Translations under genes and position numbers: made by a program | NCBI GenBank assembly: GCA_000002445.1 | Contig: CM000207.1 | Coordinates: 1,664,001 to 1,728,000, forward strand | DNA length: 64,000 nucleotides | From: Trypanosoma brucei | Lineage: Eukaryota | Direction: 5' to 3' | Notes under the pieces: model-generated | Database searches by the model: none | Told to the model about the DNA's origin: nothing | The model's input: the letters and a program-made list of their open reading frames with translations, nothing else | Part shown: piece by piece, positions 1 through 64,000 of the stretch | Layout of the letters: every line of letters starts with the position of its first letter | How positions within the stretch are numbered: the first letter of the stretch is position 1

Positions 1-762
1 AGGCGAGCCGAATCGATGTAACGTTGGCGAAGCCGCGCTGCTTCCCCAAGGAGGAACCAAATGTAGGGATTGTTCTCACCCATATGAAGGACCTCAAGCA
101 AGAAACGATACGCGTCTGGGGGTGATACCTGCATGAGCAGGCGGCCAAGCTCCACCTTTGATTCATACGTTGGCTGGTGCACTTCACTAAGAGAGTGTGT
201 TAATTCAACCGCGCGTCGAAGTGACTGTAGTGCTTCCTCAGGTCGTGACTGACTGAGCCGCAGTGACGCCTGAAGCTGATGAGCCTCCACGCTTCGAGCG
301 TTGGATCTCATCGCTTGCTCAACTGCTTCCTCACAACGCTGCTCAGCCCCCGAAGTATCGCACAAATCCGTCAGGAAGAGCTCGGCAATGGCACAGTGAA
401 CAGTTGATAGCGTTTCCATTAGGGCCTCTCTCTTCTTCTTCTCTACACGCATGCAACTCCGTTTGAATCACGGGAAGGGCACGCTGGTAGTATCCCAGCG
501 CCTCTTCACCCTCGCAAAGCTGAGCGAGGTTTAGGTACTTCACGTGACCGCGTTGTGGGTCAACTTCAATGGCATGACGCAACATCTCCTTCGCACGGTG
601 AACATCTTGCACGTGATAAATCATCAAGTCCGCGTACGCCTCGAGAACATCAATGTTGTTTGGCTCTCTTGTCAACGCGACCTCGTAGAATTCTTGTGCA
701 GCGCCTACATTCCCCACATCCGTTGCGCTCTGGGCCAGAGCTAAGAGGGTCTTGACATCCAT
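1..762 (-). CDS. TPR-repeat protein, partial (runs off the left edge). Frame A is open 762->343 with ATG at 760-762. A second frame is open from 467 to <1 and reads like the same protein, so there is an apparent 1-nt frameshift in the CTT/CT tract ~429-446.
   Basis: Frame A translation LEAYADLMIYHVQDVHRAKEMLRHAIEVDPQRG...ALGYYQRALPVIQTELHA is TPR-like and ends abruptly after a poor ...CREEEERGPNGN... tail. The frame shifted by one nt reads cleanly FKRSCMRVEKKKREALMETLSTVHCAIAELFLTDLCDTSGAEQRCEEAVEQAMRSNARSVEAHQLQ...LRQRYIDSARL to position 1 (my hand translation of the reverse complement). Confidence 0.6.
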
Positions 763-1301
763 GTGTTTGCTATCGCCCTCAAGAGCACCGGTTACCGAAA
801 AGTAGTGAAAAGACTGCCACTGCTCTCCCCCAAGGGAGCGTGCGCAGCTACACTAAGGCTTCGGGGACGATGTAAGTAGATATATATATGTATATATGTA
901 ATGACAACGAAAAAAAAAAAGTAGAGAGAGAGAGAGAAGGCAGTGGTTGGTATGCTATAAACCAAATAAAAAGTTTCATAGAGGGGGGAAGGGATGGGCG
1001 TCTATATCAAGAGCGGTATGAAACCGCGTTTACGTCTCGTTTTGCAAAGCGCAGCCCGCCTGCAGCTTTACGTATCTACACACATGCATATCTACACATG
1101 TATATATATACATGTTACATATACGCACCCAGCCTGCTGCATCCTGTGTTAATGCACCACACGCGCGCGCCCGAAGTGATGGTACATGTTACGACTATAC
1201 GCGCACCACAAAAACACTTCCTTCTCTGCATGTGTTTCGGATGCAAACGTTTTATGCTTGGCCCGCCCCTAATACTGCAGCGAAGGCGAAGTTCTGCCTT
1301 G

Positions 1302-2108
1302 TCAGTCGTCACTGTCCAACTGAGCAAACTGTTCTGCCAACAGAAGTCGATCGAATATGTGGAGCAGTTCCTCTTCATAGTTTACCTCGTGGCGCTCGTT
1401 AAGCTCAGCTTCAACCCGTAAAATCCGAAGGTCACGAGTTGTGAGATGGTAAGGTGCGCAGCGCAGTACATCCATATACTGGTCAATTGATAGCAAAGAA
1501 GTATCGGATCGGTCAGCGAAGCGTAAAAGTTTCAAAAATTCCTGCTGCACGTCAATCCTTGAAAGCCCATGTACAGTGGTATCCTCGCGGTTGCTCACCT
1601 GAAAGTTGTGCTCGGTACTCCAAACGAAACGCAACGCTGGAAACGACTCACACGCGAACTCTGCATAGTTCACTGGTTCCTTCTCAACCAGTTGCGTGGC
1701 CGTCAGAACATAGAGAGCTTGGGGAAGAGTTAATCCGTATGATTTGAGTAAAGCCTCCTTAATCGCCTTCACGGGTAGAACCCCATTGTTTTCGCTATCA
1801 TGTTCAACAAACATATCTATATATTGCTGCAACCGCTCCCCATATTCCTCCTCTTCCTCCTCCCGTGTGTTGGGTCGTGATTCGAGGTGTGGCAACGCTG
1901 GTGCCGTCATACGATGCTCTCCGGCAGGTTTTGCGTCCATCTCACGTGCTAGTCGTTTGAAGTAGTTGGCACTCCACTGCAAAATATCTTCCGGTTGCTC
2001 CCGTAGCACCTCGCGGGCATATTCCTTCAATACCCCAGGAAACTCGGGTGGGAGGTGTTGACGCGGTTGATAACGATTGGCTAATGTGCGCTCACGGAAT
2101 GTTTCCAT
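1302..2108 (-). CDS. RIIa (PKA regulatory subunit dimerisation/docking)-domain protein, likely flagellar. The first in-frame ATG is codon 4 of the ORF-track entry; the codon at 2117 is TTG.
   Basis: The N-terminal motif LPPEFPGVLKEYAREVLREQPEDILQWSANYFKRLA matches the RIIa/DPY-30 docking-domain consensus. There is an acidic stretch EEEEEEY. A purine-rich (= minus-strand polypyrimidine) tract lies just upstream at 2122-2155. Confidence 0.7.
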   Translation of the reverse strand: METFRERTLANRYQPRQHLPPEFPGVLKEYAREVLREQPEDILQWSANYFKRLAREMDAKPAGEHRMTAPALPHLESRPNTREEEEEEYGERLQQYIDMFVEHDSENNGVLPVKAIKEALLKSYGLTLPQALYVLTATQLVEKEPVNYAEFACESFPALRFVWSTEHNFQVSNREDTTVHGLSRIDVQQEFLKLLRFADRSDTSLLSIDQYMDVLRCAPYHLTTRDLRILRVEAELNERHEVNYEEELLHIFDRLLLAEQFAQLDSDD

Positions 2109-3130
2109 CGTACCCAAAGTGGAAAAAAGAAAAAGAATAGAAGAATAAAGAAACTATTACTACCTCTTTCCTCCCTTTGCCTTTCTTTTCTTATTTTTTT
2201 TCCACTGGTGTTGAAAAGAACTCGCAGCAAAAGCGTGAAACGCAGGGGTCTCTTGATTCCCTTCGGTGTGGGCCTCCTCCACTACTCTAACTATTATTTA
2301 TTCTTTGAATGGCACCTTTTTTGTACACTCGCTTCTTCTTGATTGCTAGAAATAAACCAAGCGCCAAAGTGTTCTAGTGCGTTGTACTTGGATGGTATCG
2401 CTCTGGATACCACAAGAAAAAAAAAGTGGGAAAGCGTGAGGTGGGTTGGCGAAAAAAATAAAAAAAGAAGAGAAAAAAAACAAAGTGCGGAGAAGTCAAC
2501 TGCGACAAGTGTCGAATGCATAAAGTCGTCAACAGAAAAGAAAAAAACAGAGACAAGGGCAAAGAACTGCGCACGCGCACGCGCACAAGCTGCACAAACA
2601 GGCATGCGTGTAGTGGTAGTAGTAAAACTATACGAGTTAATTGCGGCAATGTCTGCCCCGGAGGCCGTGAACCAACCACCAAATTAGGAGGAAGGAGACG
2701 GAAGAAGAAGAAGAAAAGACAGTGTCGTGGAATTCAGAATTCAGCAAAACACAAACGGGGGGAAAATTAGACTACACTAAAGATAAAAAAAAAGATGTAA
2801 GTGTTTAGCCGCGGCCATGTATACGACTCTTCCCACTGTTGGATAAGGAGGTTGATGTGTAAAGTGGTCTATGGGGTTATTTTTCAGTTGCTATAGGCCT
2901 CTCATCCGCTGCTGTTCCTTTTTTGCTCTTTTACTTCACACGATTTAGGAGCATATGTATACATGCGTCAAAGACTGCTTGCGGCTAATACATTCAAAGA
3001 AATGTCTCATGGTTCAACGAATGATAACCGCAACTCGCAGACCCACACATGAAATGCGACAGCAGACGGAAACGGAAAAAAAAATAAAAAAAAAGAGAGG
3101 GCTATCTGTAATTCTTTACGTACATCACTT

Positions 3131-6100
3131 TTACACGCCACCGTAGAGCATCTGGTTGAGTTCCTCCGAAAGGGGGAATTTTTCCTCATCAAGCACCTCA
3201 CAAACTCCATTACTGCGCACAATAAACTTTCTGTTGTCATCCAGCCACCGTAACTCGTATTTCCCGCCTACAAACACCTGCACAGCCCCGTTGGAGAGCA
3301 TAAAGCCACTCATAGAGTTTTCCATATGGAAGCGGTACCAGCGAACAAATACAAAGGGATCACCATTGCATTGAAATGCTGTTTGTGGTGGGCAATAAAC
3401 AGACATAATACCGGGAGACCGCCGCTGTTTTAACATATGTGTGTCGTGGGTTTCGACCAATTGAAGGACATCGTAGATCTTCTTCTCCTCATTCAATGCT
3501 TGTGCCAACGACAAGATACGCGCCACGTCATTATCTTCCTCGATATCAACACGATCTACGACGTATACGATGTGTTCCAACACTGACAGCACAGCTGAGT
3601 GCACAGAAAAACTATGGTTGAAAAATGTAACACCAGTACGTCCCGGCTGAATATGATATGTGACAGCGACTGAGTCGCCTCCTTCTTCCTCCATAGGATA
3701 AAAGTGGTAGTAGCGTATCCAATCACCGTTAAGCAGCATGTGACGTTCCTCAGGTGTGGGTGGGACACTCCGAGACCCGACAGAGAGACGCTCCATCGGT
3801 TTCCATTCACCACTTAGCGTGCGGGGTATTCCTTCGAACCTCCTTGGCGGCGGTACAACTTCCGATTTACTCATTGACAAACGCTCTGCCTTCCTCCGCG
3901 CCACAATTCCCACTACCTCAGCCGCCGGCTCTCGAGACCTCTTGCGTTCCAGTGCTGGCACCGATGCTCGTCGTTTCGGCCGACCACGCTTCGGACTGAC
4001 TGGTTTCACCTCCAACCGACTTTTTACACCAGTCCTAGCAGCTTCGGTTGGAACACTACGACTGCGACGCCCCTGAGATCTCCCCCTTGGCTTGTTCACT
4101 GTAGCTGCATCATTTAGCCTCTTCACGCACGAGCAACTGTGCCTGCGAAGCGCACCTGAACTGGCAAACTCCCTGCCGCAGGCGTCGCAGGTGTAATTAT
4201 TGGCATACTCCTCGTAACATTTTGGACACATGTCCCTACCGCATTGGCAGTGAAAGAAGTACATACTTGATCCAACTGGTTCGAATTCAAAACAGCAGAC
4301 ATCACATACGAAGCCGTACCTGTACTTCTTGTTTGCGCGACCCATTTCCCTGAATGTATGCGGGTGAGTGGCGGACTTTCGCTGCTCTTTCTCCAACCAC
4401 ACCATATGCTCTCGATCAAATAACTCCGTCACGACAGTGGATAGCCGGGTCACCATGCATGAATGCTCTAAGAGTAAAAGCGACGTTTTGACGTTTCGCA
4501 CAGCATTCTCCATGGTAACAAATCCTGATACAACCTCCGCCCCATTCCCCTTCTTTTTACGGGCCGTAACAGTGCTGCCTCGCCTTGCCCCAACTCCATG
4601 GCTATTGTTCCCTCCCCCTCGTTTGGTATCAACCGTATGTTCAATAGGCGATGTGCTCCGTTGCACAGTGCCATTTGCACTTTTTGGCTTGGGATCTCTT
4701 TTCCCCACGAGATTTATACCCTTCGCTCGATCCACATTGTTCGAACGAGGTTGACGCCCCTGTGGTGAGCGCTGGCCGATATTCAATCCTGTTTTCGTCT
4801 CTTCTTTGCCCTCCGCCTCCAACAATACCAATGAGGCTGCGGCACTGCCTGTAGGGAAATCCGCATTTCCACGGCCTTCCGTTGTGCAAGGAACAGGCGT
4901 TACTGTCCTACTTCTTGCATTCACGCGAGAGTTTGCACGTGACGCTGACGAAGCCGCGGCCCTAGCGGATCTCGACCTGCTCCGTTTCAGGCTCCTCTCT
5001 GTTTCCTCGGCTATAACAGACGAAATCTCACGAATAGGCTTTTTCACTTTAGGGTCGGGCCTTACATCGTAGACTTGATGTATCGGCACACCACCCACCG
5101 ATAACTCCTCCCTAGCGACGAATTTCAAAGACGAACGGTGTCCCTCCTCCGTCTCTTCCTCGTCAGAACCTCTTATTCTGCTTTCTGTGAGGCTTGCGTT
5201 CACATCGGCACTTCGCTGCTCGACAGCACGCAGCAAATGAGACTCATCGTGCGAAAGTAGAAAATCATCCTCCACGCCGAGGAAAGTAGTTACCACCCTT
5301 GGGGTTGCTCTGCGCCTATCGCCCCATTCCGGTCTCATGAGGAGAGCGTTGATATCTGGACGATTTTGTGGATCAGGGACAAGGACGAAGTCCACAAGTC
5401 CCCGTAGCTTCCTGGAGACGCTACAACCACTAGGCCACGACCATTCAGCGGCAGCGACACGACGAAGCAACTCAGCGTTTTCCTTCGGTATTTCGTGGGA
5501 CTGCTTGTCATTCGGAGAGGCGTCGGTGGGTATGGCAGCAGTGTTATGCATATTGGTGTCAGCAGTTCTCTCTGTCATCCGCGGGGCACCTGTGGAGGCA
5601 TACGGATTCCGTTGTGCGAAAATTGAAAAAAGCACCATTCCCACAGACCACACATCTGCTGCCGCACCAACGCTAACTCTCTGATCCCTGTGTAAAGCGT
5701 TATGAGCCATCTCCGGGGCCATGAATGCGATAGTGCCAGCGACTACATCTCCAGGAGGAGGGTTCCACACAGACGTCGCAAGTCCAAAATCTATGAGTTT
5801 TAAGTTACCATCCAAATCGAAGACAAAATTCTGAAGTTTAACATCCCTGTGGATGCAATGTTGTTCATGGACGTACGCCACTGCTTGCACTACTTGGTAT
5901 GCAACGAACAACTTGTCCGCCTCATCTGTTAGACACTTTGACAGAAGGAAGTCATGCAGTGTGTGTGGGAAACACAATTCCATCCCCACAGCCATGAGGT
6001 CCCCGGACTTATTCAATGCACCAAATAAAAACCGTGGCAGCAGGAGTTTTCCTTTTGTGCAGACCCTTCCAAGCACTTCCAGTTCCTGCTTGAGCCGTGT

Positions 6101-6307
6101 AACCTTTCCTGTTGTAATCTTTAATGCCAATCTCGGATATTCATCACAAGAGGCTCTGTAAACGGTGCCAAAAGAACCTTGTCCAATGCGTTCGCACGCC
6201 TCCAGGGATAAACACTTTCCTTGAGATGAATCACGAGAAGGCAATCGCACCCTCACAGCACGCACGCAGCCCTCCTCGTACAATATTTGTTCTACTGTGC
6301 CAATCAT
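3131..6307 (-). CDS. Ser/Thr protein kinase with an N-terminal kinase domain, a central Cys/His cluster (C2H2-like) and a C-terminal region with two polo-box-like motifs. The first ATG is codon 6; the codon at 6322 is TTG.
   Basis: Kinase motifs: GQGSFGTVY, ALK, HRDVKLQN (non-canonical catalytic loop), DFG and APE (FMAPEM). The cluster CDVCCFEFEPVGSSMYFFHCQCGRDMCPKCYEEYANNYTCDACGREFASSGALRRHSCSC is C2H2-like. The C-terminus reads W..Y.F...VAVTYHIQPGRTGVTFFN... and FVRWYRFHMENSMSGFMLSNGAVQVFV..., resembling the polo-box W..Y...G.GY.LSNG.VQV.F consensus. Confidence 0.75.
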   Translation of the reverse strand: MIGTVEQILYEEGCVRAVRVRLPSRDSSQGKCLSLEACERIGQGSFGTVYRASCDEYPRLALKITTGKVTRLKQELEVLGRVCTKGKLLLPRFLFGALNKSGDLMAVGMELCFPHTLHDFLLSKCLTDEADKLFVAYQVVQAVAYVHEQHCIHRDVKLQNFVFDLDGNLKLIDFGLATSVWNPPPGDVVAGTIAFMAPEMAHNALHRDQRVSVGAAADVWSVGMVLFSIFAQRNPYASTGAPRMTERTADTNMHNTAAIPTDASPNDKQSHEIPKENAELLRRVAAAEWSWPSGCSVSRKLRGLVDFVLVPDPQNRPDINALLMRPEWGDRRRATPRVVTTFLGVEDDFLLSHDESHLLRAVEQRSADVNASLTESRIRGSDEEETEEGHRSSLKFVAREELSVGGVPIHQVYDVRPDPKVKKPIREISSVIAEETERSLKRSRSRSARAAASSASRANSRVNARSRTVTPVPCTTEGRGNADFPTGSAAASLVLLEAEGKEETKTGLNIGQRSPQGRQPRSNNVDRAKGINLVGKRDPKPKSANGTVQRSTSPIEHTVDTKRGGGNNSHGVGARRGSTVTARKKKGNGAEVVSGFVTMENAVRNVKTSLLLLEHSCMVTRLSTVVTELFDREHMVWLEKEQRKSATHPHTFREMGRANKKYRYGFVCDVCCFEFEPVGSSMYFFHCQCGRDMCPKCYEEYANNYTCDACGREFASSGALRRHSCSCVKRLNDAATVNKPRGRSQGRRSRSVPTEAARTGVKSRLEVKPVSPKRGRPKRRASVPALERKRSREPAAEVVGIVARRKAERLSMSKSEVVPPPRRFEGIPRTLSGEWKPMERLSVGSRSVPPTPEERHMLLNGDWIRYYHFYPMEEEGGDSVAVTYHIQPGRTGVTFFNHSFSVHSAVLSVLEHIVYVVDRVDIEEDNDVARILSLAQALNEEKKIYDVLQLVETHDTHMLKQRRSPGIMSVYCPPQTAFQCNGDPFVFVRWYRFHMENSMSGFMLSNGAVQVFVGGKYELRWLDDNRKFIVRSNGVCEVLDEEKFPLSEELNQMLYGGV

Positions 6308-6760
6308 ATCCAAAAAATGCAAGTGTACTATCTCCCTTGCGCTTTACTGGTAATATATAATTAATAAATAAAGAACAAGAGGGGGAAAAAAGGAGAGTAA
6401 CCAAAAACAATGTAACAACAACAAAGGAAAGGAAAGGAAATTTACCAATGACTGTGTTATTGTTCCTTCTTTTTTCTTTCTTCTTTTTTTCTTGATCCTT
6501 TTCTTTTTTTTCTTCTCGTGCGTGTGGCAGTGAACACAATTGTTTATTGATGTGAATTGCGAAAAGCAACAACAACAACTTCAGCAGATAGGTGGAAAAC
6601 CGGTCACAAAAGTAGAGTGCAAAGGGGTGAGAAGTTACCCGCTACTAATCCCCGAGCTGTAAAAAAAAAAAAAAGCAACGGAGTATAATTTTCGAAGGAA
6701 AAAAGCACCAGGAGTCACGAAATAAACAAAAATAAAAATATATATATATATGCAACACCA

Positions 6761-7099
6761 TCACAAACTCTCAGAGAACGACGGATGCGCTGCTGCACAG
6801 ATAAATTCATCCCGCACCTTCTCATCTGTCAGGCACTGTAAGAAATATAATATTTTCACCGATTTTAGTTTCTTCCGCATTGCAGCAGTCGCCGAATATT
6901 TATGCAGCACTTCCCGAAGATATGATTGGACTTCTTCATTTAAAAGCGACGAGCAAAGCGCTGCACCGCTAGTAGGCATGAGCGAATGCGACACAATCAA
7001 ATGAATAGCACGCGCATTGGAGAAACATTCATTTAAAAGTTTAAGTTCGTTTTGCTCCCTTGTGATATCAGCGGATGCTTCAGCAGGAATATGTTCCAT
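6761..7099 (-). CDS. Candidate small hypothetical protein (112 aa) inside a long intergenic spacer
   Basis: ATG at 7097-7099. The ORF is non-repetitive and protein-like (MEHIPAEASADITREQNELKLLNECFSNARAIHLIVSHS...), on the same strand as the surrounding transcription unit. There is no recognisable domain and the third codon positions are AT-rich. Confidence 0.3.
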   Translation of the reverse strand: MEHIPAEASADITREQNELKLLNECFSNARAIHLIVSHSLMPTSGAALCSSLLNEEVQSYLREVLHKYSATAAMRKKLKSVKILYFLQCLTDEKVRDEFICAAAHPSFSESL

Positions 7100-7146
7100 A
7101 CCCTTATGTTTTTATTTCCTATCCAACACACATATATGTGCGTATT

Positions 7147-7147
7147 A

Positions 7148-7216
<69 letters not shown>
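7147..7216. repeat. (TA)n microsatellite, ~28 perfect units plus an imperfect lead-in
   Basis: Read directly: tatatacatatatatatatatatatatatatatatatatatatatatatatatatatatatatatatat. Confidence 0.95.
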
Positions 7217-7218
<2 letters not shown>

Positions 7219-10115
7219 TAGTAATAGATCTAAAGCACTCGAGTTGTATGCCCATTGCGGTGACGCATCATATGGGTGAAGAGATAAAAATTAAAAAAAA
7301 AAAATAAAGAAAAGAAAAGAAGGTAAAAGTGCGATGAAGATCAAAACATAAAAACTACAAAAAATAAAATAAAAGCGTTTCACTCAGCACATAAAGGGTA
7401 CGAGACAGTCAGACAATACGCAAAGGCGATGAATTTGAAGGTGATCAAACTTTGTCGATGAGTTTCCTTTGGTTTGGTTTTTTTAAAAAAAAAAACAAAG
7501 TCAAATAGAAAAAATGGAAAGGAAGGGAAAAAAAAAGGAATAGGAGTACGAAGCATCAGAAAGGAACATTAAAACCAAACAAACAAATTTCTTCCCTTGC
7601 ATGTGTACACGTGCCCAGCACAATAGATAATTAGTATTGGAAAAGAAAAATAGCGGGACAACTGAGACGAAACAACCAAAGGCACTCAGCAACCCGCTTG
7701 TCACAAAGTTGCAGTGAGAAAAGAGTTAATTGACAACAACAAAAAAAAAAAAAACAGCACCCCAAAACAACACCAACAACAACAGAAAAATAAAAAAAAA
7801 ACATGAAACAACAAAAGACGAAACTATACGCCATTTGATGCGGCGTCACGGCTACTGCTAAAAGAAACAAAAGAAATCACACTATAATTCAGGCGTAAAA
7901 AAGAAAATGTCAAAAACAGACATATCACCAAAAACTACACCGATCCCTCTCCTGCCAGAGCCCATTTTTTTATACGATCTTCAGGGGAGCGTAAACATAA
8001 TCTTAAGAAAAAAAAAAGGAAAAAAGTGTTAGTGTTAAACATGAAAAAAAAGAAAAAGAGCAGCAACAACAACAAATGAAAAGACGTTTAAAGTATGTCT
8101 CCCATGTTTCACTGTGTGCCACATATCTTTCATTTTCTTCTTCATTTCCTCCTACACGCGCAAGACAAAAACAAACGAAAACAAAAAAAAAACAAACACA
8201 TTCGAAGAAAAAAAAGAATGAGGAAACAAACAAACATTCACATATCCCTCTAAAACAAGGGTTAGGGTGAGACACCCCCGCCCCCTCCCAAAAAAAAAAA
8301 AACATTTAACACCTATGCGTTATTTTAGTTTCATCTCCCACCTCCTTCAATATGCATATGCATATCACCTCTTTATTTAATTGTTTCTACACCCCCTTTT
8401 TTTTTTTACATATTTCCATTGTCGCCATTACACACACGCATACGCATACGCCTATATATATATATATATATATATATTATATTTCACTTCTTTTTTGCCT
8501 CTTTTTTCATCCTTCTTTTTTCCAAAAAGGAAGTTGATTTGAATCATTCATTTTTCGTTGTTTTCCCCCTTTATTTATTTCCCCCTTCTCATTCTTCAGT
8601 GAGACGTATACGCAACGAAAGTTAAGTGCAGCTGATGAGTTAATGAACACACTGCTGTGAAGAGAGACAGACACACACACAAGCGCAGATAAGAGTGAAA
8701 AAAATGAAAATAAATGAATGAAAATAAGCAAAAGGAGGGAAAGAAAAAGAAAAAAGAAAAAATTTCTTGCATGCGTAAGACGAGTACATAGACGCACAGA
8801 CACATGATGTCAAAATGTAGCGCGGATGAAGGAGGCATCCGCAACAACAAAAAAAAATATATATATATATATTCATTGCAGGAATATACAACAAGGGGGA
8901 AAATCGGAAATTGTAAACTAAAACAAAAATCACCACTTTTCATTTTTGTTCCCCCTCCCCTTTCTTTCTTTTTCTCTCCCTTCTTTTCTTCTTTCCTCTT
9001 TTTTTTTTTTTCGCTCACCGTCACTAATTAAAACAACACCTCCCGCACACGGACACATCCCTCTCCCTCTTCCCCTTCCACCGATTGGATGCAAAAATTA
9101 AAATAAAATAAAACGTAAATAAGTAAGTAACAAATTTTTAAAAAAATGAGACGGAAAGGCAGACGGGAAATTGAATGCAGAAAGGGTGAAAAATAAAAAT
9201 AAAAATAATAGTAATAGTAACAATAAAGATAATAATGATAATCATCATCATCACAATAATCATCCCACCACTAAGCAAAGAAGAAAAAAAAGGTACGTAA
9301 CAACGCTTGAAGGAAAACAACAAAAAAAGTAGGATGGAAGAGTTTAAGGAAAGGAAAGGTAAGGTAAGACTGGATTCCGTGCAATTACACTCAAAAGTGC
9401 ATAAGCAAGCAAACAAACACACATAAATAAATATGTGTATATGCGCGTAAAGGACAAGAACATCTTTTACTTCATTCCTCTCGCTGCTTCCTTATATTAG
9501 AAAAGGTTAACAGCGATTCCTCTTCTTTTTGCTTTTCTCTTTCCATCCCCGCCCCGCCTCCTCTGTTTTTTTTTTCCTTCTTCTTTAATAGGCTTAGGCA
9601 TTTGTTTGGTGGTATTTGTGGCATTTCCCCACGCCGCTTCATATTGTTTGTTTTGTTTTGAAAAAAAAAAAAGTGGAAAATTATCAAAAGTAATAGAACG
9701 TGTAAGTGGCTAATGTCGAAAGACAGAAGCGGGTCGGAACAACAACAAATCATAAGGCCAAATAACCAGCTGTTTGATCATTTAACCCAACCCGAAACAT
9801 ATATATTTACTTATTTATTTTATATATGTGATATTTACATCTATATGCAACGAAAAGAAAAAGAAGCAGAGCAACCGGAAGAAACAAATAAACGTAGGAG
9901 GCATAAGCGCATCCTCTCCTTCCACTGTTTTCTCTCCAGATTCTTTTCATCCTTTGGATTTTTTTGGATTCTCCTCCATTCTCATTTTCTTTCCTTCTTC
10001 TTCCCCTTTCCCCCCCCCATTAACTTAAAAAAAAGAGAAACAAAGACCTCCCCTACCCCATTTCATGTCTTCACTCTCAGTCCCCTCATTTCGTTTGGTA
10101 ATTGAAGTGTATACT

Positions 10116-10979
10116 TTAGATGTTAAAGAAAACCCCCCACGTTTTAATAATACTAGCGTTGATGGCCTCATTTGTAGGCATCTTGAGATGACGTTGCAGG
10201 CAATGTCCCTCTCCTTCTAAACTTACCGCCGTCACTTTGGTCCCCAAAACGATATTGGGCCCAACAGTGCAATGAGGCAGCGGGCACCGCGACGATCCCG
10301 CTCGACTCCGTTTGACGCAACCGGACGGCGCTTTAGGCGGGATCCGCTTCCCAACACGCGGCCGGGGAGGTGATGGTTTTGACTGACATTCCTCCTCCTT
10401 GTCAGCAGGCATATTTGCAAAAAGAGATGCAGCGCGGGAGTCATAACTTCTTTCTTCACTTCCATGCGTCCATGATACTTGATTCCGCCTTACCGCATGA
10501 TGGTGTCCACGCACCGCACGGAATGCAGAGCCCTGTTGATAATCTTGCGCAAGAGACGGCCCCAGTGAGCCCATTGGGGAATCCCGCTTGTCGCATGGAT
10601 GGGAACATGGCGGCATCGTCGGCTGACTGTAAGCTGATGGGCTACTCGCAGAATTTAGTGAACTCGTGGTAGACGAAAAAAATGGCTGTGGAGACCTCAC
10701 CACCGGAGCAACCGCCTCCACATCCCGCCCTTTTTTTTGCATTAGCGTCTGCCGCTGTATGGCACTAATAGCGTCAGCATATCCCAGGTCATACAGATAT
10801 CGACGTGCAGGGTCGCTGAGAACATCATACGCATCTTTCACTTCGCTGAAATTCCTTGATTGATCAGCATCGGTGCGATCAGGATGACACAACAAGGCAA
10901 ACCGCTTGAACGCCTCCCTTATTTCTTTGGCTGTGCATGATGGATGAAGGTTTAGTACAGCGTAGTAATCCACGAACAT
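10116..10979 (-). CDS. DnaJ (J-domain) protein. The start is ATG at MFVDYY; the ORF-track M at 10994 is GTG.
   Basis: The N-terminal J domain DYYAVLNLHPSCTAKEIREAFKRFALLCHPDRTD...FSEVKDAYDVLSDPARRYLYDLGY includes the HPD motif. The C-terminus is low complexity. Confidence 0.8.
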   Translation of the reverse strand: MFVDYYAVLNLHPSCTAKEIREAFKRFALLCHPDRTDADQSRNFSEVKDAYDVLSDPARRYLYDLGYADAISAIQRQTLMQKKGRDVEAVAPVVRSPQPFFSSTTSSLNSASSPSAYSQPTMPPCSHPCDKRDSPMGSLGPSLAQDYQQGSAFRAVRGHHHAVRRNQVSWTHGSEERSYDSRAASLFANMPADKEEECQSKPSPPRPRVGKRIPPKAPSGCVKRSRAGSSRCPLPHCTVGPNIVLGTKVTAVSLEGEGHCLQRHLKMPTNEAINASIIKTWGVFFNI

Positions 10980-12032
10980 CCCACACAGGATCACACAGCT
11001 TCGCTCTAATTATTTACTCTCTCTCTTTTTCACACGCACACACACACGCACGCGACCTCACGGAGCGACGATTCGGACGCGTTTGCTGTGCCAAGCCGTT
11101 ACCGACAGCGTCTGGTGTTGAGATGCGTGAAATTTTTTAAATTCTTCGTACACCTCGCGTCCGCCCGCACCGCGCTCGCCTCCAGCGGAACTTTTTACCA
11201 ACCGCTTAAGGGATGTTGCAAGTGCTTGTCACGTCTAGTGCTCGTTTACTCTTCTTGTTAAAATATGTATGACCGTTGAACACACGGCACAAACCCAGTG
11301 GTGACCTTGCCGATAAGAACTGCTGTTACTGCGGCAATGGTGAAGGATTTCTAGAGTGTAAACGTATCGCGACAAAGCCGCTAAGGCAAATGAAAATTTT
11401 ACCTATTTGAAAGTAAAATAAATGTACAAGTGTTGGAAATGCCCACAATTACTTTCCTAGCCTTTTGGTAACCACGGACGTGTATGATCAATTACCTAAT
11501 CAAAAAGTTCAAACTTTAAATAAGCGTAGGTATATATTTGTACCCAGCGTTGAATCCTAGAATTTGTAACATTTACAGGGGTAAAGACGATTTTGAAAGG
11601 AAAGGCATGTCACAGATTAGGCAAAGGAAAGAGAAATGTTGTGTGCACCAACCCAATCGCAGGAAGGGCTTGTGCAAACACACACACGCACACAGGGAGA
11701 GAAGCTCAACGGTCATTTTTGTTTTCCTCTTTTATAAAAGTAAAGGAAATAAAGTCAAAACCTTTTAATTAGCACTCCTGTTACTCGAACCATCTGCACA
11801 CAAAAAAACGTACAACCTCCCTCCCGCTTGAGGCCCACAGTGTGTAACCGATTGCCACACGGTAAAAACAGGAAACTGCGCAGTCAGTGAAGAAACAATT
11901 TAGCACAGGAACTCTTTCCTTTTGTGGTTGTTGACACGTATCGCGTTATTCTTATCACTCCCTGTCTAATGAACTTGAAGCGACGAGAAAGAATCAACAA
12001 CAACACAATTGACAACAGGCATTAATCCAACC

Positions 12033-14138
12033 TCATTTCACTGCCCGGCGAACCCGCTTTGCCTCTTGCCGTTCCCGAGAACTCATCAGTGCATTTTCAA
12101 TAGCATCTACACCCATGATGGCATCGACGGTACGACCACTGACCTCACCTCTGCGTTCCTTCTTTACGTAGTAGCTGTCCTTTAGAAGTTCATCAATCTC
12201 CACTTGCTTCATCGTACGACTGCGCTCCCCACGGGACATTTTCGCTAATTTGAGAGCCTCCAGCTTCTCGTTGCGCTCTGTACGGTGTCGCTTAGCGGAA
12301 GCTTCACCATGTTCGTCTTCGTCACCCTCTACACGTCGTCTCTTTTCCTCCCGTTCCTGTGTCTCACGTTCTCGCTTCTCACGAGTTTGCTGATTTATGA
12401 TCTCCATGATATCCGTGAGTTCTTCCTGAAGCGGAATTTTTAGAATGCGCATGTGCTTGATTTCTCCACAGTTCGGAACTTTGAAGAGGGCAAAACTATG
12501 TGTGAGGTCAGTGAGGTCGATCAACTGGAGTTGGAATATATACCTACACTCGTGTTCCTTGTAGGCACGAATAAACGAGACAAAGGCGCGCGCCGCAAGG
12601 TCCAATATCTTTTTGTTTTCCTGCTGTCGAACGGCCCTCCGAAGTTCGAGAATGGCCGGGCTCTCGCACAAATCTCCATGCACTTCCTTCCTCGTCCGCC
12701 GCGTAGTTGCACTTTTCGCATTTCGCTCCTCCTGAAGCATTGCGCGGCGCTCCTTGCGACTCATTCGTTGCTCCTTCTGGGCCCTGTGGAGGGACTTTCT
12801 TTTCTCCTGCAGTGAACTTGTGAGCGTACGCCTAACATTCATTTCCTCAACTACCTTCTGAGCCTCACCGATGTCATCCTTTTCCTCATTGTATGGGAGT
12901 AATGAAACATTCTGCAGCTTCATGAACGCAACATACTCCAACTCGTGAGGCATAAGAAACACGAGAGTTTCACCCTGGCGTCCCATTCGGGCTGTGCGTC
13001 CGATACGATGGATGAACGTAGCGGGGTCAACTGGCGGGTCGTACTGCACAACTACGCCAACCTCCGGAATGTCTAAACCGCGCGCCGCCACATCTGTACA
13101 CACGAGAACGCAACGATTTCGCTTTGTGACGGCGCGGTGAACACGCTGCCGCTTCTCCAGTTTCATCTGCCCATGAAGAGCAAAAACATTGTCAGCATCG
13201 TCCTTCAGCAGAATGCCAACAAGGCACGCATAAAGCCAGTCCACGCTGGCGCAGGTCATCACGTACACAATCACCTTCTGCTCTCGCCGCTTGCTGAGGA
13301 ACTCCAGTAGACGATCAAGTTTCTCCGATGCCCTCGTAAATGTGTAGTAGTTTGACAGCAACTCTGGGATTTGTGGTTTCGCTGCATTCGTCATTGCCGA
13401 ATTAAGCGAGTTCACACGCACAGCAACAGACACGGGGTTCCGCATGCCTGCGCGAGCCAACTCCGCTAATTCCTTTGTTTGCGTGGCGCTAAAGAGCCCA
13501 GTACGCCGCTGCTTCGGGAGCCGCTTGAGTATTGCGTCAAGTTTTGCCTTGAAGCCAAATTCAAGCAACCTATCGGCCTCATCCAATATGAGGAGCTCAA
13601 AAGACGTAAGGTTGAAAAGGCCTGAGTGCTTTGAGGAGACCAACAACTCATAAAGCCTTCCTGGTGTCCCAATTAAAACATTACCACCGGTCCTACTAAA
13701 CATGTCAACATCCAACTTAATGTCACGACCACCAATGTAGCACTGGCATGAGTATTTAGGCAACCCATTTTTGCCACCTAGGTAGTCGTACGATACATAG
13801 TGCAACATCTTTTTAGCCAGTTGGTGCACTTGCTGAGCAAGCTCACGGGAAGGAAGCACTATAACGGAAACAACCGCGTCCTTGCGATCCTTGCACACTT
13901 CCACCACACGATCGTACTGCAGCATTTCTAAGCATGGGATCAAATAAGCCAAAGTTTTCCCGCTTCCAGTAATGGCTTCAACCACAACATCGTAGTTACC
14001 CAAAAGCAGTGGAATGGTGCGTGCCTGAACAGGTGCCATATATCGAAACCCTGCGCATTCCGTTAGATAAGACATCGTCGCAGGGCGCAACGTCACGCCC
14101 TTCATGTCCTTCCACTCGCTGCTGCTGACACCGCTCAT
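12033..14138 (-). CDS. ATP-dependent DEAD-box RNA helicase (nucleolar Spb4/DDX55-like or Dbp4-like). The start is the internal ATG at MSGVSSSEW; the 120-codon upstream extension is low complexity.
   Basis: Helicase motifs: AITGSGKTLAY (motif I), ILDEADRLL (DEAD), LFSATQT (motif III) and HRIGRTARMG (motif VI). The C-terminal tail is basic and rich in K/R/E. Confidence 0.85.
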   Translation of the reverse strand: MSGVSSSEWKDMKGVTLRPATMSYLTECAGFRYMAPVQARTIPLLLGNYDVVVEAITGSGKTLAYLIPCLEMLQYDRVVEVCKDRKDAVVSVIVLPSRELAQQVHQLAKKMLHYVSYDYLGGKNGLPKYSCQCYIGGRDIKLDVDMFSRTGGNVLIGTPGRLYELLVSSKHSGLFNLTSFELLILDEADRLLEFGFKAKLDAILKRLPKQRRTGLFSATQTKELAELARAGMRNPVSVAVRVNSLNSAMTNAAKPQIPELLSNYYTFTRASEKLDRLLEFLSKRREQKVIVYVMTCASVDWLYACLVGILLKDDADNVFALHGQMKLEKRQRVHRAVTKRNRCVLVCTDVAARGLDIPEVGVVVQYDPPVDPATFIHRIGRTARMGRQGETLVFLMPHELEYVAFMKLQNVSLLPYNEEKDDIGEAQKVVEEMNVRRTLTSSLQEKRKSLHRAQKEQRMSRKERRAMLQEERNAKSATTRRTRKEVHGDLCESPAILELRRAVRQQENKKILDLAARAFVSFIRAYKEHECRYIFQLQLIDLTDLTHSFALFKVPNCGEIKHMRILKIPLQEELTDIMEIINQQTREKRERETQEREEKRRRVEGDEDEHGEASAKRHRTERNEKLEALKLAKMSRGERSRTMKQVEIDELLKDSYYVKKERRGEVSGRTVDAIMGVDAIENALMSSRERQEAKRVRRAVK

Positions 14139-14814
14139 CGCCACAGCAGGAATCCCTACGAGATATAAATCAAAAAAAAAAAGCGAAAAGAAGTAAGGGA
14201 ACACAGAATATACAAAACTGTAGGAAATGGTATCGTTTATAACCAGAGAATAAAGGTGAACCAAATGCAGAGGAGAGAAGGCAAGTACACGACAGACGAA
14301 ACGATAATGCGAAGGAAAAAAAAACAAAGAGAAAAACGAAGGTACATCTTCACAAGTAAATTTTCGCTTGCCGAACACACTAACCAACTCGGGAATTTTC
14401 CACCCCACTGCAACGACCATCACCACAACCACACCCACAGTACGACGCTCACATGAAGCTAATAGAAACTTTATGCAAAGAGTACAATACACCAACCAAA
14501 CACATATATATCACACCACCTCTGTAAGAAATTTAAAGAAGCTCCTAGCATCGAGAAAAATCACGAAGTTGCAACGTGCTCCGAGGTCCCAACAGGCAGG
14601 AAGTCAAACAACAGAAACAAATAAAGACAGAGAGAAAACGAGCAAGGATCGGGTAATAGGGGCGACACACACGCGGACGTAAGAAAATAGTGTAACTATT
14701 TACCATGCAAAGCTAAATTGCAAAAAAAAAAGGAGCGACGTCCTATGATGCAAAGGCATATAATATATGAAAATTGTAACCAGGTAGAATTGGACGGCAC
14801 ATTAAGTCACATCG

Positions 14815-15927
14815 CTAAATTAGCTGTTCTCTATGGCGAAGCACATCTTGTATGAAGGCATTAACCGTCTCTCCGTACCCGGGAATAAGCGGAAGGGTGT
14901 TGTGGTCCCCTTCAGGATATTCGACAAACCTACGACTTCTTGTGCTGAAAGTCTTGGAGTATAATTTCTTCATCTGCAGCGGAGGTACCACATTGTCCTT
15001 CAGACCAGAGAGAAACAGCATCGGTGCACATATCTTCTGCACGGCGTCAATACTGCGCCACTTAATATGGAGGCAAAGCGGCTTAACATAGTATTCGAAC
15101 AAGGATAACAGCAAGAACGAGAAACATGGTTGAGCACCGTTAAGTGCGTGCCTCACCATCTCGGAGGCCATATCGCCAATGGAAGTAAATGTATTTTCCA
15201 CTATGACGCCTGCGATATGCTTCGCGTTGTGGGGTTCAGCAGCCAAATGAATAGCAACTGCACCACCCAGACTAGTCCCCATAACGAAAATACGGTCAGC
15301 TGGAATGTGTGGATGACAAAGCAAATAATCCAAGCATGCCTGCGCATCCAACATAACACCCTCTTGTGTTGGGGATACCGAGTCACTCTGACCATATCCC
15401 CTATAGTCTACCATGAGTACCGCACATCGGCATTTGGTGGATAACATGGCCGCGATGGGTATGCGGTGGCCGACGTTACCCGCGTTACCGTGAAAATACA
15501 AAATTGAGCACTGCGGATGTGCAGATCCGGTACCGGACCCCTCAAGACGCTCCAAGAAGGGGGGATTCGGATTACTGCGGTCCGAAGCTGCTGATAGAGG
15601 TGGAACTCGTAGCATATATCCCATTCTCTCCTCCATGTCATGCTGCTGCCGTGGCCTCTCTTGCAACTCCATTGGTGGCCACATAATAAATCCGCGCAAA
15701 GTTAGACCGTCCGCCGTGCGTATATGCACCTGCTCTGAGTTCCTATATCCCCTCTCCAGGGGGCTGTCACAAACAAACGTGCTACCCGCTGGTACGTTGG
15801 GGAAGTATAAGAAGTGGTTCTGGCTCTCACGCATTCGATAACCCACCGCCGCAAGAAAAATGGTAGAGACCAAGAGGGCGACAAGAACCCACATGAGTAG
15901 CGTTACTGCAACCCGCTCAGCGCTCAT
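14815..15927 (-). CDS. Alpha/beta-hydrolase (BEM46/ABHD13-like) with an N-terminal transmembrane helix
   Basis: Motifs HGNAGNVGHR, VDYRGYGQSDS and the nucleophile elbow GTSLGGAVAI. A hydrophobic N-terminus (VTLLMWVLVALLVSTIFLAAV) follows the start. The codon at 15928-30 is GTG and the ATG is the second codon. Confidence 0.8.
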   Translation of the reverse strand: MSAERVAVTLLMWVLVALLVSTIFLAAVGYRMRESQNHFLYFPNVPAGSTFVCDSPLERGYRNSEQVHIRTADGLTLRGFIMWPPMELQERPRQQHDMEERMGYMLRVPPLSAASDRSNPNPPFLERLEGSGTGSAHPQCSILYFHGNAGNVGHRIPIAAMLSTKCRCAVLMVDYRGYGQSDSVSPTQEGVMLDAQACLDYLLCHPHIPADRIFVMGTSLGGAVAIHLAAEPHNAKHIAGVIVENTFTSIGDMASEMVRHALNGAQPCFSFLLLSLFEYYVKPLCLHIKWRSIDAVQKICAPMLFLSGLKDNVVPPLQMKKLYSKTFSTRSRRFVEYPEGDHNTLPLIPGYGETVNAFIQDVLRHREQLI

Positions 15928-16443
15928 CACAGTTTGAAGTGAAAGAAATAATGTACAAAACGCGGAGCAGCGCGCAAAAAAAAAAAAGTCTCCGATGGAA
16001 AGGTCAAGCCTCCTCTGCTCTCAAATTCTACGGGCCAAGGGTGAATGTATCTGAAGAAGATTAAGCGATCACCCGCAACACCCCTTCAAACACGTTGAAC
16101 ACACCGAACAGTAAAACAACGCGGGGTAAATTCCACTGTCCCACGTAGGCTTGCAGTCCTGTACTCTTCGTAGAGTATGGGACTCTGCAGACAGCAGGCC
16201 GAAATGGAAGGAACTACAAGGAGAAAAACCTTCAATAATTCACACCTTAAGCACCCCGGAGATTGGCTTTTAACCTTTAAAAAGTAAGATCCCCACAGTT
16301 CAAAAAAAAAAATCCCCCTTGGGGAACGATATGGTGTAGTTGAAAAAGAAAAAAAGAAAGACAAAATGAGATTAAAGGGGAAGAAAGTAACTTGCTTGCG
16401 AAATGGCATCACCAAAGTCTGCGTAGCATTCCCCACGTTCCAA

Positions 16444-16470
16444 ACACACACGCACACACACACACACACA
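16444..16470. repeat. (CA)n dinucleotide repeat
   Basis: Read directly: acacacacgcacacacacacacacacac. Confidence 0.9.
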
Positions 16471-17446
16471 AAAGGAAGCAAAAATATATATACATTTATA
16501 TTAGCGCCACCCCTCCCTCGTTGCAAGAAAGCGACGCAAATTCCCCCCACCCTCCTCGCCTCTTTTATTTTTATTTTATTTTTTTGCCTTTTCTTTTTTT
16601 TATTTTCTTCTTTTCTCTCTACTAACCGATATTCCATCCTCCCGATGCGTGGGAAACTGGTTGCTTGTAGATGTTAGGCAGAAGACTTTGTTTGTATTAC
16701 GATCATATGGGGCCTCCCTCCAACTTGGAATTATTTGGAGTTGCAGGAACAAACAGAAGGGTGCCATCCACGTGTGTGTGCGCGTGTGGAATGTGAGAAA
16801 AACGTACGAATAAAGCAACGTGAAAAGTTATTTATGAAGCATTTCTGTTCTCCAAATCACCCTCTCAATTCCCACATCTCAGTAGCGTCCGTTTGCGTTC
16901 TTTCAACTGGGAGGTGATGACAAAAAATAAAAAAAACTCAGAGAGGGAAAGAGGAAGAACACACTAGGAAAATTCATAGCAATAAAAAAAAAAAACGTTT
17001 CTGTTAGAGGTGCTTAAAATACCTCCAAAAGAAATAAAAAACAGAGATCCGAAAAAGTGGTGCAGTTCCCCACGCCCTGATCCATGTTCCACCACCCGCA
17101 CGTTGGTGCTTGTCGTTAAACGACTCTCGGTGAAGGCACACCCTATTCCTCAACGTAGCTCGCACCAAAAAAAAAAATGCATTTATGCGTCGTGCAACTT
17201 TTCCTTCTCCCCTTCCCTCAATTTCGCCCAGTACTTCGTACCCTTTTTATATCTTCGTCCCCCTCAATCATCCTTCCAACCTCATTTCCTCCTTGCATAT
17301 ATATATATATATATATATACACGTATTCTTCCTCCTCCTCCTCTCTATCACGCGTTGTTTGAGAAAATAACCTTCACTCACTCCTACATATCTTTCTTTT
17401 TTTTCTTCACCCTTGTCAATCCTTCATACCCTTACACCATGCACAA

Positions 17447-18109
17447 CTAGCACGCACAATCGCTTTTCTTTGTACTAGGCCTTTGTTGGCCCAATCTGAT
17501 GGATTGCGGCAACGCCACCCCCTCTTCCGCAGTAGCTTTCTTTGCTAGCGCAGCTTTACTTACCGTTAAGAACGCCTCTTCCACGCCCACATTTGCCTTT
17601 GCTGATGCTTCAAAGTATTGAATGGATCCCATCGTTTCCTCCCCAGCAGCTGCACCTAAAGAGGCATCACCACCTTCCCCATTTTTTAGTGATTCACACC
17701 AGGCTTCTGCCGTGCGACTGGTCACCTGCCGGCGCTCCGTCAGGTCCGATTTGTTGCCAATCAGCACACATTCCCGCTGGCCCGCTTGAGCGCGAAACTC
17801 TTCCAACCACGAATTAATGTGAGAAAAGGATTCCGAATCGGTAAGGTCAAACACAAGAACACATGCGTCAGCTCCACGATAAAAGGCAGAGCCAAGTGAC
17901 TGGAAACGCTCCTGCCCAGCTGTGTCCCATATTTGCAATGTGACAAGTTTGCCATCGATCTCCACATCCCTCGTGAGAAAATCTGCACCTATCGTCGCCT
18001 TGTACCGGTTGTCAAAGTTTTTATTCACATATTGATGCACCAACGCAGTCTTTCCGACACCGCTATCCCCAAGAATAATTATCTTCAGCAACTGTCGGTT
18101 TGGAGCCAT
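17447..18109 (-). CDS. RAB7: Rab7 small GTPase
   Basis: GDSGVGKT P-loop, effector region YKATIGADF, WDTAGQE, GNKSD and a C-terminal CAC prenylation motif. The sequence is highly similar to Rab7 family members. ATG at 18107-18109. Confidence 0.9.
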   Translation of the reverse strand: MAPNRQLLKIIILGDSGVGKTALVHQYVNKNFDNRYKATIGADFLTRDVEIDGKLVTLQIWDTAGQERFQSLGSAFYRGADACVLVFDLTDSESFSHINSWLEEFRAQAGQRECVLIGNKSDLTERRQVTSRTAEAWCESLKNGEGGDASLGAAAGEETMGSIQYFEASAKANVGVEEAFLTVSKAALAKKATAEEGVALPQSIRLGQQRPSTKKSDCAC

Positions 18110-18412
18110 CTTTCTTTTCCCCCCTCCTTCCTTCCCTTTTTTTTGTTGTTGTTATTATTCTTGTTTCCTTCGGTTCCTTCAATTCAATGTTTCCGCACCC
18201 TCCTCCCTAAATTCACCCGTAGACCCAACGCTCCGGCACAAACGTAAGAGGCACTTGCACTCTACCTTTCCCTTTTAAAGAAAAAAAAAATCTGTAGTTT
18301 GCGGTGTTTAAATCCCTAAAAGTTGCGTTTCCAATAATATTTGTATTTTCTTTTCTTCCTCTGTGTTGTTTCTGCACCTTCCCTTTGGTGCAACTCACCT
18401 TGTCACCTTTTC

Positions 18413-18413
18413 A

Positions 18414-18445
<32 letters not shown>

Positions 18446-18446
18446 A
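18413..18446. repeat. Compound (TA)n(TG)n microsatellite
   Basis: Read directly: atatatatatatatatatatgtgtgtgtgtgt. Confidence 0.9.
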
Positions 18447-18866
18447 CGTGTATATGTGTTTTTGCTTTTTTTTCCTTTTTTTTTGTGTGTTTCTCACCAG
18501 CACTTGGGTGATTTTGCTTCAATATGGGGCTAACGTCAAAGTAGTTTAAAGGCACGAGGGCAATTCAACAACGTACACCACACGAAAGTGATACCAAAAG
18601 GTGGGGAAAAGTGTTGATACAAAACCACAAGAAATAAATAAAGCAAAACAAGAAGAATGAGATGGAGGAAAATAATAATAATAACAATAGTAATAACAAT
18701 AGTAGTAATAATAATAGTATATATGGATTGCGTAAAGAAGAGAATTGGAACAAATCAAATAAAAGAAAGGGCGACGACAGCAGGTAGTCTCTGCCACCTT
18801 CCCTCTCACTTACATGAAAACACACACACACACACATGCATACGCATATAAGCGCAACCACCAACG

Positions 18867-18892
18867 GCAGAAGCAGCAGCAGCAGCAGCAGA
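18867..18892. repeat. (GCA)n trinucleotide repeat in an intergenic spacer
   Basis: Read directly: gcagaagcagcagcagcagcagcaga. Confidence 0.9.
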
Positions 18893-21800
18893 AGGATAAT
18901 TAATGTGCTGGTGTGGTGGAGGAAAGAAAGAAAGAAAGAAAAACTACATTAGTAGTCGATTCGAGTGGTGAGAAAACAGAAGTTTAGCCACAAAGAATCC
19001 CCGTGAGGGGTGTCCCGCAGGTTACAGCCACGGTCATAATAGTAATAATAGTAATAATAATAAGTCTTGTCACTGTCTTGTGCACATGCACACATGGATG
19101 CACATTCACGCATCACCGCATAAACGTGTAAATATACCTAAATACAAATACACGTACCTCTGGCTACGAGGACAGGGAGTACGCGACAAAACCAGAATGA
19201 TAATAAAGAAAAACACACACACACAAAAAAAAAAAAAAGCCCACCCCCTCCACACACACACATTCAAAGAAAATGACAAATATAAAGACAAAAACAGAGA
19301 AAGAAGAAGTAGCCAAATGAATCGGGTGGCGACGGAGTGAAGAGGCAGTATGGCAATTTTCATATTACTTTTTCATTTTTTTTACCTTAACCCCCTTGTA
19401 GTCTTCTATGCTATCACTGTCAACCTTCTTTTATTTGCTTTTTTTATTTGTTTTCTTTACTTCTTGTTTATTTCTTTATTACTTACTTTCTTTCTTTATA
19501 TTGCATTGCCTCACTCGCAATTTGAGGATAGACAGATAGAGATAGAGATAGAGATAAAGAGAAGGAAAGGAAAGGAAAGAAGGAGAGAAACAAAAATGTT
19601 TACACTTTCCTGCAACCTCTTATGCGTCACCCCTCTTACTTAACTTGGCAAACAAATATTTGCAGTTAATGTTCTATTTTATTCACACGTTGAACTTACA
19701 CATTTTGCTCCATCATCCCAACACACGCCCCACCCCTTTCTCCTCCTCCTCCTCCTCCAATCTGAAGTCACTTAATTAACTAAAAATAAAAAAAAAGTAG
19801 CACCAACCAAACGCTAATTTCTTCTATCTCTCTTTTTTTTTATTATTATTCTTTTCTTTTACCATCCTTTTTCTTTTTTTCTTCTTCCTTCTTTTTATCT
19901 TGAATTTTCAATTTCATATAAAAGCTCGGTAGTCGTTTGCTCGTCCCACCGGCGCCAGAGCACTATTATCCCCACCAGAAGCAAACCAATCAAAACAAAA
20001 CAATTTAAAAGGAAAAAAAAAGACTCGGGTTAAACGAAGGAATCAAATAAAAAAAACAATAAAATCAGCGGCAGAAGAAAAATAATAACAGTAATGACAA
20101 TAACAACAGCAGTTATAACAATAATATAAACAAAAAGGAAATGATGAGAAAGTTTGGAAGCATCATACCCACACGCAAATATACCGGCGTTGCTTCAGAG
20201 AGGGGAAAAAAAAAGAAAGAAACAGTAAGGAAGAGAAGAAATAAACATGAATGTACCGCGTCACGAAAACCGAAGCCGAGGAATTTACGAAACAAAAAAA
20301 AAAAAGAAAACAAAAAAAGAAAAAAAGGGGAAAAAATTGTCTATTTGCACGCACAAATACCCCTTATATATAAATATATAAACACACAAATTTATATATT
20401 TATATTCACCCGGAACAACAGCAACCACGCTATCCGCGTAAAAAAAAAATGTGTTAAAAGATTAGGAAACAGCACCGAAGGGAGAAAAAGAAGAAGGGAA
20501 AGAAGGTAAAAAAAAAACACATAAACATAAACACAAAAAAATTAAGGGTAGGGAAAAAAAAAGCAAGAGGAAGAGGAGACGGCAACCGATTGTGAGGTGC
20601 CACAAATATGACAACGCGAACGCGGGGCAAAAAAAAAAAAAAAAGAAAATCACAAGGAAAAAAACTAAAAATAGAGAAGAGAAAAAAAAGAGAAACATAA
20701 AAATACATTATGATAACAAAATACTTAGATATGTATTTTGTTACACTCATTACTTCATGCGCAATGCCGAACCCAAATTTAACGGGGATGCAAATCCCGC
20801 CAACATTCCGTATTGGAGGATTACCGAAGGGGGAAAAAAATCACAAAAAACCAAACGAACAAAAAAAAGAGAAAGAGAGAGAAAGAGTAGAACAAAACAA
20901 AAGACTACACGCCCGTATATATCTATATATCTATATATACATCCGTGCATTTATATATATCTATATACTTTTATATTTTTAAAAAAAAACACATTACACA
21001 ATTAAAATTAAGCTATAAATCGCTCCTTCGCCGCGCGACTTTCCTCCCCCCTCCCCACCCAAATTTGTTTCCCCCGCCTCTTCGAAACCGCACACCACAG
21101 GGGGGAAAAGTTAAAAAAAAAAGGGAAGAAATCCAAAATAATCACAAGAAGGAAATCATAACATCGTCCCTGCTTTTCTTCTCCCACGTCAACATCACCA
21201 CCACTACGTATAAAATTGAGAGGCACCAGAAAAATAATGCCCAGAACCCAACTGGCGCTCAAACACAAATAACAACGGCTTTTATAATTTCACTCTCTTT
21301 TTTTTTCTTTCTTCCTTCCTCCCCAAGTCATTCCATCAAGAATTAAAGAAAAAAACATAACCTTCTTTCCTCTTTTTGGTCTTCCTCACCCACACCGGTT
21401 TTATAATTCACACACTAACATTATAAAATCATTTCCATACACGGACGCCACACGTCCAGTTGGTGCAAATAATAATAATACCACTCTCACGCACCTCCTT
21501 CCTCATCCCAAAACAACAAAAAACAAAAACAACTTAAAGAAAAAGAAAAAGAAAAAAAAGGAGAAACAAGTAGACAAGAGTTGCTAATCAGCAATGGAAA
21601 TAGCTTTGAAAATCAAAAGAATGGATGGGCAAATTAAAGAAGAAAAGGAGACTTGTAAATAACACCAAGCGTACCCCCCCCCCACCCATCCCCACAAATT
21701 AGCGTGGAACGCTCCCTCACAATCATCAAAATAAGGGAAAACAGAGTAAATTAAAAGTATGAAAGAAAAAAGAAAAGAAAAATGAATAAAACTACAATAG

Positions 21801-21951
21801 AACGAAAAGAACTCAAAGCGATACAAACATCTACGGCAACGCGAGACATGACTGGAGTGGAAACAGCAGCGGAATTGTCATTCTACGTTAACCTCCTCTC
21901 CTGTCTCGAACTTATAACAGCACCGCAAGTCAAAGCCATGCATACACACAC

Positions 21952-22962
21952 CTAAAACCCACGGAACTCCAATTGTTGTGATGGTGCTAACGGGGGCAAC
22001 CGCTTATCCCCACTCTCGGGATACGACTCAAAGTTACTTGTGTCGCCGGGGCTCTTCACTTTTACAGGAATGGGAGCGTGATAATGACGTCCATAGAGTT
22101 TCTCCCAATTCGCACCACGGAAGAATGGGTGATTCTTCACATCAGCTACGCCATCCTTCAGCGTGCCCAACCGTTTCGTGTGATCCGTTTGCAATAAACC
22201 CTTTACGAGATCCCGCGCACGGGAGTCAAACCAATTGGGGAATTTGAACCGGCCCGCAAGAATCTTTTCATACGTCCGAATTGGGGTTTCATCAAAAAAG
22301 GGAGGATGGCCAGCTATGAATTCATACAGCAAAACACCCATCGTCCACCAATCCACAGCCTTCCCATGTCCTTTGCTCTGAATTACCTCAGGTGCAAGAT
22401 ACTCAGGTGTCCCACATAACGTATAGGTACGATCCGTCACCTTCTTAGCAAAACCAAAATCAGTCACCTTGACGTGTCCCTTCCCATCAAGTAGCAGATT
22501 CTCAGGTTTCAAGTCACGGTAGATAATGTCCTTCGAGTGTAAATATTCAAAGGCCAACACAAGCTCCGCATGATAGAACTTCGCTACGTCATTCGGGAAA
22601 CGGCCTGCGGAACGAAGGTGAGTAAATACCTCACCACCTACCACAAATTCTAGAACAAAGTAGACGCGGTTCTCATCCTGGAAGGAACACATCATGTTCA
22701 CAATGAAGGGGTGTGACAACTCCATTAGAATTTGCTTCTCTTGGTTCAGGTGTTGTACCTGCTTCATCTTTAGTATCTCACGCTTCTTTAGACATTTTAT
22801 TGCATAATACTCCCCCCTGCTCTTCAGTTTTGCAATGCGCACGCGACCAAACGAGCCGGTCCCTAGCGTGTCACCCATTTCAAAGTCACTCAGCTTCCAT
22901 CCCGATGTGTCAGGTTTGGTAAACACATACGTTTGCGGTTCCGTCGACGTGGCTACAGGCAT
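21952..22962 (-). CDS. PKAC2: cAMP-dependent protein kinase (PKA) catalytic subunit, paralog A (~336 aa). The start is the internal ATG at MPVATSTEPQTY; the ORF-track upstream extension is low complexity.
   Basis: A full AGC-kinase catalytic core: GTGSFGRV, AIK, HRDLKPEN, DFG, GTPEYLAPE and a C-terminal FxxF-like tail (FRGF). From about codon 14 (FTKPDTSGWKL) onward it is near-identical to the second copy at 36593..37597. I assign PKAC2 versus PKAC1 by position relative to PRP8 and RAB7, from my memory of T. brucei chr9 gene order; that assignment is uncertain. Confidence 0.85.
   Translation of the reverse strand: MPVATSTEPQTYVFTKPDTSGWKLSDFEMGDTLGTGSFGRVRIAKLKSRGEYYAIKCLKKREILKMKQVQHLNQEKQILMELSHPFIVNMMCSFQDENRVYFVLEFVVGGEVFTHLRSAGRFPNDVAKFYHAELVLAFEYLHSKDIIYRDLKPENLLLDGKGHVKVTDFGFAKKVTDRTYTLCGTPEYLAPEVIQSKGHGKAVDWWTMGVLLYEFIAGHPPFFDETPIRTYEKILAGRFKFPNWFDSRARDLVKGLLQTDHTKRLGTLKDGVADVKNHPFFRGANWEKLYGRHYHAPIPVKVKSPGDTSNFESYPESGDKRLPPLAPSQQLEFRGF
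21955..22925. repeat. PKAC duplication unit copy A, a ~970-bp near-identical direct repeat
   Basis: The proteins are near-identical from FTKPDTSGWKL to the C-terminus. The antisense ORFs over this tract (21978..22247 vs 36580..36888) are also near-identical, showing the identity is at the nucleotide level and not just the protein level. The flanks diverge immediately outside the CDS. Confidence 0.8.
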
Positions 22963-23316
22963 CCGCACTACCAGTACCTGCTCAAGCTCTGTCAAAAAAG
23001 AATAATGTATAAATAAATGTAGACTTACGTATGCAACAAAATAGCTTATTTTTGTGGAGAAAACAAAAACGGAAAGAGGAGTAAAGGGTTCTTCGACAGT
23101 ATTCAAAATATAAAAAAGTAACACCAACAGCAGAAGAAGGAAAGGCAAAAGGGAGAACAAGAGTGCGCCCGTGACCTCCCTCCGATATTCATTGAAATTC
23201 TGTAACAATGTAAAAATTTGGGAGGTGTTTCCCCTTTAAACGACAAGCCGACCCCTCCACCACCGAGAGGGGGAAGAGATGAAGAATTATGCACCAACTA
23301 TGTTATATATTGCCTT

Positions 23317-24240
23317 TTACGCCATATTACCTTTAAGATAGCTGTAGAACCCCATTGTTAAAGCAGCGTTGGGCGCAGCAAATGTCACTCTGATCGGTAA
23401 GCCCTTCCACAGCGCACATACACCCTCGCTCTTAACAATAGCACACAATCCATCTAATAACCCCTTGTAACGGAAAGGAAATCCGTAAACGGCAGTTGGC
23501 TTTCCATTGACGGAGAGAACTGCCCGCTGTACCTGCAAGCGTGTCTTCACTAATTCCAGAGGGTTTGTTACGACGCAGGCGACAATATTCCCCATACCTC
23601 CTGCACAGAGTGAAGAAGAAAATGTTCCTAATGACATGTGCTCGTTGAGAACATTCTCAAAAACTTCGTAGCAACCAAAGTATACTGCCGAGTAGGGTCC
23701 GAAGGATGCCAATGTTGACCAATAACCCTTATATAAACCTCGCACACCTTCGTAGCGAGCGACAGTGCGGATGGCGTCCCAGTTGCCTTTGTATCGCCCT
23801 TCTACAAACGACGACTGCGCCTGCAGCCGTTCCTTCGTTACGTCAATAGGAACCCAAAAGATACAACTGACCGACTCGGCAAAGAGTCCACAAATAAGAT
23901 GAATAAATGAAGAAGGTATGGTGCTAAGAAAGGAAGAGGAATGGCTTGCACTCACATATCCCTGAAGGAAATCTCGAGACCACGTGTATGTTGTTAGATA
24001 CAGTGCAGTTCCCGGTGCAGAGCCAACAATCGCTACGCCCGCACCACGGTAGAAGGCACCTGGCCCTTCACGCCTCCAAATAGAACTCGCGACATGCCGC
24101 AGTGATCCCTTCGAATTTACATGAAGGGAACTGCTGCTATCTCCAAAGAAACCCGTGAAGGTCACAGTTTTAGCCGTATCGAGAGGATGACAAACCGCTC
24201 GGGCCATCACGCCAGCAAGAGCGGAGCATATTACATCCAT
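23317..24240 (-). CDS. Mitochondrial carrier family (SLC25) protein
   Basis: Three carrier repeats with the signature motifs PLDTAKT, PIDVTKERLQ and PLELVKTRLQ. ATG at 24238-24240. Confidence 0.85.
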   Translation of the reverse strand: MDVICSALAGVMARAVCHPLDTAKTVTFTGFFGDSSSSLHVNSKGSLRHVASSIWRREGPGAFYRGAGVAIVGSAPGTALYLTTYTWSRDFLQGYVSASHSSSFLSTIPSSFIHLICGLFAESVSCIFWVPIDVTKERLQAQSSFVEGRYKGNWDAIRTVARYEGVRGLYKGYWSTLASFGPYSAVYFGCYEVFENVLNEHMSLGTFSSSLCAGGMGNIVACVVTNPLELVKTRLQVQRAVLSVNGKPTAVYGFPFRYKGLLDGLCAIVKSEGVCALWKGLPIRVTFAAPNAALTMGFYSYLKGNMA

Positions 24241-27200
24241 ACTTGTGGCCTCTCCTAATGTGCCCTATTGCCTTGTAGTTTCCTCTCTTCCTTCCTTCTT
24301 TCTATTTGCGAGATGTCTGAAAAGGGGGACAAAAAACAAAGAAAAATTTAAAAAATTATGAAAGAGGCAATAAAAATAATAACAACACTAGTAATAGTAA
24401 CAACGATAGTAATAATAGCAACAATGATTATATAAGGGACAGAGGACCGCCAACACTCACTTATTACTGCCTCCCACAAACAACTAAGCGGATGGAACGA
24501 AGAAGAAGAAGAGTTAACCCATCGAATGACAGATGAGAGACAAAATTGTCCACCCCTTTGTACGCAGAAGAGAGTGCGGGCACTTGATGAAATAAATGAA
24601 AAATAACAAGAAATGAAGGACAACAATTCACCCATCCATCCCGACTTGAGGCCCTCAATTTATTTAACCCACCGCCGTTGAGTTCATAAATATAGGGATA
24701 CCCGGTAAAAAGAAGTAAAACGGAAGCAAGAAGGGGAAACCCTCCCTTTCATTCCTTCCTTCTTGTTTCTTGTTAGTCCTATTCCCTTTTTTTTCTTTTA
24801 TTTTTTTTTAATTTTCCTTTACATTGTGCTGAATTGAATTAGGAAGAAGGAAAGGGAAGGGAAAGGAAGGGGAAGGAAGAACATAAATTGTTGTGGCACT
24901 TTAAGCCACTCTGTTTAGTTTGCAGCCCCAACATCCTCTGTCCCTTTGTAAACTCCCCACTACGCACAAACACAGAATCAACTCGACACCAACAACAAAA
25001 CACTCAAAAAAAAAATACAAAAAAAAGGCAAGACCAGCGCCCCCGAGTGCCTCACCCCCTTTTGCGTGTGTTTGCGTGTGCGTTTTTTTTTTCTTTTTTG
25101 TTTTTCCCGTTTCTCTTTCTTTTTTTTTTCCTGTGTGTGTGTGTGTGTTTCTTTTTTTGCTGTTTTTTTTTTTTTGGCTCCCCCTCCCTCTCCCCAGAAG
25201 AAAAAAGAAGAAGAAGATGTTGACTCATCACATCGATTAATTCGGCGTTTTACCCTCCTTTACTACCTTTTTCACTTTGGATATCGCCCCAACTGAAATC
25301 AATTCTCTCAACGGAGAGAAAAACAAAAACAAAAAAACAAAAAAATTCCCTACCGCACGCACGCCTTTCCTCCGCTTTACCGCGGTCGCAAAGTTACACA
25401 AAACACAACAAATGGAACAAAACAAAAAAAAAGTAACCGCCTCCTCATATATCCCTTAAGAAGAAGTACGAAGGCATGAAGTGAATAGTTGGGAAGGAGG
25501 GGAGGGGAAATAGAGTGAGAAAAAGTAAAATGAAAAAAAAAATTAAGAAAGCTAAGACCAATGGAAAAGCAGTAACAAAAAGAAAGAAAAAAGAAGAGAG
25601 AAAGAAAAAAAAGAGAAAAAAAAGAGAGAGAGAAGGCTCCCAACCCCTTCTAAATGCCGGCCGGTGCAAATGCACATGAAAAAGAAAAAGAAAGTCATAA
25701 TGAACAGTTGCAGTTGAATGAGCAGCGCCAAGAAAATGAATGAAGTAAATGCATCACACGCGCACAAATATATAAATTAATTAATATATGTTCAAATAGC
25801 AGCATGCCTCACAATTGCCTTCGGAGCCGCCTTCAGGAAAAGGGGGAGAATGGAAGAAAAAGAAATTAAAAACAAAGGCGGGGAAAACAATCAAATAAAA
25901 TAGAAGAAAAAAAAAGAAGAAGTGATATTGTAACAACATGGAGAGAGAAGATAAGAGAAGATTTAAAAAAAGAAAAAGAAAAGAGGGATAAAAAAGAAGA
26001 GGAAAAAACTGAAGACGGAGAGACGAAAGAGAATTTTTTTTAAAAAAACAAACAAACAAACAAACAAAACTGAAATCAATAGAGAAAAAGACCCGCAACG
26101 CGTATAAAAAAGAAAAAGAAAAAGAAACTTTGATGGATGCAAATGCTATCAGCGCGGGGTGCGAATGTAGCGATGACTACTCATTGTCGTGGCGGACAGC
26201 ATCGCAACCTCTGCTGCTTCAGTTTGTTTGACTAATAGAAGAAAAGATGAAAAGATAGATTTTTTTTTAAAAAAAAAGAAACACTGCGGTGAAAAAGAAG
26301 TCATTAATATAGAGGCAATCACATCTCCACCTTCCGATCCTTAGGTTTCTGTTCACACACACACACACACATGCGCCCCAAAATTGAAATAACAGTTTGG
26401 ACGAAGGGGATGTGAAACATAATGAAAAAAAAAAAAGAAACGTACAAAAAACGTATAATTTTCTGCGGGATCACAATATTACGTTCTTTCAGTCTTTTGT
26501 CTTTTTTCTTCTAGCTCAGCTATTATTTTTTTCTTCCTTAAAAACTCTCTTTCTTCCTTTTTTTTTAATTCCTGATGCTTAATGCTTCTTTATTTATGTA
26601 TCTGTCACGTATCTGTCTCTTGATATTTATAAATTCTTTAGCATTTGAAAGCATTTGTTAGGAGCCCATCGTCCACATTGGCAACATCCCGCGCCATCCT
26701 TCACGCAGCAAACTGACAGATATATAAATAAATACAAGTAAATAAATAAACGCATATGTAAATATAAATATTGATATGTATCCGCCAGCACTATTTAGTA
26801 ACCGTGTCTGTGTTCATGCTACCAACAATAAACGCCCGTACACACGCCTCAACATCATTCCGCCAAGGCGATGAAAAGAAAAACAATAATAAAAGTAGAA
26901 TTGGAAGGAAAAAAAACAAACAAACAAACAAACAAACAAAAAGAAAGAAAGAACAGACAGAAAGGTAAAAGGTAAAAGAAGAGCAGCACAACGTTCTATC
27001 CGAGTAACGCCAACTTGTACATTTATGTACCTCCCATTGGTATCACTCAACAGCGACCATCGCGCATGGAAAAGGGGAGAAAGTAGTGAAGGAATGAGAG
27101 AGATTTCTTTTTTAAAAAAAAAAAGGAAGGGGAAAAGAACGAACTGCTAGTAAAATACCCCGCAGTGTAGCAGCAACGAAATCAGATCTGAAACAAACTA

Positions 27201-27759
27201 AAAGAGGCATACGTGAAAAAGAAAAAGTAACTCGTTGCATAAACGAATCGTTCGTCCTGCTCCCCTCACCGCAATTTTTCTCGCAAAAAAAAAAAAAAAA
27301 GTTGAATCCCACGCGTATTTTTTTTTAATTGTATAACTCTATAAAGGTAGATACAGTTATAAATGGGTAGTTGCTTTCTTTTCCTCTTTTTTGCTTTCTC
27401 TTCCTCATCCTTCCCCACACACCACGTCCCTCTCCCCACATCTCCTGTTTTAAACTTGAATGAGCGACTACGGTGTTATCACATGAAACAAGCAGCTCCT
27501 CATTATTAACGATAGCGCTGACAGAAAATATTTAAAACGAACATGAGGCCGCTACTCCCTCAAGTTACAAAAAAAAAATCAAAAACTCACCTTTAAATAG
27601 CGAGTTATAAAGACCCAGCCACCAAAGCATACGTGTGCACGCAAACCTGTGTGCAACAGACCCCCTCACTGACAGGATTTACCTGTTGAATGGTTCAAAC
27701 CCACAGCCACCGATTTGCCATAGAATCTCAAAGTTTTCTCCATCTCTCCATTTTGCAAG

Positions 27760-29397
27760 CTAGCGGCGCTGGTTGGGCTGCTTCGCCTGCTGCTGTTGTG
27801 CGAAAAGCACTTGTGTGCCGGGAGGAAAACCTGTGGCACCCACAGTGTATGGTGCCGTACCATCCGCGGGGCGGTAAAACATCATCGGTTGCTGAGCCTG
27901 ACTAGGCACAAAACCTGCAACATAATGGCCGGGCATGGCCGGCTGCGCGTAATACGGTGCTCCTTGAGCGCCACTCACAATTATTGGAACGGGTTGAGGG
28001 ACGCCAGTTTGACGGTGCTGCGGCTGCGGTGGAGCTTGCACCAGTTTTTGCATTTGTTGTGGTGCAACCTTCTGAACGGGAACCCCCCACGGCATTTGGA
28101 CAGGCTGTTGCTGCGGCCGTTGTTGCTGTGGGACATGTGCAGGTAGTTGGGTTGTCGACATTTGTGGCGGCGTCATATGGCCGGAAACCGAAAGTAACGG
28201 TGGGGCCCCTGTGACGGGTACAGCACTTCCTGGCATTTGAGACATGACCGCTGCCTGCGGCTGAGTCTGTGGGCGACCCAAACTTTGCTTCACCTGCATG
28301 AGTAACTGCTGCTCCAGGGCTGTTGCCTCAATAGGTTTACTTTCCACCTCCGGTTGCCTGCTCACCTTCTGCTCGCTAATGAGTCTCTGCTCCAAATCGT
28401 GAGCGTTCCACGTGCGGGGTTGGTTTGACGCCGATGTCTCGGTGGGTTGTGTAGCTGGCGCACGGGCACTCGTAGCAGCACCCGCTTCCACCGAAGGCGC
28501 TGCGGGTACCGAGTGCAAAACTGCTGGTTGCATCGATGGCTGTGTTGGCACCGCGCCCGCATGCTGGGTCGGTGCTGTCGACGGAACACCTAAGGACAGA
28601 CTACCGGTCAAAAGTGAATTCATACCTACATTGGCGGAAGGATTCTTACGTTCAAGCGCCGCATCAACGCCGGTGGGCTTCGAAGCTTCCACATTGTTCC
28701 ACACAACGTTACCGCTCGCTGGGACCATGGACGGCAAGGCCCACGGGTCTTTGACCTGATTCAAAGAGGCACTTGTCAGGGGTTCTGATATTGCCTGCAC
28801 CAGAGGAGCAGAGGTAGGGTTTGTATCCTGGAAACCAGAGTTTGCCCCAGAGAAGAAGCGTGACTTGGCTACTTTCTTCCCCCCCTCACCACTTGGTGCT
28901 ATGCTAACCATCAACCGTTCTATCTCATCGTCAACCTCTGCCTTTACTTCAGTTCTGGAGGGGGAAGAGGGACCCCATTTGTTGGTGTCGTTTTTGCCCT
29001 CATCCTTTGAAGAGGCTGCAGCGTCACTCCTTTGCTTCTCCCTCTCCATGGTTTCCTGCAGTGCCTGCTTCTTAATGGCATTCCGCTCCAACTCATACTT
29101 GTACCCCTCTTCGAATGCTTCCTGATCCCTGCTTCCCCTCCAAGAACGGGATGGGGGAGCAAAGCGTTCGCTGTTTGTTGCCCGCTTCGATGCTGGCCCA
29201 AGCGCTCCATTTTTCGAGTCGGATGACTTTTGACCGGTGGCGTCGTGGCGGGTTCCATCCGGCGAAGAGGACTGCACGGGGCACTCCGTTTCGATTATGC
29301 TGAATTTCTGTAGTACCTCCTCGCTCAAGGTGAATTCTTCTGGTCTCGGTGCAAGTGAGAGAAGTTCAGGGCGAGTGTATCGAATTGTAGTTCTCAT
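27760..29397 (-). CDS. 4EIP: eIF4E-interacting protein-like (4EIP-like) with an N-terminal YXXXXL-phi eIF4E-binding motif. The start is the ATG at MRTTIRYTRPELL; the codon at 29401-29403 is TTG.
   Basis: The N-terminal YTRPELLSL fits the canonical eIF4E-binding motif Y(X)4L-phi. The rest is Q/P/A/S-rich low complexity (QQQRPQQQPVQMPWGVPVQKVAPQQMQ...), typical of kinetoplastid 4EIP. Its position between the two PKAC copies matches T. brucei chr9. Confidence 0.7.
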   Translation of the reverse strand: MRTTIRYTRPELLSLAPRPEEFTLSEEVLQKFSIIETECPVQSSSPDGTRHDATGQKSSDSKNGALGPASKRATNSERFAPPSRSWRGSRDQEAFEEGYKYELERNAIKKQALQETMEREKQRSDAAASSKDEGKNDTNKWGPSSPSRTEVKAEVDDEIERLMVSIAPSGEGGKKVAKSRFFSGANSGFQDTNPTSAPLVQAISEPLTSASLNQVKDPWALPSMVPASGNVVWNNVEASKPTGVDAALERKNPSANVGMNSLLTGSLSLGVPSTAPTQHAGAVPTQPSMQPAVLHSVPAAPSVEAGAATSARAPATQPTETSASNQPRTWNAHDLEQRLISEQKVSRQPEVESKPIEATALEQQLLMQVKQSLGRPQTQPQAAVMSQMPGSAVPVTGAPPLLSVSGHMTPPQMSTTQLPAHVPQQQRPQQQPVQMPWGVPVQKVAPQQMQKLVQAPPQPQHRQTGVPQPVPIIVSGAQGAPYYAQPAMPGHYVAGFVPSQAQQPMMFYRPADGTAPYTVGATGFPPGTQVLFAQQQQAKQPNQRR

Positions 29398-30811
29398 TGT
29401 CAACCCTACCTTGATTCGATCACTAGTTAGTTCTCTGTTAATTTCTTTTTTCTTTTTTTTTCCTTTTTTGGAGGGGCAATTCTTTTTCCTTTTTGTTTGC
29501 CTAAACCCGTTCCCCTATATCGCTATTCAGATACAATGTTATACCACTTCTCTGGGTTTATCACACTGCTATTATTAGTAACAGAAATAGGTTCTTCTTA
29601 TTCCTTTCACCCGAAAAAGATAAATAATCAACCCAGAGGACGTCCCTGATCCTGTCGTGTGGGTCGCCGCTGATCCTACTTTTTTTTTCTTCTTTCACAA
29701 AAATTCCCCTTCACCTGATTTTTTTTAATATTTCACCTTTTTGTCGGTGATTGATTGTTTTTTTTTAATTTTTGTTGTCTTGTTGTTGTTGTTGTTGTTT
29801 TTTTTTTTTGCTTAATTTCTTTTTTCTCTTTCAATTTAACTTTTTTTTCCTTTTCTTTTTGTTTCTATCTTTTTAACAGTAAAAATAATGATTTAACAGG
29901 AGAGCGAAAATTATCTTTCCTTCTTTTCGTGGAAAGTTCGGGTCAAAGTAAGTTTCGTTCAGTTAGGCGATCAGACAATCGCTTGGCGGTATACTTTAAA
30001 AAAAAAACGTTTGCGTTGAGGAACTGAGTCCAGTAAGAACACACATAAATACAAAGAACAAGTTAATGAAGAAAGAAAATGGAAGATGAAAGTGCAAATA
30101 TGAATGTAAAGATGGTGTGCGAACAGCAACAAAATGGTGGAAACGAAAAAAGAAAAGAAAAAGAAATGTGGGGTGATAGTGTATATACAAATGGAAACAT
30201 ATCAGGAAGGGGGAAAAAATTGCGACAATAGTAGTAAGAGTATTGGCGCCCAGATGACACACCCGACCACATACTTATTGATTACTCCGCTGGTACCGCA
30301 AACGCACAGACGCGCACCAGTGTATGTTTTATTACGCGCAAGGTTTCCTTTTGACATCCTCTTTTTTTACGACCGCACCACCACACACGGGTCGCATGGT
30401 AACAGTTAATACCCAATAATCGGCACTGCACTCGCGGTAACTCTTGAAAAGAGGCGGGCCGCGGCACGGCCGCAAGGTGCGTATTTAACGCGGTAGTAAA
30501 AAGGGGGAGAAAAGGGAGAAAAGCAACAGAACGATGTGCCTCACGTGCAACTCGCTGCCTAAGCGGGAGAGAGAAGCGTTCCCGGAAACACGATACTGGA
30601 GCAGCCTCCTCCAGGTTGGAAAGGAGAAAAGATTCAGTAAATAAACAAGAAGCGCAATAGAGAAATGAAAGATAGATAGATAGAAAGGGTATGTTAAATT
30701 TCATTTCTATATACTTTGCCGCATATCCAGTGATTCACTCCATTCTCTTCTTTCACTTCATCGCCATTACCGTCCCTGCACAACCGCAACCACAACTACA
30801 ACCACACCACA

Positions 30812-32797
30812 TTACAACACAATGGGATGATCCGCCGTCCCCAACCGCAAACCTCTGCCAACATCACCATCCTGCGACGCCCTACTTCCATAGTCTCCAA
30901 CGTTACCCCCCACCCTCCCTCGTCTGTAAACAACAAACGCCTCCCCGTCATCGGACGAGTCGGCGCCAAGTTCCGCCAAACCAAAAAAGGAATCGCTGGA
31001 CCCGCCGCATGCAACTACAGGCTTGAGTGGTTTATTTACATCATTGCTGCTCTCGTCGTCATCGTCAAGAACGACATCTACAACACCACTAACACTCTTC
31101 TTAGGTACCCACCGAAATGGAACATAGTCTTCATCCGTTTCCGCTGTGCTTGCCGTGTGAACTGCAGCTTTTGCCTCCCTGTCGTTCCTGACAAGTTGAA
31201 GGTACGCGGGGCATTTCTCACCTGCTTGTTGCAAGCACCGCAGCAACACGGTGTCAACGCGGATGTCACGGGGTGCAAGCGGTGAGTCACAAAGTGGGCA
31301 GTTCCAGTAACATCCACTGTGACAACCCTGAAGAAAGGAGCGACAGTCAAAGCATTGAAGGTGAGCACAATGGGCACCACGGATTGGAATGCTAATGCGT
31401 GCTTGAGAAATGGGACACTTCGTTGTGATGACGGGGTTGTCCACTACCATCTCATCTTTTGACATTTCCTCGTCCTCTAACACGCTACGGTACATGGCGT
31501 ACAAACTAGCATCGCGCATATTCTGCGGGTTGCATAACGGCGTAACGATACTATTCATCACCTCATCTTGTGGTACCAACTGAACTACCAACAATGCCAC
31601 CTGACTAACGTACTCCTTTGAGGTCACAACAAATCCAAGCTCCTGAGTGTGGCAATTTCTATTCAAAAATTGTGTTATATCCAAAGGAAGAAGGGTTTTG
31701 GTTACTTCCTTCCGCCGCTCGGGCCACCGCCGCCTCCACATTGTCATGACCGCTTGGCCGTTCACTGTTACCGCAATTTCCTTTATTACCGGCCACGACA
31801 TGGGAATAAATGGCGGCCGGAAGGGTACCACGTGCAGACGAAGCCGTCTTGACGCCACTCCCTCCAAATACTGCTGAGGAACTTCAAAAGAGTGATTGGC
31901 GCTACCAAAACACAGCTGCGTTTTCATTACTACGTGTAGCACACGGTGGAAAGGGGAACTGACTTCGTTTATGGCTTCAACGGGAAGGTTGTCGTCAAGC
32001 GGCAGAGACAAGATTTCAACAGCTGCATTCCCCACCCCACGTGGTAGTTGGTATTTCAAGCGATGTCTTACTGGAGCTGCGTTATTATTAGATGTGGAAG
32101 GGGGGAAACTGGTTGACGCCTTCGCACCCGATGGCTCATTGTGCTTAAGCGGTGTAACTGTCGGTGGTGGTGGTGGTGGTGTAGTTGCGGAGTGAGCATC
32201 TTTCACTTGTGTAGCACCACCTCCAGCATCTTTCCGCGAAGCAAAGAAACAGTTTAATGCTGAAGCTCCCTGAGCCGCCAAATCCTTCATTCGGCTTTTG
32301 TTGTCTACCGTCGCCGCAAGCCTCAATTCCCCATGCTCCTCCAAAATATCCCTCAGTGCGGCCATTAGTTTATTTAGCTCATTTCTCCGATAGTACTTGT
32401 ATATGTCACCCGACTTGAATTCACGCTGAAACACGCGCATACTAAGCGGTTTGCCAACCACTGCCCTCTTAAGACGTAACCACACCTCACCACTAAAACC
32501 TCCGCCACATTGCGAGCTGTCGTCGCCGCAGTCACCGTCACTGAAGCCTTCAGCAACAGCGCTGGCCTCACTACCGTTATAACTACTGAGAGTACTGCCT
32601 TCATCGGCACATTCACTATGCCTGCTTGAAGTTGTTGCACTGGTTCCCGCAGTGCTTTCACCGCCAGTGAGGAAACCCACCACGCATTCATTACTGGGCG
32701 TGGGTGACAAATACACACGGCTTCGCTTCCGCAGAGAGTTGTCTCCATTGTCAGTTTCGGAGTCGGCACGTTTTCTGGTTGCAGGTCGGATCACCAT
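30812..32797 (-). CDS. SIZ1: SP-RING (Siz/PIAS-type) SUMO E3 ligase. The start is the ATG at MVIRPATRKR; the ORF-track M at 32818 is GTG.
   Basis: The SP-RING/MIZ zinc finger CPISQARISIPIRGAHCAHLQCFDCRSFLQGCHSGCYWNCPLCDSPL matches the PIAS consensus CP..........R...C.H.QCFD............CP.C. There is a poly-proline stretch TTPPPPPPTVTP, encoded by (GGT)n on the plus strand at ~32165-32185. Confidence 0.75.
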   Translation of the reverse strand: MVIRPATRKRADSETDNGDNSLRKRSRVYLSPTPSNECVVGFLTGGESTAGTSATTSSRHSECADEGSTLSSYNGSEASAVAEGFSDGDCGDDSSQCGGGFSGEVWLRLKRAVVGKPLSMRVFQREFKSGDIYKYYRRNELNKLMAALRDILEEHGELRLAATVDNKSRMKDLAAQGASALNCFFASRKDAGGGATQVKDAHSATTPPPPPPTVTPLKHNEPSGAKASTSFPPSTSNNNAAPVRHRLKYQLPRGVGNAAVEILSLPLDDNLPVEAINEVSSPFHRVLHVVMKTQLCFGSANHSFEVPQQYLEGVASRRLRLHVVPFRPPFIPMSWPVIKEIAVTVNGQAVMTMWRRRWPERRKEVTKTLLPLDITQFLNRNCHTQELGFVVTSKEYVSQVALLVVQLVPQDEVMNSIVTPLCNPQNMRDASLYAMYRSVLEDEEMSKDEMVVDNPVITTKCPISQARISIPIRGAHCAHLQCFDCRSFLQGCHSGCYWNCPLCDSPLAPRDIRVDTVLLRCLQQAGEKCPAYLQLVRNDREAKAAVHTASTAETDEDYVPFRWVPKKSVSGVVDVVLDDDDESSNDVNKPLKPVVACGGSSDSFFGLAELGADSSDDGEAFVVYRRGRVGGNVGDYGSRASQDGDVGRGLRLGTADHPIVL

Positions 32798-35700
32798 GAC
32801 GATGCTCCAAAAACACACAGAAACGCCTCAGACTCGAAAAGAAAAACAAAAAGAAAATATAGTACCCCCAGGTGTTGGTAGCAGAGCTATTAACACTAAT
32901 GCACTGCGGCACCGCCTCCTTTCCCTCCACCTGCTACGAAATGTCTTCTTCCACTCTTATTTTTGTTTTTTTTGTTCTCCACCTACCCTTTTTTTTTCGC
33001 TTTTAAGCCCTATATGATATTAAAGCTAGAGGAGCACAAACTGGCTCTTAGCAACGCTAATATACCCTTCCCCCAGAAGAAATCATGAAAGCAACAGATA
33101 ATAATATACGTGTATATATGTGTGTAAATATATGTATATACATATAAACAAATATATACGCATCCATGTGCGTACGTGTGCAATTGCATACAGAAAGAAA
33201 AAAGATGCACACAGAGGAAGTAAGGACAAATGTCGGAAGAAAAGAAAACGAATGTTTGTCCCCTGCACACATCGCGAAACCACCAAAGGCGCTTTTTAAA
33301 CTTTCATGCGCTGCGCAGCCGCATCTCCCACAGCTCTACCCGCCAACGAAAGCGGGACAACACAGGCAGAAAATAGAGGGGATGGTAGAGTGATTTGTGA
33401 CATGTCGAGCACCTTGCGTCAAGCTCCCCAAAAACATGTCACATTCCAAGCGGTAATAAACGATCAGCAAAAGAATTATCATTAGAAGAAAAAAAGGAGT
33501 AATAGTATATAAACAAAACGAAAAATAAAAGGAAACAGAAGATAAAGAGAATGGAGACGTGTACAAGTTATTTCCAAAGGCTACGGCCCACACTTGGGAT
33601 CAGCGAGCAGATCCTCTGGAGTTATCTTTTTCTTTCCTTTAAACCTTTTTGTTGTCTTGTTTTGTTTTGGTTTTGGTTTAAACGGTATATATACATACAC
33701 ACACAAACACATACATAAATATAAACGATTTTTCTTTCTTTTCTCCCCCTTTTTTTATTAGTTCCTTCCTTTCTTCTCCATAATAAAGGGAAAGAGAGAG
33801 GTGGGCCGGCATGCGTACGTGAGGGTATCATTTGGTGCAACTCCTACACATTTTGTGTCGAGTCATTCACTACGATGTTAAATAGCTCAACCCTGCAGCG
33901 GGGTGGCGGAGAGGGGGGAAAAAAGAGTAAATGGAAGAGGTGCTGGAAAAATATCGACGAAACCAAAACAAAAAAAAGAAAAGAAAAGGAAAAAAAATAG
34001 TGGTACGACGCAGTGAAGTCAGCTAAAACCCCGAGTAACCTCACGCTCTAAACATTTTTGTCTCGTTTGGTGACGAGTCATTTCATACACTTCCTTGACG
34101 CACCGTGCACAAGAAGAGACATAGGGCATAAACTTCACGAATAGTCCATTCATAAACAACTTTTGCTTCCTTCTTTTTCTTCCTCTTCTTGTAAAAAAAA
34201 AAAACACTTTTCTTTTTCTCCCTTTTCCCATTAACCCGCATTTACTCCCGGTGTCGTTATCTTTCCGTCACCCTTCCATTCCCTTCACCGTAACCTCACC
34301 ACACATACACATTTTTCCCTCTTCCTTCTCCTCACGTCTTCCTTTTTTTTCTTTTCTTTTTCTCTTCGTTTTTCCCCTTTCCCTTTCCCCTACCGCCCTC
34401 TTCCCCCTTTTTGCACTTCACATATCCGGGATAACATGGGGAACGACGAAAACATTAATAATTACAGCTGCCCTCAGTCACATATTCGGCTTATCTTCGC
34501 CTCTGTGCCTGTCCTTTGTCATCTTTTTATTTATTTTTCTTTTCTTTTTTTTTTAATGTGTGTATATGTGGAATAGGACTTACATCATGCCGCGAGTATA
34601 ACAAAGCTTACCACGTACACGCGAGAAAAAAAGAAAACAACAGTAACAATAACAATAACAATAACAAGCAAACAAGCACGTCACAGTGCGTGCCTTCCTC
34701 TCTCTCTCTTTTCAGGCTAACAAACAATCAGACAGACACATACATATGTTTATTTATATATTTATATATTTAATTTGTACACACACAGACACACATACTT
34801 GGAAACATCCAGTTGTAATACCATCTCTCAGCCGCTGCAAACATCTCAACTCCCTGCACCTGTTACTTCCTTTCATTATTATCACTTTTTTTTTTGAACC
34901 TCTCCTTTTGTCCATTTTCTCTTTTATCCTAATTTATGTATCCCTGTCGTCTTCTTCAGTTTTTTCTCTCTTAAATGTTCAAATGGTGTTCAAACGCTTT
35001 TCCCCTTCTTCCCTTTTCCTTCTTTTATTTTACGATTCTAATCATCATATTCTTCTAAAACAAAAATGGGGGGATTTCAGACAGGAGGGATAAAACAACA
35101 ACAACAACATTTTTTCTCCTTTTCCCTACTTCGTTGCGCGTTCACGCGGTCGGACAACTCAGCAGTGCGCAATTAAACAATAACAAAAAAAAATCACTCC
35201 CCTCCAACCTTTTCAGCATCTATCAAATAACCCACACAAGGGAAAAAACAAAACAAAACGGTAGAGTCAGTGAAAAAGACACGGATAGTAAACGAAAGCA
35301 AAGAGAGGTGCAGAAAATAGGCGAAAAGAAAAAAAACATGGAAGATGTGGTGGAATGGAGCAACATTACCTTTCTTCTTTTTTTTTTCCCTCCCCCCCAC
35401 TCCCACTCACACTTCACCTCCTGCAATCACAATAGTAAGAGGTGGGTGGAGAAGCAGCCGCATTTCGCACGGAGGCGCGCCTCCAACCATACATAAAAAA
35501 TACCCATACACACACACACAAAAAAAAAAAAAGAAGCGACATTGAAACGGCACTCGCATTTTTACTCATGGGGTGTCATTTCTCTTTTTCCATTTATTAT
35601 TTTCTTATCGCTTCTGCTTTATTATTCATTCCCTCCACTTGATACCACACCCGAGTCACTTTCTCAACAATACCGGCGGCAGCATTTCTTCTCTCCACAC

Positions 35701-36592
35701 CTCCACATGTCTTCACTCCTTTCATTCTTTCCTTTCTCCTCCCAAAAACAAAGCAAACAAACAAACATAGAGACCCGTGTGCACACTTAAAGGAACAACA
35801 ACAACAACAATTACAACAATATCAACAAAAGGGTAAACATAAAGAGAAAAGAAAAAAAAAAAGATCGACGATGTAACGATGGGAAGGGAAAAGGTTTGAG
35901 GTTACAACATGGAGAAGGAAAATTCCACCATTAGAAAACACAACCTCCTTCCTTCTTCTCCACTCCCTTCTTCCTTTCCCATACGTCATTATTCAGCCCC
36001 ATCCCACCCCCCTCTCTCCCTCTTCCTCTTTTCTCTCTTTTTATCCCTTTCTCCCGGGAAGCATAAATAAATAAAACAAACCGGGGGAAAAAAAAATGAC
36101 ATGACAAATTTAAGGGTGTGGAAATACATTTTTTTTCTTAAGAAAAAAAAAGCAAAAATGAAGAACCGAATAGAAAACAAGTGTTAAAAGAGAAGAAAGG
36201 AAGGCTGTCGCCACAGCACCATCGTGGCAACAGAAAAACAAATCAAAAAACCCACCGCAACGTTCGGGAGGAGTAACAAATTATCATCTAAAGCGAAAAA
36301 AAAAGGTATTAACGTGAAAAAGGAAAAGGAAAGAATGACAGAAAGCAGTGAAAACCAAGAAAGGGAGGGAAGATAGAAGAAGAATGTAAAACATAATAGT
36401 AGAATACTTCACCGTCGCCTAGAGAGAATAGGATCCCAAACACAACCATAGTAAAATATTTAACTAAAGGTTCATCCACACTCCCCTAACTATTTCACGA
36501 ATTTATGCGTGTGTGCTTATTACCTTCTACTCACGCGTTTTAACATGCGATTGCAACAACGGTACCGGAGCATACGGTTGTGCAATGCACCT

Positions 36593-37597
36593 CTAAAAAC
36601 CACGGAATGCAACCTGTTGCGAAGGGGTTAGTGGAGGAGAACCCTTATCTCCACTCTCGGGATACGACTCAAAGTTACTTGTGTCGCCGGGGCTCTTCAC
36701 TTTTACGGCAATGGGGGCGTTATAATGACGTCCATAGAGTTTCTCCCAATTCGCACCACGGAAGAATGGGTGATTCTTCACATCAGCTACGCCATCCTTC
36801 AGCGTGCCCAACCGTTTCGTGTGATCCGTTTGCAATAAACCCTTTACGAGATCCCGCGCACGCTCATCAAACCAATTGGGGAATTTAAGCCGGCCCGCAA
36901 GAATCTTTTCATACGTCCGAATTGGGGTTTCATCAAAAAAGGGAGGATGGCCAGCTATGAATTCATACAGCAAAACACCCATCGTCCACCAATCCACAGC
37001 CTTCCCATGTCCTTTGCTCTGAATTACCTCAGGTGCAAGATACTCAGGTGTCCCACATAACGTATAGGTACGATCCGTCACCTTCTTAGCAAAACCAAAA
37101 TCAGTCACCTTGACGTGTCCCTTCCCATCAAGTAGCAGATTCTCAGGTTTCAAGTCACGGTAGATAATGTCCTTCGAGTGTAAATATTCAAAGGCCAACA
37201 CAAGCTCCGCATGATAGAACTTCGCTACGTCATTCGGGAAACGGCCTGCGGAACGAAGGTGAGTAAATACCTCACCACCTACCACAAATTCTAGAACAAA
37301 GTAGACGCGGTTCTCATCCTGGAAGGAACACATCATGTTCACAATGAAGGGGTGTGACAACTCCATTAGAATTTGCTTCTCTTGGTTCAGGTGTTGTACC
37401 TGCTTCATCTTTAGTATCTCATGCTTCTTTAGACATTTTATTGCATAATACTCCCCCCTGCTCTTCAGTTTTGCAATGCGCACGCGACCAAACGAGCCGG
37501 TCCCTAGCGTGTCACCCATTTCAAAGTCACTCAGCTTCCATCCCGATGTGTCAGGCTTGGTAAACAGTTGGCCATCACCAGTGGGAGTTGTCGTCAT
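36593..37597 (-). CDS. PKAC1: cAMP-dependent protein kinase (PKA) catalytic subunit, paralog B (334 aa)
   Basis: The N-terminus is MTTTPTGDGQLFTKPDTSGWKL, with ATG at 37595-37597. The rest is near-identical to paralog A, with a few substitutions (KKHEILK vs KKREILK; RLKFPNWFDERARD vs RFKFPNWFDSRARD; HYNAPIAVKV vs HYHAPIPVKV; PPLTPSQQVAFRGF vs PPLAPSQQLEFRGF). It lies adjacent to PRP8. Confidence 0.85.
   Translation of the reverse strand: MTTTPTGDGQLFTKPDTSGWKLSDFEMGDTLGTGSFGRVRIAKLKSRGEYYAIKCLKKHEILKMKQVQHLNQEKQILMELSHPFIVNMMCSFQDENRVYFVLEFVVGGEVFTHLRSAGRFPNDVAKFYHAELVLAFEYLHSKDIIYRDLKPENLLLDGKGHVKVTDFGFAKKVTDRTYTLCGTPEYLAPEVIQSKGHGKAVDWWTMGVLLYEFIAGHPPFFDETPIRTYEKILAGRLKFPNWFDERARDLVKGLLQTDHTKRLGTLKDGVADVKNHPFFRGANWEKLYGRHYNAPIAVKVKSPGDTSNFESYPESGDKGSPPLTPSQQVAFRGF
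36596..37565. repeat. PKAC duplication unit copy B, a ~970-bp near-identical direct repeat
   Basis: See copy A. The 5' ends (the first ~12-14 codons) and the UTR flanks are unrelated. Confidence 0.8.
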
Positions 37598-37942
37598 ATT
37601 TGCGCGGCTAGTTGCTTTTACCCACCTTGTTATTACCTTGATTATACAAAAAAAAAGGCAAAGAGAAACGAAAAAGAGAAGTCAATTAATATTCCCGAGA
37701 AGCAAGTGAGACTCAGGCAAAGTGATGGTCTGCCACTGACGTTTTTAACTCCCAGCCTGGTGAGTCGTTTCTTCGTTATCAAATGCATAACGATAATTGT
37801 GCTTAGGTTCACAAACACTTAACAGACAACGGTACCATAATTTTTGTTTGGTTTTTAACTCCATTAAAGAAAAAATGATGCTGCGCAACACATCCGCCTT
37901 CCCATCCCCGCAGACAAACAGTTGGAGGACTGCAGTTGATGA

Positions 37943-40900
37943 CTACGCCATCAGGTTCTCAAGATCTGCCATATCAATTGTTGCTTCTTCTTCCGTTAAT
38001 CGGGCAAAATTCAGAAAGTGGTCTGGACGGTGTGTTGCAAAAAAGAAAAATTGTGGAGTGTCCACACGCACATCAAACGTCGTGTCTTCACGCCACGTTG
38101 CCCCTCTGAAGGTATGATTCCATCCATTGTCTGTTGGTACAAGAAAAAAGCCCTGAAGCTCCGTCGACAGTGTCACACGAGCCGGAATTACATGCAACGG
38201 TGGCACTTCCGTGGGCTCGCGTTGAAGTGCATGGGAATATTCTTCGAGAGCCCACGATATTCCCTCACGCGTGGTAGTGTAACAGCGGATACCAATCCCA
38301 TCCTGCGAAACCCCGACGACAACTGTTGTGAGTCCCTCCGTTTGCAGCCCCTCATTGCACGCCAGTAGTCTGCCGTGGATGGCAACATCTCTGGAGTGAA
38401 TTGAAGGTTCCCCGCCACTGCAACGAAGGACACCAAGAAGGGAAAGATGATTCTCGGTCAAGGTGGGGTGGTCATGAGGAATACATGACGGTGTCGTGTA
38501 CTCAACAGCAGAACTCTTTTGAGGGGGCACCATAATGCACAACACCTCCTTAACATTGGGGGAATCAGGAAGAGTCTGCCCAAAAAGGTACGCACAGAAC
38601 TGGGCTTGAACATCAAAGCACGGAAACAAAATTTTCAACAGCTCCTGAGGAAATATAAGTTGGTCGCTGCTTCCCGTCACACCAGAGTGATCAATCTCAA
38701 CAGTGGTACCTTCACCGAACACAGTAGCATTAGCAAGTGAGCGTGCCCGCCAGTTGCTCGCGGATGTCGAATTACCGAAGTCGAATGCCGCTTTGACCCT
38801 CTTTTTAGCTGTTTCGCCCGACTTCGTTACCACATCAATTGTGTGTTCTTGCACCAACTTAGTGCGCTTCATCTCCTCCAATTCCTTCATCTCTTCCTCT
38901 TGAATCTCAACCGTGGTCATCTTCTTGCCAAGAAGAATGTCCTTTTTTTCCATCTCGGTGAACTGGTTCGGACTGACATTCATCCGACGGGCCGCGTCGG
39001 CAATTATCATCTCCTGCAGACGCACAGACACAGCCTCCCACTCCTCCCGAGTGTAGGTGGGCCAAAAATGTGAGTGGTGGACTTCTACATGAAGGTCTGG
39101 CTCGAGCGTCTGACGCGTGCGACTGAGATTCACGTGGTATCCACGCAGTATGAGATTTAGTAAATTAAAGCATGTTGCAGGTTGAAACTGCCGCAGCCAG
39201 TCATCATAAAGGCAGAATTCCCACCCCTTACTTTCCGTGGCCGAAATCCGCAGATCGGCCAAGCGACTGTGCCGCAGGACCATTGGGACCGCAAGGTTTA
39301 GATCACTCTGTCCAATAATTATGTTTGGGTAATCCAGTATAAGCATATTGTGGAGAGTTTGTCGGAAACGACTTCGAGTCACAATGAGTTTCCCGGGTCG
39401 CTGACTCGCGGGCACACTGCGTAGCCAGGAGGCAATCTCCTCTGCTGCCTTCTCACGAGCAAGCTTTGTGCGCCGCTTCTGACCAGCAAAAACACTTTTG
39501 TGAACAATGCTGAGTTTCAGGTTCCCTGTTGCCGGTTCAAAAATAAGTACGGCACCATTTTCAGACCTAAACTTCCTGCCACCCTCAGCAGTGGGTTGTT
39601 CACTTGTGACATATGTAGCGCTGTCATCAACGATCCAAGTGCGCATTCCTTCCGAGAATAACTCCGCAATGTTTGTCACCGACAACCCGGCCTCCGTTGG
39701 GGCCGAGCTAAAAAGCTGAAGGTCGCGCTTCATACGCTCACGCAGAGTATTGAGTGCTATATTGTGTCGTATAATGGCTGTCATAAGTTTCATCATCAGC
39801 GGTTTGAGTCGAGGTACCCAATAACCGAATGCTGAATGACAGTTGTAGGCTAAATCGATGGCCACGACAATACCAGCAGGGAAAGGATACATTTTGGCAG
39901 AAGAATATTCGTAAAATCTACTTCTTGTATACTCCGCGATATTGTGACTGTCGTAATTACCCCAACGCAGTTGGACGTCAATCCAGTACTTGCTTGTCGT
40001 GTGAGCCCTATATTCGTCACCAGTTTCGTCAGAAAGAACCGTCGGCTTCGATGTAACAGGCCAGCGTGACGTTGACGCCATGACAATGTCGGGTGCAGAA
40101 CTTGTGTACGTGTAAGATTTTTGCGGGTGCTGCTGCTGCAATGTGACGGATGCCGCATCTAATTCCACCATCATGTCCTTCAACTTGCTTGCGATGTCAT
40201 TCACTACTGCCCCATGACACTTTTCCCATAGGGAACCGCTGAAAATCTTAATGAGCGACTTCTTAATCGTTTCAAGCTTGCCGCACATAAACACTCCGGT
40301 GGTATCAATTTTCGTCTCAAACCCGGCTTGGACGTCCGACCTATTGATTGTCGGACACCACCACAGCGCAAAGCGCCTGTTAGGAACATTTGCCAAACCG
40401 GCACGCTGCTGTTTGGCCAACTTGCTATCCTTTTTGGAGTTTTCAAAACCTCCAGCGCGGTTAAACTCAATACCCTCCCAGGATGGGAAACCCGTCCCCC
40501 TAAATAGACTATGCTCAAGAATGGCCTCCACACCACCAAGTGCGATGTTTGTGTCGACACGATACCTCTCCAGTACACCCCCACAAATGTTGCCATCGTG
40601 CTCTTGGTGGAACCACCAATTCTTCAAGTACTTCCCTGCAAGGTAACGTTGGAACTCCATACGACACCGAAATCCTTTGTCAAACTGGAAAAGCTTTGCG
40701 TGACGCGAAAACAAAACCCGAATTCGCGGGACGCCTTTGTTGATGATATGCTCTATATCGTCAATTGAGAGCCGCGTTCCGGCAGCTTTGGCTTCACGAT
40801 CCCGCATGTTGAACTCTGTCCACGCCTTAACGCTCTCCCGTACCTCCGTTTCCCACGGGGTATAGTACTGCAAAATATTGGGAATAGGAATGTTGTCGGC

Positions 40901-43900
40901 GTTTGTAAGTCCTGAATAGAAGAATTGCACACCCGTACTTGTTGACTTGGAGTAGACGAGGTCACGTGCAGGAATCAGCGAATGGCCCACAGATAACATA
41001 CCAAGTCCACCGAGGTCAGTAGGTGCGTAAAATATGACCGGTGGGAAGCGAGCCTTTGCTCGGGAGTTAAGAGCCATCATAATTCTCGATTGCATTCGAT
41101 GTTCAGCGCGAGCTAGGACCTGTTGAAGGGAGTCTGTTCCCAGTATAGCCTCACGGTAGTATGGAACAATTTCTGTGACGAGTGCATTCCACTTCGCCGC
41201 AATGCTTTGAAACGTTGAACTTCCAACCATCATTATGGCCCGTCGCGCCTTGTTACGTATGTTATTGACATCATCTGGAGATACCTGAAGGAAAGCACGC
41301 GCCGTGACATCTCTCGTCGTAGTATTCTGTAGGTTCCACGTGGATTCGTTCTCTAGCACCTCATCTTCGGTACGGACCACGGGCAGAATGCGTACAGAGA
41401 ACCCTCCCATATCAAACAACAAATTCGGATTGTCTTTTGAATAGACGCTTGCTAGAGCATTAGATTCATTAATATCTGCAATGCCCGGTGGTAGCCGGCC
41501 ACGGAACTCCCATATAACTGCTCGTGCGAGATTCACATCATTAAGGAAGAGACGCATCCGAGCGTCCCGCGGCCACTGCTTGAAGTTCTTGAAACCATAA
41601 ACGGAAGCGTTTTCGGCACGCTTCTGGGGGTCATTTTTAGTTTCTTCTAGGTACCGGTGTCGCACATCATCAGCTTCAACCTTGGTGTATTTTAACAGCA
41701 CATATACTTCATTCTTGTAACGACAGTATCCACGAATAGGGTGAGATGTGGCGAGTAAGGGATCTCGCATCCACGACATAAACGGATTGGGGCGCCTCGC
41801 CGGTCCAGCAATTTCTTGGCTTCTTTGTGTACCGAGTAAAAGCACGTCAATGACAAGACCCCAATACTGAGCCAGAAACGATGAAAACATAAAACCTCGT
41901 AACATCCCCTTGCGACAATGATAAGCCATATCCTTAAACTCCACTACAACATCATGGCGACTGACGATGTATTCCGCCAATGACTTATCCATTATAAGCT
42001 CCAGTAGAGGCCGGAACAGGTTCCAATCAATGTTTCCGTAAAAATCATCCTCCAATTTTGCGTGTAACAGCACGACAGACTCATCCCGATCAAAATCCCA
42101 AATACCAGGGCTGTCGTTGATACCTTGACACCATTTGTAGACGAGAATAGGCACCGGTTCCAGATCAGATGGCTTCACCCAATTAGGAAACAGCCGCTGC
42201 TGGTCCATAGCTTCGTACCACAGGTACTGGTCCAGAAAGGAGTCCACGAGCTTCTCGGAGGGAACAACGTTATAGATGGGGTACAGACTCGAAAAAGTAT
42301 CCATGTACTCCACCTCGACGTTCTTAAACCTGCGAACGCGGGCAAGGCAGTCCACTATCTTCGAAAGTGTTTCATGGGGCGAATTAAATGCCTCCTCAAT
42401 TCGGGCTTGTTCCTCCCGCTGTGCCTGAGTAAGACGGTTTGCGATATTGTGTTGGTCACGAAGACGATTGAGCGCGAGCTCCAGAAGGCGTAGTTCAGCA
42501 GGTCTCGACGCTTTAGGGAAGCTGATTTTCTTGAAGCCGCGGTCGCTAAGCCAGTTAGCCATCATGCGATAAATCTCCGTCGCTTGCTCAGGGGTTATAA
42601 TATCCGTGTCCGTTCCCTCCATGTAGGACCGTTGGCGATTCTGCTCCTCCATGAGCTTCAAACGCGTGAGGCGCCCAAGGTTCTTCATGAAAGCCTGCTT
42701 ATCCACTGTGTCACCTTCGTTTATCCGCTTCCGTTGATACTGTGTGACGCGAACGTATTCTTCTGCCCGGAGTTTCACGTATTTGTTCACCAAATCCGTA
42801 AGAGGCTTTGCCAGTCCTGGTACCGACCAGCGGAGCCCGGCACGCCAGTGACGGAAGGCTTCATTCATGTGTTGATCCATTGTACGGATTACTTCCGTTC
42901 GCACGTCTGGTGGGAGCATCTCCCGCAGCTCCCGCCGGAACGCCTCCTTTATATTCACATCCTTATCTGTCTCCACGCGTTGGCGGGTGATGCGCTTCCC
43001 ATCATGTTTTCCCTTAGCCTCACGACCCCGGAGTACGCGATCAGTTAGGTTCCCAAGATACCTTTGCAACAGAGGTGTCATTCCACGAAGAAAAAAAACC
43101 CACACCCTCCATGATGGCGCCCAGAACCCACATCCCGGGCCTCGAAGCACCTCACCGACGTTAAACTTGCTGTACAGAACGTGTTTTAAGTCCCGCGATC
43201 TCTTGATTTGCCTCATTGCCCGAAGTTTATACCTGTACACGCCTGTGAGACGACCCAAATGTGAAAAAAGGTACTGAATTGCATCGGCGAGTTGAATAGA
43301 ATCATTTTTCCCCAGTCGGTACATAGTATGCATGTCAATAAGTTGTTTCATAAAACCCAGAAGCTCACGGATGAGGTGAAACGCAGGCCCTAAGCGGCTT
43401 TTTTTAATCTCTTTAGTCGTCAGTGTCCGCGTTGGTTTTGCCTCAAAGTTGTAGTTTATGTGAACATACGGGAGGCTTTTAACATTAATAAGCTGCACCA
43501 ACATGTTGTGGCCTTGCCGCATAACCTGGAGACCAGCTTCCAGCCAATCAATTTTGGTTTTGTGAAAGAAATCCAAATTTGCTAACTCGTCCAAACGTCG
43601 GACCGGTTGTCCCCCCTCATCTTGGTTACCACCTTCTTCTTTAGGTCGCTCCTTCTGTCGGTCCCGCCTGAGGTTTTTGGCAACATGGTGCTTCAACAGT
43701 TGTGTATAGCTCCTTAAAATTTTATCCCGCGTATCATTTGTAAGTAGGGATGGGGGATCCCGGCACCAGTGTTCCGCCACAGGAATGTCCACGCGACGCT
43801 TCATACCACCTTCGAATTCGTTAAACGGGCCAGGTGCAAACGCCAGCAACATGGCAGACTTCGTGTCAACATTCTCCAACGGAAGCTCCTGGAAAAAGGG

Positions 43901-45154
43901 GGAGAAGTTTTCCATCAGACTCATGGGTTGGCACCCGTCCTCGGGTTCTTCATCCCCGAGCCACTGGGACTTTCGCAACGCGGCTGAGCATAAGGCTACC
44001 GAGGATGACCCCACAGGATCTGAATGCCTCTTTTGTATTGCCTTAATAGGATTGAGGGAAGGATTCCAGGAGAAGCACGGAACGGCGGGGTCCTCATTCT
44101 CCACACGTATCTGCGCTGGGTAGCGATAGGGTGCAACAGTTACTCCATCCACCACATCACTATACAAAAAAGGGAATGCGATTTGCCGCTCAGTAAGCAT
44201 AGTGAAGCGCGGTTTCCGAGGATCATCCCGGTGGATAACACGCCGAAGATCGTTAAATTCTGTCCATTCACCTTCTTCTTCTTGTATCGTCGAGGGTGCC
44301 TCAAATTTGGGTGCCCTAGGAATCGCTATATGCATCGCCTTTGCCGCGTAAAATGACTTCAAGTCCCACAGATAATAATAATTCCGGTCGTCCAAATTGG
44401 GAAGAATGGGAATAGCGTTCCGGAACAGGGTTTCTATCACATCGATGGTAAAATAGTAACCATTGGGACGCCGGGACCCGCGAATTTGGTTTGGGTGGAC
44501 AAGCCGTGGAAAGGGGTCGTAGAACCAGTCCAGCACCGCCGCAGCATCTTCCTCGTCCAGATCGTCGTACAATGCCGGTGGCGGCTCCCTGTCCATAATG
44601 TAGTCACTGAAGTCTATTGGAGGTTCATTCTCGTTGCCTTTGCTTATCACCCGACGAAAAGTACCACATTCCTGCTGCAGTTCAACTTTGTGTGAACGCA
44701 TTTTAGTCCATATCGAGCCCCACTGAGCTAGGTAGAGTGGCTCGGGTGCCGTTGGCGTGTCCTCAACAAGCGTAAGCACACCTCTCATGTGATACACGAC
44801 GTTGACGTATCGAGCCTCTTCCCACGGCATTGGCATGTTTTCTAGCAGTTTGTACAATGCCAGAGGCATGTACCTCAGCAAAGCGACACACAGCTTCCGC
44901 TCGGCATTGAAGCGTTTACCACTTAAATCACCGTTATCCTTCACCAGTTTACGCAAGTACTCCGGGGGTACTTCATCCTTTTGAGCAACGGCTTCCTGGT
45001 ATGTCGCACGGTACCCATACCGTTTTGTGTTGAGGTTTCGCCACTCCGCAATCTGCCTACGATGACCGGATGACCACTTCTCAGTGACTCCCTCACCGTT
45101 ATACTGATGCTCAAAGCCATCCTCTGTCAGGGAAATTCCACCACCAGACTTCAT
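37943..45154 (-). CDS. PRP8: Pre-mRNA-processing factor 8 (U5 snRNP PRP8), 2403 aa
   Basis: An uninterrupted 7.2-kb ORF. The translation shows the characteristic PRP8 features: a PROCN-like central region, RT-like and endonuclease-like domains, and a C-terminal MPN/JAB region (...GYTYTSSAPDIVMASTSRWP...LPTQLQGFFLVPTDNGWNH...). ATG at 45152-45154. Confidence 0.9.
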   Translation of the reverse strand: MKSGGGISLTEDGFEHQYNGEGVTEKWSSGHRRQIAEWRNLNTKRYGYRATYQEAVAQKDEVPPEYLRKLVKDNGDLSGKRFNAERKLCVALLRYMPLALYKLLENMPMPWEEARYVNVVYHMRGVLTLVEDTPTAPEPLYLAQWGSIWTKMRSHKVELQQECGTFRRVISKGNENEPPIDFSDYIMDREPPPALYDDLDEEDAAAVLDWFYDPFPRLVHPNQIRGSRRPNGYYFTIDVIETLFRNAIPILPNLDDRNYYYLWDLKSFYAAKAMHIAIPRAPKFEAPSTIQEEEGEWTEFNDLRRVIHRDDPRKPRFTMLTERQIAFPFLYSDVVDGVTVAPYRYPAQIRVENEDPAVPCFSWNPSLNPIKAIQKRHSDPVGSSSVALCSAALRKSQWLGDEEPEDGCQPMSLMENFSPFFQELPLENVDTKSAMLLAFAPGPFNEFEGGMKRRVDIPVAEHWCRDPPSLLTNDTRDKILRSYTQLLKHHVAKNLRRDRQKERPKEEGGNQDEGGQPVRRLDELANLDFFHKTKIDWLEAGLQVMRQGHNMLVQLINVKSLPYVHINYNFEAKPTRTLTTKEIKKSRLGPAFHLIRELLGFMKQLIDMHTMYRLGKNDSIQLADAIQYLFSHLGRLTGVYRYKLRAMRQIKRSRDLKHVLYSKFNVGEVLRGPGCGFWAPSWRVWVFFLRGMTPLLQRYLGNLTDRVLRGREAKGKHDGKRITRQRVETDKDVNIKEAFRRELREMLPPDVRTEVIRTMDQHMNEAFRHWRAGLRWSVPGLAKPLTDLVNKYVKLRAEEYVRVTQYQRKRINEGDTVDKQAFMKNLGRLTRLKLMEEQNRQRSYMEGTDTDIITPEQATEIYRMMANWLSDRGFKKISFPKASRPAELRLLELALNRLRDQHNIANRLTQAQREEQARIEEAFNSPHETLSKIVDCLARVRRFKNVEVEYMDTFSSLYPIYNVVPSEKLVDSFLDQYLWYEAMDQQRLFPNWVKPSDLEPVPILVYKWCQGINDSPGIWDFDRDESVVLLHAKLEDDFYGNIDWNLFRPLLELIMDKSLAEYIVSRHDVVVEFKDMAYHCRKGMLRGFMFSSFLAQYWGLVIDVLLLGTQRSQEIAGPARRPNPFMSWMRDPLLATSHPIRGYCRYKNEVYVLLKYTKVEADDVRHRYLEETKNDPQKRAENASVYGFKNFKQWPRDARMRLFLNDVNLARAVIWEFRGRLPPGIADINESNALASVYSKDNPNLLFDMGGFSVRILPVVRTEDEVLENESTWNLQNTTTRDVTARAFLQVSPDDVNNIRNKARRAIMMVGSSTFQSIAAKWNALVTEIVPYYREAILGTDSLQQVLARAEHRMQSRIMMALNSRAKARFPPVIFYAPTDLGGLGMLSVGHSLIPARDLVYSKSTSTGVQFFYSGLTNADNIPIPNILQYYTPWETEVRESVKAWTEFNMRDREAKAAGTRLSIDDIEHIINKGVPRIRVLFSRHAKLFQFDKGFRCRMEFQRYLAGKYLKNWWFHQEHDGNICGGVLERYRVDTNIALGGVEAILEHSLFRGTGFPSWEGIEFNRAGGFENSKKDSKLAKQQRAGLANVPNRRFALWWCPTINRSDVQAGFETKIDTTGVFMCGKLETIKKSLIKIFSGSLWEKCHGAVVNDIASKLKDMMVELDAASVTLQQQHPQKSYTYTSSAPDIVMASTSRWPVTSKPTVLSDETGDEYRAHTTSKYWIDVQLRWGNYDSHNIAEYTRSRFYEYSSAKMYPFPAGIVVAIDLAYNCHSAFGYWVPRLKPLMMKLMTAIIRHNIALNTLRERMKRDLQLFSSAPTEAGLSVTNIAELFSEGMRTWIVDDSATYVTSEQPTAEGGRKFRSENGAVLIFEPATGNLKLSIVHKSVFAGQKRRTKLAREKAAEEIASWLRSVPASQRPGKLIVTRSRFRQTLHNMLILDYPNIIIGQSDLNLAVPMVLRHSRLADLRISATESKGWEFCLYDDWLRQFQPATCFNLLNLILRGYHVNLSRTRQTLEPDLHVEVHHSHFWPTYTREEWEAVSVRLQEMIIADAARRMNVSPNQFTEMEKKDILLGKKMTTVEIQEEEMKELEEMKRTKLVQEHTIDVVTKSGETAKKRVKAAFDFGNSTSASNWRARSLANATVFGEGTTVEIDHSGVTGSSDQLIFPQELLKILFPCFDVQAQFCAYLFGQTLPDSPNVKEVLCIMVPPQKSSAVEYTTPSCIPHDHPTLTENHLSLLGVLRCSGGEPSIHSRDVAIHGRLLACNEGLQTEGLTTVVVGVSQDGIGIRCYTTTREGISWALEEYSHALQREPTEVPPLHVIPARVTLSTELQGFFLVPTDNGWNHTFRGATWREDTTFDVRVDTPQFFFFATHRPDHFLNFARLTEEEATIDMADLENLMA

Positions 45155-46232
45155 TCTGCACCACTCTATGGCCTACCCAGGCCCAGGGAACCGCGTTTGC
45201 CGTGCCCTCAGTAGATTTCTGCGCCGAAACCTAAACAACGCCAAAAACTACCCTTATGTGTTTTACCTTTACGAACAAAACGTTGGACAGAAGTGTGAAC
45301 AGAATAGGCAAACAGAAACACGGATATATTTAAACGTGCACACACCAGGGTTAAAAGTCCGGGAATTTCTTCTTCGACGATCTAAGACAATATGGTGACC
45401 TCAGCACGGAGTTGCAACACTCCACGTTACTCCTCGAGGGAGAGTTCTGAACCTCTACGCATGTAAAACCATTTTAGACATCGAAACAGTGTTAGCAAAC
45501 GCATATGCACTAAAAAAAAACCCTCAGAAATGGGGAGAAGTTTGATCACGCAGACGTTGCTGCACTACATCTACTTTTTTTTTTTTTAAGAACCCTCTAT
45601 ATTTAAAATAACTAACCAGGAAGACAGACTACCAACATGCCTTGCGGAATGGAGAGAAGCTAAGCCATACTAGGAAGGGCGCAAAGGGAACATCTCCAAC
45701 AAAGAATTAATAGATTCCAGAGGCAGACACACAACTCCAAATATCCTATCGGGAAGATGCATCAGTAACACTCAAGTCCCATGTAGGGTTCCGGATGCAA
45801 AGGCCTCGCAGAGGCCACGTGCCGTTTCAGATAGTTACGAGGGACCACACACACCCTTCAGCACTGCCTCAACTTCACGTCAAACATTTCTTTTCTTCCT
45901 AAGACAGAGGGTAGAATATTACAGTTTGCACGAAAGGGAAGGACAAAAGCGCACTGAATCCACTTGTCGATCACGCCAGCGACCTCGTTGTTGCGAAAAC
46001 GATACACAAAGAGGGACCAGCAGACCAGGGGCAAAAAAAAAAAAAAGTGCAGTCGGTTAGCTTGTTCACGGAGCGAGCCGGCAAAAAACGATAAAAACAA
46101 AAATAGCGAAGATGATCACGATGACAATCATCACTAATACACTAAAAAGTAATCGGCCCGACCAGGCTCCTCCACCCGGTGCTCAACTAGCAGCAAGACA
46201 ACCCGGTTGAGAAACCGCCTGAGGTAAGCGCA

Positions 46233-48041
46233 TCACAACTCGGGAATCGCCTTGAAAATGTAAGCGGCAGGTTTCCGCTTCTGAATCTGTACCGCCGCAT
46301 TGATTACATCGGGCCAGCGGACCTCACGTTCGGTTCGTCGTTGCATGAAGCGTAGGGGCTGAAAACCAGCGAAACTCCCGGTGCGGGTGTAATGACTTTC
46401 GTAAAACCATTTCACAGGGCGAGACTGAATGCGGCGCTGCTTCCGGAAATCCGCGTCTGTGGTGTCGGGAACATGTTCCTGATACTGTTCCTGAGAAGGG
46501 GTATTCTCTATGCCCCATTCCATTTGAGGTGCCCAGAAGCGGAAATCCGCCCACTCCTCCTTCCAGTACCACGCTCTCATCTCAGACATTTTTGCCGACC
46601 GAAGTGTGCCGTCAGGCTGCCGAATAACAAAGCGCCTCCTCTTTTCATTCGTCGGATCGAGCTCCAGTTTCTTTAAAGCTTCATGGCCCACGTTGACACC
46701 AATTTCAGCGAACATCCAGTTATGCTCGGACTTGTTGGCGTGCTGGCGATGGGGGCCTGCCCAAATAGGCATTTGCCCGTACTGTTGTACCGGCTCTCCC
46801 GTCCTTCCAATCATCTCGGGAAACATACGACGGTACACGTCGTAATTGTCTCCCCAGTAATCTTCGTAATCTTGCTCCGTTTGCAAAAAACGGTAAGGAT
46901 CATCCATTTCCCACACATTCGCATAACTCGCCTCGCGTCGGTTCACAAGATCCCGAAAGAGGAACCTATCACTATAGAACGTAATCTTTTGCTCTGCAAA
47001 TCGCATTTTCCCATAGAAGAGTCCATGCTTACGCGCACGGACGTCCCGTATCCACTCCAACGCGAAGAGTCTTTTCGGCAGGGACCAGTCAGGTTCCACG
47101 CAGGCGTCATAGCAAGCCTTGAAGTGGTGCCACACAAGAATTTTGCGGACCAGAGTAAAATCTAGTCCATACATCTTCGACAACCGCTCGGGTGGCCACC
47201 TCTCAGGCGCCTTGCTCCAGAGAGCAAAGAGTTCTGGGCCCAACTCATCACGAACCTTATAATCCTCATTTATTTCGTAACGAAGTCGCTTGGACATATC
47301 AAAGAATTCAGGCGTACCCAAACTTGTTTGGAACGCTATTTTCCGCTGTAACTGCTCTTTGTTGTGTGGTGAATTCTGGGTCAAAGCTTCCAGCCAAAGA
47401 ATGTCGACCGGGGACATAACCGCTAACAAAGGGCGGATTCGCCTGTCAAAGTGCTCTCGTAAACGCTGCATTCCTTCTTCGTCAAGGGACTTAAACCATT
47501 CGTTGAGGAACTGGATGTAATCACCAAATGTACAGGGATAACCTGCGTTGCGGTCACCGAACTCAAGCGTCTTCCACCGTTCTTTGATGATGTTACGAAT
47601 AACGTCGTCATCAGACATTGTATTATCTTTTCCGGAAGCTAGTGAGCGCATATAACTTCTATACGTTGCTATCTTCTCCGCATTCGTTTTGCTCTTTAGT
47701 TTTAACAGCTCGAGAGAAAGAATGTTCTGAAGATACCATGCACCAAACGGATTTGCCCACCAGGGGATGTCGTATCGCCGGTCTTTAAGCGATTTTGGCA
47801 TGTCCATGAACGGCTGCAACGCCTCATCCATATCCTCGGATCGCGGCCGAGATTGCCAAAGATCCCATTGGGGAGCATCAAAAGACTTCATTACACTTAA
47901 ATCCCTCGTCCAAACCTTAGGGTCACGCCACTGCAGCGGCTTCGGGGGCTCCGTTAAAACGTGGTGTTTCCATGATTTGTGCTCACGGGGCCCCCGTTTG
48001 TTAAATGGGTATCGGCGCTGGATGTAAGCCCGTCGAAGCAT
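46233..48041 (-). CDS. Conserved kinetoplastid hypothetical protein, W/R-rich, with a predicted N-terminal mitochondrial presequence (possibly mitoribosomal). The start is the ATG at MLRRAYIQRRYPF; the ORF-track M at 48158 is GTG.
   Basis: A long open frame with very high Trp/Arg/Tyr content (WWANPFGAWY, WEMDDPYRF, WYWKEEWADFRFWAPQMEW). The N-terminus MLRRAYIQRRYPFNKRG is basic and amphipathic. Confidence 0.6.
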   Translation of the reverse strand: MLRRAYIQRRYPFNKRGPREHKSWKHHVLTEPPKPLQWRDPKVWTRDLSVMKSFDAPQWDLWQSRPRSEDMDEALQPFMDMPKSLKDRRYDIPWWANPFGAWYLQNILSLELLKLKSKTNAEKIATYRSYMRSLASGKDNTMSDDDVIRNIIKERWKTLEFGDRNAGYPCTFGDYIQFLNEWFKSLDEEGMQRLREHFDRRIRPLLAVMSPVDILWLEALTQNSPHNKEQLQRKIAFQTSLGTPEFFDMSKRLRYEINEDYKVRDELGPELFALWSKAPERWPPERLSKMYGLDFTLVRKILVWHHFKACYDACVEPDWSLPKRLFALEWIRDVRARKHGLFYGKMRFAEQKITFYSDRFLFRDLVNRREASYANVWEMDDPYRFLQTEQDYEDYWGDNYDVYRRMFPEMIGRTGEPVQQYGQMPIWAGPHRQHANKSEHNWMFAEIGVNVGHEALKKLELDPTNEKRRRFVIRQPDGTLRSAKMSEMRAWYWKEEWADFRFWAPQMEWGIENTPSQEQYQEHVPDTTDADFRKQRRIQSRPVKWFYESHYTRTGSFAGFQPLRFMQRRTEREVRWPDVINAAVQIQKRKPAAYIFKAIPEL

Positions 48042-48439
48042 GCGTCTGCCGCTATTTTTGAATCCTTCGACAGGGGTAACACACCTATGCTTCGCTATGC
48101 AGCACGATAGATCAAACAGGTAATTGTTTCCTCTCCTTTTGGGTGTGTTCTGACCCACTTAACTACGCTTATATTCATGCACATGCATGTTTGGCAAAGT
48201 ACGGATACTAAACGGTTGAGCGCTTGGGGCAAACAACAGCACGTGCAATTACGCAGACACTTACACACAGATACGCAGGAAAGGGAAAAAAGTAGTGGAT
48301 GTAGCAAACACCATTGTATCCAAACGACAACGTGCATATGCAAACGAAGGAATAGCACATCCCCTCTGGGAGCAGCGTTGTATGGTTTCAGTGTCCCTTT
48401 CTTTCCTCCCTGTTTTTAAAAGTATCCTACTACCAACAA

Positions 48440-49177
48440 CTAACTGCACCATGTCTGACAAAGGGACCAGTAAGACACATTCCAGCTCGTGAAAAGGGTT
48501 ACCAATAGCATGAACACGACCACCAGGGGGACAGGGTACATTAGCCGCTGCTGCTGTGCCAACATGGGAAGCTCCAAGTAACCCAGAAATACAACGTACG
48601 CATACATCACAAGGCCGACTGTATGCAGACAGTTACCAATTGCCCGGGGCACGCAGGAATTGTGGAGAACTATAGGAAGAAGCACAAACTGAATGACTTT
48701 CGTCCAGATAAAATAAGGAAAATAACCATTGCAGTGAACATCAAATGAATAACGCCAGTCGACCTCCCATCCAGATTCATGCGGTTGACTCGAAGCCGCA
48801 AGAAAATGATTCGCAAATAGCCAAGTTACCGTAGCAATGGCACCGCCTGCAGCAAAGTAACCGAGCAACACAGAATATAGCGTGTTGTACAGAATTTGGA
48901 GCAAACCTCCTCGCAACGCCAAACCATACGCTGCAACTGTTAGAACTAAGGAAAATATCTGAAGTACAATAAAGGCAGGGTCATCCCTGTGATAATGATT
49001 CTTAGTCATTTTCCGCGCCTTACTCATTTTACTAATCAACGACGGCTTCACACAAAGGGAATACATCTGGGCCAATGCCGAATCCAACTCCATCTGATCA
49101 TACTGAAAGGCACGTCGAGCAAACTCGGGCAACCTGGACACCCATCTCGACGAGAGCGTGAACCCTCCTTGTGCCAT
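48440..49177 (-). CDS. UNC-50 family (GMH1-like) Golgi membrane protein
   Basis: The UNC-50 signature KNHYHRDDPAFIVLQ is followed by five predicted transmembrane segments. ATG at 49175-49177. Confidence 0.8.
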   Translation of the reverse strand: MAQGGFTLSSRWVSRLPEFARRAFQYDQMELDSALAQMYSLCVKPSLISKMSKARKMTKNHYHRDDPAFIVLQIFSLVLTVAAYGLALRGGLLQILYNTLYSVLLGYFAAGGAIATVTWLFANHFLAASSQPHESGWEVDWRYSFDVHCNGYFPYFIWTKVIQFVLLPIVLHNSCVPRAIGNCLHTVGLVMYAYVVFLGYLELPMLAQQQRLMYPVPLVVVFMLLVTLFTSWNVSYWSLCQTWCS

Positions 49178-49496
49178 CTATACCTTGGTATAAGGCGGTT
49201 ACGCTACAGTTATATCGAAGCTATAAAGGGTTCACTTCCTATTTTCACCTACCGAGTAAAGAAAGATAGTACATAATAAATGACTACGATTCCCGCGCGC
49301 CGTAACAGGCTCACTTGCTAAAATGCCTGCAAAGAAATGCATAAATTTTTTATTCTACCACTTTCATGAGGGAAGAAACGCAACACCGGAGTTGAGTGTA
49401 AACCACCCCGCCTTAATCACCTTGAGAAACTTCTTTTCATTCTCCTATGTAATTGTGAACGTACATTCTAAGTGAAGCAGTACCCTGCTCTTTTAT

Positions 49497-50927
49497 CTAC
49501 ATATTATCGGACTGGTTGATTGTGCGGTTGAACGACTTCTTTAGAAATGTGGTGTCACACGAATAATGTCCCGGCCCAGGAAACCTATCAACAGTCCGCT
49601 TAAACCTGCCATCACAGCCCCACTTACTTCGTCCAGAGCTCGCTCTACCAAACGAGGAGTCATGGCAGACATCATATTGCCCGGGGCCCGGGTAATCGCT
49701 CCTGGTGGCTGTAGAAGTTAAACGGGGAGCAGAGCCGAGGTAGCCACCACTAGTACATTTGGGCTTTATAAAGTCGTAATGTTCATCATCCAGAAAATTC
49801 ATAGTGCCTTGATGAGCTTTTGGCTTGATAAATTCAGAGACAGCTTCATTTAGTACGCGCAAGGGATGAATGCGGCGAGGTACACGCTCAGCTTCACGAT
49901 GGGGTACAAGGTCATCCCTCTCTTCAGCCGGTTTTGGTGTTGGAAAACGGGCGACGTTAGACCAAAATGGAACTGAAGCCAACTGGTATTTTGGCCCCTT
50001 CCTCGGAATCTGGGCGTCGTATGATCCGGGCCCAATGTTCGACCGCGCCGGGTATTTTATCCTCTCGGATACCGAGATGAATGGTTTACACCTCCCTTCC
50101 TCGCTATGCACATGAGGCCGTCGCGGGGCAATTTCACCCGTGTACGCTCCCGGACCAGGATATGGGTTTGGCCCATAGGGGCCATCCCGAGCTGATTTGG
50201 TTCCAAAAGCAATTAAAGTCTCTGGATTTGCTGCCCTGTATTGCTCTTTACTCCGAAAAACACTGGGCAAATTGTAGGCTCCTGGGCCCGGGTTGCCGCT
50301 TCCACCACCGTTCTGCGAACGCTCAGTTTTGGAAGTGAATGAAATGGTGGGCTTCCTATTGTAGATCGACGTAAAGGAACCGGCAGATTCGTAATGTCCG
50401 GGGCCGGGACATTTGTTTGTTTCGAGTGGCTTACGGCCGCTATACTCATCGAAACATAACGTTCCCGACTTCGAGCGACGGTGCTTGCAGTTCGGATCAT
50501 AATAACCGGGCCCTGGGGCAATGTGTCCCGTTGTATCTGGTTGGCGAGAAAATCTGATCGGATGGGAACGCGACCGACGCTTGGTCGGGTGTCCATCAAC
50601 CGTGTACGCACCAGGCCCGGGGAAGTCATTGGCCCCATAACCGGCAAACCGTTCTACCTTGGAATTAAAAGGAACCGTTGATATACAACCCTTCTGCAAA
50701 TCGGCTGGTGTGATGTTGTAGGTACCAACACCAGGTATAGCAGCAGCAGCTTCTGCTCCAAACCGTTTGCTAGTGCTGCCAAACGGCGCCATACCACGGC
50801 AACTACGTTGATAGCTGACGTTTATGTCATACGACCCAGGACCAACTCCTGGACCAGTACAGCCTCCAGCACATATACCGGGGACTTTCGCTCTGGAAAG
50901 AGGCAATTCTTCGACCAAATAACTCAT
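49497..50927 (-). CDS. Sperm-tail PG-rich repeat (STPG) protein, likely flagellar/axonemal
   Basis: About nine copies of the PGPGxY / GPGSY motif (GPGSYD, PGPGAYTVD, PGPGYYDPN, PGPGHYESA, PGPGAYNLP, PGPGAYTGE, IGPGSYDAQ, PGPGQYDVC, PGPGHYSCD) at regular ~45-aa spacing. ATG at 50925-50927. Confidence 0.8.
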   Translation of the reverse strand: MSYLVEELPLSRAKVPGICAGGCTGPGVGPGSYDINVSYQRSCRGMAPFGSTSKRFGAEAAAAIPGVGTYNITPADLQKGCISTVPFNSKVERFAGYGANDFPGPGAYTVDGHPTKRRSRSHPIRFSRQPDTTGHIAPGPGYYDPNCKHRRSKSGTLCFDEYSGRKPLETNKCPGPGHYESAGSFTSIYNRKPTISFTSKTERSQNGGGSGNPGPGAYNLPSVFRSKEQYRAANPETLIAFGTKSARDGPYGPNPYPGPGAYTGEIAPRRPHVHSEEGRCKPFISVSERIKYPARSNIGPGSYDAQIPRKGPKYQLASVPFWSNVARFPTPKPAEERDDLVPHREAERVPRRIHPLRVLNEAVSEFIKPKAHQGTMNFLDDEHYDFIKPKCTSGGYLGSAPRLTSTATRSDYPGPGQYDVCHDSSFGRASSGRSKWGCDGRFKRTVDRFPGPGHYSCDTTFLKKSFNRTINQSDNM

Positions 50928-51229
50928 CTCCTTGGTGGAAGTAAAAAAGGTAAGATAGTTTGGATATTAATGATAACAGCAATCGCAAATGAACACGCCA
51001 ACGACGTTAAAAGGAAATGATTCCTTACAGCACACCCTTATCCTCGAAAAAAAAAACGCAAACAAGCTGTAGCTACATCGCCTCTAAATGCGAGGCAGAT
51101 ACACTGCACAGCATTGTCTCCTTGTATTATTTCGATGTCCCCTTGACTAGTGTGCGCAACTGTTGAGCAAGAGCTCACCTCACTCCACTATCATATTGAC
51201 TGCCGATTTTACGTCGGATTTTTGTATGC

Positions 51230-53875
51230 TCATATGGTAAAAAATAGAAACACCATTAAGCTTACAATAATACACAACACCACTACAATATGAGATGCAA
51301 AAAAACGGCAGCTTATTCTTTTAAACGGTCGAGATGCGCAGTTCGAACAGAAAAGTGTATCGGATTGAGGCTTATTGTATGCGACCGAGCCTAGTTTGAA
51401 CATCACGAAACACTGGTTACAATAAGGAAAAGAAATAGATTGACTGATTTCTGTCCTGGTGAGCGAACCCCCTCTGGGACAACGGGGTTTACTGCGGCAA
51501 CACGAACCGTAAACCTCTTCACAAAGGAAACATTCCCAAATTGCTGACTGTTGAGGATGGTTCACACAACAATGTTTGTCTGATGAGAGAAGCCAGAGCT
51601 TGTGTCCGTTGCTGCATTGTGGGATCCATGACTTGTAGTATAACTCAAAAACAAAAACGAGGGCTGTCTCCATCCACTCCGTTAAAGTGACCAAATGTGG
51701 AAATTCGTCACTGAAACCAGCATTAGAAGACTGGGCATAGAAAGGAATACCCTCGTTTTCAGCATTGAATCTTACATCTACAGGTCCCGAAAATTTGCAC
51801 GACATCCGAGTACCACGAAAATAAAGATCCTTACTGTCCCCCACACGATCCGTATATTCTCCTTCACCAGAAGGACGTGAGGAAGCGCTCGTCGCTGCCG
51901 TTAATCTGGACACGCGAGAGGAGCGTCGTTCGTCAACCACACGTATTATTCCGTCAAAAGATTTCGCAAGATAATCAAGAGATAAACGCAATGAACACTT
52001 TGTATCATCGCTTATACCATCCTCCCCCAGCCGCACCTCCGTAGCCAGATAAACTTCGGCAAGAAAATGAAGCGTTTCCTCGGCGTGTGGTTTCATTATT
52101 CGCACTATTCCATCTTCGCCCATCCAATTTAGAGTAAAGTAGCGACAGATTGTTTCGATGATACCGCATCTTGCATTAGTAGTAGCGTTACTCACTTCAC
52201 GAAACACGTTTTGTACCGCTGTGGATGTGAATACTTCAACACACCGTGACCAAATCGTCGCTCCTGTAACGTCGATAGCTTCCAAAAAGCTGCTTCTCAA
52301 GAACATGAGAATGACGTCAAACAGGATAAAACTATAAGCTTCATAATGATGAACAACGTACGACTCGCTTACATCATCCACACGTCCTGTAGGACTCACC
52401 ACGGCATACCACAGCTCAAGTGCATTGTTAAAGTGTTCTCTTCTGCAGTCATCGTAATTCTCAAATGAGATCAGTGCTTGACGCAAGACACTTAGAGTAT
52501 TTCGATAAAACGAAATGTGGGGATTAAGCACATCCCACACCGCAGGGGTAATATGAGAATCACAAAAATCTTTTCTCACTGCATTATCACCTTCCCAACA
52601 GCTTGTATAAATTCTCCCGCGATCTTTCTGACAAAGTGCGAAAAGGCACTCTGTCAAAAAAGGAACTAGTCTGAATACCAGCGCAGCCGAAGCAACGTCT
52701 CTGCAAGAAAGTCGATGTTTCTCACGGTCTACCTTACTTACACTCCTCGCCCAGAGATGACTTGGTGCCGATAAAAGCAACGCAGCCGTAACGTCTGATA
52801 CCGACCACTGAATATCTCCGAAAGAACGCTTGGAACTAAGTTTCTGAATGCAAGTTGACGATACAAAATATTGAATGTAAGCAGTCAACAACCGGTGGTA
52901 TAAAGGCAACCCCGTAATATATGAACCTTTAAATAAACGAACAACTGCCTTGAAAAATACATTGATTTTTCCTCCCATAGCATTTATTCGAGGTAGCCTC
53001 ACAACGTCGCTACAGCATTCCTCTGTACGGCGGACGCCGTAGAGTAGCATACGCAAAATGAAATAAGAAATTGGCGAACACCGAAGGGAAGTCAAAACAC
53101 GCCTACTGCTCGGTTCCAGTCGTGTCACGAGTGGTGGTGCCCAGAACGGTACAAGCATTAATGGGGGGCAGCGGGAACGTGGAAGGTCAAACAAGTTGGC
53201 TTCGGGTGCCTCCTCAAACAGCTCATGAAACGTGGGATGGAAGGTGGAAAACGGAAAGTCAAAATAACGGAGGTACGAGCCAGTTTCTATTTCGGTTTCA
53301 GCGTCTCCCTTCCAAGATTTCTTTAGCTTTACAGCAAAGTCATGTTGCGGAAGCGACAGGGCCTCCAGCAAGTAACAGAAATAGCCCCCAGGAGCCAAGA
53401 ATCGAAATAGTGCGAGCGCTGTTTTACCATTGGGGTTTGAGTTTGCAACATCCATCCATGATAATTCACCCGCTCCACTTCTACGTCCGTCGTGGAAAGG
53501 GGAACCAAACGTCATATCGCATATGTTGAGAAACCCACCTTTGTCCAAAAATGTGTCTAATACCAGTTTCGTTTCATAGTGAAGTGGTTGAAGTGGAAAA
53601 GAAACACGTTTGAAAAAATCTTCTAGAGAACTTATTTTTTTATCTACACCCATGCTTAATATAACTACGGCTACAAATTCTACAACTCTAAAACCAGCAG
53701 TACGAGCAAAGGGAGAAGCACAAAAAATGAAAAGACGTATTAGGAAACCAAGAATCAGAAGTGGACTCTTAAAATAGACATGCAAAAGCGAGGGTCCCCC
53801 CAAGCACGGGGTCGGTGGGTTAACAGCAATAAAATGATAGCTCATTATATCATTAACTAAACCCTCGTGCAACAT
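51230..53875 (-). CDS. Large hypothetical protein (881 aa) with a C-terminal Cys-rich region and a C-terminal transmembrane segment
   Basis: ATG at 53873-53875. There are no recognisable catalytic motifs. The C-terminus CVNHPQQSAIWECFLCEEVYGSCCRSKPRCPRGG...CNQCFVMF...CSNCASRP ends with a hydrophobic tail (IVVVLCIIVSLMVFLFFTI). This is the first gene of the minus-strand unit, adjacent to the strand-switch region. Confidence 0.55.
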   Translation of the reverse strand: MLHEGLVNDIMSYHFIAVNPPTPCLGGPSLLHVYFKSPLLILGFLIRLFIFCASPFARTAGFRVVEFVAVVILSMGVDKKISSLEDFFKRVSFPLQPLHYETKLVLDTFLDKGGFLNICDMTFGSPFHDGRRSGAGELSWMDVANSNPNGKTALALFRFLAPGGYFCYLLEALSLPQHDFAVKLKKSWKGDAETEIETGSYLRYFDFPFSTFHPTFHELFEEAPEANLFDLPRSRCPPLMLVPFWAPPLVTRLEPSSRRVLTSLRCSPISYFILRMLLYGVRRTEECCSDVVRLPRINAMGGKINVFFKAVVRLFKGSYITGLPLYHRLLTAYIQYFVSSTCIQKLSSKRSFGDIQWSVSDVTAALLLSAPSHLWARSVSKVDREKHRLSCRDVASAALVFRLVPFLTECLFALCQKDRGRIYTSCWEGDNAVRKDFCDSHITPAVWDVLNPHISFYRNTLSVLRQALISFENYDDCRREHFNNALELWYAVVSPTGRVDDVSESYVVHHYEAYSFILFDVILMFLRSSFLEAIDVTGATIWSRCVEVFTSTAVQNVFREVSNATTNARCGIIETICRYFTLNWMGEDGIVRIMKPHAEETLHFLAEVYLATEVRLGEDGISDDTKCSLRLSLDYLAKSFDGIIRVVDERRSSRVSRLTAATSASSRPSGEGEYTDRVGDSKDLYFRGTRMSCKFSGPVDVRFNAENEGIPFYAQSSNAGFSDEFPHLVTLTEWMETALVFVFELYYKSWIPQCSNGHKLWLLSSDKHCCVNHPQQSAIWECFLCEEVYGSCCRSKPRCPRGGSLTRTEISQSISFPYCNQCFVMFKLGSVAYNKPQSDTLFCSNCASRPFKRISCRFFASHIVVVLCIIVSLMVFLFFTI

Positions 53876-56800
53876 CAGAGTACCAGTCTCGGCGCTATTT
53901 CATTACGAAAGAAAAGCGCAAAAAGCTATAACAGTGATTCGAAAGAATGGAAAGCCCCTCGAAGGCACTAATCTTCGCGGGTCTTGATCAGCGTTACATC
54001 CGAAATAACATAACTTCCTTTCCGCACTTCCCATATTCACACCTCAAATCGGCGAAATAAACTGCAAGTACCGAGAGATAGTATCGGCAGTAAAATTGTT
54101 GGAATTGCATGATATTATGGACCACATACGACCCTCAGTCAACACGTCTTCCGGAACAATAGTAGACATAACAGAAAAAAGGAACGAAAATCACCAAAAA
54201 AGCAACTTGAACCACTAACCCATCCTCAGAGGCACTATCGAACGTGTACTGGAATAAAACGATCACAACTCCATCGATAAGGTGAATAAAAATATGAAAC
54301 CAGAACAAAAATGGAAAGATATCACATGTGAATGTCCTTTTGTTTTCAAAAAGAAAAAAAAAAAAGAAAAACGCGTGGCCCCCGTCCTCCGCACACAGGT
54401 GTCGGCTGGGGACCACTTACGCAAAAAAAAAGTTAGATTTAACATAATTCTAGATTCAAAGGACACCTGAAAGACCGTCCGTTTACGTTTGCTGCCTTTC
54501 CACACACATATAGACAGCTGAAACATCTGCAAAGTGACGGTAGCACCCAGCTAACCGCAGCAACGGCATCTGCAGTCGGTCCAAGTGCTCTCCCGGACTA
54601 CTCCACACAACCCCCCATAGTAGGTCTATACACCCTCTTCCCTAAAACTAAATATCTTGACAATTAAGGAACTACCACCTAACTTCCCACACACCCCTGA
54701 GTATTCGGTGCCTGAGATCCCCCAACCTCTGGCTCACTATAACCTTACGACCCGTTTGGGCGGCAACTGTTGCCGGCACCTTTGCGTGGTTAGCAAAAAA
54801 AATCATTTAAAATCATCCTTATCAAATCTCTTGTGAACCACGACGTCGAAAGTATCAACAATACGAAAAGGTACCTGTATTTTCTTCGCGCATGCTGCTC
54901 CTCTTCACCCGCCGCGACGACTCCAGTCCCTATCTGAACCGTTCGTTCACGCTTTTGTTCTGTCGAGGACAACTTTCATTTGTATATAGTACCTGCACTT
55001 GGGTACCTGAGCTCTGTAAACCCCTCGCTATTATGCGGCGAGGTGCTCATGTTATCGACGGCATGGCAACGGCACGGCTTTTCAGTTGTGCGAGAGGATC
55101 TCGCAACGAGGCGGGAATTACCTTTTACCCCAGTCGTTCCACGGTGGCCCCGTAGGCATTCAGTATTCTTTATACTGGCACTCCCATTTTCCACATCTTC
55201 CCCATCGTACGGCAACAATCTAAAACTGCACGTTGCCTTTCCCGGAGCATGGGAAACCTAAGTCAGCGCCGCATAGGCATCCAAATCTCCGACCGCTGCG
55301 CCACCACCGCACCCTACTTTTTTTTCTTTTCTACAGCTGAAGACGCAGTGCTTCAGCATCGGTGGTCATCTACAGTGCTCGATATTATCCCGGGACCCTG
55401 CTCTGGGCACTTCTCTTTGGCACGCCCTTCTGGCAGACACTCGCCACACACCTTCCCACATATCGAACCGGGTTACATCCATTCGAGCGGTCAAAACGCC
55501 ACACCGACACTACATGAGTGCCCTCCGGAATACCTTGCATCATTGTCCCGCAAGCACGCCCCTGTTCCCGCTCTAACTGTCACACTTGGCTCAGAAATGA
55601 CCTCTCACAAAGAAGAACATTTGGGTTAGAGCCTCAGGCCCTTGTTTCGTGGTCATCCTCCCTAACCCCCCCCAAAAAAAGCCACACATATGCGCTATCA
55701 CTTCGGATGATTCATCGTCGCTTTTTCTTTGCGGTTTCAACTTCCCTGTCATCACTAATCTGGGGTATGCGTTTGGACCCCGGGGGACCAGATTCTACAT
55801 CCCATATCCTTCCCAGCAGGCAATCCTTCGTACCTCCCTCTTCTCCACGTCTTGACGAACCCCCGTATCCGACTTCTCCCTTAACTGTTCAGGTACCGCC
55901 TGGATCACTGGACCTCTGAAACGGGACTCTGCGGACGGGGTACCGACAAGCTCCCGACGTGCATAATCCACTCTGAGGCATTTTTCTAGCTTAATTAATT
56001 GCCTCCATTTGGTCTCCCCTGGGCCTCTTCACCACGTAGCCCGCTGCCGCCCATTTTGCGGAACAGTATCACGTTGCGCGCTAATGCATCACTGGGCACC
56101 TTTGACCATCCACAGGAAGCTGTATGTGTCGCCCTGGAAGCCCCTTCAGCACGGATATAAACGAGGTTTTTCTCGACCCCCTTTCGCAGCGCACTATCTC
56201 CATTAAGTTCCCTCAGCGCTCCCACCGGTACCCGTTGATTTCACCCAAAGTATTTCAGTGTGCCATTGCGGAGCCAAGCGGCAAACCTCTCTTCCAAAGT
56301 TGTCACCCCCTTCCACTTGAGCGCAGGACGTGTGTGTTCGAAGGCTTTTCCTCAGCGCGCAGTGGGCCCTTCCCCCCGTCAAAATAGACATATCCGCCAC
56401 CGCCACTTCCCCGCCCCCCTTGTGCCGGAGCAGCTGCGTCACGGTGTCGGCACCGCGTGTGCGACAGGTTCGCGGCGGAGAGTCCCCCTTTCCGGTCATT
56501 TCATTGTGCTCAATCCCGAAGTGACCGGAAACAAGCCGTGCCGACGTGCACGCGGGTCTGTTGATGAATTGCTCCTGGCAACTTGTGCGGTGTACGTGGC
56601 AAATTCTGCGCAAACCGGCGCTGCACCAGAGGCTTGGAATGAGGGACACGGAGTCAACGAACGTCATAAACCCAACTTCCTCTCTTGCTCCCCACCTTTT
56701 TTTTTCGGAGGTTCTCCGAACGTCACTTCCGTCGCAACGTTCTCTCCTTGTTAACCGCACCCTAGCCTGCGAGCCCCTTTAAATGACCAGGTCCGTTCCC

Positions 56801-59800
56801 CATCCTCGTCAAATATGATGGCCCCAGCCCAAATAGTCATGACCAACGCGGTTGAGTCAACGGCGTGGATCTGATGGCGCGCTGTGGGACGCCTTCTAAC
56901 CCTCATTATCGTTTAAACCTCATTTTCTCCTTCCGGCACGTCCTCCTTTATTTTACCCGGGGGAAGCCTGCTTTCGCAATCTTTCAACTAGTAGCGGTGC
57001 TTTTGCCCCAACGGAGAAAATTTGACCCCTAGAAGCTGCTTTACCAACCCTCTGCAGCGCCCAACTCCATATGAGCAGATTAACCACGTGGTAAAGTTTT
57101 CCGGTGGTCCTGCTGCGTTCTGTGGTTCCGGCAGCCAATATAATTTAGCATTCCATTACGCTCTCGCAAACCTCCTTCAACAACGGGTGATCCTGCCTCT
57201 TTCAGCACGTCGCTCCCGTTCACGCTCAATGGAACGTGCACTACGGTACTTACTGCCTGAGATTATGGTCTCCCGGGAGGTGTTTGGTTTCTCTCTGAAA
57301 CAAATAAAAGACAGGATTGAATTCTGCGGCACACCCATGACCATGGTGCTTCGATATGAAGTGTCCTTCACTTTTCTTCCATGGCTTCACTCCAGTAAGA
57401 AAACCGTTTTTAACTTCACCAGCATTTCTGTTGTTGCTGAAGACGCCCTTTGCATACACATTGCGGATCCATCGATTTTTTTTTTTAGTGTATAACCCTG
57501 CAGATTCGGTTTTTCATTCTCTTCTTTTTTTCCCCAAGCACCACTGGGGTCTACGGGGTTAGTGCCGCTGCACCAAACAATGTGTGTTCCCTCTTCCTGG
57601 CACAGGTCCCTCCATAGTAGCCCTACTCCCGGTATGCAGAACAGCAAAATCATTCCTAGAGACCGCCTTTTTCAGTCCATGATATCAGCATTCAAACGCA
57701 CAATCGTTATATCGACCCTGAAGAAACAGTTTCTGATACCGGGTGGTTTGCTCCGTAGCTTTTGTAACCACGCAGTTGTCAAAAGCGAGCAAAACACGGT
57801 TCAACATCAAATATTGAGGCATATCACATGCTGCTGTGACACTTTCCAACGTGGTGCTGTCAACTCCGACTCTCACCGCCTTGTTGCGTGGAAAGCTTCC
57901 AACGGGTCATACAATACTGTCACAGTCCGCTGGGTGGAAGCGTGCGAGTATGGTCTGCGAAAGTTATGACGACGGAAACTAAGGTTTTTTCTTCGCTTTG
58001 AATTCCCAGGAGTTGAGCTACCCATCTGATTTGGAATAGTGTGGGCGGAATCCTGCCGGGCGTCTCTGTGATTTCTCTTTGCAAGCACTCGGAACCATCT
58101 CAAAGACACGCATACTGTCACCATGCTAAGCGTGCAGGCTTGCGTTACGGGAAAAGATGGCGGCGTGCTGATGTCAGGCTTGGTCCTTACTCTGTGCAGT
58201 ATCGTGGTGCCATGCTTCCTCTTTCTCGGCGGTTTTCCGTCCTATGGCCAGGGGAGAGGATAAACGGCTTCAGCAAACATAGCGGACTGTTATCCCTTGG
58301 TTTCTTCAACTGTTTGCAGTGAGATTTTTTTTTGACTGCTATGGACCTGCTTAGAAACGTCCACACCTCAGTTATGCGTTCAACCGGCTGAAACGCCTCG
58401 GTAGTTTCATCCCTAGAAGCCGGCACCCTGATCAGTGGTGCGTCGGGGTGCTTTGTCCACCGCGCTTGATGCGTCTCTGCACGAGTTTCGGTTGACCGTG
58501 GCTGCGCCAGCGGACGGCTGCCTACCACCAGACCTGCACATGACAGTGGTTATGAGTTGTAAACGGATGCTGCATAGTCGACGCTACTCCTCTCCGCGTT
58601 TGACAGTTGGGAGTCGTAGTTGCCCCTTGGGGCAACGACTCTAACACGTATGGTCCATATGCTAAAACGGCTAAGGCCATCCTTTTTGTTACCCTCCAGG
58701 GGCTTTCCGATGACGTGGGTTGCGGTCGGTACATTTCTTCACCATACCAACAAAACCAACCCCTACCCTCTACGGAGAACCGTTTCGCCAGTACTACGCA
58801 AAGGTATTTTTCGCCTGACTGAAACTCTGGCTGTTTTATAAGGCTGTTTCTCTATGTCGGGTATCGGCTTTTTTTTCATCGTCGAGGTTTCGCTCTCTTC
58901 AGCAGAAGTAACTTTCTCGAACCCAGGTCCAGCGTTGCTATCTCCGTCTCGGGGCTGGGGCGGCGGCTTTAGACGGTATTCGGCAGTGTTTGGCTGTCCG
59001 GTTTGCGTCCAACGCCCCATCATGACACCACCACATCCTTGTTGCACTTCGGGCTTTGGCGGTTCCCATTCCTTCACCAACATGTCGGTCCACCGTTGTC
59101 CTGCTTCCAGGACTCCCCGGAAACACGGGAGCCCAAGACGCAGTGGGGTGGCTGCCGGACCGCACACTTCCTCGAGGTTTTCGAGCTCTCTGTGCTTCCA
59201 TTCAGACTCCTGTAGAGGTAGGCTGGTGTGGCAGTGAGGTGAACGTCGAGGGTGAACGTGGGGTGCTGTGGTTACTCCTCCAATCGATCCTAATCTCGTT
59301 GCCCCCCTCGGGCTTCCGGTCCCACTGCACTCCGACCGACTCGTTCACCGCCGTCACCACTCACGCTGAAGTGGACCGGAACGGTCCGCGCTTGACAACC
59401 GGAAGTAACTTTTCTACCTTTTCCGGCACGCCCGAGCACCTTGTGCGGGGAGCGGCAGGTCGCCGCACCCCGCAGAGAATTTTCGCTGTGGACAGTGCGT
59501 CGCCACCTGACGAGCCGGCCGTTGGCGGGGTCTATTGGTGCTGCCCGCAGCGTAGTCGGGGGTGCCTCCTCTCCTCCTCGCTGGAGTTCAGTGGCGGGCC
59601 ACGCCTTTGGTTCCCTCGCCGGTGTCGTGGATGCTTTGCCTTTAACGATTTCGAAGACGGGGTTAAGACGAAGGTGCTGGTCATACCGCAGGCCTCGGTG
59701 TTACGTTTCATGTGGGGCGGCACTGTGACCATGTAGCCTTTACTTTGCAAAATTTACTGTGTGTATGGCGGGCATGGGTGCTAGATGCACCTCGGTGGGT

Positions 59801-60060
59801 TGCATATGCACGGCACTGAGTCTATTTGGCATCTGATGCGTCGGCAATGCACCTTTCGACGTTTTAAAGGGGTTCTGACTGTGCACTTATGTGTTGAAAT
59901 CAGGATGTGAACATTTTGGTACAGGGTACGTTCGCAGGTAGCGCCTTTCCATCCCTTTTGCTTCACAGTTCATATTTTACCACTTCAAAATTCTGTTTTT
60001 TCATTGTTTCCTTGATTTAGTGTAAAGTATTTTAAGCAGGGGCTCGACCGCCGTTATCTC
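53876..60060. promoter_or_regulatory. Divergent strand-switch region, the probable bidirectional RNA Pol II transcription start region. The ~5.5 kb core (54420-59950) is GC-rich, repeat-poor and ORF-free.
   Basis: Every credible gene below 53875 is on the minus strand and every credible gene above 60061 is on the plus strand. Between them there are only short overlapping ORFs on both strands, the pattern expected of GC-rich non-coding DNA. A purine tract at 54344-54368 and a pyrimidine tract at 59950-60055 are the presumptive first splice-acceptor regions. Confidence 0.7.
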
Positions 60061-61131
60061 ATGGCGTCGCGTTTGGCTGCGTTTCAACCGGACATCATCG
60101 AGTTCTTTCTAGCGAATAAAGCATCTTTGCAAACACTTCGGAAGGAATGGCGTGCAGTGGAAAAGGGCTTTGTTGGCTACTTCAAGGATTTCAGGGATAC
60201 TCTAAAGGAACTGAGGGGCAAAGAGCAGGCCGATAAACAAGAAGGCAAAAAAGAAGAGCTTTCATCTGGTTCGCGTGCTGTCAATCAGTTTTATGAGTCG
60301 GAAGAACTGGCGAAAAGAATGAAGTGGAAAAGGATAACATGGGATGAGGAAGCAGATTATAACGGCTTTGCGAGACGGCTTCTCGACAATGACGACCTAA
60401 TTAAAAGTGTACCTGCGTTCTCGTTTTTGGCAATCCACGTGGCGAAGGATTCCTCTTGCGCCGATTTTGTTCGCTTCCCTCCTCGGGAGCAGCGCTTTGA
60501 GTCGGGAACGCTGACAAACTGGGTTCTCAGCGAAAGGACTCCGGCCACAGTCGAATGTTATAAGCCAAGCAAGGTAAGGAGTATGCGAAGCCCCTTCGAG
60601 GTAGATTGGACTGCCGGCGAGGCGAGGGTTGTCGATACAACTTCTATACAAGAGGTCTTGGTGTTTTTGCAAACTGTTGCTCCAAGACTTCAAGCCCTAC
60701 AGGTGCGTATGGAAGAGCAACAGAATCAAATTGCCAAAGACATTCCGAAACTGAAGCTTCGCGTCGGTGCGGAAATAAGGTACAATAAGCATGATACAAC
60801 TGCGTGGGACGACCCCAACAGGTGTGCGGATCCCGATTATGTGACCCCAGACGATGTTCAGCAGTTCGTTGAGGGAATGATGAAGTCCGCCTTGCTTTAC
60901 CGTTGGTTTCTCAAGGATCAGCGTGTGCGCATTATGCCCCCCGGGCGCCCGTACTTACTGAATCCAGAGAGAAAGGAAGTGCAAATCCCCGCGAATTTTG
61001 CCGCCTATAACTGGTGGGGGGCACATGCCAGATTCCAAAAAGTGGAGGCGTTCATACTGTTCACGATCAATATGTGGTGGCTTTGGTTCACACTGGCTAT
61101 TGTTATCGTTGGGGATGTGGAGATTCTGTAA
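60061..61131 (+). CDS. Hypothetical protein (356 aa) with a C-terminal transmembrane segment
   Basis: ATG at 60061. The ORF is protein-like and non-repetitive, with a hydrophobic C-terminus (FILFTINMWWLWFTLAIVIVG). It is preceded by a pyrimidine-rich tract. Confidence 0.6.
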   Translation: MASRLAAFQPDIIEFFLANKASLQTLRKEWRAVEKGFVGYFKDFRDTLKELRGKEQADKQEGKKEELSSGSRAVNQFYESEELAKRMKWKRITWDEEADYNGFARRLLDNDDLIKSVPAFSFLAIHVAKDSSCADFVRFPPREQRFESGTLTNWVLSERTPATVECYKPSKVRSMRSPFEVDWTAGEARVVDTTSIQEVLVFLQTVAPRLQALQVRMEEQQNQIAKDIPKLKLRVGAEIRYNKHDTTAWDDPNRCADPDYVTPDDVQQFVEGMMKSALLYRWFLKDQRVRIMPPGRPYLLNPERKEVQIPANFAAYNWWGAHARFQKVEAFILFTINMWWLWFTLAIVIVGDVEIL

Positions 61132-61398
61132 CTGATTTTGTGGGCGTTTGTTTTACAGAGATAACTAGCATGCCGTCTCCCGAGTGTCATATCACTTGTA
61201 AGATAGGCGGAGGCATTGGTATGCTAATATCGTGGGTGAATTTATGCGATGTTAAACTTCCTTCTGATCGTCATGGGGCTCTATTTTTCTTCACTTTTTC
61301 TTTTGCGCTATTTCTAACATTCCTTTATCGCTATTTTCTTTCTGATTCTCATTCTGTCAGGATCGTCGGTTGTTGGAAATCCTCCTTTAAGTCACAAA

Positions 61399-61824
61399 AT
61401 GTCACGAGCATCTATAATGAAGGAAGCCTTTGAGCTCCTTCAAAGGGATGGGAAAATCCCAAAGGCTTCCATTCCAACTGCTCTTCGGGCTGCCGGCATG
61501 AACCCAAGTGAGGAGAAGTTAAAAGAAATCATGGCGACCGCCGTTGATATCGACATGGCAGGATATGAGTCTCTTGTAACTGAACATTACGATAAGACGG
61601 ATACAGTGGAAGCTGTGAAGGAAGCATTTCGCGTTTTTGACAAGGACCACAATGGAACAGTTTCGGTGGCTGAGTTCCGCCACATCATGACAACTATGGG
61701 CGAGAAATACACGGAGGAAGAATTTTGCGACTTGATTCAGGGTTTCGACGCCAACGGGGTAATACCCTACGAAAAATTTGTGGAAAAAATGCTTGCACCC
61801 TTTACAGAGCATGAGAGTGCGTAG
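61399..61824 (+). CDS. EF-hand protein (calmodulin-like or myosin light chain-like), 141 aa
   Basis: The canonical EF-hand loop DKDHNGTVSVAEF is present, along with overall calmodulin/essential-light-chain-like helix spacing. ATG at 61399. Confidence 0.75.
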   Translation: MSRASIMKEAFELLQRDGKIPKASIPTALRAAGMNPSEEKLKEIMATAVDIDMAGYESLVTEHYDKTDTVEAVKEAFRVFDKDHNGTVSVAEFRHIMTTMGEKYTEEEFCDLIQGFDANGVIPYEKFVEKMLAPFTEHESA

Positions 61825-62046
61825 TTAACTCGAAGGTGCACAACGCTATGTAGTCCTCTCCATATGAACACCCGCCCCCTTCGTTTTGGGGGGAAATCCG
61901 TAGACAACTCTGTGAATATGTTTGGTTATAAAGAATTAAGAATCGTATTGTTTATGTTCGTTTTGGTACCACCTCACATGTTTTCCCTGTATAGAAAATG
62001 ACGCTTCTGTTTGTTCTGCTACTTCTTTTGGTTCCAGGAAAGGGTA

Positions 62047-63381
62047 ATGGTAAAGGTGAACGTTATCAGCCGCTCTGATTTGGAGTGGACCAAGGATCGG
62101 AACGGTGAAGTTCCGAGGGTAAATCGTAATTTTGACAGCAAATACAATCCCATGGCGAAGCAGGTGGAGTTCACGCGTGCAATCAGGGCAGCAAAACTCG
62201 ATCGTATGTTTGCGAAACCATTTTTTGGTGCTCTTAGCGGCCACCAGGATACAATTCAGTCGATTGCTGTGGATTTTACCAATTTGTCTACTGTCGTTAG
62301 CGGGTCTGTCGACGGCGGTATGATTGTTTGGGATGCTTTCACGAAGAGACCCAAAGTGATTGTGGATGCCCACCGACACTCAATCGACGGACTTGTGATA
62401 TCTCCTGATGGGGTGGCATGTTTTAGCGCTTCCCGGGACAAGGTGGTTAAGATGTGGGACCTTGATTTTTCTTCGGATAGCTCCAAAGTAGAACCCCTGG
62501 CGGAGTACCTTGGGGAGTTTCCGTTTTCTTCAATTGATCATCACTACCAGAAATCACAGTTTGTCACATCGTCCGATGTGGTGCATGTATGGGACGTCAA
62601 CAGAACACAACCTCTTCAACGGTTTTCGTGGGGGGATGACACGGTTTCGTGCTGTCGCATTAATAAAGTAGAGACGAATCTGGTTGCATGTTGTATGTCC
62701 GATCGAGGTGTGTTTATATATGACACCAGAACCCAGGCGGCCCACTCCAAGGTTGTTTTGGAGATGTGTTGCACGAGTTTAGCATGGAACCCGATGGATC
62801 CGAACACTTTCGTCACAGGAAGTGACGACCGGAATTGTTACCTATTTGATATGAGGATACCGGGACGCCCAAAGAATGTTTTCCAGGGGCACATTGCCGG
62901 TGTGACGTCTGTTGACTTCTGTCCCACAGGGAAAAAGTTCGCAGCGGGATCACTTGATTTTACGCTTCGTATTTGGGATATTCACCAGACAACCAAATCG
63001 AACTCTATTGAAATGTTTCACACGAAGCGCATGGCGAAAGTATTTTCGGTTAAATGGTCCCCGGATAGCAGATATTTATATAGTGGAAGCGAGGATGCTA
63101 TCCTTCGCATTTGGAAGGCAGACGCAAGCAAGCCCATCCGACCTTTGCGAGGACCGGAGAAGAACACGTTTAACTATATGCGTTCATTAAAGGATAAATA
63201 TTCTGGGTTTGTAGAAGTGAGAAGGATTACTAACCAACGGAATACACCTAAAGCCATCCGCAGTGCCCAGAGGCGTAGTAAGAAGGCTGAGAAGAGAGAA
63301 ATGGTGAAGGAGGCATCACGAAGAAAGTCTGATGACATAAAGCCTTTGGCAAAGCGCAAGGTTTATCAGTATCTGAAGTAG
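62047..63381 (+). CDS. SOF1: Sof1/DCAF13-like WD40 protein, U3 snoRNP/SSU processome component. The start is the ATG at MVKVNVISRS; the ORF-track start at 62011 is a non-ATG codon.
   Basis: The N-terminus MVKVNVISRSDLEWTKDRNGEVPRVNRNFDSKYNPMAKQVEFTRAIRAAKLDRMFAKPFFGALSGHQDTI aligns by eye with Sof1/DCAF13 (MKVKVISR...LERVFAKPF...GH.D.V). WD repeats follow. The C-terminal Sof1 domain reads LRGPEKNTFNYMRSLKDKYSGFVEVRRITNQRNTPKAIRSAQ. Confidence 0.8.
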   Translation: MVKVNVISRSDLEWTKDRNGEVPRVNRNFDSKYNPMAKQVEFTRAIRAAKLDRMFAKPFFGALSGHQDTIQSIAVDFTNLSTVVSGSVDGGMIVWDAFTKRPKVIVDAHRHSIDGLVISPDGVACFSASRDKVVKMWDLDFSSDSSKVEPLAEYLGEFPFSSIDHHYQKSQFVTSSDVVHVWDVNRTQPLQRFSWGDDTVSCCRINKVETNLVACCMSDRGVFIYDTRTQAAHSKVVLEMCCTSLAWNPMDPNTFVTGSDDRNCYLFDMRIPGRPKNVFQGHIAGVTSVDFCPTGKKFAAGSLDFTLRIWDIHQTTKSNSIEMFHTKRMAKVFSVKWSPDSRYLYSGSEDAILRIWKADASKPIRPLRGPEKNTFNYMRSLKDKYSGFVEVRRITNQRNTPKAIRSAQRRSKKAEKREMVKEASRRKSDDIKPLAKRKVYQYLK

Positions 63382-63689
63382 GGATCTCGTCCGTAAGCGC
63401 GTCAGTTGCCTGTTAAAATGTTGCGATATGTTAGTACGTATGAAAGAAGTAACTATAGGTTTGTGTATAAGCGGAAAAAAAATTGTAAGCCCCATTCTGA
63501 GTTAAATAACCAATGGAAACGCAGTTTAGTCGATAACTTCATTAACCATTACACCTACCTGACATTTGCTGTTACGTGTTTGCTCTTCCTACCTAGCTGA
63601 ATTATCCCTGTATTCGTTCACCTTGTTTTTTTTTACGAACTTTAAGATCCACCCAAGCACGGTAAGCGCATTTTCGTCTTGTATAAGGG

Positions 63690-64000
63690 ATGACAGCTCT
63701 AGAGCGGTACGCCTTTAAGGTCGACTATTGCGACCCACAAGCAAACCTTGTGAGGCAGTATCTTTTGTTGTACTTTGCGGAGGATTCGACAATAGAAATG
63801 CACGACCTCAAGACAAAACGTGTTTTTCTCAAGCGATGCGCCTATCCGTCACTCACTCCAAGGGAGTTGTTTATTGGAGCAACTGTTGGTGTTTTTTCAC
63901 GTTCATTGAAGCTTGTGGACTATGGCGATGAGGTAACGCGTCGCCACTTTTCAGGATCAGAAGCCGAGTTTGTTGTTTTTATCCAAGAGGGAGGACTGTG
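63690..64000 (+). CDS. DM10-domain protein (NDK7/EFHC-like, axonemal), partial. The ORF runs off the right edge and is absent from the ORF track because it has no stop.
   Basis: Hand translation from the ATG at 63690 reads MTALERYAFKVDYCDPQANLVRQYLLLYFAEDSTIEMHDLKTKRVFLKRCAYPSLTPRELFIGATVGVFSRSLKLVDYGDEVTRRHF..., matching the DM10 domain consensus (F.VEWYD..A.L.R.Y.L.Y...D.SVEM.D.K..R.FLKR......L....L.IG..V.VFSR.L.L.DYGD). There is no stop to the window end. Confidence 0.7.
   Translation, partial: MTALERYAFKVDYCDPQANLVRQYLLLYFAEDSTIEMHDLKTKRVFLKRCAYPSLTPRELFIGATVGVFSRSLKLVDYGDEVTRRHFSGSEAEFVVFIQEGGL

Follow-up and report, generated by a model that had tools for sequence, protein, structure and literature searches.

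KKT3, a kinetochore kinase of Trypanosoma brucei with a central zinc-binding domain and divergent polo boxes

Within a 64-kb stretch of the Trypanosoma brucei genome (64,000 nucleotides, called the window below), one long minus-strand gene had been read from its sequence as encoding a kinase with a Cys/His module and C-terminal polo boxes. This combination raises the question of whether the product is a further Polo-like kinase (PLK) or a protein of another kind, and how its parts may work together. Our results support the architecture as it was read, with corrections to the type of finger, the localisation and the novelty. The gene is, by its protein match, that of KKT3, a kinetoplastid kinetochore kinase. 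We consider it almost certain that the whole explanation holds, namely that KKT3 stands at the base of the kinetochore, targeted by its centromere-localization (CL) domain, recruiting through its divergent polo-box domain (DPB) and carrying an active kinase at its N-terminus.

Identity of the gene and its family

The complete coding sequence (3131..6307, minus strand) is defined by its open reading frame (ORF) and an exact protein match. Its 1058-residue product, followed by a stop codon at 3131-3133, is the same as XP_827369.1 / UniProt Q38DT1 of T. brucei TREU927 over all residues, and residues 847-1058 are 100% identical to chain A of PDB 8A0K, the entry in which Ishii et al. 2022 deposited the crystallised divergent polo boxes of T. 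brucei KKT3 (847-1058). Furthermore, the T. equiperdum member of the same protein cluster carries the name 'kinetoplastid kinetochore protein 3', and the published residue numbers K63, M109, C668, C671, D692, C707, C710, 771-780 and W863 all fit this translation. The UniRef entry for the protein is named 'Serine/threonine-protein kinase PLK'.

The sequence-only reading had expected a protein of about 1058 residues, which the first ATG at 6307 yields, and all the motifs that it quoted were found in the translation. A mechanical ORF listing had extended the frame to 3131..6322 (minus strand), opening at a TTG. We rejected this start at 6322 as a product of the bacterial start-codon rule, since the database protein begins with the ATG at 6307. 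Inside the gene lie three overlapping ORFs on the plus strand, of 102-128 amino acids; they are taken to be chance frames opposite a conserved coding region. The entire 64-kb window gave no match when scanned for tRNAs and Rfam families.

The protein, its architecture and its C-terminal crystal structure are already in the literature, where KKT3 was well studied between 2014 and 2022. The expectation of an unusual architecture is right as far as eukaryotes at large are concerned, but the architecture is not new: descriptions of it date from 2014-2016, and its dissection followed in 2021-2022.

Kinetoplastids have an unconventional kinetochore, and KKT2 and KKT3 are two paralogous kinases at its base. 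Sequence identity, an N-terminal kinase with the family loop, a central CL domain and divergent polo boxes at the C-terminus all place the product in this family. From 1.84 billion representative proteins, an exhaustive HMMER search retrieved no more than 30 relatives, and most of the full-length ones carry both the catalytic-loop and the CL signatures. A word-indexed search with residues 590-1058, in which scoring was limited to the 8000 candidates with the most words in common, returned two matches; our guess is that Arg/Ser-rich linkers had filled the candidate list.

The two paralogues have their three domains in identical order and are both published as constitutive kinetochore proteins, with a DPB identity of about 20%. 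Published work also sets them apart: the KKT2 DPB binds KKT1C directly whereas that of KKT3 does not, and kinase activity is essential for KKT2 but dispensable for KKT3 in procyclic cells. KKT20 has a Cys-rich region and divergent polo boxes in common with both, but unlike KKT3 it has no kinase domain (published).

An intact kinase, dispensable in procyclic cells

The kinase domain covers residues 38-325 (5333..6196, minus strand; Pfam PF00069, E=4.8e-38). An intact domain with HRDVKLQN as its catalytic loop had been proposed from the letters, and both points hold: K63, D155, K157, N160, the DFG at 173-175 and the APE at 197-199 are all intact, and the loop lies at residues 153-160 (5828..5851, minus strand). 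Of the 20 distinct family matches with a kinase domain, 15 have HRD[VI]KLQN, and the other five deviate at one or two positions. In our translation, K63 and the gatekeeper M109 coincide with published mutants.

The best 60 PDB matches listed for this domain comprise MELK, MAP2K5, MST, PAK, B-Raf, SNF1 and similar kinases, with MELK, MST and PAK as the best, and no PLK is found among them. The literature classes this kinase domain as unique.

One may ask whether KKT3 is in effect a scaffold, with a vestigial kinase that lacks a physiological substrate, so that the CL domain and the polo boxes alone would matter. Such a reading would accommodate the published finding that procyclic cells tolerate the K63A mutation, analogue-sensitive inhibition and removal of the entire kinase domain (KKT3 329-1058), in each case with normal growth and chromosome segregation. 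However, every catalytic residue is intact, most of the family has kept the loop, and recombinant KKT3 phosphorylates the conserved T188/S192 of KKT12, a component of the KKT8 complex, in vitro. Moreover, the authors of the kinase study take the conservation of the KKT3 kinase to suggest a function at another life stage or under other conditions. On balance we regard a mere scaffold as unlikely. We instead favour an N-terminal kinase that has all its catalytic residues and the family-specific loop, is active on KKT12 in vitro and is dispensable for procyclic growth; it may have a stage-specific role.

The divergent polo-box domain and the comparison with Polo-like kinases

The DPB (residues 847-1058; 3134..3769, minus strand) is defined by its identity to 8A0K and by an AlphaFold model. 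This model, built on a 22-sequence alignment, has a pLDDT of 89.8; a single-sequence model of residues 832-1058 reached 35.1 and was discarded. Polo box 1 (about residues 863-960; 3428..3721, minus strand) is modelled as six strands and a long helix and begins at W863, which is invariant in the KKT3 family alignment. Polo box 2 (about residues 988-1055; 3143..3346, minus strand) is modelled as six strands and a C-terminal helix, and its conserved block in the alignment reads YVRWFR...LLSNGxVQVFVGxEYELRW.

Two stretches near the C-terminus had been noted as polo-box-like. These are VAVTYHIQPGRTGVTFFN at residues 880-897 and WYRFHMENSMSGFMLSNGAVQVFV at residues 990-1013, and in the confident model they coincide with the strands that open the two beta6-alpha units, which are packed together as in the polo-box fold. 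The model fits 8A0K, its best match, with TM scores of 0.88/0.97 and an rmsd of 1.2 A, and the KKT2 DPB of T. congolense (8A0J) with a TM score of 0.73. Among the Foldseek matches listed, 8A0K was followed by KKT2 polo boxes and then only by the polo-box domains of PLK1, PLK2 and Cdc5, at TM scores of about 0.5.

The sequence methods gave a different picture. Pfam POLO_box (PF00659) had no match to KKT3 at E<=10, and the 22-sequence DPB family profile, searched against PDB sequences, matched 8A0K and 8A0J (E=1.9e-12 for the latter) but no PLK polo box at E<=10. In the literature, too, the sequence similarity between the KKT DPBs and polo boxes is only marginal by jackhmmer/HHpred. Homology to PLKs therefore rests on fold and domain order. 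For residues ~820-1058, where polo boxes had been suspected, the HMM found none and the structural comparison did match; the suspicion was borne out by the identity to 8A0K and the modelled fold, not by Pfam, and the raw sequence had allowed a correct inference of polo boxes that the Pfam HMM misses.

This fold leads to the second alternative, that the gene encodes another true PLK which, like TbPLK, would act at the basal body, bilobe or flagellum attachment zone and dock phosphorylated partners through its polo boxes. PLKs (human PLK1/PLK2, yeast Cdc5 and TbPLK) share with KKT3 an N-terminal Ser/Thr kinase and a C-terminal beta6-alpha polo-box pair, and both this domain order and the UniRef name speak for a PLK. 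PLK1 has HRDLKLGN, with a Leu after the catalytic Lys as in the HRDxKL of KKT3.

The differences are nevertheless considerable. The kinase domain shows no clear affinity to PLKs, neither in the best 60 PDB matches listed, where MELK, MST and PAK are nearest, nor in the literature that calls it unique. Likewise, the DPB shares 11-16% identity with PLK polo-box domains at a TM score of only about 0.5, and the profile searches with POLO_box and with the DPB family made no connection between them. The phosphopeptide-binding residues of PLK1 (Trp414, His538, Lys540) are published as absent from the KKT2/KKT3 DPBs. Unlike PLKs, KKT3 also has a zinc-binding centromere-targeting domain inserted between kinase and polo boxes, and it is built into the kinetochore as a constitutive structural component, a role that PLK does not have (published).

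As for the localisation, the sequence-only reading had pointed to the basal body, bilobe or flagellum attachment zone, a suggestion that the published data overturn: KKT3 is found at the kinetochore in every stage of the cell cycle, and TbPLK is encoded by another gene. These data refute a second true PLK at those sites, and we give this alternative practically no credence.

For KKT3 as a kinetochore protein, the DPB instead serves as a protein-protein interaction module, one that is probably independent of phosphorylation. Prior studies have shown that cells cannot do without the KKT3 DPB and that it brings KKT2 to an ectopic locus, although this recruitment may be indirect, and that the W863A mutant has lost KKT2 recruitment. 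In the explanation that we favour, KKT3 brings in KKT2 and other kinetochore proteins through its essential DPB and so starts assembly.

The Cys/His region and centromere targeting

Between kinase and polo boxes lies a dense Cys/His region, with CDVCCFEFEPV at residues 668-678, FFHCQCGRDMCPKCYEEYANNYTCDACGREF at residues 684-714 and LRRHSCSC at residues 720-727. Eleven of the 25 Cys of KKT3 sit in a single 60-residue window from residue 668, so the cluster is not due to chance, and the pattern CDxC...HCxCGxDxCxxC was found again in most full-length homologues. The expected tandem zinc fingers stood in part: a zinc-type cluster is present at residues 645-727 and conserved, but it consists of a two-zinc CL domain and one C2H2-type finger and forms no tandem array. 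Both together (residues 650-727) match PDB 6TLY, the central domain of Bodo saltans KKT2 (E=2.6e-4).

The CL zinc-binding domain, with limits taken from the literature, spans residues 645-701 (4205..4375, minus strand), with C668, C671 and the invariant D692; the stretch CDVCC...HCQCGRDMCPKC at residues 668-697 contains this Asp. Compared with KKT2, one zinc ligand is a His in a shifted position (published).

The single C2H2-type finger follows at residues 705-727 (4127..4195, minus strand), with C707, C710 and H723 as ligands and C727 or C725 as the likely fourth. Its sequence YTCDACGREFASSGALRRHSCSC reads C-x2-C-x3-F-x5-L-x2-H, after which the fourth ligand must be a Cys (H-x3-C), whereas the classical pattern is C-x2-4-C-x12-H-x3-5-H with a Phe/Leu core. 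This Cys differs from KKT2 and occurs in nearly all homologues retrieved with the KKT3 DPB. The Pfam zf-C2H2_11 match scored 19.8 bits and thereby fell short of its cut-off of 27; a phmmer search of the PDB matched residues 704-724 to classical C2H2 fingers (E=5e-6).

A basic motif, SPKRGRPKRR (residues 771-780; 3968..3997, minus strand), is both SPKK-like and AT-hook-like. Marciano et al. 2021 annotated it as a DNA-binding motif and found it dispensable for KKT3 localisation.

Two routes to the centromere can be weighed on this region. In one, the finger and the AT-hook/SPKK motif would target KKT3 by sequence-specific DNA binding. The likeness of residues 704-724 to classical DNA-binding C2H2 fingers, the DNA-binding type of the basic motif and the in vitro DNA binding of the central domain of KKT2 all agree with this route. 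The published mutants contradict it. The C707A/C710A finger mutant localises and functions normally and rescues growth, and residues 594-728, which lack the AT-hook/SPKK motif, suffice for constitutive kinetochore localisation. Conversely, the C668A/C671A and D692A/E mutants neither localise to kinetochores nor function despite an intact finger, and both localisation and growth require the CL domain. We therefore regard targeting by these DNA contacts as very improbable. The finger and the motif probably add non-essential DNA contacts, while the two-zinc CL domain (about 645-701; C668, C671, D692) keeps KKT3 on centromeres through the whole cell cycle, as the published mutants show.

How the CL domain might do so is suggested by KKT2. 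ZZ fingers that read the histone H3 N-terminus (p300 ZZ, PDB 6DS6) are published as structurally similar to the KKT2 CL domain, and the invariant Asp of both corresponds to KKT3 D692. The topology of the KKT2 CL domain is circularly permuted relative to ZZ domains, with another order of zinc ligands (published), and the Pfam ZZ profile had no match to KKT3 at E<=10. Binding of the H3 N-terminus is published for KKT2 only, and purification of the KKT3 CL domain as a recombinant protein did not succeed. By analogy, we put at about even the chance that the KKT3 CL domain (645-701, with the invariant D692) also reads the free, unmethylated H3 N-terminus; it would probably do so as a ZZ-like reader of circularly permuted topology. 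Reading of the H3 N-terminus by this domain has already been proposed in a 2026 preprint.

If this were true, KKT3 would read a chromatin mark of centromeres in an organism without CENP-A. Kinetoplastids build their kinetochores without that histone, on PLK-derived kinases with a zinc-binding centromere-targeting domain, and kinetochore proteins of the KKT2/KKT3 type are considered drug targets.

Identity of the gene at 3131..6307

The region holds a single long minus-strand ORF, listed from a TTG as 3131..6322 (1063 aa). Its first ATG, at 6307, gives a product of 1058 aa, the size stated by the sequence-only reading, which had proposed a kinase with tandem zinc fingers and polo boxes. Every motif quoted there was found in the minus-strand translation at its assigned residues, namely HRDVKLQN (153-160), CDVCCFEFEPV (668-678), FFHCQCGRDMCPKCYEEYANNYTCDACGREF (684-714), LRRHSCSC (720-727), VAVTYHIQPGRTGVTFFN (880-897) and WYRFHMENSMSGFMLSNGAVQVFV (990-1013).

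We found by phmmer against the PDB that residues 847-1058 are 100% identical to 8A0K_A (E=6.5e-145), deposited by Ishii et al. 2022 as the divergent polo-box domain (DPB) of the T. brucei kinetochore kinase KKT3 (construct KKT3 847-1058; PMC9727816). Exact-sequence lookup identified the full 1058-aa protein as EAN77039.1 / XP_827369.1 / UniProt Q38DT1 of T. brucei brucei TREU927, a record on a 3.06-Mb contig. Furthermore, published KKT3 residue numbers all land on the expected residue in the translation: K63 (kinase-dead mutant site), M109 (gatekeeper), C668, C671 and D692 (centromere-localization, or CL, domain), C707 and C710 (zinc finger), SPKRGRPKRR at 771-780 (AT-hook/SPKK motif) and W863 (polo box 1). 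Based on these three lines of agreement, we conclude that the gene at 3131..6307 (-) is KKT3. T. equiperdum members of the same cluster carry the name 'kinetoplastid kinetochore protein 3', and the NCBI TREU927 record still reads 'protein kinase, putative'.

Genomic neighbourhood

ORFs of at least 250 aa all lie on the minus strand from 1.3 to 53.9 kb and on the plus strand from 60 kb onward, the layout of a trypanosomatid polycistronic unit that terminates at a strand-switch region. Since the last minus-strand ORF of this size reaches 53875 and the plus-strand ones begin at 60061, our data suggest a divergent strand-switch region at ~53900..60000. Between 56 and 60 kb the GC content climbs to 0.52-0.55, and the GC skew reverses sign around 60 kb. 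Two stretches between ORFs, 6001..10000 and 18001..22000, show low GC (0.35-0.38) and a strongly positive AT skew (up to 0.40), and presumably represent UTRs or intergenic DNA within the polycistron. Scans for tRNAs and Rfam families gave no matches anywhere in the 64-kb window.

The neighbours of KKT3 are ordinary eukaryotic genes, none functionally tied to it. On the minus strand, Pfam identified an RIIa (PKA regulatory dimerisation/docking) domain protein (1302..2117), an SP-RING/MIZ zinc-finger protein (30812..32818), likely a SUMO ligase, and a SHIPPO PG-rich repeat protein (49497..50927). The 2403-aa ORF at 37943..45154 (-) encodes PRP8 with its full spliceosome domain set (PRO8NT, PROCN, RRM_4, the U5 and U6 snRNA-binding domains, domain IV and PROCT). 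A DnaJ protein, a DEAD-box helicase, an alpha/beta hydrolase, a mitochondrial carrier and a WD40/Sof1 protein are also present, and the ORFs 27760..29403, 46233..48158, 51230..53875 and 60061..61131 had no Pfam match. Two protein-kinase genes, 21952..23208 and 36593..37597 (both minus strand; Pkinase ~E=1e-71 each), look like PKA-catalytic-subunit-like paralogues. The two products share 94% identity across 334 aa, each carrying YRDLKPEN, and the genes lie ~13 kb apart with unrelated genes in between. The ORF listing extends 21952..23208 N-terminally, probably because a bacterial start-codon rule was applied.

Kinase domain and Cys/His cluster

The kinase domain is intact, as initially proposed: Pfam Pkinase covers residues 38-325 (E=4.8e-38), and K63, D155, K157, N160, DFG (173-175) and APE (197-199) are all present. 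The catalytic loop, described as non-canonical, does read HRDVKLQN, but this form characterises the family and does not reflect damage. The loop still has the Asn, the catalytic Asp and the Lys characteristic of Ser/Thr kinases, and HRD[VI]KLQN occurs in 15 of 20 distinct homologue hits with a kinase domain, the remaining five differing at one or two positions. Among the PDB phmmer matches listed, the closest solved kinases were MELK, MST, PAK and similar, not PLK, in agreement with the literature, where this domain is described as unique among kinase groups. In published work, recombinant KKT3 phosphorylates KKT12 at T188/S192 in vitro, and procyclic cells tolerate K63A, analogue-sensitive inhibition and removal of the entire kinase domain.

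The Cys/His cluster is real and dense, with 11 of the 25 cysteines inside one 60-residue window from residue 668. However, it is not the tandem C2H2 array first envisaged, which we reject: about residues 645-701 belong to the CL domain, and residues 704-724 (YTCDACGREFASSGALRRH) alone resemble classical C2H2 fingers (PDB phmmer E=5e-6; Pfam sub-threshold, 19.8 bits against a cut-off of 27). The CDxC...HCxCGxDxCxxC pattern of the CL domain, including its invariant Asp, is kept in most full-length homologues. The fourth ligand of the finger must be a Cys (H723-x3-C727), the same in nearly all retrieved homologues. Across the finger (705-727; window 4127..4195, minus strand) and homologues P0006-P0031 the spacing is C-x2-C-x12-H-x1-6-C, with the final Cys in nearly all. 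Judged from these residues, the finger termed 'C2H2' in the literature would be a C2HC variant in KKT3, since it ends in Cys and not His.

This difference may be unimportant, as published mutants show the finger to be dispensable: C707A/C710A was without effect, and so is the AT-hook/SPKK motif dispensable, while C668A/C671A and D692A/E lost localisation and function (Marciano et al. 2021, PMC8178753). According to a 2026 preprint, the CL domain of KKT2 is ZZ-like with a circular permutation and binds the free histone H3 N-terminus, binding being abolished by N-alpha methylation. Its authors, for whom the KKT3 CL protein resisted purification, proposed that the KKT3 domain may read the H3 N-terminus in the same way.

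Divergent polo boxes and standing of KKT3

Polo-box resemblance was not borne out at the sequence level: Pfam POLO_box gave no match to KKT3 even at E<=10, and in the PDB a profile from A1, an alignment of 22 family members, matched only 8A0K and 8A0J (the KKT2 DPB, E=1.9e-12), without any PLK. UniRef labels KKT3 and close relatives 'Serine/threonine-protein kinase PLK', a name that is misleading because KKT3 fails the POLO_box profile and is a distinct kinetochore protein.

The structural model did recover the predicted polo-box fold. A single-sequence AlphaFold model of the C-terminus was useless (pLDDT 35); the model built on A1 (pLDDT 89.8, pTM 0.84) shows two units, in each of which six strands precede a helix. 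Its best Foldseek match in the PDB was 8A0K (TM 0.88/0.97, rmsd 1.2 A), followed by 8A0J (TM 0.73), and all others among the 50 listed were polo-box domains of PLK1, PLK2 and Cdc5 (E ~6e-5 to 3e-4, TM 0.45-0.53, 11-16% identity). Unlike PLK1, the KKT3 DPB lacks the phosphopeptide-binding residues, as published. It is reported to be essential and to recruit KKT2 to an ectopic LacO site, an activity abolished by W863A.

When residues 832-1058 were searched exhaustively with HMMER against 1.84 billion representative proteins, just 30 relatives were retrieved at E<=0.001, consistent with a narrowly distributed family; its restriction to kinetoplastids comes from the literature.

Altogether, the original interpretation was essentially correct, except for the tandem fingers, in place of which there is one CL domain plus one finger, and for the suggested localisation (basal body or flagellum attachment zone), the published site of KKT3 being the kinetochore. 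The literature has covered this protein since 2014-2016, including a dissection of its domains and a crystal structure of this exact C-terminal fragment. KKT3 is a PLK-derived kinetochore protein, and not a PLK family member in the strict sense.

Follow-up and report, generated by a model that had tools for sequence, protein, structure and literature searches.

Probable concerted evolution of the PKAC1 and PKAC2 coding sequences by interlocus gene conversion in kinetoplastids

Genes at the PKAC1/PKAC2 locus

The window, a stretch of 64,000 nucleotides, was identified as the PKAC1/PKAC2 locus on chromosome 9 of Trypanosoma brucei. It contained two genes for the catalytic subunit of protein kinase A (PKAC), both on the minus strand, with the following neighbours.

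21952..22962, minus strand: copy A = PKAC2, 336 aa from the ATG at 22962, MPVATSTEPQTYV..., at the position of Tb927.9.11030, downstream of the mitochondrial carrier
23317..24240, minus strand: intervening gene 1, mitochondrial carrier protein (Pfam Mito_carr, E 4e-61)
27760..29403, minus strand: intervening gene 2, Q-rich protein at the position of 4EIP (Tb927.9.11050), 545/547 aa, no Pfam family
30812..32797, minus strand: intervening gene 3, SP-RING/MIZ SUMO E3 ligase at the TbSIZ1/PIAS1 position (Tb927.9.11070; Pfam zf-MIZ, E 1e-20)
36593..37597, minus strand: copy B = PKAC1, 334 aa, MTTTPTGDGQL..., at the position of Tb927.9.11100, directly downstream of PRP8
37943..45154, minus strand: PRP8 (ORF), upstream synteny anchor of copy B

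The translation of copy B was identical over the alignment to "PKA catalytic subunit isoform 1, TREU927" and that of copy A to "isoform 2, TREU927"; the gene IDs of both were taken from PMC6440977. The open frame of copy A continues upstream to 23208, an extension left unused in the TREU927 annotation. Both products possessed a complete Pfam Pkinase domain (E 1.4e-71 for copy B, residues 26-279, and 1.1e-71 for copy A) and an AGC C-terminal tail ending in ...FRGF, in which the FxxF hydrophobic motif is conserved as noted previously (bioRxiv 10.1101/2023.11.08.566240). The match of both copies to Pkinase_C was weak (17.5-18.2 bits, under the cut-off of 20.9). PKAC1, PKAC2 and PKAC3 have been pulled down by PKAR in T. 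brucei (PMC6440977).

The spacing between the coding sequences (CDS) of the two copies was 14,641 bp, in agreement with an earlier note on this DNA that had placed two PKAC genes about 14.6 kb apart in one orientation. The three unrelated genes announced between them were also found, as the Mito_carr gene, a family-less ORF of 547 aa and the zf-MIZ gene, so that the arrangement is dispersed, with three single-copy genes between the copies, and not tandem as the note had described it. The product of 30812..32797 was 100% identical to the matched SIZ1-position protein, for which the gene ID was taken from PMC4256477. We infer the name 4EIP for 27760..29403 from the order of gene IDs in the literature.

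Extent and mosaic structure of the homology block

The two genes, each with 1,500-nt flanks, were compared by blastn at a threshold of E <= 1e-3. The search detected a single HSP with 97.1% identity, in which 22925..21952 of copy A corresponded to 37566..36593 of copy B, and no second match between the genes and their 1,500-nt flanks was obtained at this threshold. Pairwise alignment put the start of identity at codon 11 of copy B (nt 32), equivalent to codon 13 of copy A (nt 38), and its end at the stop codon plus a few bases, which confirmed the previously described abrupt start near codon 12-14, end near the stop codon and unrelated flanks. An ungapped count gave 30 differing positions in the 974 nt. 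These were unevenly placed, with two in the first 677 nt versus 28 in the last 297 nt, a clustering far stronger than chance would give (binomial P 8e-13; Fisher P 2e-8 for synonymous sites only), and the longest identical run reached 532 nt (permutation P < 1e-5). The substitutions thus cluster in the C-terminal tail as the note had stated, while its near-identity over ~970 bp holds for the block as a whole but overlooks a mosaic with a more diverged 3' part. The alignment had been named beforehand as the test of localised conversion, and it showed non-uniform divergence with sharp boundaries. The block was divided as follows.

36890..37566, minus strand: putative recent conversion tract, copy B (CDS nt 32-708; 2 differences in 677 nt, 99.7% identical)
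22249..22925, minus strand: partner of this tract in copy A, from sequence comparison
36593..36889, minus strand: older mosaic 3' part, copy B (CDS nt 709-1005; 28 differences)
21952..22248, minus strand: older mosaic 3' part, copy A, from sequence comparison
36722..36862 (copy B) and 22081..22221 (copy A), minus strand: identical 141-nt patch, 0 differences
36593..36721 (copy B) and 21952..22080 (copy A), minus strand: diverged last 129 nt, 22 differences
37567..37597, minus strand: copy B-specific first 10-11 codons, unalignable with copy A
22926..22962, minus strand: copy A-specific first 12-13 codons, unalignable with copy B

In the recent tract (225 codons), dS was 0.007 and dN 0.002, and in other strains one of its two differences (H59/R59, nt 176) is exchanged between the copies. 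The older 3' part showed an overall dS of 0.305 and was itself composed of three segments: six differences in nt 709-735, none in nt 736-876 (P < 1e-5 within the tail), and 22 in nt 877-1005, where identity fell to ~83%. GC-biased conversion left no signal, as the PKAC GC3 of 0.51-0.52 was within the range of the neighbours (0.46-0.55) and the differing sites were without GC bias. The conserved antisense ORFs pointed out earlier were matched in one pair (22713..22922 and 37354..37563, both 69 aa) but not in another (21978..22247, 89 aa, versus 36580..36888, 102 aa), and their conservation was rejected as a feature, being a trivial by-product of nucleotide identity.

Boundaries, tails and strain variation

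The homology block was limited to the CDS in every species compared. In this comparison of orthologous loci, which included T. vivax and T. cruzi as the earlier note had proposed, the boundaries were sharp in each case and their positions depended on the lineage.

T. brucei: nt 32 (copy B) to stop
T. cruzi: nt 25 to +32
T. melophagium: -1 to +27
T. vivax: ATG to nt 979
Leptomonas: nt 186/153 to 7 nt before stop
Bodo: ATG to stop

As the tract ends vary by lineage, paralog-specific termini do not appear to be a conserved feature, contrary to what had been supposed for the N-termini. Indeed, T. vivax and T. melophagium had identical N-termini in their two copies, and nucleotide homology in Bodo started from the ATG, making a conserved N-terminal function unlikely. 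The tails of the two copies were identical or nearly so in T. congolense (compared by two proteins only), T. cruzi and T. melophagium. Measured against the tail of T. congolense, both T. brucei tails were about equally distant (a count on the alignment gave 14-15 of 44 residues), which points to a lineage-specific rather than ancient divergence of the tails.

Variation was also seen between strains. At codon 59, TREU927 has H in PKAC1 and R in PKAC2, T. b. gambiense has R in both, and T. equiperdum has H in both. The T. equiperdum scaffold was wrongly joined, with N gaps precisely at the edges of the repeat, and could be used only for its PKAC2 piece. The T. b. gambiense PKAC1, available as one copy at the DNA level, had, at nt 978-990, the PKAC2-type base at six diagnostic sites in a row, bounded by PKAC1-type bases and the PKAC1 3' flank. 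In T. cruzi, eight sites were common to both YC6 copies and unlike PKAC2 of two other strains, for which only PKAC2 was available at the DNA level. These observations suggest that conversion between the PKAC copies is still going on. Since the signals come from consensus assemblies of diploid genomes at a repeat prone to mis-assembly, the T. b. gambiense micro-tract and the H59/R59 shuffle could alternatively represent chimeric consensus or allelic variation.

The pattern would be accounted for by recurrent non-crossover interlocus gene conversion, in which one PKAC copy templates the other during homologous-recombination repair. Such conversion would start and spread only in regions where the copies remain alike. 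This leaves the CDS, held by protein constraint, since all similarity of the untranslated flanks vanished long ago, and the tracts would consequently stop at the ends of the CDS or shortly before them. Conversion would be rarest in the N-terminus and the C-terminal tail, which are under weak constraint and would drift apart, giving rise both to differences clustered at the ends and to boundaries that vary between lineages. Because the copies lie in direct orientation on one chromosome, crossover or single-strand annealing between them would delete SIZ1, 4EIP and the carrier, and only non-crossover products presumably persist. Homogenisation of a tandem array by unequal crossing-over was rejected, as the flanks are unrelated beyond the CDS and three single-copy genes separate the copies. 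The earlier note had confined conversion to the catalytic core. Conversion of the coding block was supported, but codon 236, where the most recent tract stops, lies within the kinase domain (26-279), and over time conversion has probably covered the whole CDS, beyond the catalytic core. The basis for conversion is entirely comparative, and we infer how the copies recombine and which way sequence was transferred, as well as counter-selection of deletions and any regulatory role of the distinct UTRs and tails.

The tract ends might instead be set by selection, if PKAC1 and PKAC2 need distinct N-termini, C-tails and UTRs for stage expression, localisation or phosphoregulation and converted termini are purged. 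Nothing citable on stage-specific PKAC1/PKAC2 expression was found in the literature searched. PKAC1 may be mainly the bloodstream-form isoform and PKAC2 mainly the procyclic-form isoform. In the last 42 codons of T. brucei, dS was 0.77, implying a long escape from conversion, yet dN/dS was 0.11, implying that both tails are constrained. The nine PKAC1 phosphosites mapped in bloodstream forms are all located in the C-tail, and two of the nine, S320 and T324 (PMC2716717), are PKAC1-only residues within the older 3' part, replaced by L and A in PKAC2. Leishmania PKAC1 and PKAC2 likewise differ in detergent extractability and knockout phenotype with identical active sites (bioRxiv 10.1101/2023.11.08.566240). 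However, the diverged parts of the termini are not kept between lineages, as seen in the N-termini of T. vivax, T. melophagium and Bodo and in several tails, the two T. brucei tails are about equally far from that of T. congolense, and the T. b. gambiense patch suggests that the tail can undergo conversion. We therefore regard bounding by selection as possible but somewhat unlikely.

Age of the duplication

The order PRP8-PKAC-SIZ1-(4EIP)-Mito_carr-PKAC was seen in T. cruzi, T. melophagium and T. vivax, and Leptomonas kept the PRP8-to-PKAC order with one extra gene. Bodo saltans showed a looser layout, with PKAC on either side of a SIZ1/705-aa/Mito_carr block and a 300-N gap in the assembly of the upstream PKAC copy. 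PRP8 Pfam domains marked the orthologous neighbour of T. cruzi, T. melophagium, L. major, T. vivax, T. grayi and Leptomonas, the mitochondrial carrier kept its place in T. cruzi, T. melophagium, T. vivax, Leptomonas and Bodo, and a family-less gene of 546-815 aa held the 4EIP position in all other species compared. The three genes were thus not captured between the copies, as the earlier note had it; the SIZ1-4EIP-carrier block flanked by PKAC is the ancestral layout, present already in Bodo. This gene order indicates that PKAC had been duplicated by the time of the last ancestor shared by Bodo and the trypanosomatids, or earlier.

Low divergence between paralogs is by itself the expectation for a young duplicate, and repeats like the PKAC pair do disturb assemblies. 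Recent independent duplication in each lineage, or an assembly artefact making the copies look identical, is nevertheless contradicted by synteny and most improbable: in at least six independently assembled genomes the copies sit in one and the same pair of syntenic slots, each with unique, unrelated flanks, repeated insertion of a CDS-only copy into one slot is not credible, and the copies are told apart by diagnostic differences at both ends as well as by their flanks.

Divergence of the copies within and between species

The cladistic and dS criteria of Jackson (2007, BMC Evol Biol 7:54, PMC1855330) were applied to the PKAC pair. The dS between conspecific copies was 0.018-0.092, compared with values above 1 or saturated between species, and conspecific copies were sister to each other in all nine of nine species (bootstrap 0.81-1.0). 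No retained orthology was found in tails or N-termini, and L. major C1 did not lie closer to Leptomonas C1 than to C2. The two-copy layout, with positions conserved across kinetoplastids, together with the closeness within species indicates that the duplication is ancient and that the copies have evolved in concert, which bears out the old duplication with homogenised copies proposed earlier. Purifying selection alone, keeping old copies alike only through constraint on the kinase-core protein or codon usage, would fit the strong conservation of that core across species (dN 0.04-0.15), but is refuted and next to impossible, as the T. brucei core has one synonymous difference in 148 synonymous sites versus 63-72% of the same sites differing from other species, and silent strain-specific changes are common to both copies in T. 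cruzi. We estimate a probability of about 0.9 that the PKAC coding sequences evolve in concert via interlocus gene conversion in every kinetoplastid lineage examined.

Discussion

The highly similar isoforms, their non-tandem arrangement with intervening genes, the synteny among Leishmania, T. brucei and T. cruzi and the variable N-terminal extensions have already been published (Bachmaier 2019, PMC6440977; bioRxiv 10.1101/2023.11.08.566240). These two studies neither analyse identity at the nucleotide level, the limits of tracts or divergence at synonymous sites nor bring in gene conversion, and no work naming both "PKAC2" and "gene conversion" was found in the literature searched. Duplicated genes of T. 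brucei have been reported to evolve in concert as a rule, and copies set apart by divergent non-coding sequence usually retain orthology (Jackson 2007, PMC1855330); "protein kinase A" occurs 0 times in the main text of that study. Its duplicates resemble the PKAC pair in conspecific clustering despite gene-order orthology, with conversion inferred from mosaic variation. They form contiguous tandem arrays, the repeat units of which usually include intergenic/UTR sequence, whereas the PKAC copies are 14.6 kb apart with no common flank and are concerted in every sampled lineage despite divergent flanks, contrary to the generalisation. The pair is already known, as are the similarity and synteny of its members; read as concerted evolution, it adds a new example to a known process.

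Dispersed paralogs from the yeast whole-genome duplication are reportedly copy-corrected as well (Pyne in 2005, and Sugino and Innan in 2005, are said to have described them), with coding sequences kept near-identical for very long by interlocus conversion, unrelated flanks and escape from the tract edges. The PKAC pair differs from them in lying on one chromosome, in direct orientation and within one polycistronic unit, and its homogenisation, reaching back to the Bodo/trypanosomatid ancestor, appears longer-lasting.

A further, rather doubtful reading would see in the locus an unusually old case of maintained concerted evolution. A dispersed pair predating the Bodo/trypanosomatid split would have its core kept identical by selection for one enzyme matched to the single PKAR, presented in two post-transcriptional cassettes (unrelated UTRs in a promoter-less polycistronic genome), with lineage-wise escape of the C-tail leading to paralog-specific phosphoregulation such as the PKAC1-only S320/T324 of T. 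brucei.

Concerted evolution of PKAC has practical consequences. The names PKAC1 and PKAC2 make no statement of orthology across species, for which varying designations have already been noted in the literature, and in phylogenies the PKAC genes will always cluster by species. Outside the first ~12 codons, the last ~45 codons and the UTRs, the isoforms cannot be told apart by RNAi, antibodies or short reads, and assemblers break at the repeat. The pair represents a clean natural case of homology-limited conversion between non-adjacent genes of a polycistronic unit, in which concerted evolution probably spans the whole kinetoplastid sample against the rule that copies with divergent flanks escape. 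Candidate residues for isoform-specific function lie in the C-tail, including the phosphosites S320 and T324.

Results

Arrangement of the two PKAC genes

The translations of the two genes were identical across the alignment to PKA catalytic subunit isoforms 1 and 2 of strain TREU927, known in the literature as PKAC1 (Tb927.9.11100) and PKAC2 (Tb927.9.11030) (PMC6440977). Both were encoded on the minus strand with a spacing of 14,641 bp, in agreement with the same-orientation pair about 14.6 kb apart described in the earlier note. The order on the coding strand was PRP8 - PKAC1 - SIZ1 position - 4EIP position - mitochondrial carrier - PKAC2.

Genes of the PKAC locus in coding-strand order
37943..45154, minus: PRP8
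36593..37597, minus: PKAC1 (copy B), 334 aa, complete Pkinase domain
30812..32797, minus: SP-RING/MIZ protein at the TbSIZ1 position
27760..29403, minus: Q-rich protein of 545/547 aa, no Pfam family, at the 4EIP position by gene-ID order
23317..24240, minus: mitochondrial carrier
21952..22962, minus: PKAC2 (copy A), 336 aa counted from the ATG annotated in TREU927, complete Pkinase domain

The 3.8-kb interval between PKAC1 and SIZ1 (32818-36593) contained no minus-strand ORF of at least 90 aa and is presumably a long PKAC1 3' UTR or an intergenic region; in gambiense, a gene of 132 aa is annotated in this interval. The intergenic sequence of 18600-35900 contained dozens of low-complexity stretches rich in A/G on the plus strand (repeat families D1-D3). 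Read on the coding strand, they form polypyrimidine tracts, which we take to be of the type used as trypanosome trans-splicing and polyadenylation signals. A protein-kinase-like stretch at 5567-5908 (minus strand), approximately 30% identical to PKAC residues 127-231, belongs to an unrelated kinase gene in another part of the window.

Conservation of the locus in other kinetoplastids

Orthologous loci were reached via the orthologs of SIZ1, the carrier and PKAC. T. cruzi YC6 and T. melophagium had the identical six-gene order with PKAC at both positions. The same order was found in T. vivax, spread over two overlapping loci, and in Leptomonas pyrrhocoris, with one additional gene (TPR-kinase-HECT) preceding the second PKAC copy. 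In L. major, PRP8-PKAC-SIZ1 was seen and two PKAC proteins are on record. The free-living outgroup Bodo saltans (CYKH01000770.1) possessed a full PKAC copy downstream of carrier-SNF2-Kelch (17070-18080) and a second copy upstream of SIZ1 (1518-2365). The latter is annotated merely as a 143-aa fragment because it is split by a 300-N assembly gap (1874-2173), and its assembled parts matched the downstream copy at 99.4% and 100% identity. The presence of PKAC at both slots from Bodo to Trypanosoma indicated that the layout with two copies around SIZ1, 4EIP and the carrier is older than the separation of Bodo and the trypanosomatids. The duplication is therefore old, as had been proposed, and the three intervening genes were not 'captured' between the copies at a later time.

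The interval between the carrier and the downstream PKAC was variable: it was free of called genes in the examined Trypanosoma loci, and contained the 1438-aa TPR-kinase-HECT gene in Leptomonas (locus L011, 12479-16795) and the SNF2 and Kelch genes in Bodo (locus L012, 11344-16791).

Homogenisation of the copies within species

The dS values between the two copies, calculated by the Nei-Gojobori method, were 0.092 in T. brucei, 0.037 in T. cruzi, 0.018 in T. melophagium, 0.047 in T. vivax and 0.090 in Leptomonas, whereas those between species were >1 or saturated. The neighbour-joining tree of 23 proteins placed the conspecific copies as sisters in all nine species (T. brucei, T. congolense, T. 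vivax, T. cruzi, T. melophagium, L. major, Leptomonas, Lotmaria and Angomonas) with bootstrap values of 0.81-1.0. By the cladistic criterion that Jackson (2007, PMC1855330) used on T. brucei arrays, the PKAC pair evolves in concert, and the proposed homogenisation of the copies was borne out.

The copies had unique flanks and diagnostic ends in six independent assemblies, which excluded assembly collapse, and the conserved second slot excluded independent recent duplication. The PKAC pair gave no indication of GC-biased conversion.

Distribution of differences between the T. brucei copies

The comparison of PKAC1 and PKAC2, each with 1.5-kb flanks, by blastn detected a single HSP (PKAC2 22925..21952 against PKAC1 37566..36593) and no match in the flanks. 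The alignable block extended from PKAC1 codon 11 (PKAC2 codon 13) to the stop codon and the sequence on either side was unalignable, as expected from the abrupt identity edges and unrelated flanks noticed earlier. The 30 differing positions in 974 nt were strongly clustered (binomial P 8e-13). Only two, one silent and the other causing H59/R59, were located in the first 677 nt, and 28 were in the last 297 nt; the longest identical run was 532 nt (permutation P < 1e-5). When synonymous sites alone were counted, 1/148 differed in the core versus 16.5/66 in the 3' part (Fisher P 2e-8), so that protein-level constraint cannot account for the contrast, and purifying selection alone was excluded as the cause of the similarity.

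The 3' part of the block is a mosaic in its own right, consisting of nt 709-735 with 6 differences per 27 nt, an identical 141-nt patch at nt 736-876 (P < 1e-5 within the tail), and nt 877-1005 with 22 differences per 129 nt. From 0.007 in the core, dS rose to 0.31 over the final 98 codons and to 0.77 over the final 42, the latter with a dN/dS of 0.11. Near-identity over approximately 970 bp was thus confirmed, with the refinement that the block combines a very recent tract of 677 nt and a 3' segment that is older and patchy.

At PKAC1 codons 244-245 (36863-36866; 22222-22225 in PKAC2), four adjacent bases differed, TGAG in PKAC1 and CTCC in PKAC2, resulting in E245 and S245, respectively. Residue 245 was also S in T. 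congolense, T. vivax and Bodo, A in T. cruzi, T. melophagium and T. grayi, and G in Leptomonas and L. major, and E245 was unique to PKAC1 among the compared sequences. The four-base difference resembles a multi-nucleotide change or a micro-patch from some other donor.

Strain-level signs of recent conversion

Codon 59, which encodes H in PKAC1 and R in PKAC2 of TREU927, was R in both copies of T. b. gambiense and H in both of T. equiperdum. The gambiense PKAC1 DNA was also of PKAC2 type at six diagnostic positions in a row (nt 978-990), bracketed by PKAC1-type sites at 975 and 999, which defines a patch of 13-23 nt; the 3' flank was PKAC1-type as well. In T. cruzi, eight sites were common to both YC6 copies and differed from PKAC2 of two other strains, and within nt 100-900 the YC6 PKAC2 differed at 3 sites from its YC6 paralog versus 9 sites from the CL Brener PKAC2. 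The core difference between the T. brucei paralogs (0.3%) was not above that between the PKAC1 genes of TREU927 and gambiense. The three strain-level observations suggest that conversion is ongoing, with the caveat that they come from consensus assemblies of diploids in a repeat that disturbs assembly, as seen in the mis-join with N gaps in T. equiperdum and the 300-N gap in Bodo.

The T. equiperdum scaffold (CZPT02001110.1) showed the impossible order PRP8 - carrier - PKAC2 - SIZ1, and the N runs across which the pieces were joined (2617-2626 and 6111-6120) coincided exactly with the PKAC repeat edges. The repeat had thus led to a scaffolding error.

Ends of the homology block

The homology block coincided with the coding sequence in each species and reached at most approximately 30 nt into any flank.

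Homology block between the two copies in each species
T. brucei: nt 32 to stop
T. cruzi: nt 25 to 32 nt past stop
T. melophagium: 1 nt before ATG to 27 nt past stop
T. vivax: exactly ATG to nt 979
Leptomonas: after the N-terminal extensions to 7 nt before stop
Bodo: ATG (exact start) to stop

The sharp boundaries in each species agreed with conversion limited to the coding block, although the block spans the CDS and not the 'catalytic core' as such. The N-termini of the paralogs differed in T. brucei, T. cruzi, T. congolense and Leishmaniinae and were identical in T. vivax and T. melophagium; the nucleotide homology in Bodo started from ATG. The C-tails were diverged in T. brucei and T. vivax, but alike or almost alike between the copies in T. 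congolense, T. cruzi and T. melophagium. The segments escaping conversion vary by lineage, which fits passive, homology-limited conversion and speaks against an ancient conserved function of the paralog-specific termini. The importance that the earlier note had attached to the N-termini was not supported.

The PKAC genes of gambiense DAL972 (P0258 and P0259; locus L013, 10001-11197) have annotated products of 398 and 393 aa, in which approximately 60 extra N-terminal residues correspond to an upstream open frame, unrelated between the copies and unused in TREU927, and the same frame was present in the window from 22962 up to 23208. These long models look like over-extended start-codon calls.

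It is conceivable, if rather doubtful, that the T. brucei tail is shielded from conversion by selection, which would add to the conversion reading and replace nothing in it. The dS of 0.77 at a dN/dS of 0.11 points to a long escape under constraint, and all nine bloodstream-form phosphosites of PKAC1 (S302, T306, S307, S311, Y312, S315, S320, T324 and S326) were mapped in the diverged C-tail (PMC2716717), for which the feature is:

36593-36721, minus: diverged PKAC1 C-tail, codons 293-334

In PKAC2, L and A take the place of S320 and T324, respectively, and PKAC1 and PKAC2 of Leishmania act differently in cells (bioRxiv 10.1101/2023.11.08.566240). However, the escaped segments were lineage-specific, and the gambiense patch indicates that the tail is convertible. 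This alternative is live for the boundaries only and does not touch conversion itself.

Discussion

The pattern in the compared species is best explained, with a probability of about 90%, by recurrent interlocus gene conversion without crossover, acting between two direct repeats that lie 14.6 kb from each other in one polycistronic unit. The earlier interpretation of old duplicates homogenised by conversion was accordingly retained, with corrections regarding the 'catalytic core', the 'captured' genes and the significance of the N-termini. The comparative pattern was observed directly, and from it we infer a pathway in which non-crossover conversion would recur between PKAC1 and PKAC2, only the protein-constrained block would keep the similarity needed for recombination, and erosion would set in at its weakly constrained edges. 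Crossover or annealing products would delete SIZ1, 4EIP and the carrier, and would probably be removed by selection.

The high similarity and non-tandem arrangement of PKAC1 and PKAC2, the synteny among Leishmania, T. brucei and T. cruzi, and the variable N-terminal extensions have been published (PMC6440977; bioRxiv 10.1101/2023.11.08.566240). The designations '1' and '2' vary among species (bioRxiv 10.1101/2023.11.08.566240), as expected under concerted evolution. In the literature searched, we found neither 'PKAC2' together with 'gene conversion', nor an explicit statement of CDS-limited interlocus conversion between PKAC1 and PKAC2, nor a demonstration of PKAC conversion from Bodo to Trypanosoma. 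Concerted evolution with gene conversion is the documented norm for T. brucei tandem arrays (PMC1855330). The PKAC pair, however, is not a tandem array homogenised by unequal crossing-over, and departs from the generalisation of Jackson that copies segregated by divergent non-coding sequence keep orthology (PMC1855330). The pair is a clean and unusually long-lived new case of a known process, and its locus had been characterised before.

What the first reader, a model, noticed from the sequence alone, without database searches (positions are those of the whole stretch)
53876..60060. Unusually large, GC-rich, repeat-poor divergent strand-switch region with no credible genes
The two polycistronic units diverge here. 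Every other intergenic region in the window is AT-rich and full of homopolymers and microsatellites. This ~5.5 kb core (54420-59950) is compositionally different: it is GC-rich and non-repetitive, and it produces overlapping medium-length ORFs on both strands, which is what high-GC non-coding DNA does. A block of this size and composition at a transcription start region fits three readings: (i) a degenerate retroposon relic (DIRE/ingi-like) or an RHS fragment, both of which are common at T. brucei strand-switch regions; (ii) unannotated non-coding RNA or promoter elements; or (iii) simply the dispersed Pol II initiation zone. There is a T8 run at 58870-58877, and a perfect palindrome ggcaactgttgcc at ~54758-54770.
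Basis: partly seen in the sequence, partly recalled or inferred. Interest (0 to 1): 0.6.

Follow-up and report, generated by a model that had tools for sequence, protein, structure and literature searches.

The report
Ordinary large divergent transcription start region
This 6 kb GC-rich, gene-free stretch is the already mapped region on Trypanosoma brucei chromosome 9 where two gene arrays start transcription in opposite directions; it is unusually long compared with related species, but I found no retroelement, RHS gene or RNA gene in it.

Summary
Window 54421-59750 has GC 0.53, almost no microsatellites and no tandem arrays. It lies between a minus-strand and a plus-strand gene array, whose long spacers have GC 0.38-0.40. 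The window is Tb927_09_v4:1,664,001-1,728,000. The flanking genes are Tb09.211.2460 and Tb09.211.2530, which Kolev et al. 2010 list as first ORFs of two 'Divergent' Pol II units. The six internal ORFs (Tb09.211.2470-2520) are annotated 'hypothetical, unlikely' and gave no detectable transcript. No novel transcript was reported there.

Tests here found no coding signal:
- no period-3 signal
- no Pfam domain in six frames (no RT, endonuclease or RHS)
- no 77-nt retroposon signature
- no Rfam or tRNA hit
- no internal repeats
- no homologue for the one ORF searched exhaustively

The block differs between T. brucei strains 2-6 times more than flanking CDS.

The same gene pair flanks a divergent switch of 0.5 kb in T. 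cruzi, about 1 kb in T. theileri and T. melophagium, and 2.7 kb in L. braziliensis. The three Trypanosoma switches are also far GC-richer than their ordinary spacers.

Verdict: an ordinary, already known, large divergent strand-switch region. The origin of the extra ~5 kb is unresolved.

The parts
51230..53653 (-). CDS of Tb09.211.2460 (EAN77060), the first gene of the leftward polycistronic unit. The real product is 807 aa. The annotated 881-aa ORF runs on to 53875.
   Evidence: The exact protein is T. brucei TREU927 EAN77060. The coordinates match Tb927_09_v4 1715230-1717875, and Kolev Table S1 lists its start codon as misannotated. Orthologues are 803-811 aa in other species.
53687..53770 (-). 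Trans-splice acceptor (AG at 53689-53688, first mRNA base 53687) and its polypyrimidine tract, for the left gene.
   Evidence: Kolev Table S1 gives the transcript 5' end at 1717687, which is window 53687. The minus-strand sequence shows a pyrimidine-rich run, then 'tag', then the ATG at 53653.
53771..54420 (.). AT-rich left shoulder (GC 0.38-0.43). It has A runs on the plus strand (A12 at 54354-54365), which are T runs on the sense strand of the leftward unit. It is G+T-rich on the minus strand.
   Evidence: A+C on the plus strand is 0.608 over 53654-54800.
54421..57500 (.). Left half of the GC-rich core. The plus strand is C- and T-rich (GC skew -0.1 to -0.33). This is the most polymorphic part of the locus.
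   Evidence: Composition. Mismatches against T. b. gambiense are 22-34 per kb in 500-bp bins. Against T. b. equiperdum IVM-t1 the figure is 22.4 per kb. Flanking CDS show 2-10 per kb. No period-3 signal.
57501..59750 (.). Right half of the GC-rich core (GC up to 0.66 at 59300-59600). The plus strand is T-rich and GC skew is about 0.
   Evidence: Mismatches are 4-6 per kb against gambiense through 59499, rising to 16 per kb in the 59500-59999 bin, and 8.9 per kb against IVM-t1.
55249..55629 (+). Tb09.211.2470 (EAN77061), 'hypothetical protein, unlikely'.
   Evidence: for identity. Kolev Table S2 lists it as giving no detectable transcript.
55707..55919 (+). Tb09.211.2480, 'hypothetical protein, unlikely' (70 aa).
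   Evidence: ORF list. Coordinates and absence of a transcript come from Kolev Table S2.
56203..56667 (-). Tb09.211.2490 (EAN77063), 'hypothetical protein, unlikely'.
57229..57495 (+). Tb09.211.2500 (EAN77064), 'hypothetical protein, unlikely'. It lies in the 166-codon open stretch 56995-57492.
   Evidence: An exhaustive phmmer search of 56995-57492 against 1.84 billion proteins found only itself and a spurious match to a repeat protein.
57634..57969 (+). Tb09.211.2510, 'hypothetical protein, unlikely'.
   Evidence: Kolev Table S2 coordinates 1721634-1721969.
58763..59083 (-). Tb09.211.2520 (EAN77066), 'hypothetical protein, unlikely'.
59751..60060 (+). Right shoulder. It is G+T-rich on the plus strand, with a T-rich tract at about 59950-60030 just before the first plus-strand gene. 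The splice-acceptor region is inferred, not mapped here.
   Evidence: G+T is 0.587 over 59451-60060. Sequence.
60061..61131 (+). CDS of Tb09.211.2530 (EAN77067, 356 aa), the first gene of the rightward unit.
57220..57221 (.). An empty site in TREU927. T. equiperdum OVI carries 249 extra bases here, made up of 239 bases of sequence that end in an ingi/RIME-type 5' end, followed by an N10 assembly gap.
   Evidence: L006:5783-5811 reads CCCTGGCGATGCCGGCCACCTCAACGTGG; it shares CCCTGGC (bases 1-7) and bases 11-29 with the published L1Tc Pr77 and differs at bases 8-10.
54762..54774 (.). About 1.5 such sites are expected by chance.
58869..58876 (+). It is one of six plus-strand T runs of 7 or more bases between 55318 and 58876.

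Best explanation
This is the divergent strand-switch region, or RNA polymerase II transcription start region, between Tb09.211.2460 (leftward unit) and Tb09.211.2530 (rightward unit) on T. brucei chromosome 9. It holds no gene.

Shown:
- Two gene arrays diverge here.
- The arrangement is ancestral to trypanosomatids.
- The interior lacks any coding or known-RNA signal and changes fast between strains.
- Published 5'-triphosphate RNA-seq assigns both flanking genes to 'Divergent' Pol II units, and no stable transcript arises inside.

Inferred from work on other T. brucei start regions (Siegel 2009 as cited in PMC5579346; Wedel 2017; Tiengwe 2012):
- Pol II initiates in a dispersed way in both directions, from two broad zones of H2A.Z/H2B.V/H4K10ac chromatin at the two shoulders.
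- The sense strands there are G+T-rich, as at the promoters Wedel described.
- The zone between the shoulders is not productively transcribed and may bind ORC1/CDC6.

My reading of the composition: the core is GC-rich and repeat-poor because it lies outside the UTR and RNA-processing spacers. The T-rich polypyrimidine tracts and low-complexity runs of those spacers make ordinary intergenic DNA AT-rich.

The extra ~5 kb relative to T. cruzi-clade species is lineage-specific DNA of unknown origin. It is under no detectable sequence constraint.
For: Identity:
- The window proteins are T. brucei TREU927 EAN77059/60/67.
- The coordinates of Tb09.211.2460-2520 in Kolev Tables S1/S2 match the window ORFs with a constant offset of 1,664,000.
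- Table S14 lists Tb09.211.2460 (-) and Tb09.211.2530 (+) as first ORFs of 'Divergent' units.
- All six internal ORFs appear in Table S2, 'not producing a detectable transcript'.
- There is no novel transcript on chromosome 9 between 1,566,550 and 1,733,648.

No coding signal:
- Period-3 power is 1.8-3.4 in the core. Shuffles give a 95th percentile of about 4.4, and real CDS give 6.7-16.2.
- The six-frame Pfam scan is empty.
- There is no Rfam or tRNA hit.

No constraint:
- Mismatches against gambiense are 18 per kb with 10 indels in the core, against 2-10 per kb and no indels in CDS.
- The same pattern holds against IVM-t1.

Synteny:
- The same gene pair flanks divergent switch regions of 504-512 bp (T. 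cruzi), 1078 bp (T. theileri), 1015 bp (T. melophagium) and 2682 bp (L. braziliensis).
- In the three Trypanosoma species the switch region is GC-richer than the flanking CDS, and about 0.2 above other spacers.

Ordinariness within T. brucei:
- The other three divergent switches on chromosome 9 also hold runs of untranscribed annotated ORFs, mostly called 'unlikely'. Those ORFs alone span at least 2.3 kb, at least 3.6 kb and at least 11.4 kb.

Strand composition:
- G+T on the sense strand is 0.61 at the left shoulder and 0.59 at the right shoulder. This fits the GT-rich promoters of Wedel 2017.
Against: - No chromatin or nascent-RNA data could be mapped here. The positions of the initiation zones within the 6 kb are therefore inferred.
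- The central 3 kb (54801-57800) is C+T-rich on the plus strand. It is G+T-rich on neither strand, and the promoter model does not explain this.
- A fast-changing block staying at GC 0.53 in a genome whose spacers sit at 0.39 is not explained by 'absence of UTR signals' alone.
- The twelve-fold size difference from T. cruzi has no demonstrated cause.
- The transcript data are from procyclic forms only.
Confidence: 0.82

Rival explanations
1. The extra ~5 kb is the eroded remnant of an old insertion, such as a DIRE/ingi-type retroposon, an RHS or LRRP pseudogene, or another gene. It now sits inside the start region. This concerns origin and can coexist with the best explanation.
For: - The block is absent from the syntenic switch regions of T. 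cruzi, T. theileri and T. melophagium.
- Its GC content (0.50-0.60) and the plus-strand excess of C and T over 54800-57800 resemble minus-strand CDS composition.
- The site does receive such elements. T. equiperdum OVI carries an ingi/RIME 5' end at 57220/57221.
- T. vivax has an RHS pseudogene (RHS_N, E = 1.2e-31) in an 8-kb GC-rich block upstream of the orthologue.
- Another chromosome 9 divergent switch holds an annotated 'Ingi-like sequence' and an LRRP pseudogene.
- Stop codons are mildly depleted (350 against 382 +/- 14).
Against: - No RVT, endonuclease, RNase H, RHS_N, RHSP or any other Pfam domain at E <= 1 in six frames.
- No Pr77 signature.
- No correctly placed poly(A) or poly(T) end.
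- No period-3 signal.
- No similarity to the T. vivax RHS block.
- The annotated ORFs cluster only with syntenic Trypanozoon copies.
- The TREU927 annotators flagged 'Ingi-like' elsewhere on the chromosome but not here.
Confidence: 0.2
2. The core encodes one or more unannotated non-coding RNAs, such as lncRNAs or promoter-associated RNAs, with a function of their own.
For: - Kolev 2010 report sense and antisense 5'-triphosphate reads at all putative Pol II initiation regions.
- Plus-strand T runs at 55318-58876 could serve as polypyrimidine tracts.
- Later studies report about 1,400 lncRNAs in T. brucei.
Against: - No Rfam family at E <= 1 beyond noise, and none in the whole window.
- No novel transcript in this interval in Kolev Table S7.
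- The sequence differs between strains faster than the flanking spacers do.
- The reported lncRNAs are less GC-rich than mRNAs.
Confidence: 0.08
3. One or more of the six annotated ORFs, or another open stretch, is a real Trypanozoon-specific protein-coding gene.
For: - The ORFs are kept as open frames in T. equiperdum and partly in T. b. gambiense.
- There are more open stretches of at least 100 codons than in shuffles (17 against 11.3 +/- 2.6).
Against: - Annotated 'unlikely'.
- No transcript.
- No period-3 signal.
- Codon log-likelihood is near or below zero apart from two short patches.
- ORF lengths differ between strains (154 against 116 aa; 88 against 110 aa).
- There are 10 indels against gambiense.
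- No homologue outside Trypanozoon for the stretch tested.
Confidence: 0.03

Closest known systems
T. brucei divergent transcription start regions (Siegel 2009; Kolev 2010; Wedel 2017)
   Same: - Two polycistronic units diverge here.
- The flanking genes are listed as first ORFs of 'Divergent' Pol II units.
- The interior is several kb long and filled with untranscribed 'unlikely' ORFs, like the other three divergent switches on chromosome 9.
- The sense strands are G+T-rich at both shoulders.
   Different: Nothing essential differs. The central 3 kb is C+T-rich on the plus strand rather than G+T-rich on either strand. Chromatin marks were not checked for this locus.
Syntenic divergent strand-switch regions in T. 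cruzi, T. theileri, T. melophagium and L. braziliensis
   Same: The flanking gene pair and orientation are the same. In the three Trypanosoma species the switch region is also GC-richer than the flanking CDS, and about 0.2 above ordinary spacers.
   Different: They are 0.5-2.7 kb long, against 6.2-6.4 kb here. There is no detectable sequence similarity. L. braziliensis shows no GC elevation.
DIRE / ingi / RIME retroposons (ingi/L1Tc clade)
   Same: The size (~5 kb) and the location at a strand switch are typical of DIREs. A related strain has an ingi/RIME 5' end inserted inside the block.
   Different: There is no Pr77 signature, no RT, endonuclease or RNase H remnant, no poly(A) end and no sign of multiple copies.
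RHS (retrotransposon hot spot) genes and pseudogenes
   Same: In T. vivax an RHS pseudogene lies upstream of the orthologue of Tb09.211.2530, in a GC-rich block.
   Different: The T. brucei block has no RHS_N, DUF7578 or RHSP match in any frame.
Mammalian CpG-island promoters (the analogy drawn by Kolev 2010)
   Same: It is a GC-elevated, dispersed, bidirectional initiation zone without defined motifs.
   Different: CpG observed/expected is 0.93, the same as in CDS (0.96) and spacers (0.91). There is no CpG enrichment as such.

Membership tests
T. brucei divergent Pol II transcription start region | Two polycistronic gene arrays diverge from the region. | tested here: met
   All long ORFs left of 53875 are on the minus strand, and those from 60061 are on the plus strand. 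The same divergent pair occurs in four other species.
T. brucei divergent Pol II transcription start region | Primary (5'-triphosphate) transcripts start here in both directions. | not testable with these tools
   Taken from the literature only. Kolev 2010 Table S14 lists Tb09.211.2460 (-) and Tb09.211.2530 (+) as first ORFs of 'Divergent' units. Read positions inside the 6 kb were not available.
T. brucei divergent Pol II transcription start region | Enrichment of H2A.Z/H2B.V, H4K10ac and BDF3. | not testable with these tools
   No ChIP-seq data can be mapped with these tools. [quoted passage not shown]
T. brucei divergent Pol II transcription start region | G+T-rich sequence on the sense strand of each unit (Wedel 2017). 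| tested here: inconclusive
   Sense-strand G+T is 0.61 over 53654-54800 (minus strand) and 0.59 over 59451-60060 (plus strand). The central 54801-57800 is G+T-rich on neither strand. The published 10-mers were not available to score.
T. brucei divergent Pol II transcription start region | No mature mRNA arises from the interior. | tested here: met
   Checked here against published tables. The six ORFs are in Table S2 (no transcript) and Table S7 has no novel transcript in the interval. The data are from procyclic forms only.
ingi/RIME/DIRE retroposon | Conserved 77-79-nt 5' signature (Pr77). | tested here: not met
   The best local alignment of the published L1Tc Pr77 to 53654-60060, on both strands, scores 28. 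The shuffle mean is 27.2, and 44% of shuffles score at least as high. Positive control: the T. equiperdum insert matched at E = 1e-11 with its own 29-mer and at E = 3.6e-5 with Pr77.
ingi/RIME/DIRE retroposon | Remnants of the AP-endonuclease, reverse transcriptase and RNase H coding regions. | tested here: not met
   Six-frame translations (stops written as X) scanned against Pfam-A at E <= 1. The only hit was MDMPI_C at E = 0.023, which is noise.
ingi/RIME/DIRE retroposon | 3' poly(A) end and target-site duplication. | tested here: not met
   A runs of 7 or more bases occur only at 54354, 54423, 54795 and 55674. T runs occur at 55318-58876. None is paired with a 5' signature. Target-site duplications were not searched separately.
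ingi/RIME/DIRE retroposon | Dispersed and multi-copy in the genome. | tested here: inconclusive
   The 90%-identity clusters of four internal ORFs hold only syntenic Trypanozoon copies. No copy lies elsewhere in the 64-kb window. The whole genome could not be searched.
RHS gene or pseudogene | RHS_N, DUF7578 or RHSP (P-loop) domains. | tested here: not met
   There is no hit in any of the six frames. Positive control: T. vivax L001:3734-4831 gives RHS_N at 1.2e-31, DUF7578 at 2.7e-7 and RHSP at 6e-4.
Known structured RNA genes (tRNA, snRNA, snoRNA and others) | A match to an Rfam covariance model, or a tRNA fold. | tested here: not met
   ARAGORN finds no genes in the window. Rfam with E-value threshold 1 gives three chance-level hits far below their gathering scores. 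Rfam at gathering scores finds nothing in the whole window.

The most novel reading that the evidence does not exclude
The GC-rich block is a 'promoter island'. Its base composition is actively maintained, while its sequence turns over freely. The maintaining force could be an initiation-linked or ORC-linked mutation bias, biased gene conversion, or selection on nucleosome or H2A.Z properties.

Three observations would fit:
- The syntenic switch regions of T. cruzi, T. theileri and T. melophagium share the GC elevation (about 0.2 above ordinary spacers) but share no sequence with T. brucei.
- The T. brucei core stays at GC 0.53 even though it is the fastest-changing part of the locus.
- Its central 3 kb carries a strong plus-strand C+T excess.
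Probability: 0.15. Interest if true: 0.45.

Novelty: already known. Interest (0 to 1): 0.12.

Why it matters
It matters little as a discovery. The locus was already annotated as gene-free ('unlikely' ORFs) and already mapped as a divergent Pol II start region.

The comparison made here adds two modest points:
- This strand switch is ancestral to trypanosomatids, but it is 6-12 times longer in T. brucei than in T. cruzi-clade species.
- GC elevation relative to ordinary spacers is shared by the syntenic switch regions, even though their sequence is not.

If the second point held genome-wide, it would bear on how trypanosomes mark promoters that lack sequence motifs. That needs a genome-wide test, not this single locus.

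Tried and rejected
- **Joined-segment protein searches.** I ran two homologous-protein searches with open segments of the region joined by X (3695 aa from the minus strand; 1155 aa from the six longest stretches). Both returned nothing, not even the annotated ORFs that are known to be in the database. I treat them as uninformative, not as negatives.
- **Exhaustive search with a joined query.** Only one stop-free stretch, 56995-57492, could be searched exhaustively. It found itself and a spurious 12-fold match of 21 residues to a bacterial-type repeat protein, P0054.
- **Similarity to other loci.** tblastn of 163 open segments against the syntenic loci and the rest of the window gave only chance-level hits.
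- **Codon scoring.** Codon-usage log-likelihood gave two short positive patches (57101-57400 plus strand, 58901 minus strand) that coincide with 'unlikely' ORFs. I did not count them as coding, because period-3 signal, transcripts and homologues are all absent.
- **A remembered RHS resemblance.** From memory, I suspected that the minus-strand stretch 58766-59344 resembled an RHS N-terminal motif. Neither Pfam RHS_N nor comparison with the T. vivax RHS sequence confirmed it.
- **Simple sequence features.** G-quadruplex motifs are not enriched in the region, G/C homopolymers are not, and CpG is not enriched. Internal direct or inverted repeats are only 16-27-nt chance-sized pairs.
- **Data I could not reach.** The T. 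congolense orthologue has no contig on record, so the closest outgroup could not be examined. The supplementary tables of the lncRNA catalogue (PMC9200285) are not held. TREU927 itself is not in the contig index for the 356-aa protein.
Full report
**What is there**

The window is from Trypanosoma brucei brucei TREU927 chromosome 9. The proteins encoded at 49497-50927, 51230-53875 and 60061-61131 are exact matches to EAN77059, EAN77060 and EAN77067.

The coordinates printed in the supplementary tables of Kolev et al. 2010 (PMC2936537) fix the position. Tb09.211.2460 at 1717875-1715230, and the six ORFs Tb09.211.2470-2520, all coincide with window ORFs at a constant offset of 1,664,000. The window is therefore Tb927_09_v4:1,664,001-1,728,000. 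The finding is the interval between Tb09.211.2460 (minus strand) and Tb09.211.2530 (plus strand).

**Checking the observation**

The description is accurate.
- The core 54421-59750 has GC 0.529. Only 2.1% of its bases lie in homopolymers of 6 or more, and 0.2% in microsatellites.
- The five long spacers of the window have GC 0.376-0.396, with 6.4-9.3% in homopolymers and 2.8-5.3% in microsatellites.
- Tandem Repeats Finder reports 71 array rows in the window, none beyond 35828.
- No internal direct or inverted repeat exceeds 27 nt.
- Overlapping open stretches exist on both strands, the longest 236 codons. Dinucleotide-preserving shuffles predict slightly fewer: 17 against 11.3 +/- 2.6 stretches of at least 100 codons, and 350 against 382 +/- 14 stops.

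Some details need correction.
- The T8 run is at 58869-58876. It is one of eleven homopolymer runs of 7 or more bases.
- The 13-nt palindromic motif is at 54762-54774 and is expected by chance.
- The true left edge is the mapped splice acceptor at 53687. The real start codon is at 53653, giving 807 aa as in the orthologues. The annotated ATG at 53875 is not the start.

**Is anything encoded?**

I found no evidence that anything is.
- Period-3 power in five 1-kb blocks of the core is 1.8-3.4 times the spectral median. That lies inside the shuffle range (95th percentile about 4.4). Five real CDS in the window give 6.7-16.2.
- All six reading frames, with stops masked, give no Pfam-A match at E <= 1 apart from one noise hit.
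- There are no tRNAs.
- No Rfam match approaches a gathering score, in the region or anywhere in the window.
- The open stretch with the best codon score (56995-57492) was searched with phmmer against 1.84 billion representative proteins. It found only itself and a spurious repeat match.
- TREU927 annotates the six internal ORFs as 'hypothetical protein, unlikely'. Their 90%-identity clusters contain only the syntenic copies from T. b. gambiense, T. equiperdum and T. b. equiperdum, with differing lengths.
- All six are in Kolev's list of annotated ORFs giving no detectable transcript.
- Kolev's list of novel transcripts has nothing on chromosome 9 between 1,566,550 and 1,733,648.

**The retroelement and RHS reading**

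The published 77-nt L1Tc signature (Pr77, oligonucleotide list of PMC1874656) aligns to the region no better than to shuffled sequence (score 28 against a mean of 27.2).
- No reverse transcriptase, endonuclease, RNase H, RHS_N, DUF7578 or RHSP match exists in any frame.
- As a positive control, the same Pfam library recognises an RHS pseudogene in T. vivax at 1.2e-31.
- On the same chromosome the annotators labelled an 'Ingi-like sequence' and an LRRP pseudogene inside another divergent switch. They labelled nothing of the kind here.

The reading is therefore unsupported. An insertion eroded beyond recognition cannot be excluded. The neighbourhood does show that such elements land here.
- T. 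equiperdum OVI has 249 extra bases at the site equivalent to 57220/57221. They end in CCCTGGCGATGCCGGCCACCTCAACGTGG, an ingi/RIME-type 5' end, followed by an assembly gap.
- T. vivax has the RHS pseudogene in an 8-kb GC-rich block upstream of the orthologue, where synteny with the left-hand array is lost.

**Comparison with other species**

The orthologue of Tb09.211.2530 was found throughout trypanosomatids. The same divergent pair, an 803-811-aa gene on the minus strand and a 357-358-aa gene on the plus strand, flanks a strand switch in every other species examined except T. vivax (synteny lost) and T. grayi (contig ends).

| Species | Switch length | GC of switch | GC of other spacers |
|---|---|---|---|
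| T. cruzi | 504-512 bp | 0.44 | 0.21 |
| T. theileri | 1078 bp | 0.39 | 0.19 |
| T. melophagium | 1015 bp | 0.43 | 0.22 |
| L. braziliensis | 2682 bp | 0.47 | 0.47 |
| T. brucei | 6.2-6.4 kb | 0.51 | 0.44 nearby short; 0.38-0.40 long |

- The switch is ancestral, and the T. brucei version is 6-12 times longer than in the T. cruzi clade.
- No DNA or translated similarity links the T. brucei block to any of these loci.
- In the three Trypanosoma species the short switch regions are also GC-richer than their flanking CDS, and far GC-richer than their other spacers. L. braziliensis is flat.
- Within T. brucei, all four divergent switches on chromosome 9 contain 5-9 intervening gene identifiers. 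Those ORFs are untranscribed, mostly called 'unlikely', and span several kb.

**Constraint**

- Against T. b. gambiense the core has 18 mismatches per kb and 10 indel events. Flanking CDS have 1.9-9.8 per kb and no indels.
- Against T. b. equiperdum IVM-t1 the left half has 22.4 per kb, the right half 8.9, and CDS 2.8-9.4.
- The core thus changes at or above the rate of ordinary spacers, which argues against a sequence-specific function for most of it.
- Divergence from gambiense drops sharply near 57500, from 22-34 to 4-6 per kb. The left-hand gene is likewise more diverged than the right-hand genes. This looks like a boundary between haplotype blocks inside the switch region.

**How it most likely works**

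Shown: two arrays diverge here, the interior has no gene, and published primary-transcript data assign both flanking genes to divergent Pol II units.

Inferred from work on other T. brucei start regions:
- Pol II initiates dispersedly and bidirectionally within two broad domains of H2A.Z/H2B.V and acetylated histones, with G+T-rich sense-strand elements contributing (Wedel 2017).
- H4K10ac typically forms two separate peaks in a divergent switch, with ORC1/CDC6 bound between them (Tiengwe 2012).

The strand composition fits this layout in part. The left shoulder (53654-54800) is 61% G+T on the minus strand, and the right shoulder (59451-60060) is 59% G+T on the plus strand. The central 54801-57800 is G+T-rich on neither strand and is instead 58% C+T on the plus strand.

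I attribute the GC-richness and lack of simple repeats mainly to the block lying outside the UTR and RNA-processing spacers. Polypyrimidine tracts and low-complexity runs make those spacers AT-rich. This step is an inference. It does not by itself explain why a fast-changing block holds GC 0.53.

**Verdict**

The feature is an ordinary, already annotated and already mapped divergent transcription start region.

What remains open is the origin of the lineage-specific 5 kb. It is also open whether GC elevation at strand switches is a maintained property. The latter is the most novel reading not excluded. I give it about 15%, and it needs a genome-wide test.

Noticed in passing
window 53654-53875 (minus strand): The annotated 881-aa ORF of Tb09.211.2460 starts upstream of the mapped trans-splice site (53687). 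The real start is the ATG at 53653, giving 807 aa, as in T. equiperdum, T. cruzi, T. theileri and others. Kolev 2010 Table S1 already lists this, but the GenBank protein EAN77060 keeps the long form.
   Followed up: yes
L006:5573-5821 (T. equiperdum OVI), equivalent to window 57220/57221: There is a 249-base insertion that is absent from TREU927, T. b. gambiense and T. b. equiperdum IVM-t1. It consists of 210 bases of unique sequence, then a 29-base ingi/RIME-type 5' end (CCCTGGCGATGCCGGCCACCTCAACGTGG), then N10. It is probably a retroposon insertion collapsed at an assembly gap. The nature of the 210 bases is unknown.
   Followed up: partly
window ~57500: Divergence between TREU927 and T. b. 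gambiense changes sharply. It is 22-34 mismatches per kb across 54500-57500 and 9.8 per kb in the left gene. It is 4-6 per kb across 57500-59500 and about 2 per kb in the right-hand genes. This looks like a boundary between haplotype blocks, possibly an old recombination point, inside the switch region.
   Followed up: partly
L001:1-10000 (T. vivax): Synteny with the left-hand array is lost in T. vivax. Upstream of the orthologue lies an 8-kb block of GC 0.52-0.65, against 0.28-0.42 in the conserved genes. The block holds an RHS pseudogene truncated just after its P-loop motif (3734-4831). It also holds an uncalled 528-codon minus-strand ORF (6407-7993) with no Pfam match.
   Followed up: partly
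L003, L004, L005, L008 (T. cruzi, T. theileri, T. melophagium): Ordinary intergenic spacers at this locus are extremely AT-rich (GC 0.19-0.22), and the conserved CDS have GC of only 0.32-0.41. The short divergent switch regions stand out at 0.39-0.44, with CpG observed/expected of 1.2-1.5.
   Followed up: partly
window 6308-12032, 15928-21951, 24241-27759, 32798-36592: There are four spacers of 3.5-6 kb within the minus-strand array with no ORF of 300 aa or more. Their GC is 0.38-0.40 and they are dense in homopolymers and microsatellites, including (AT)34 at 7148-7215. They may hold small genes or very long UTRs. I did not examine them.
   Followed up: no
window 55318-58876: All six homopolymer runs of 7 or more T/A bases in this part of the core are T on the plus strand, and none is A. 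AT skew turns negative at about 54800, roughly 3 kb to the left of where GC skew reaches zero (about 57800). The two skews therefore place the 'switch point' at different positions.
   Followed up: partly
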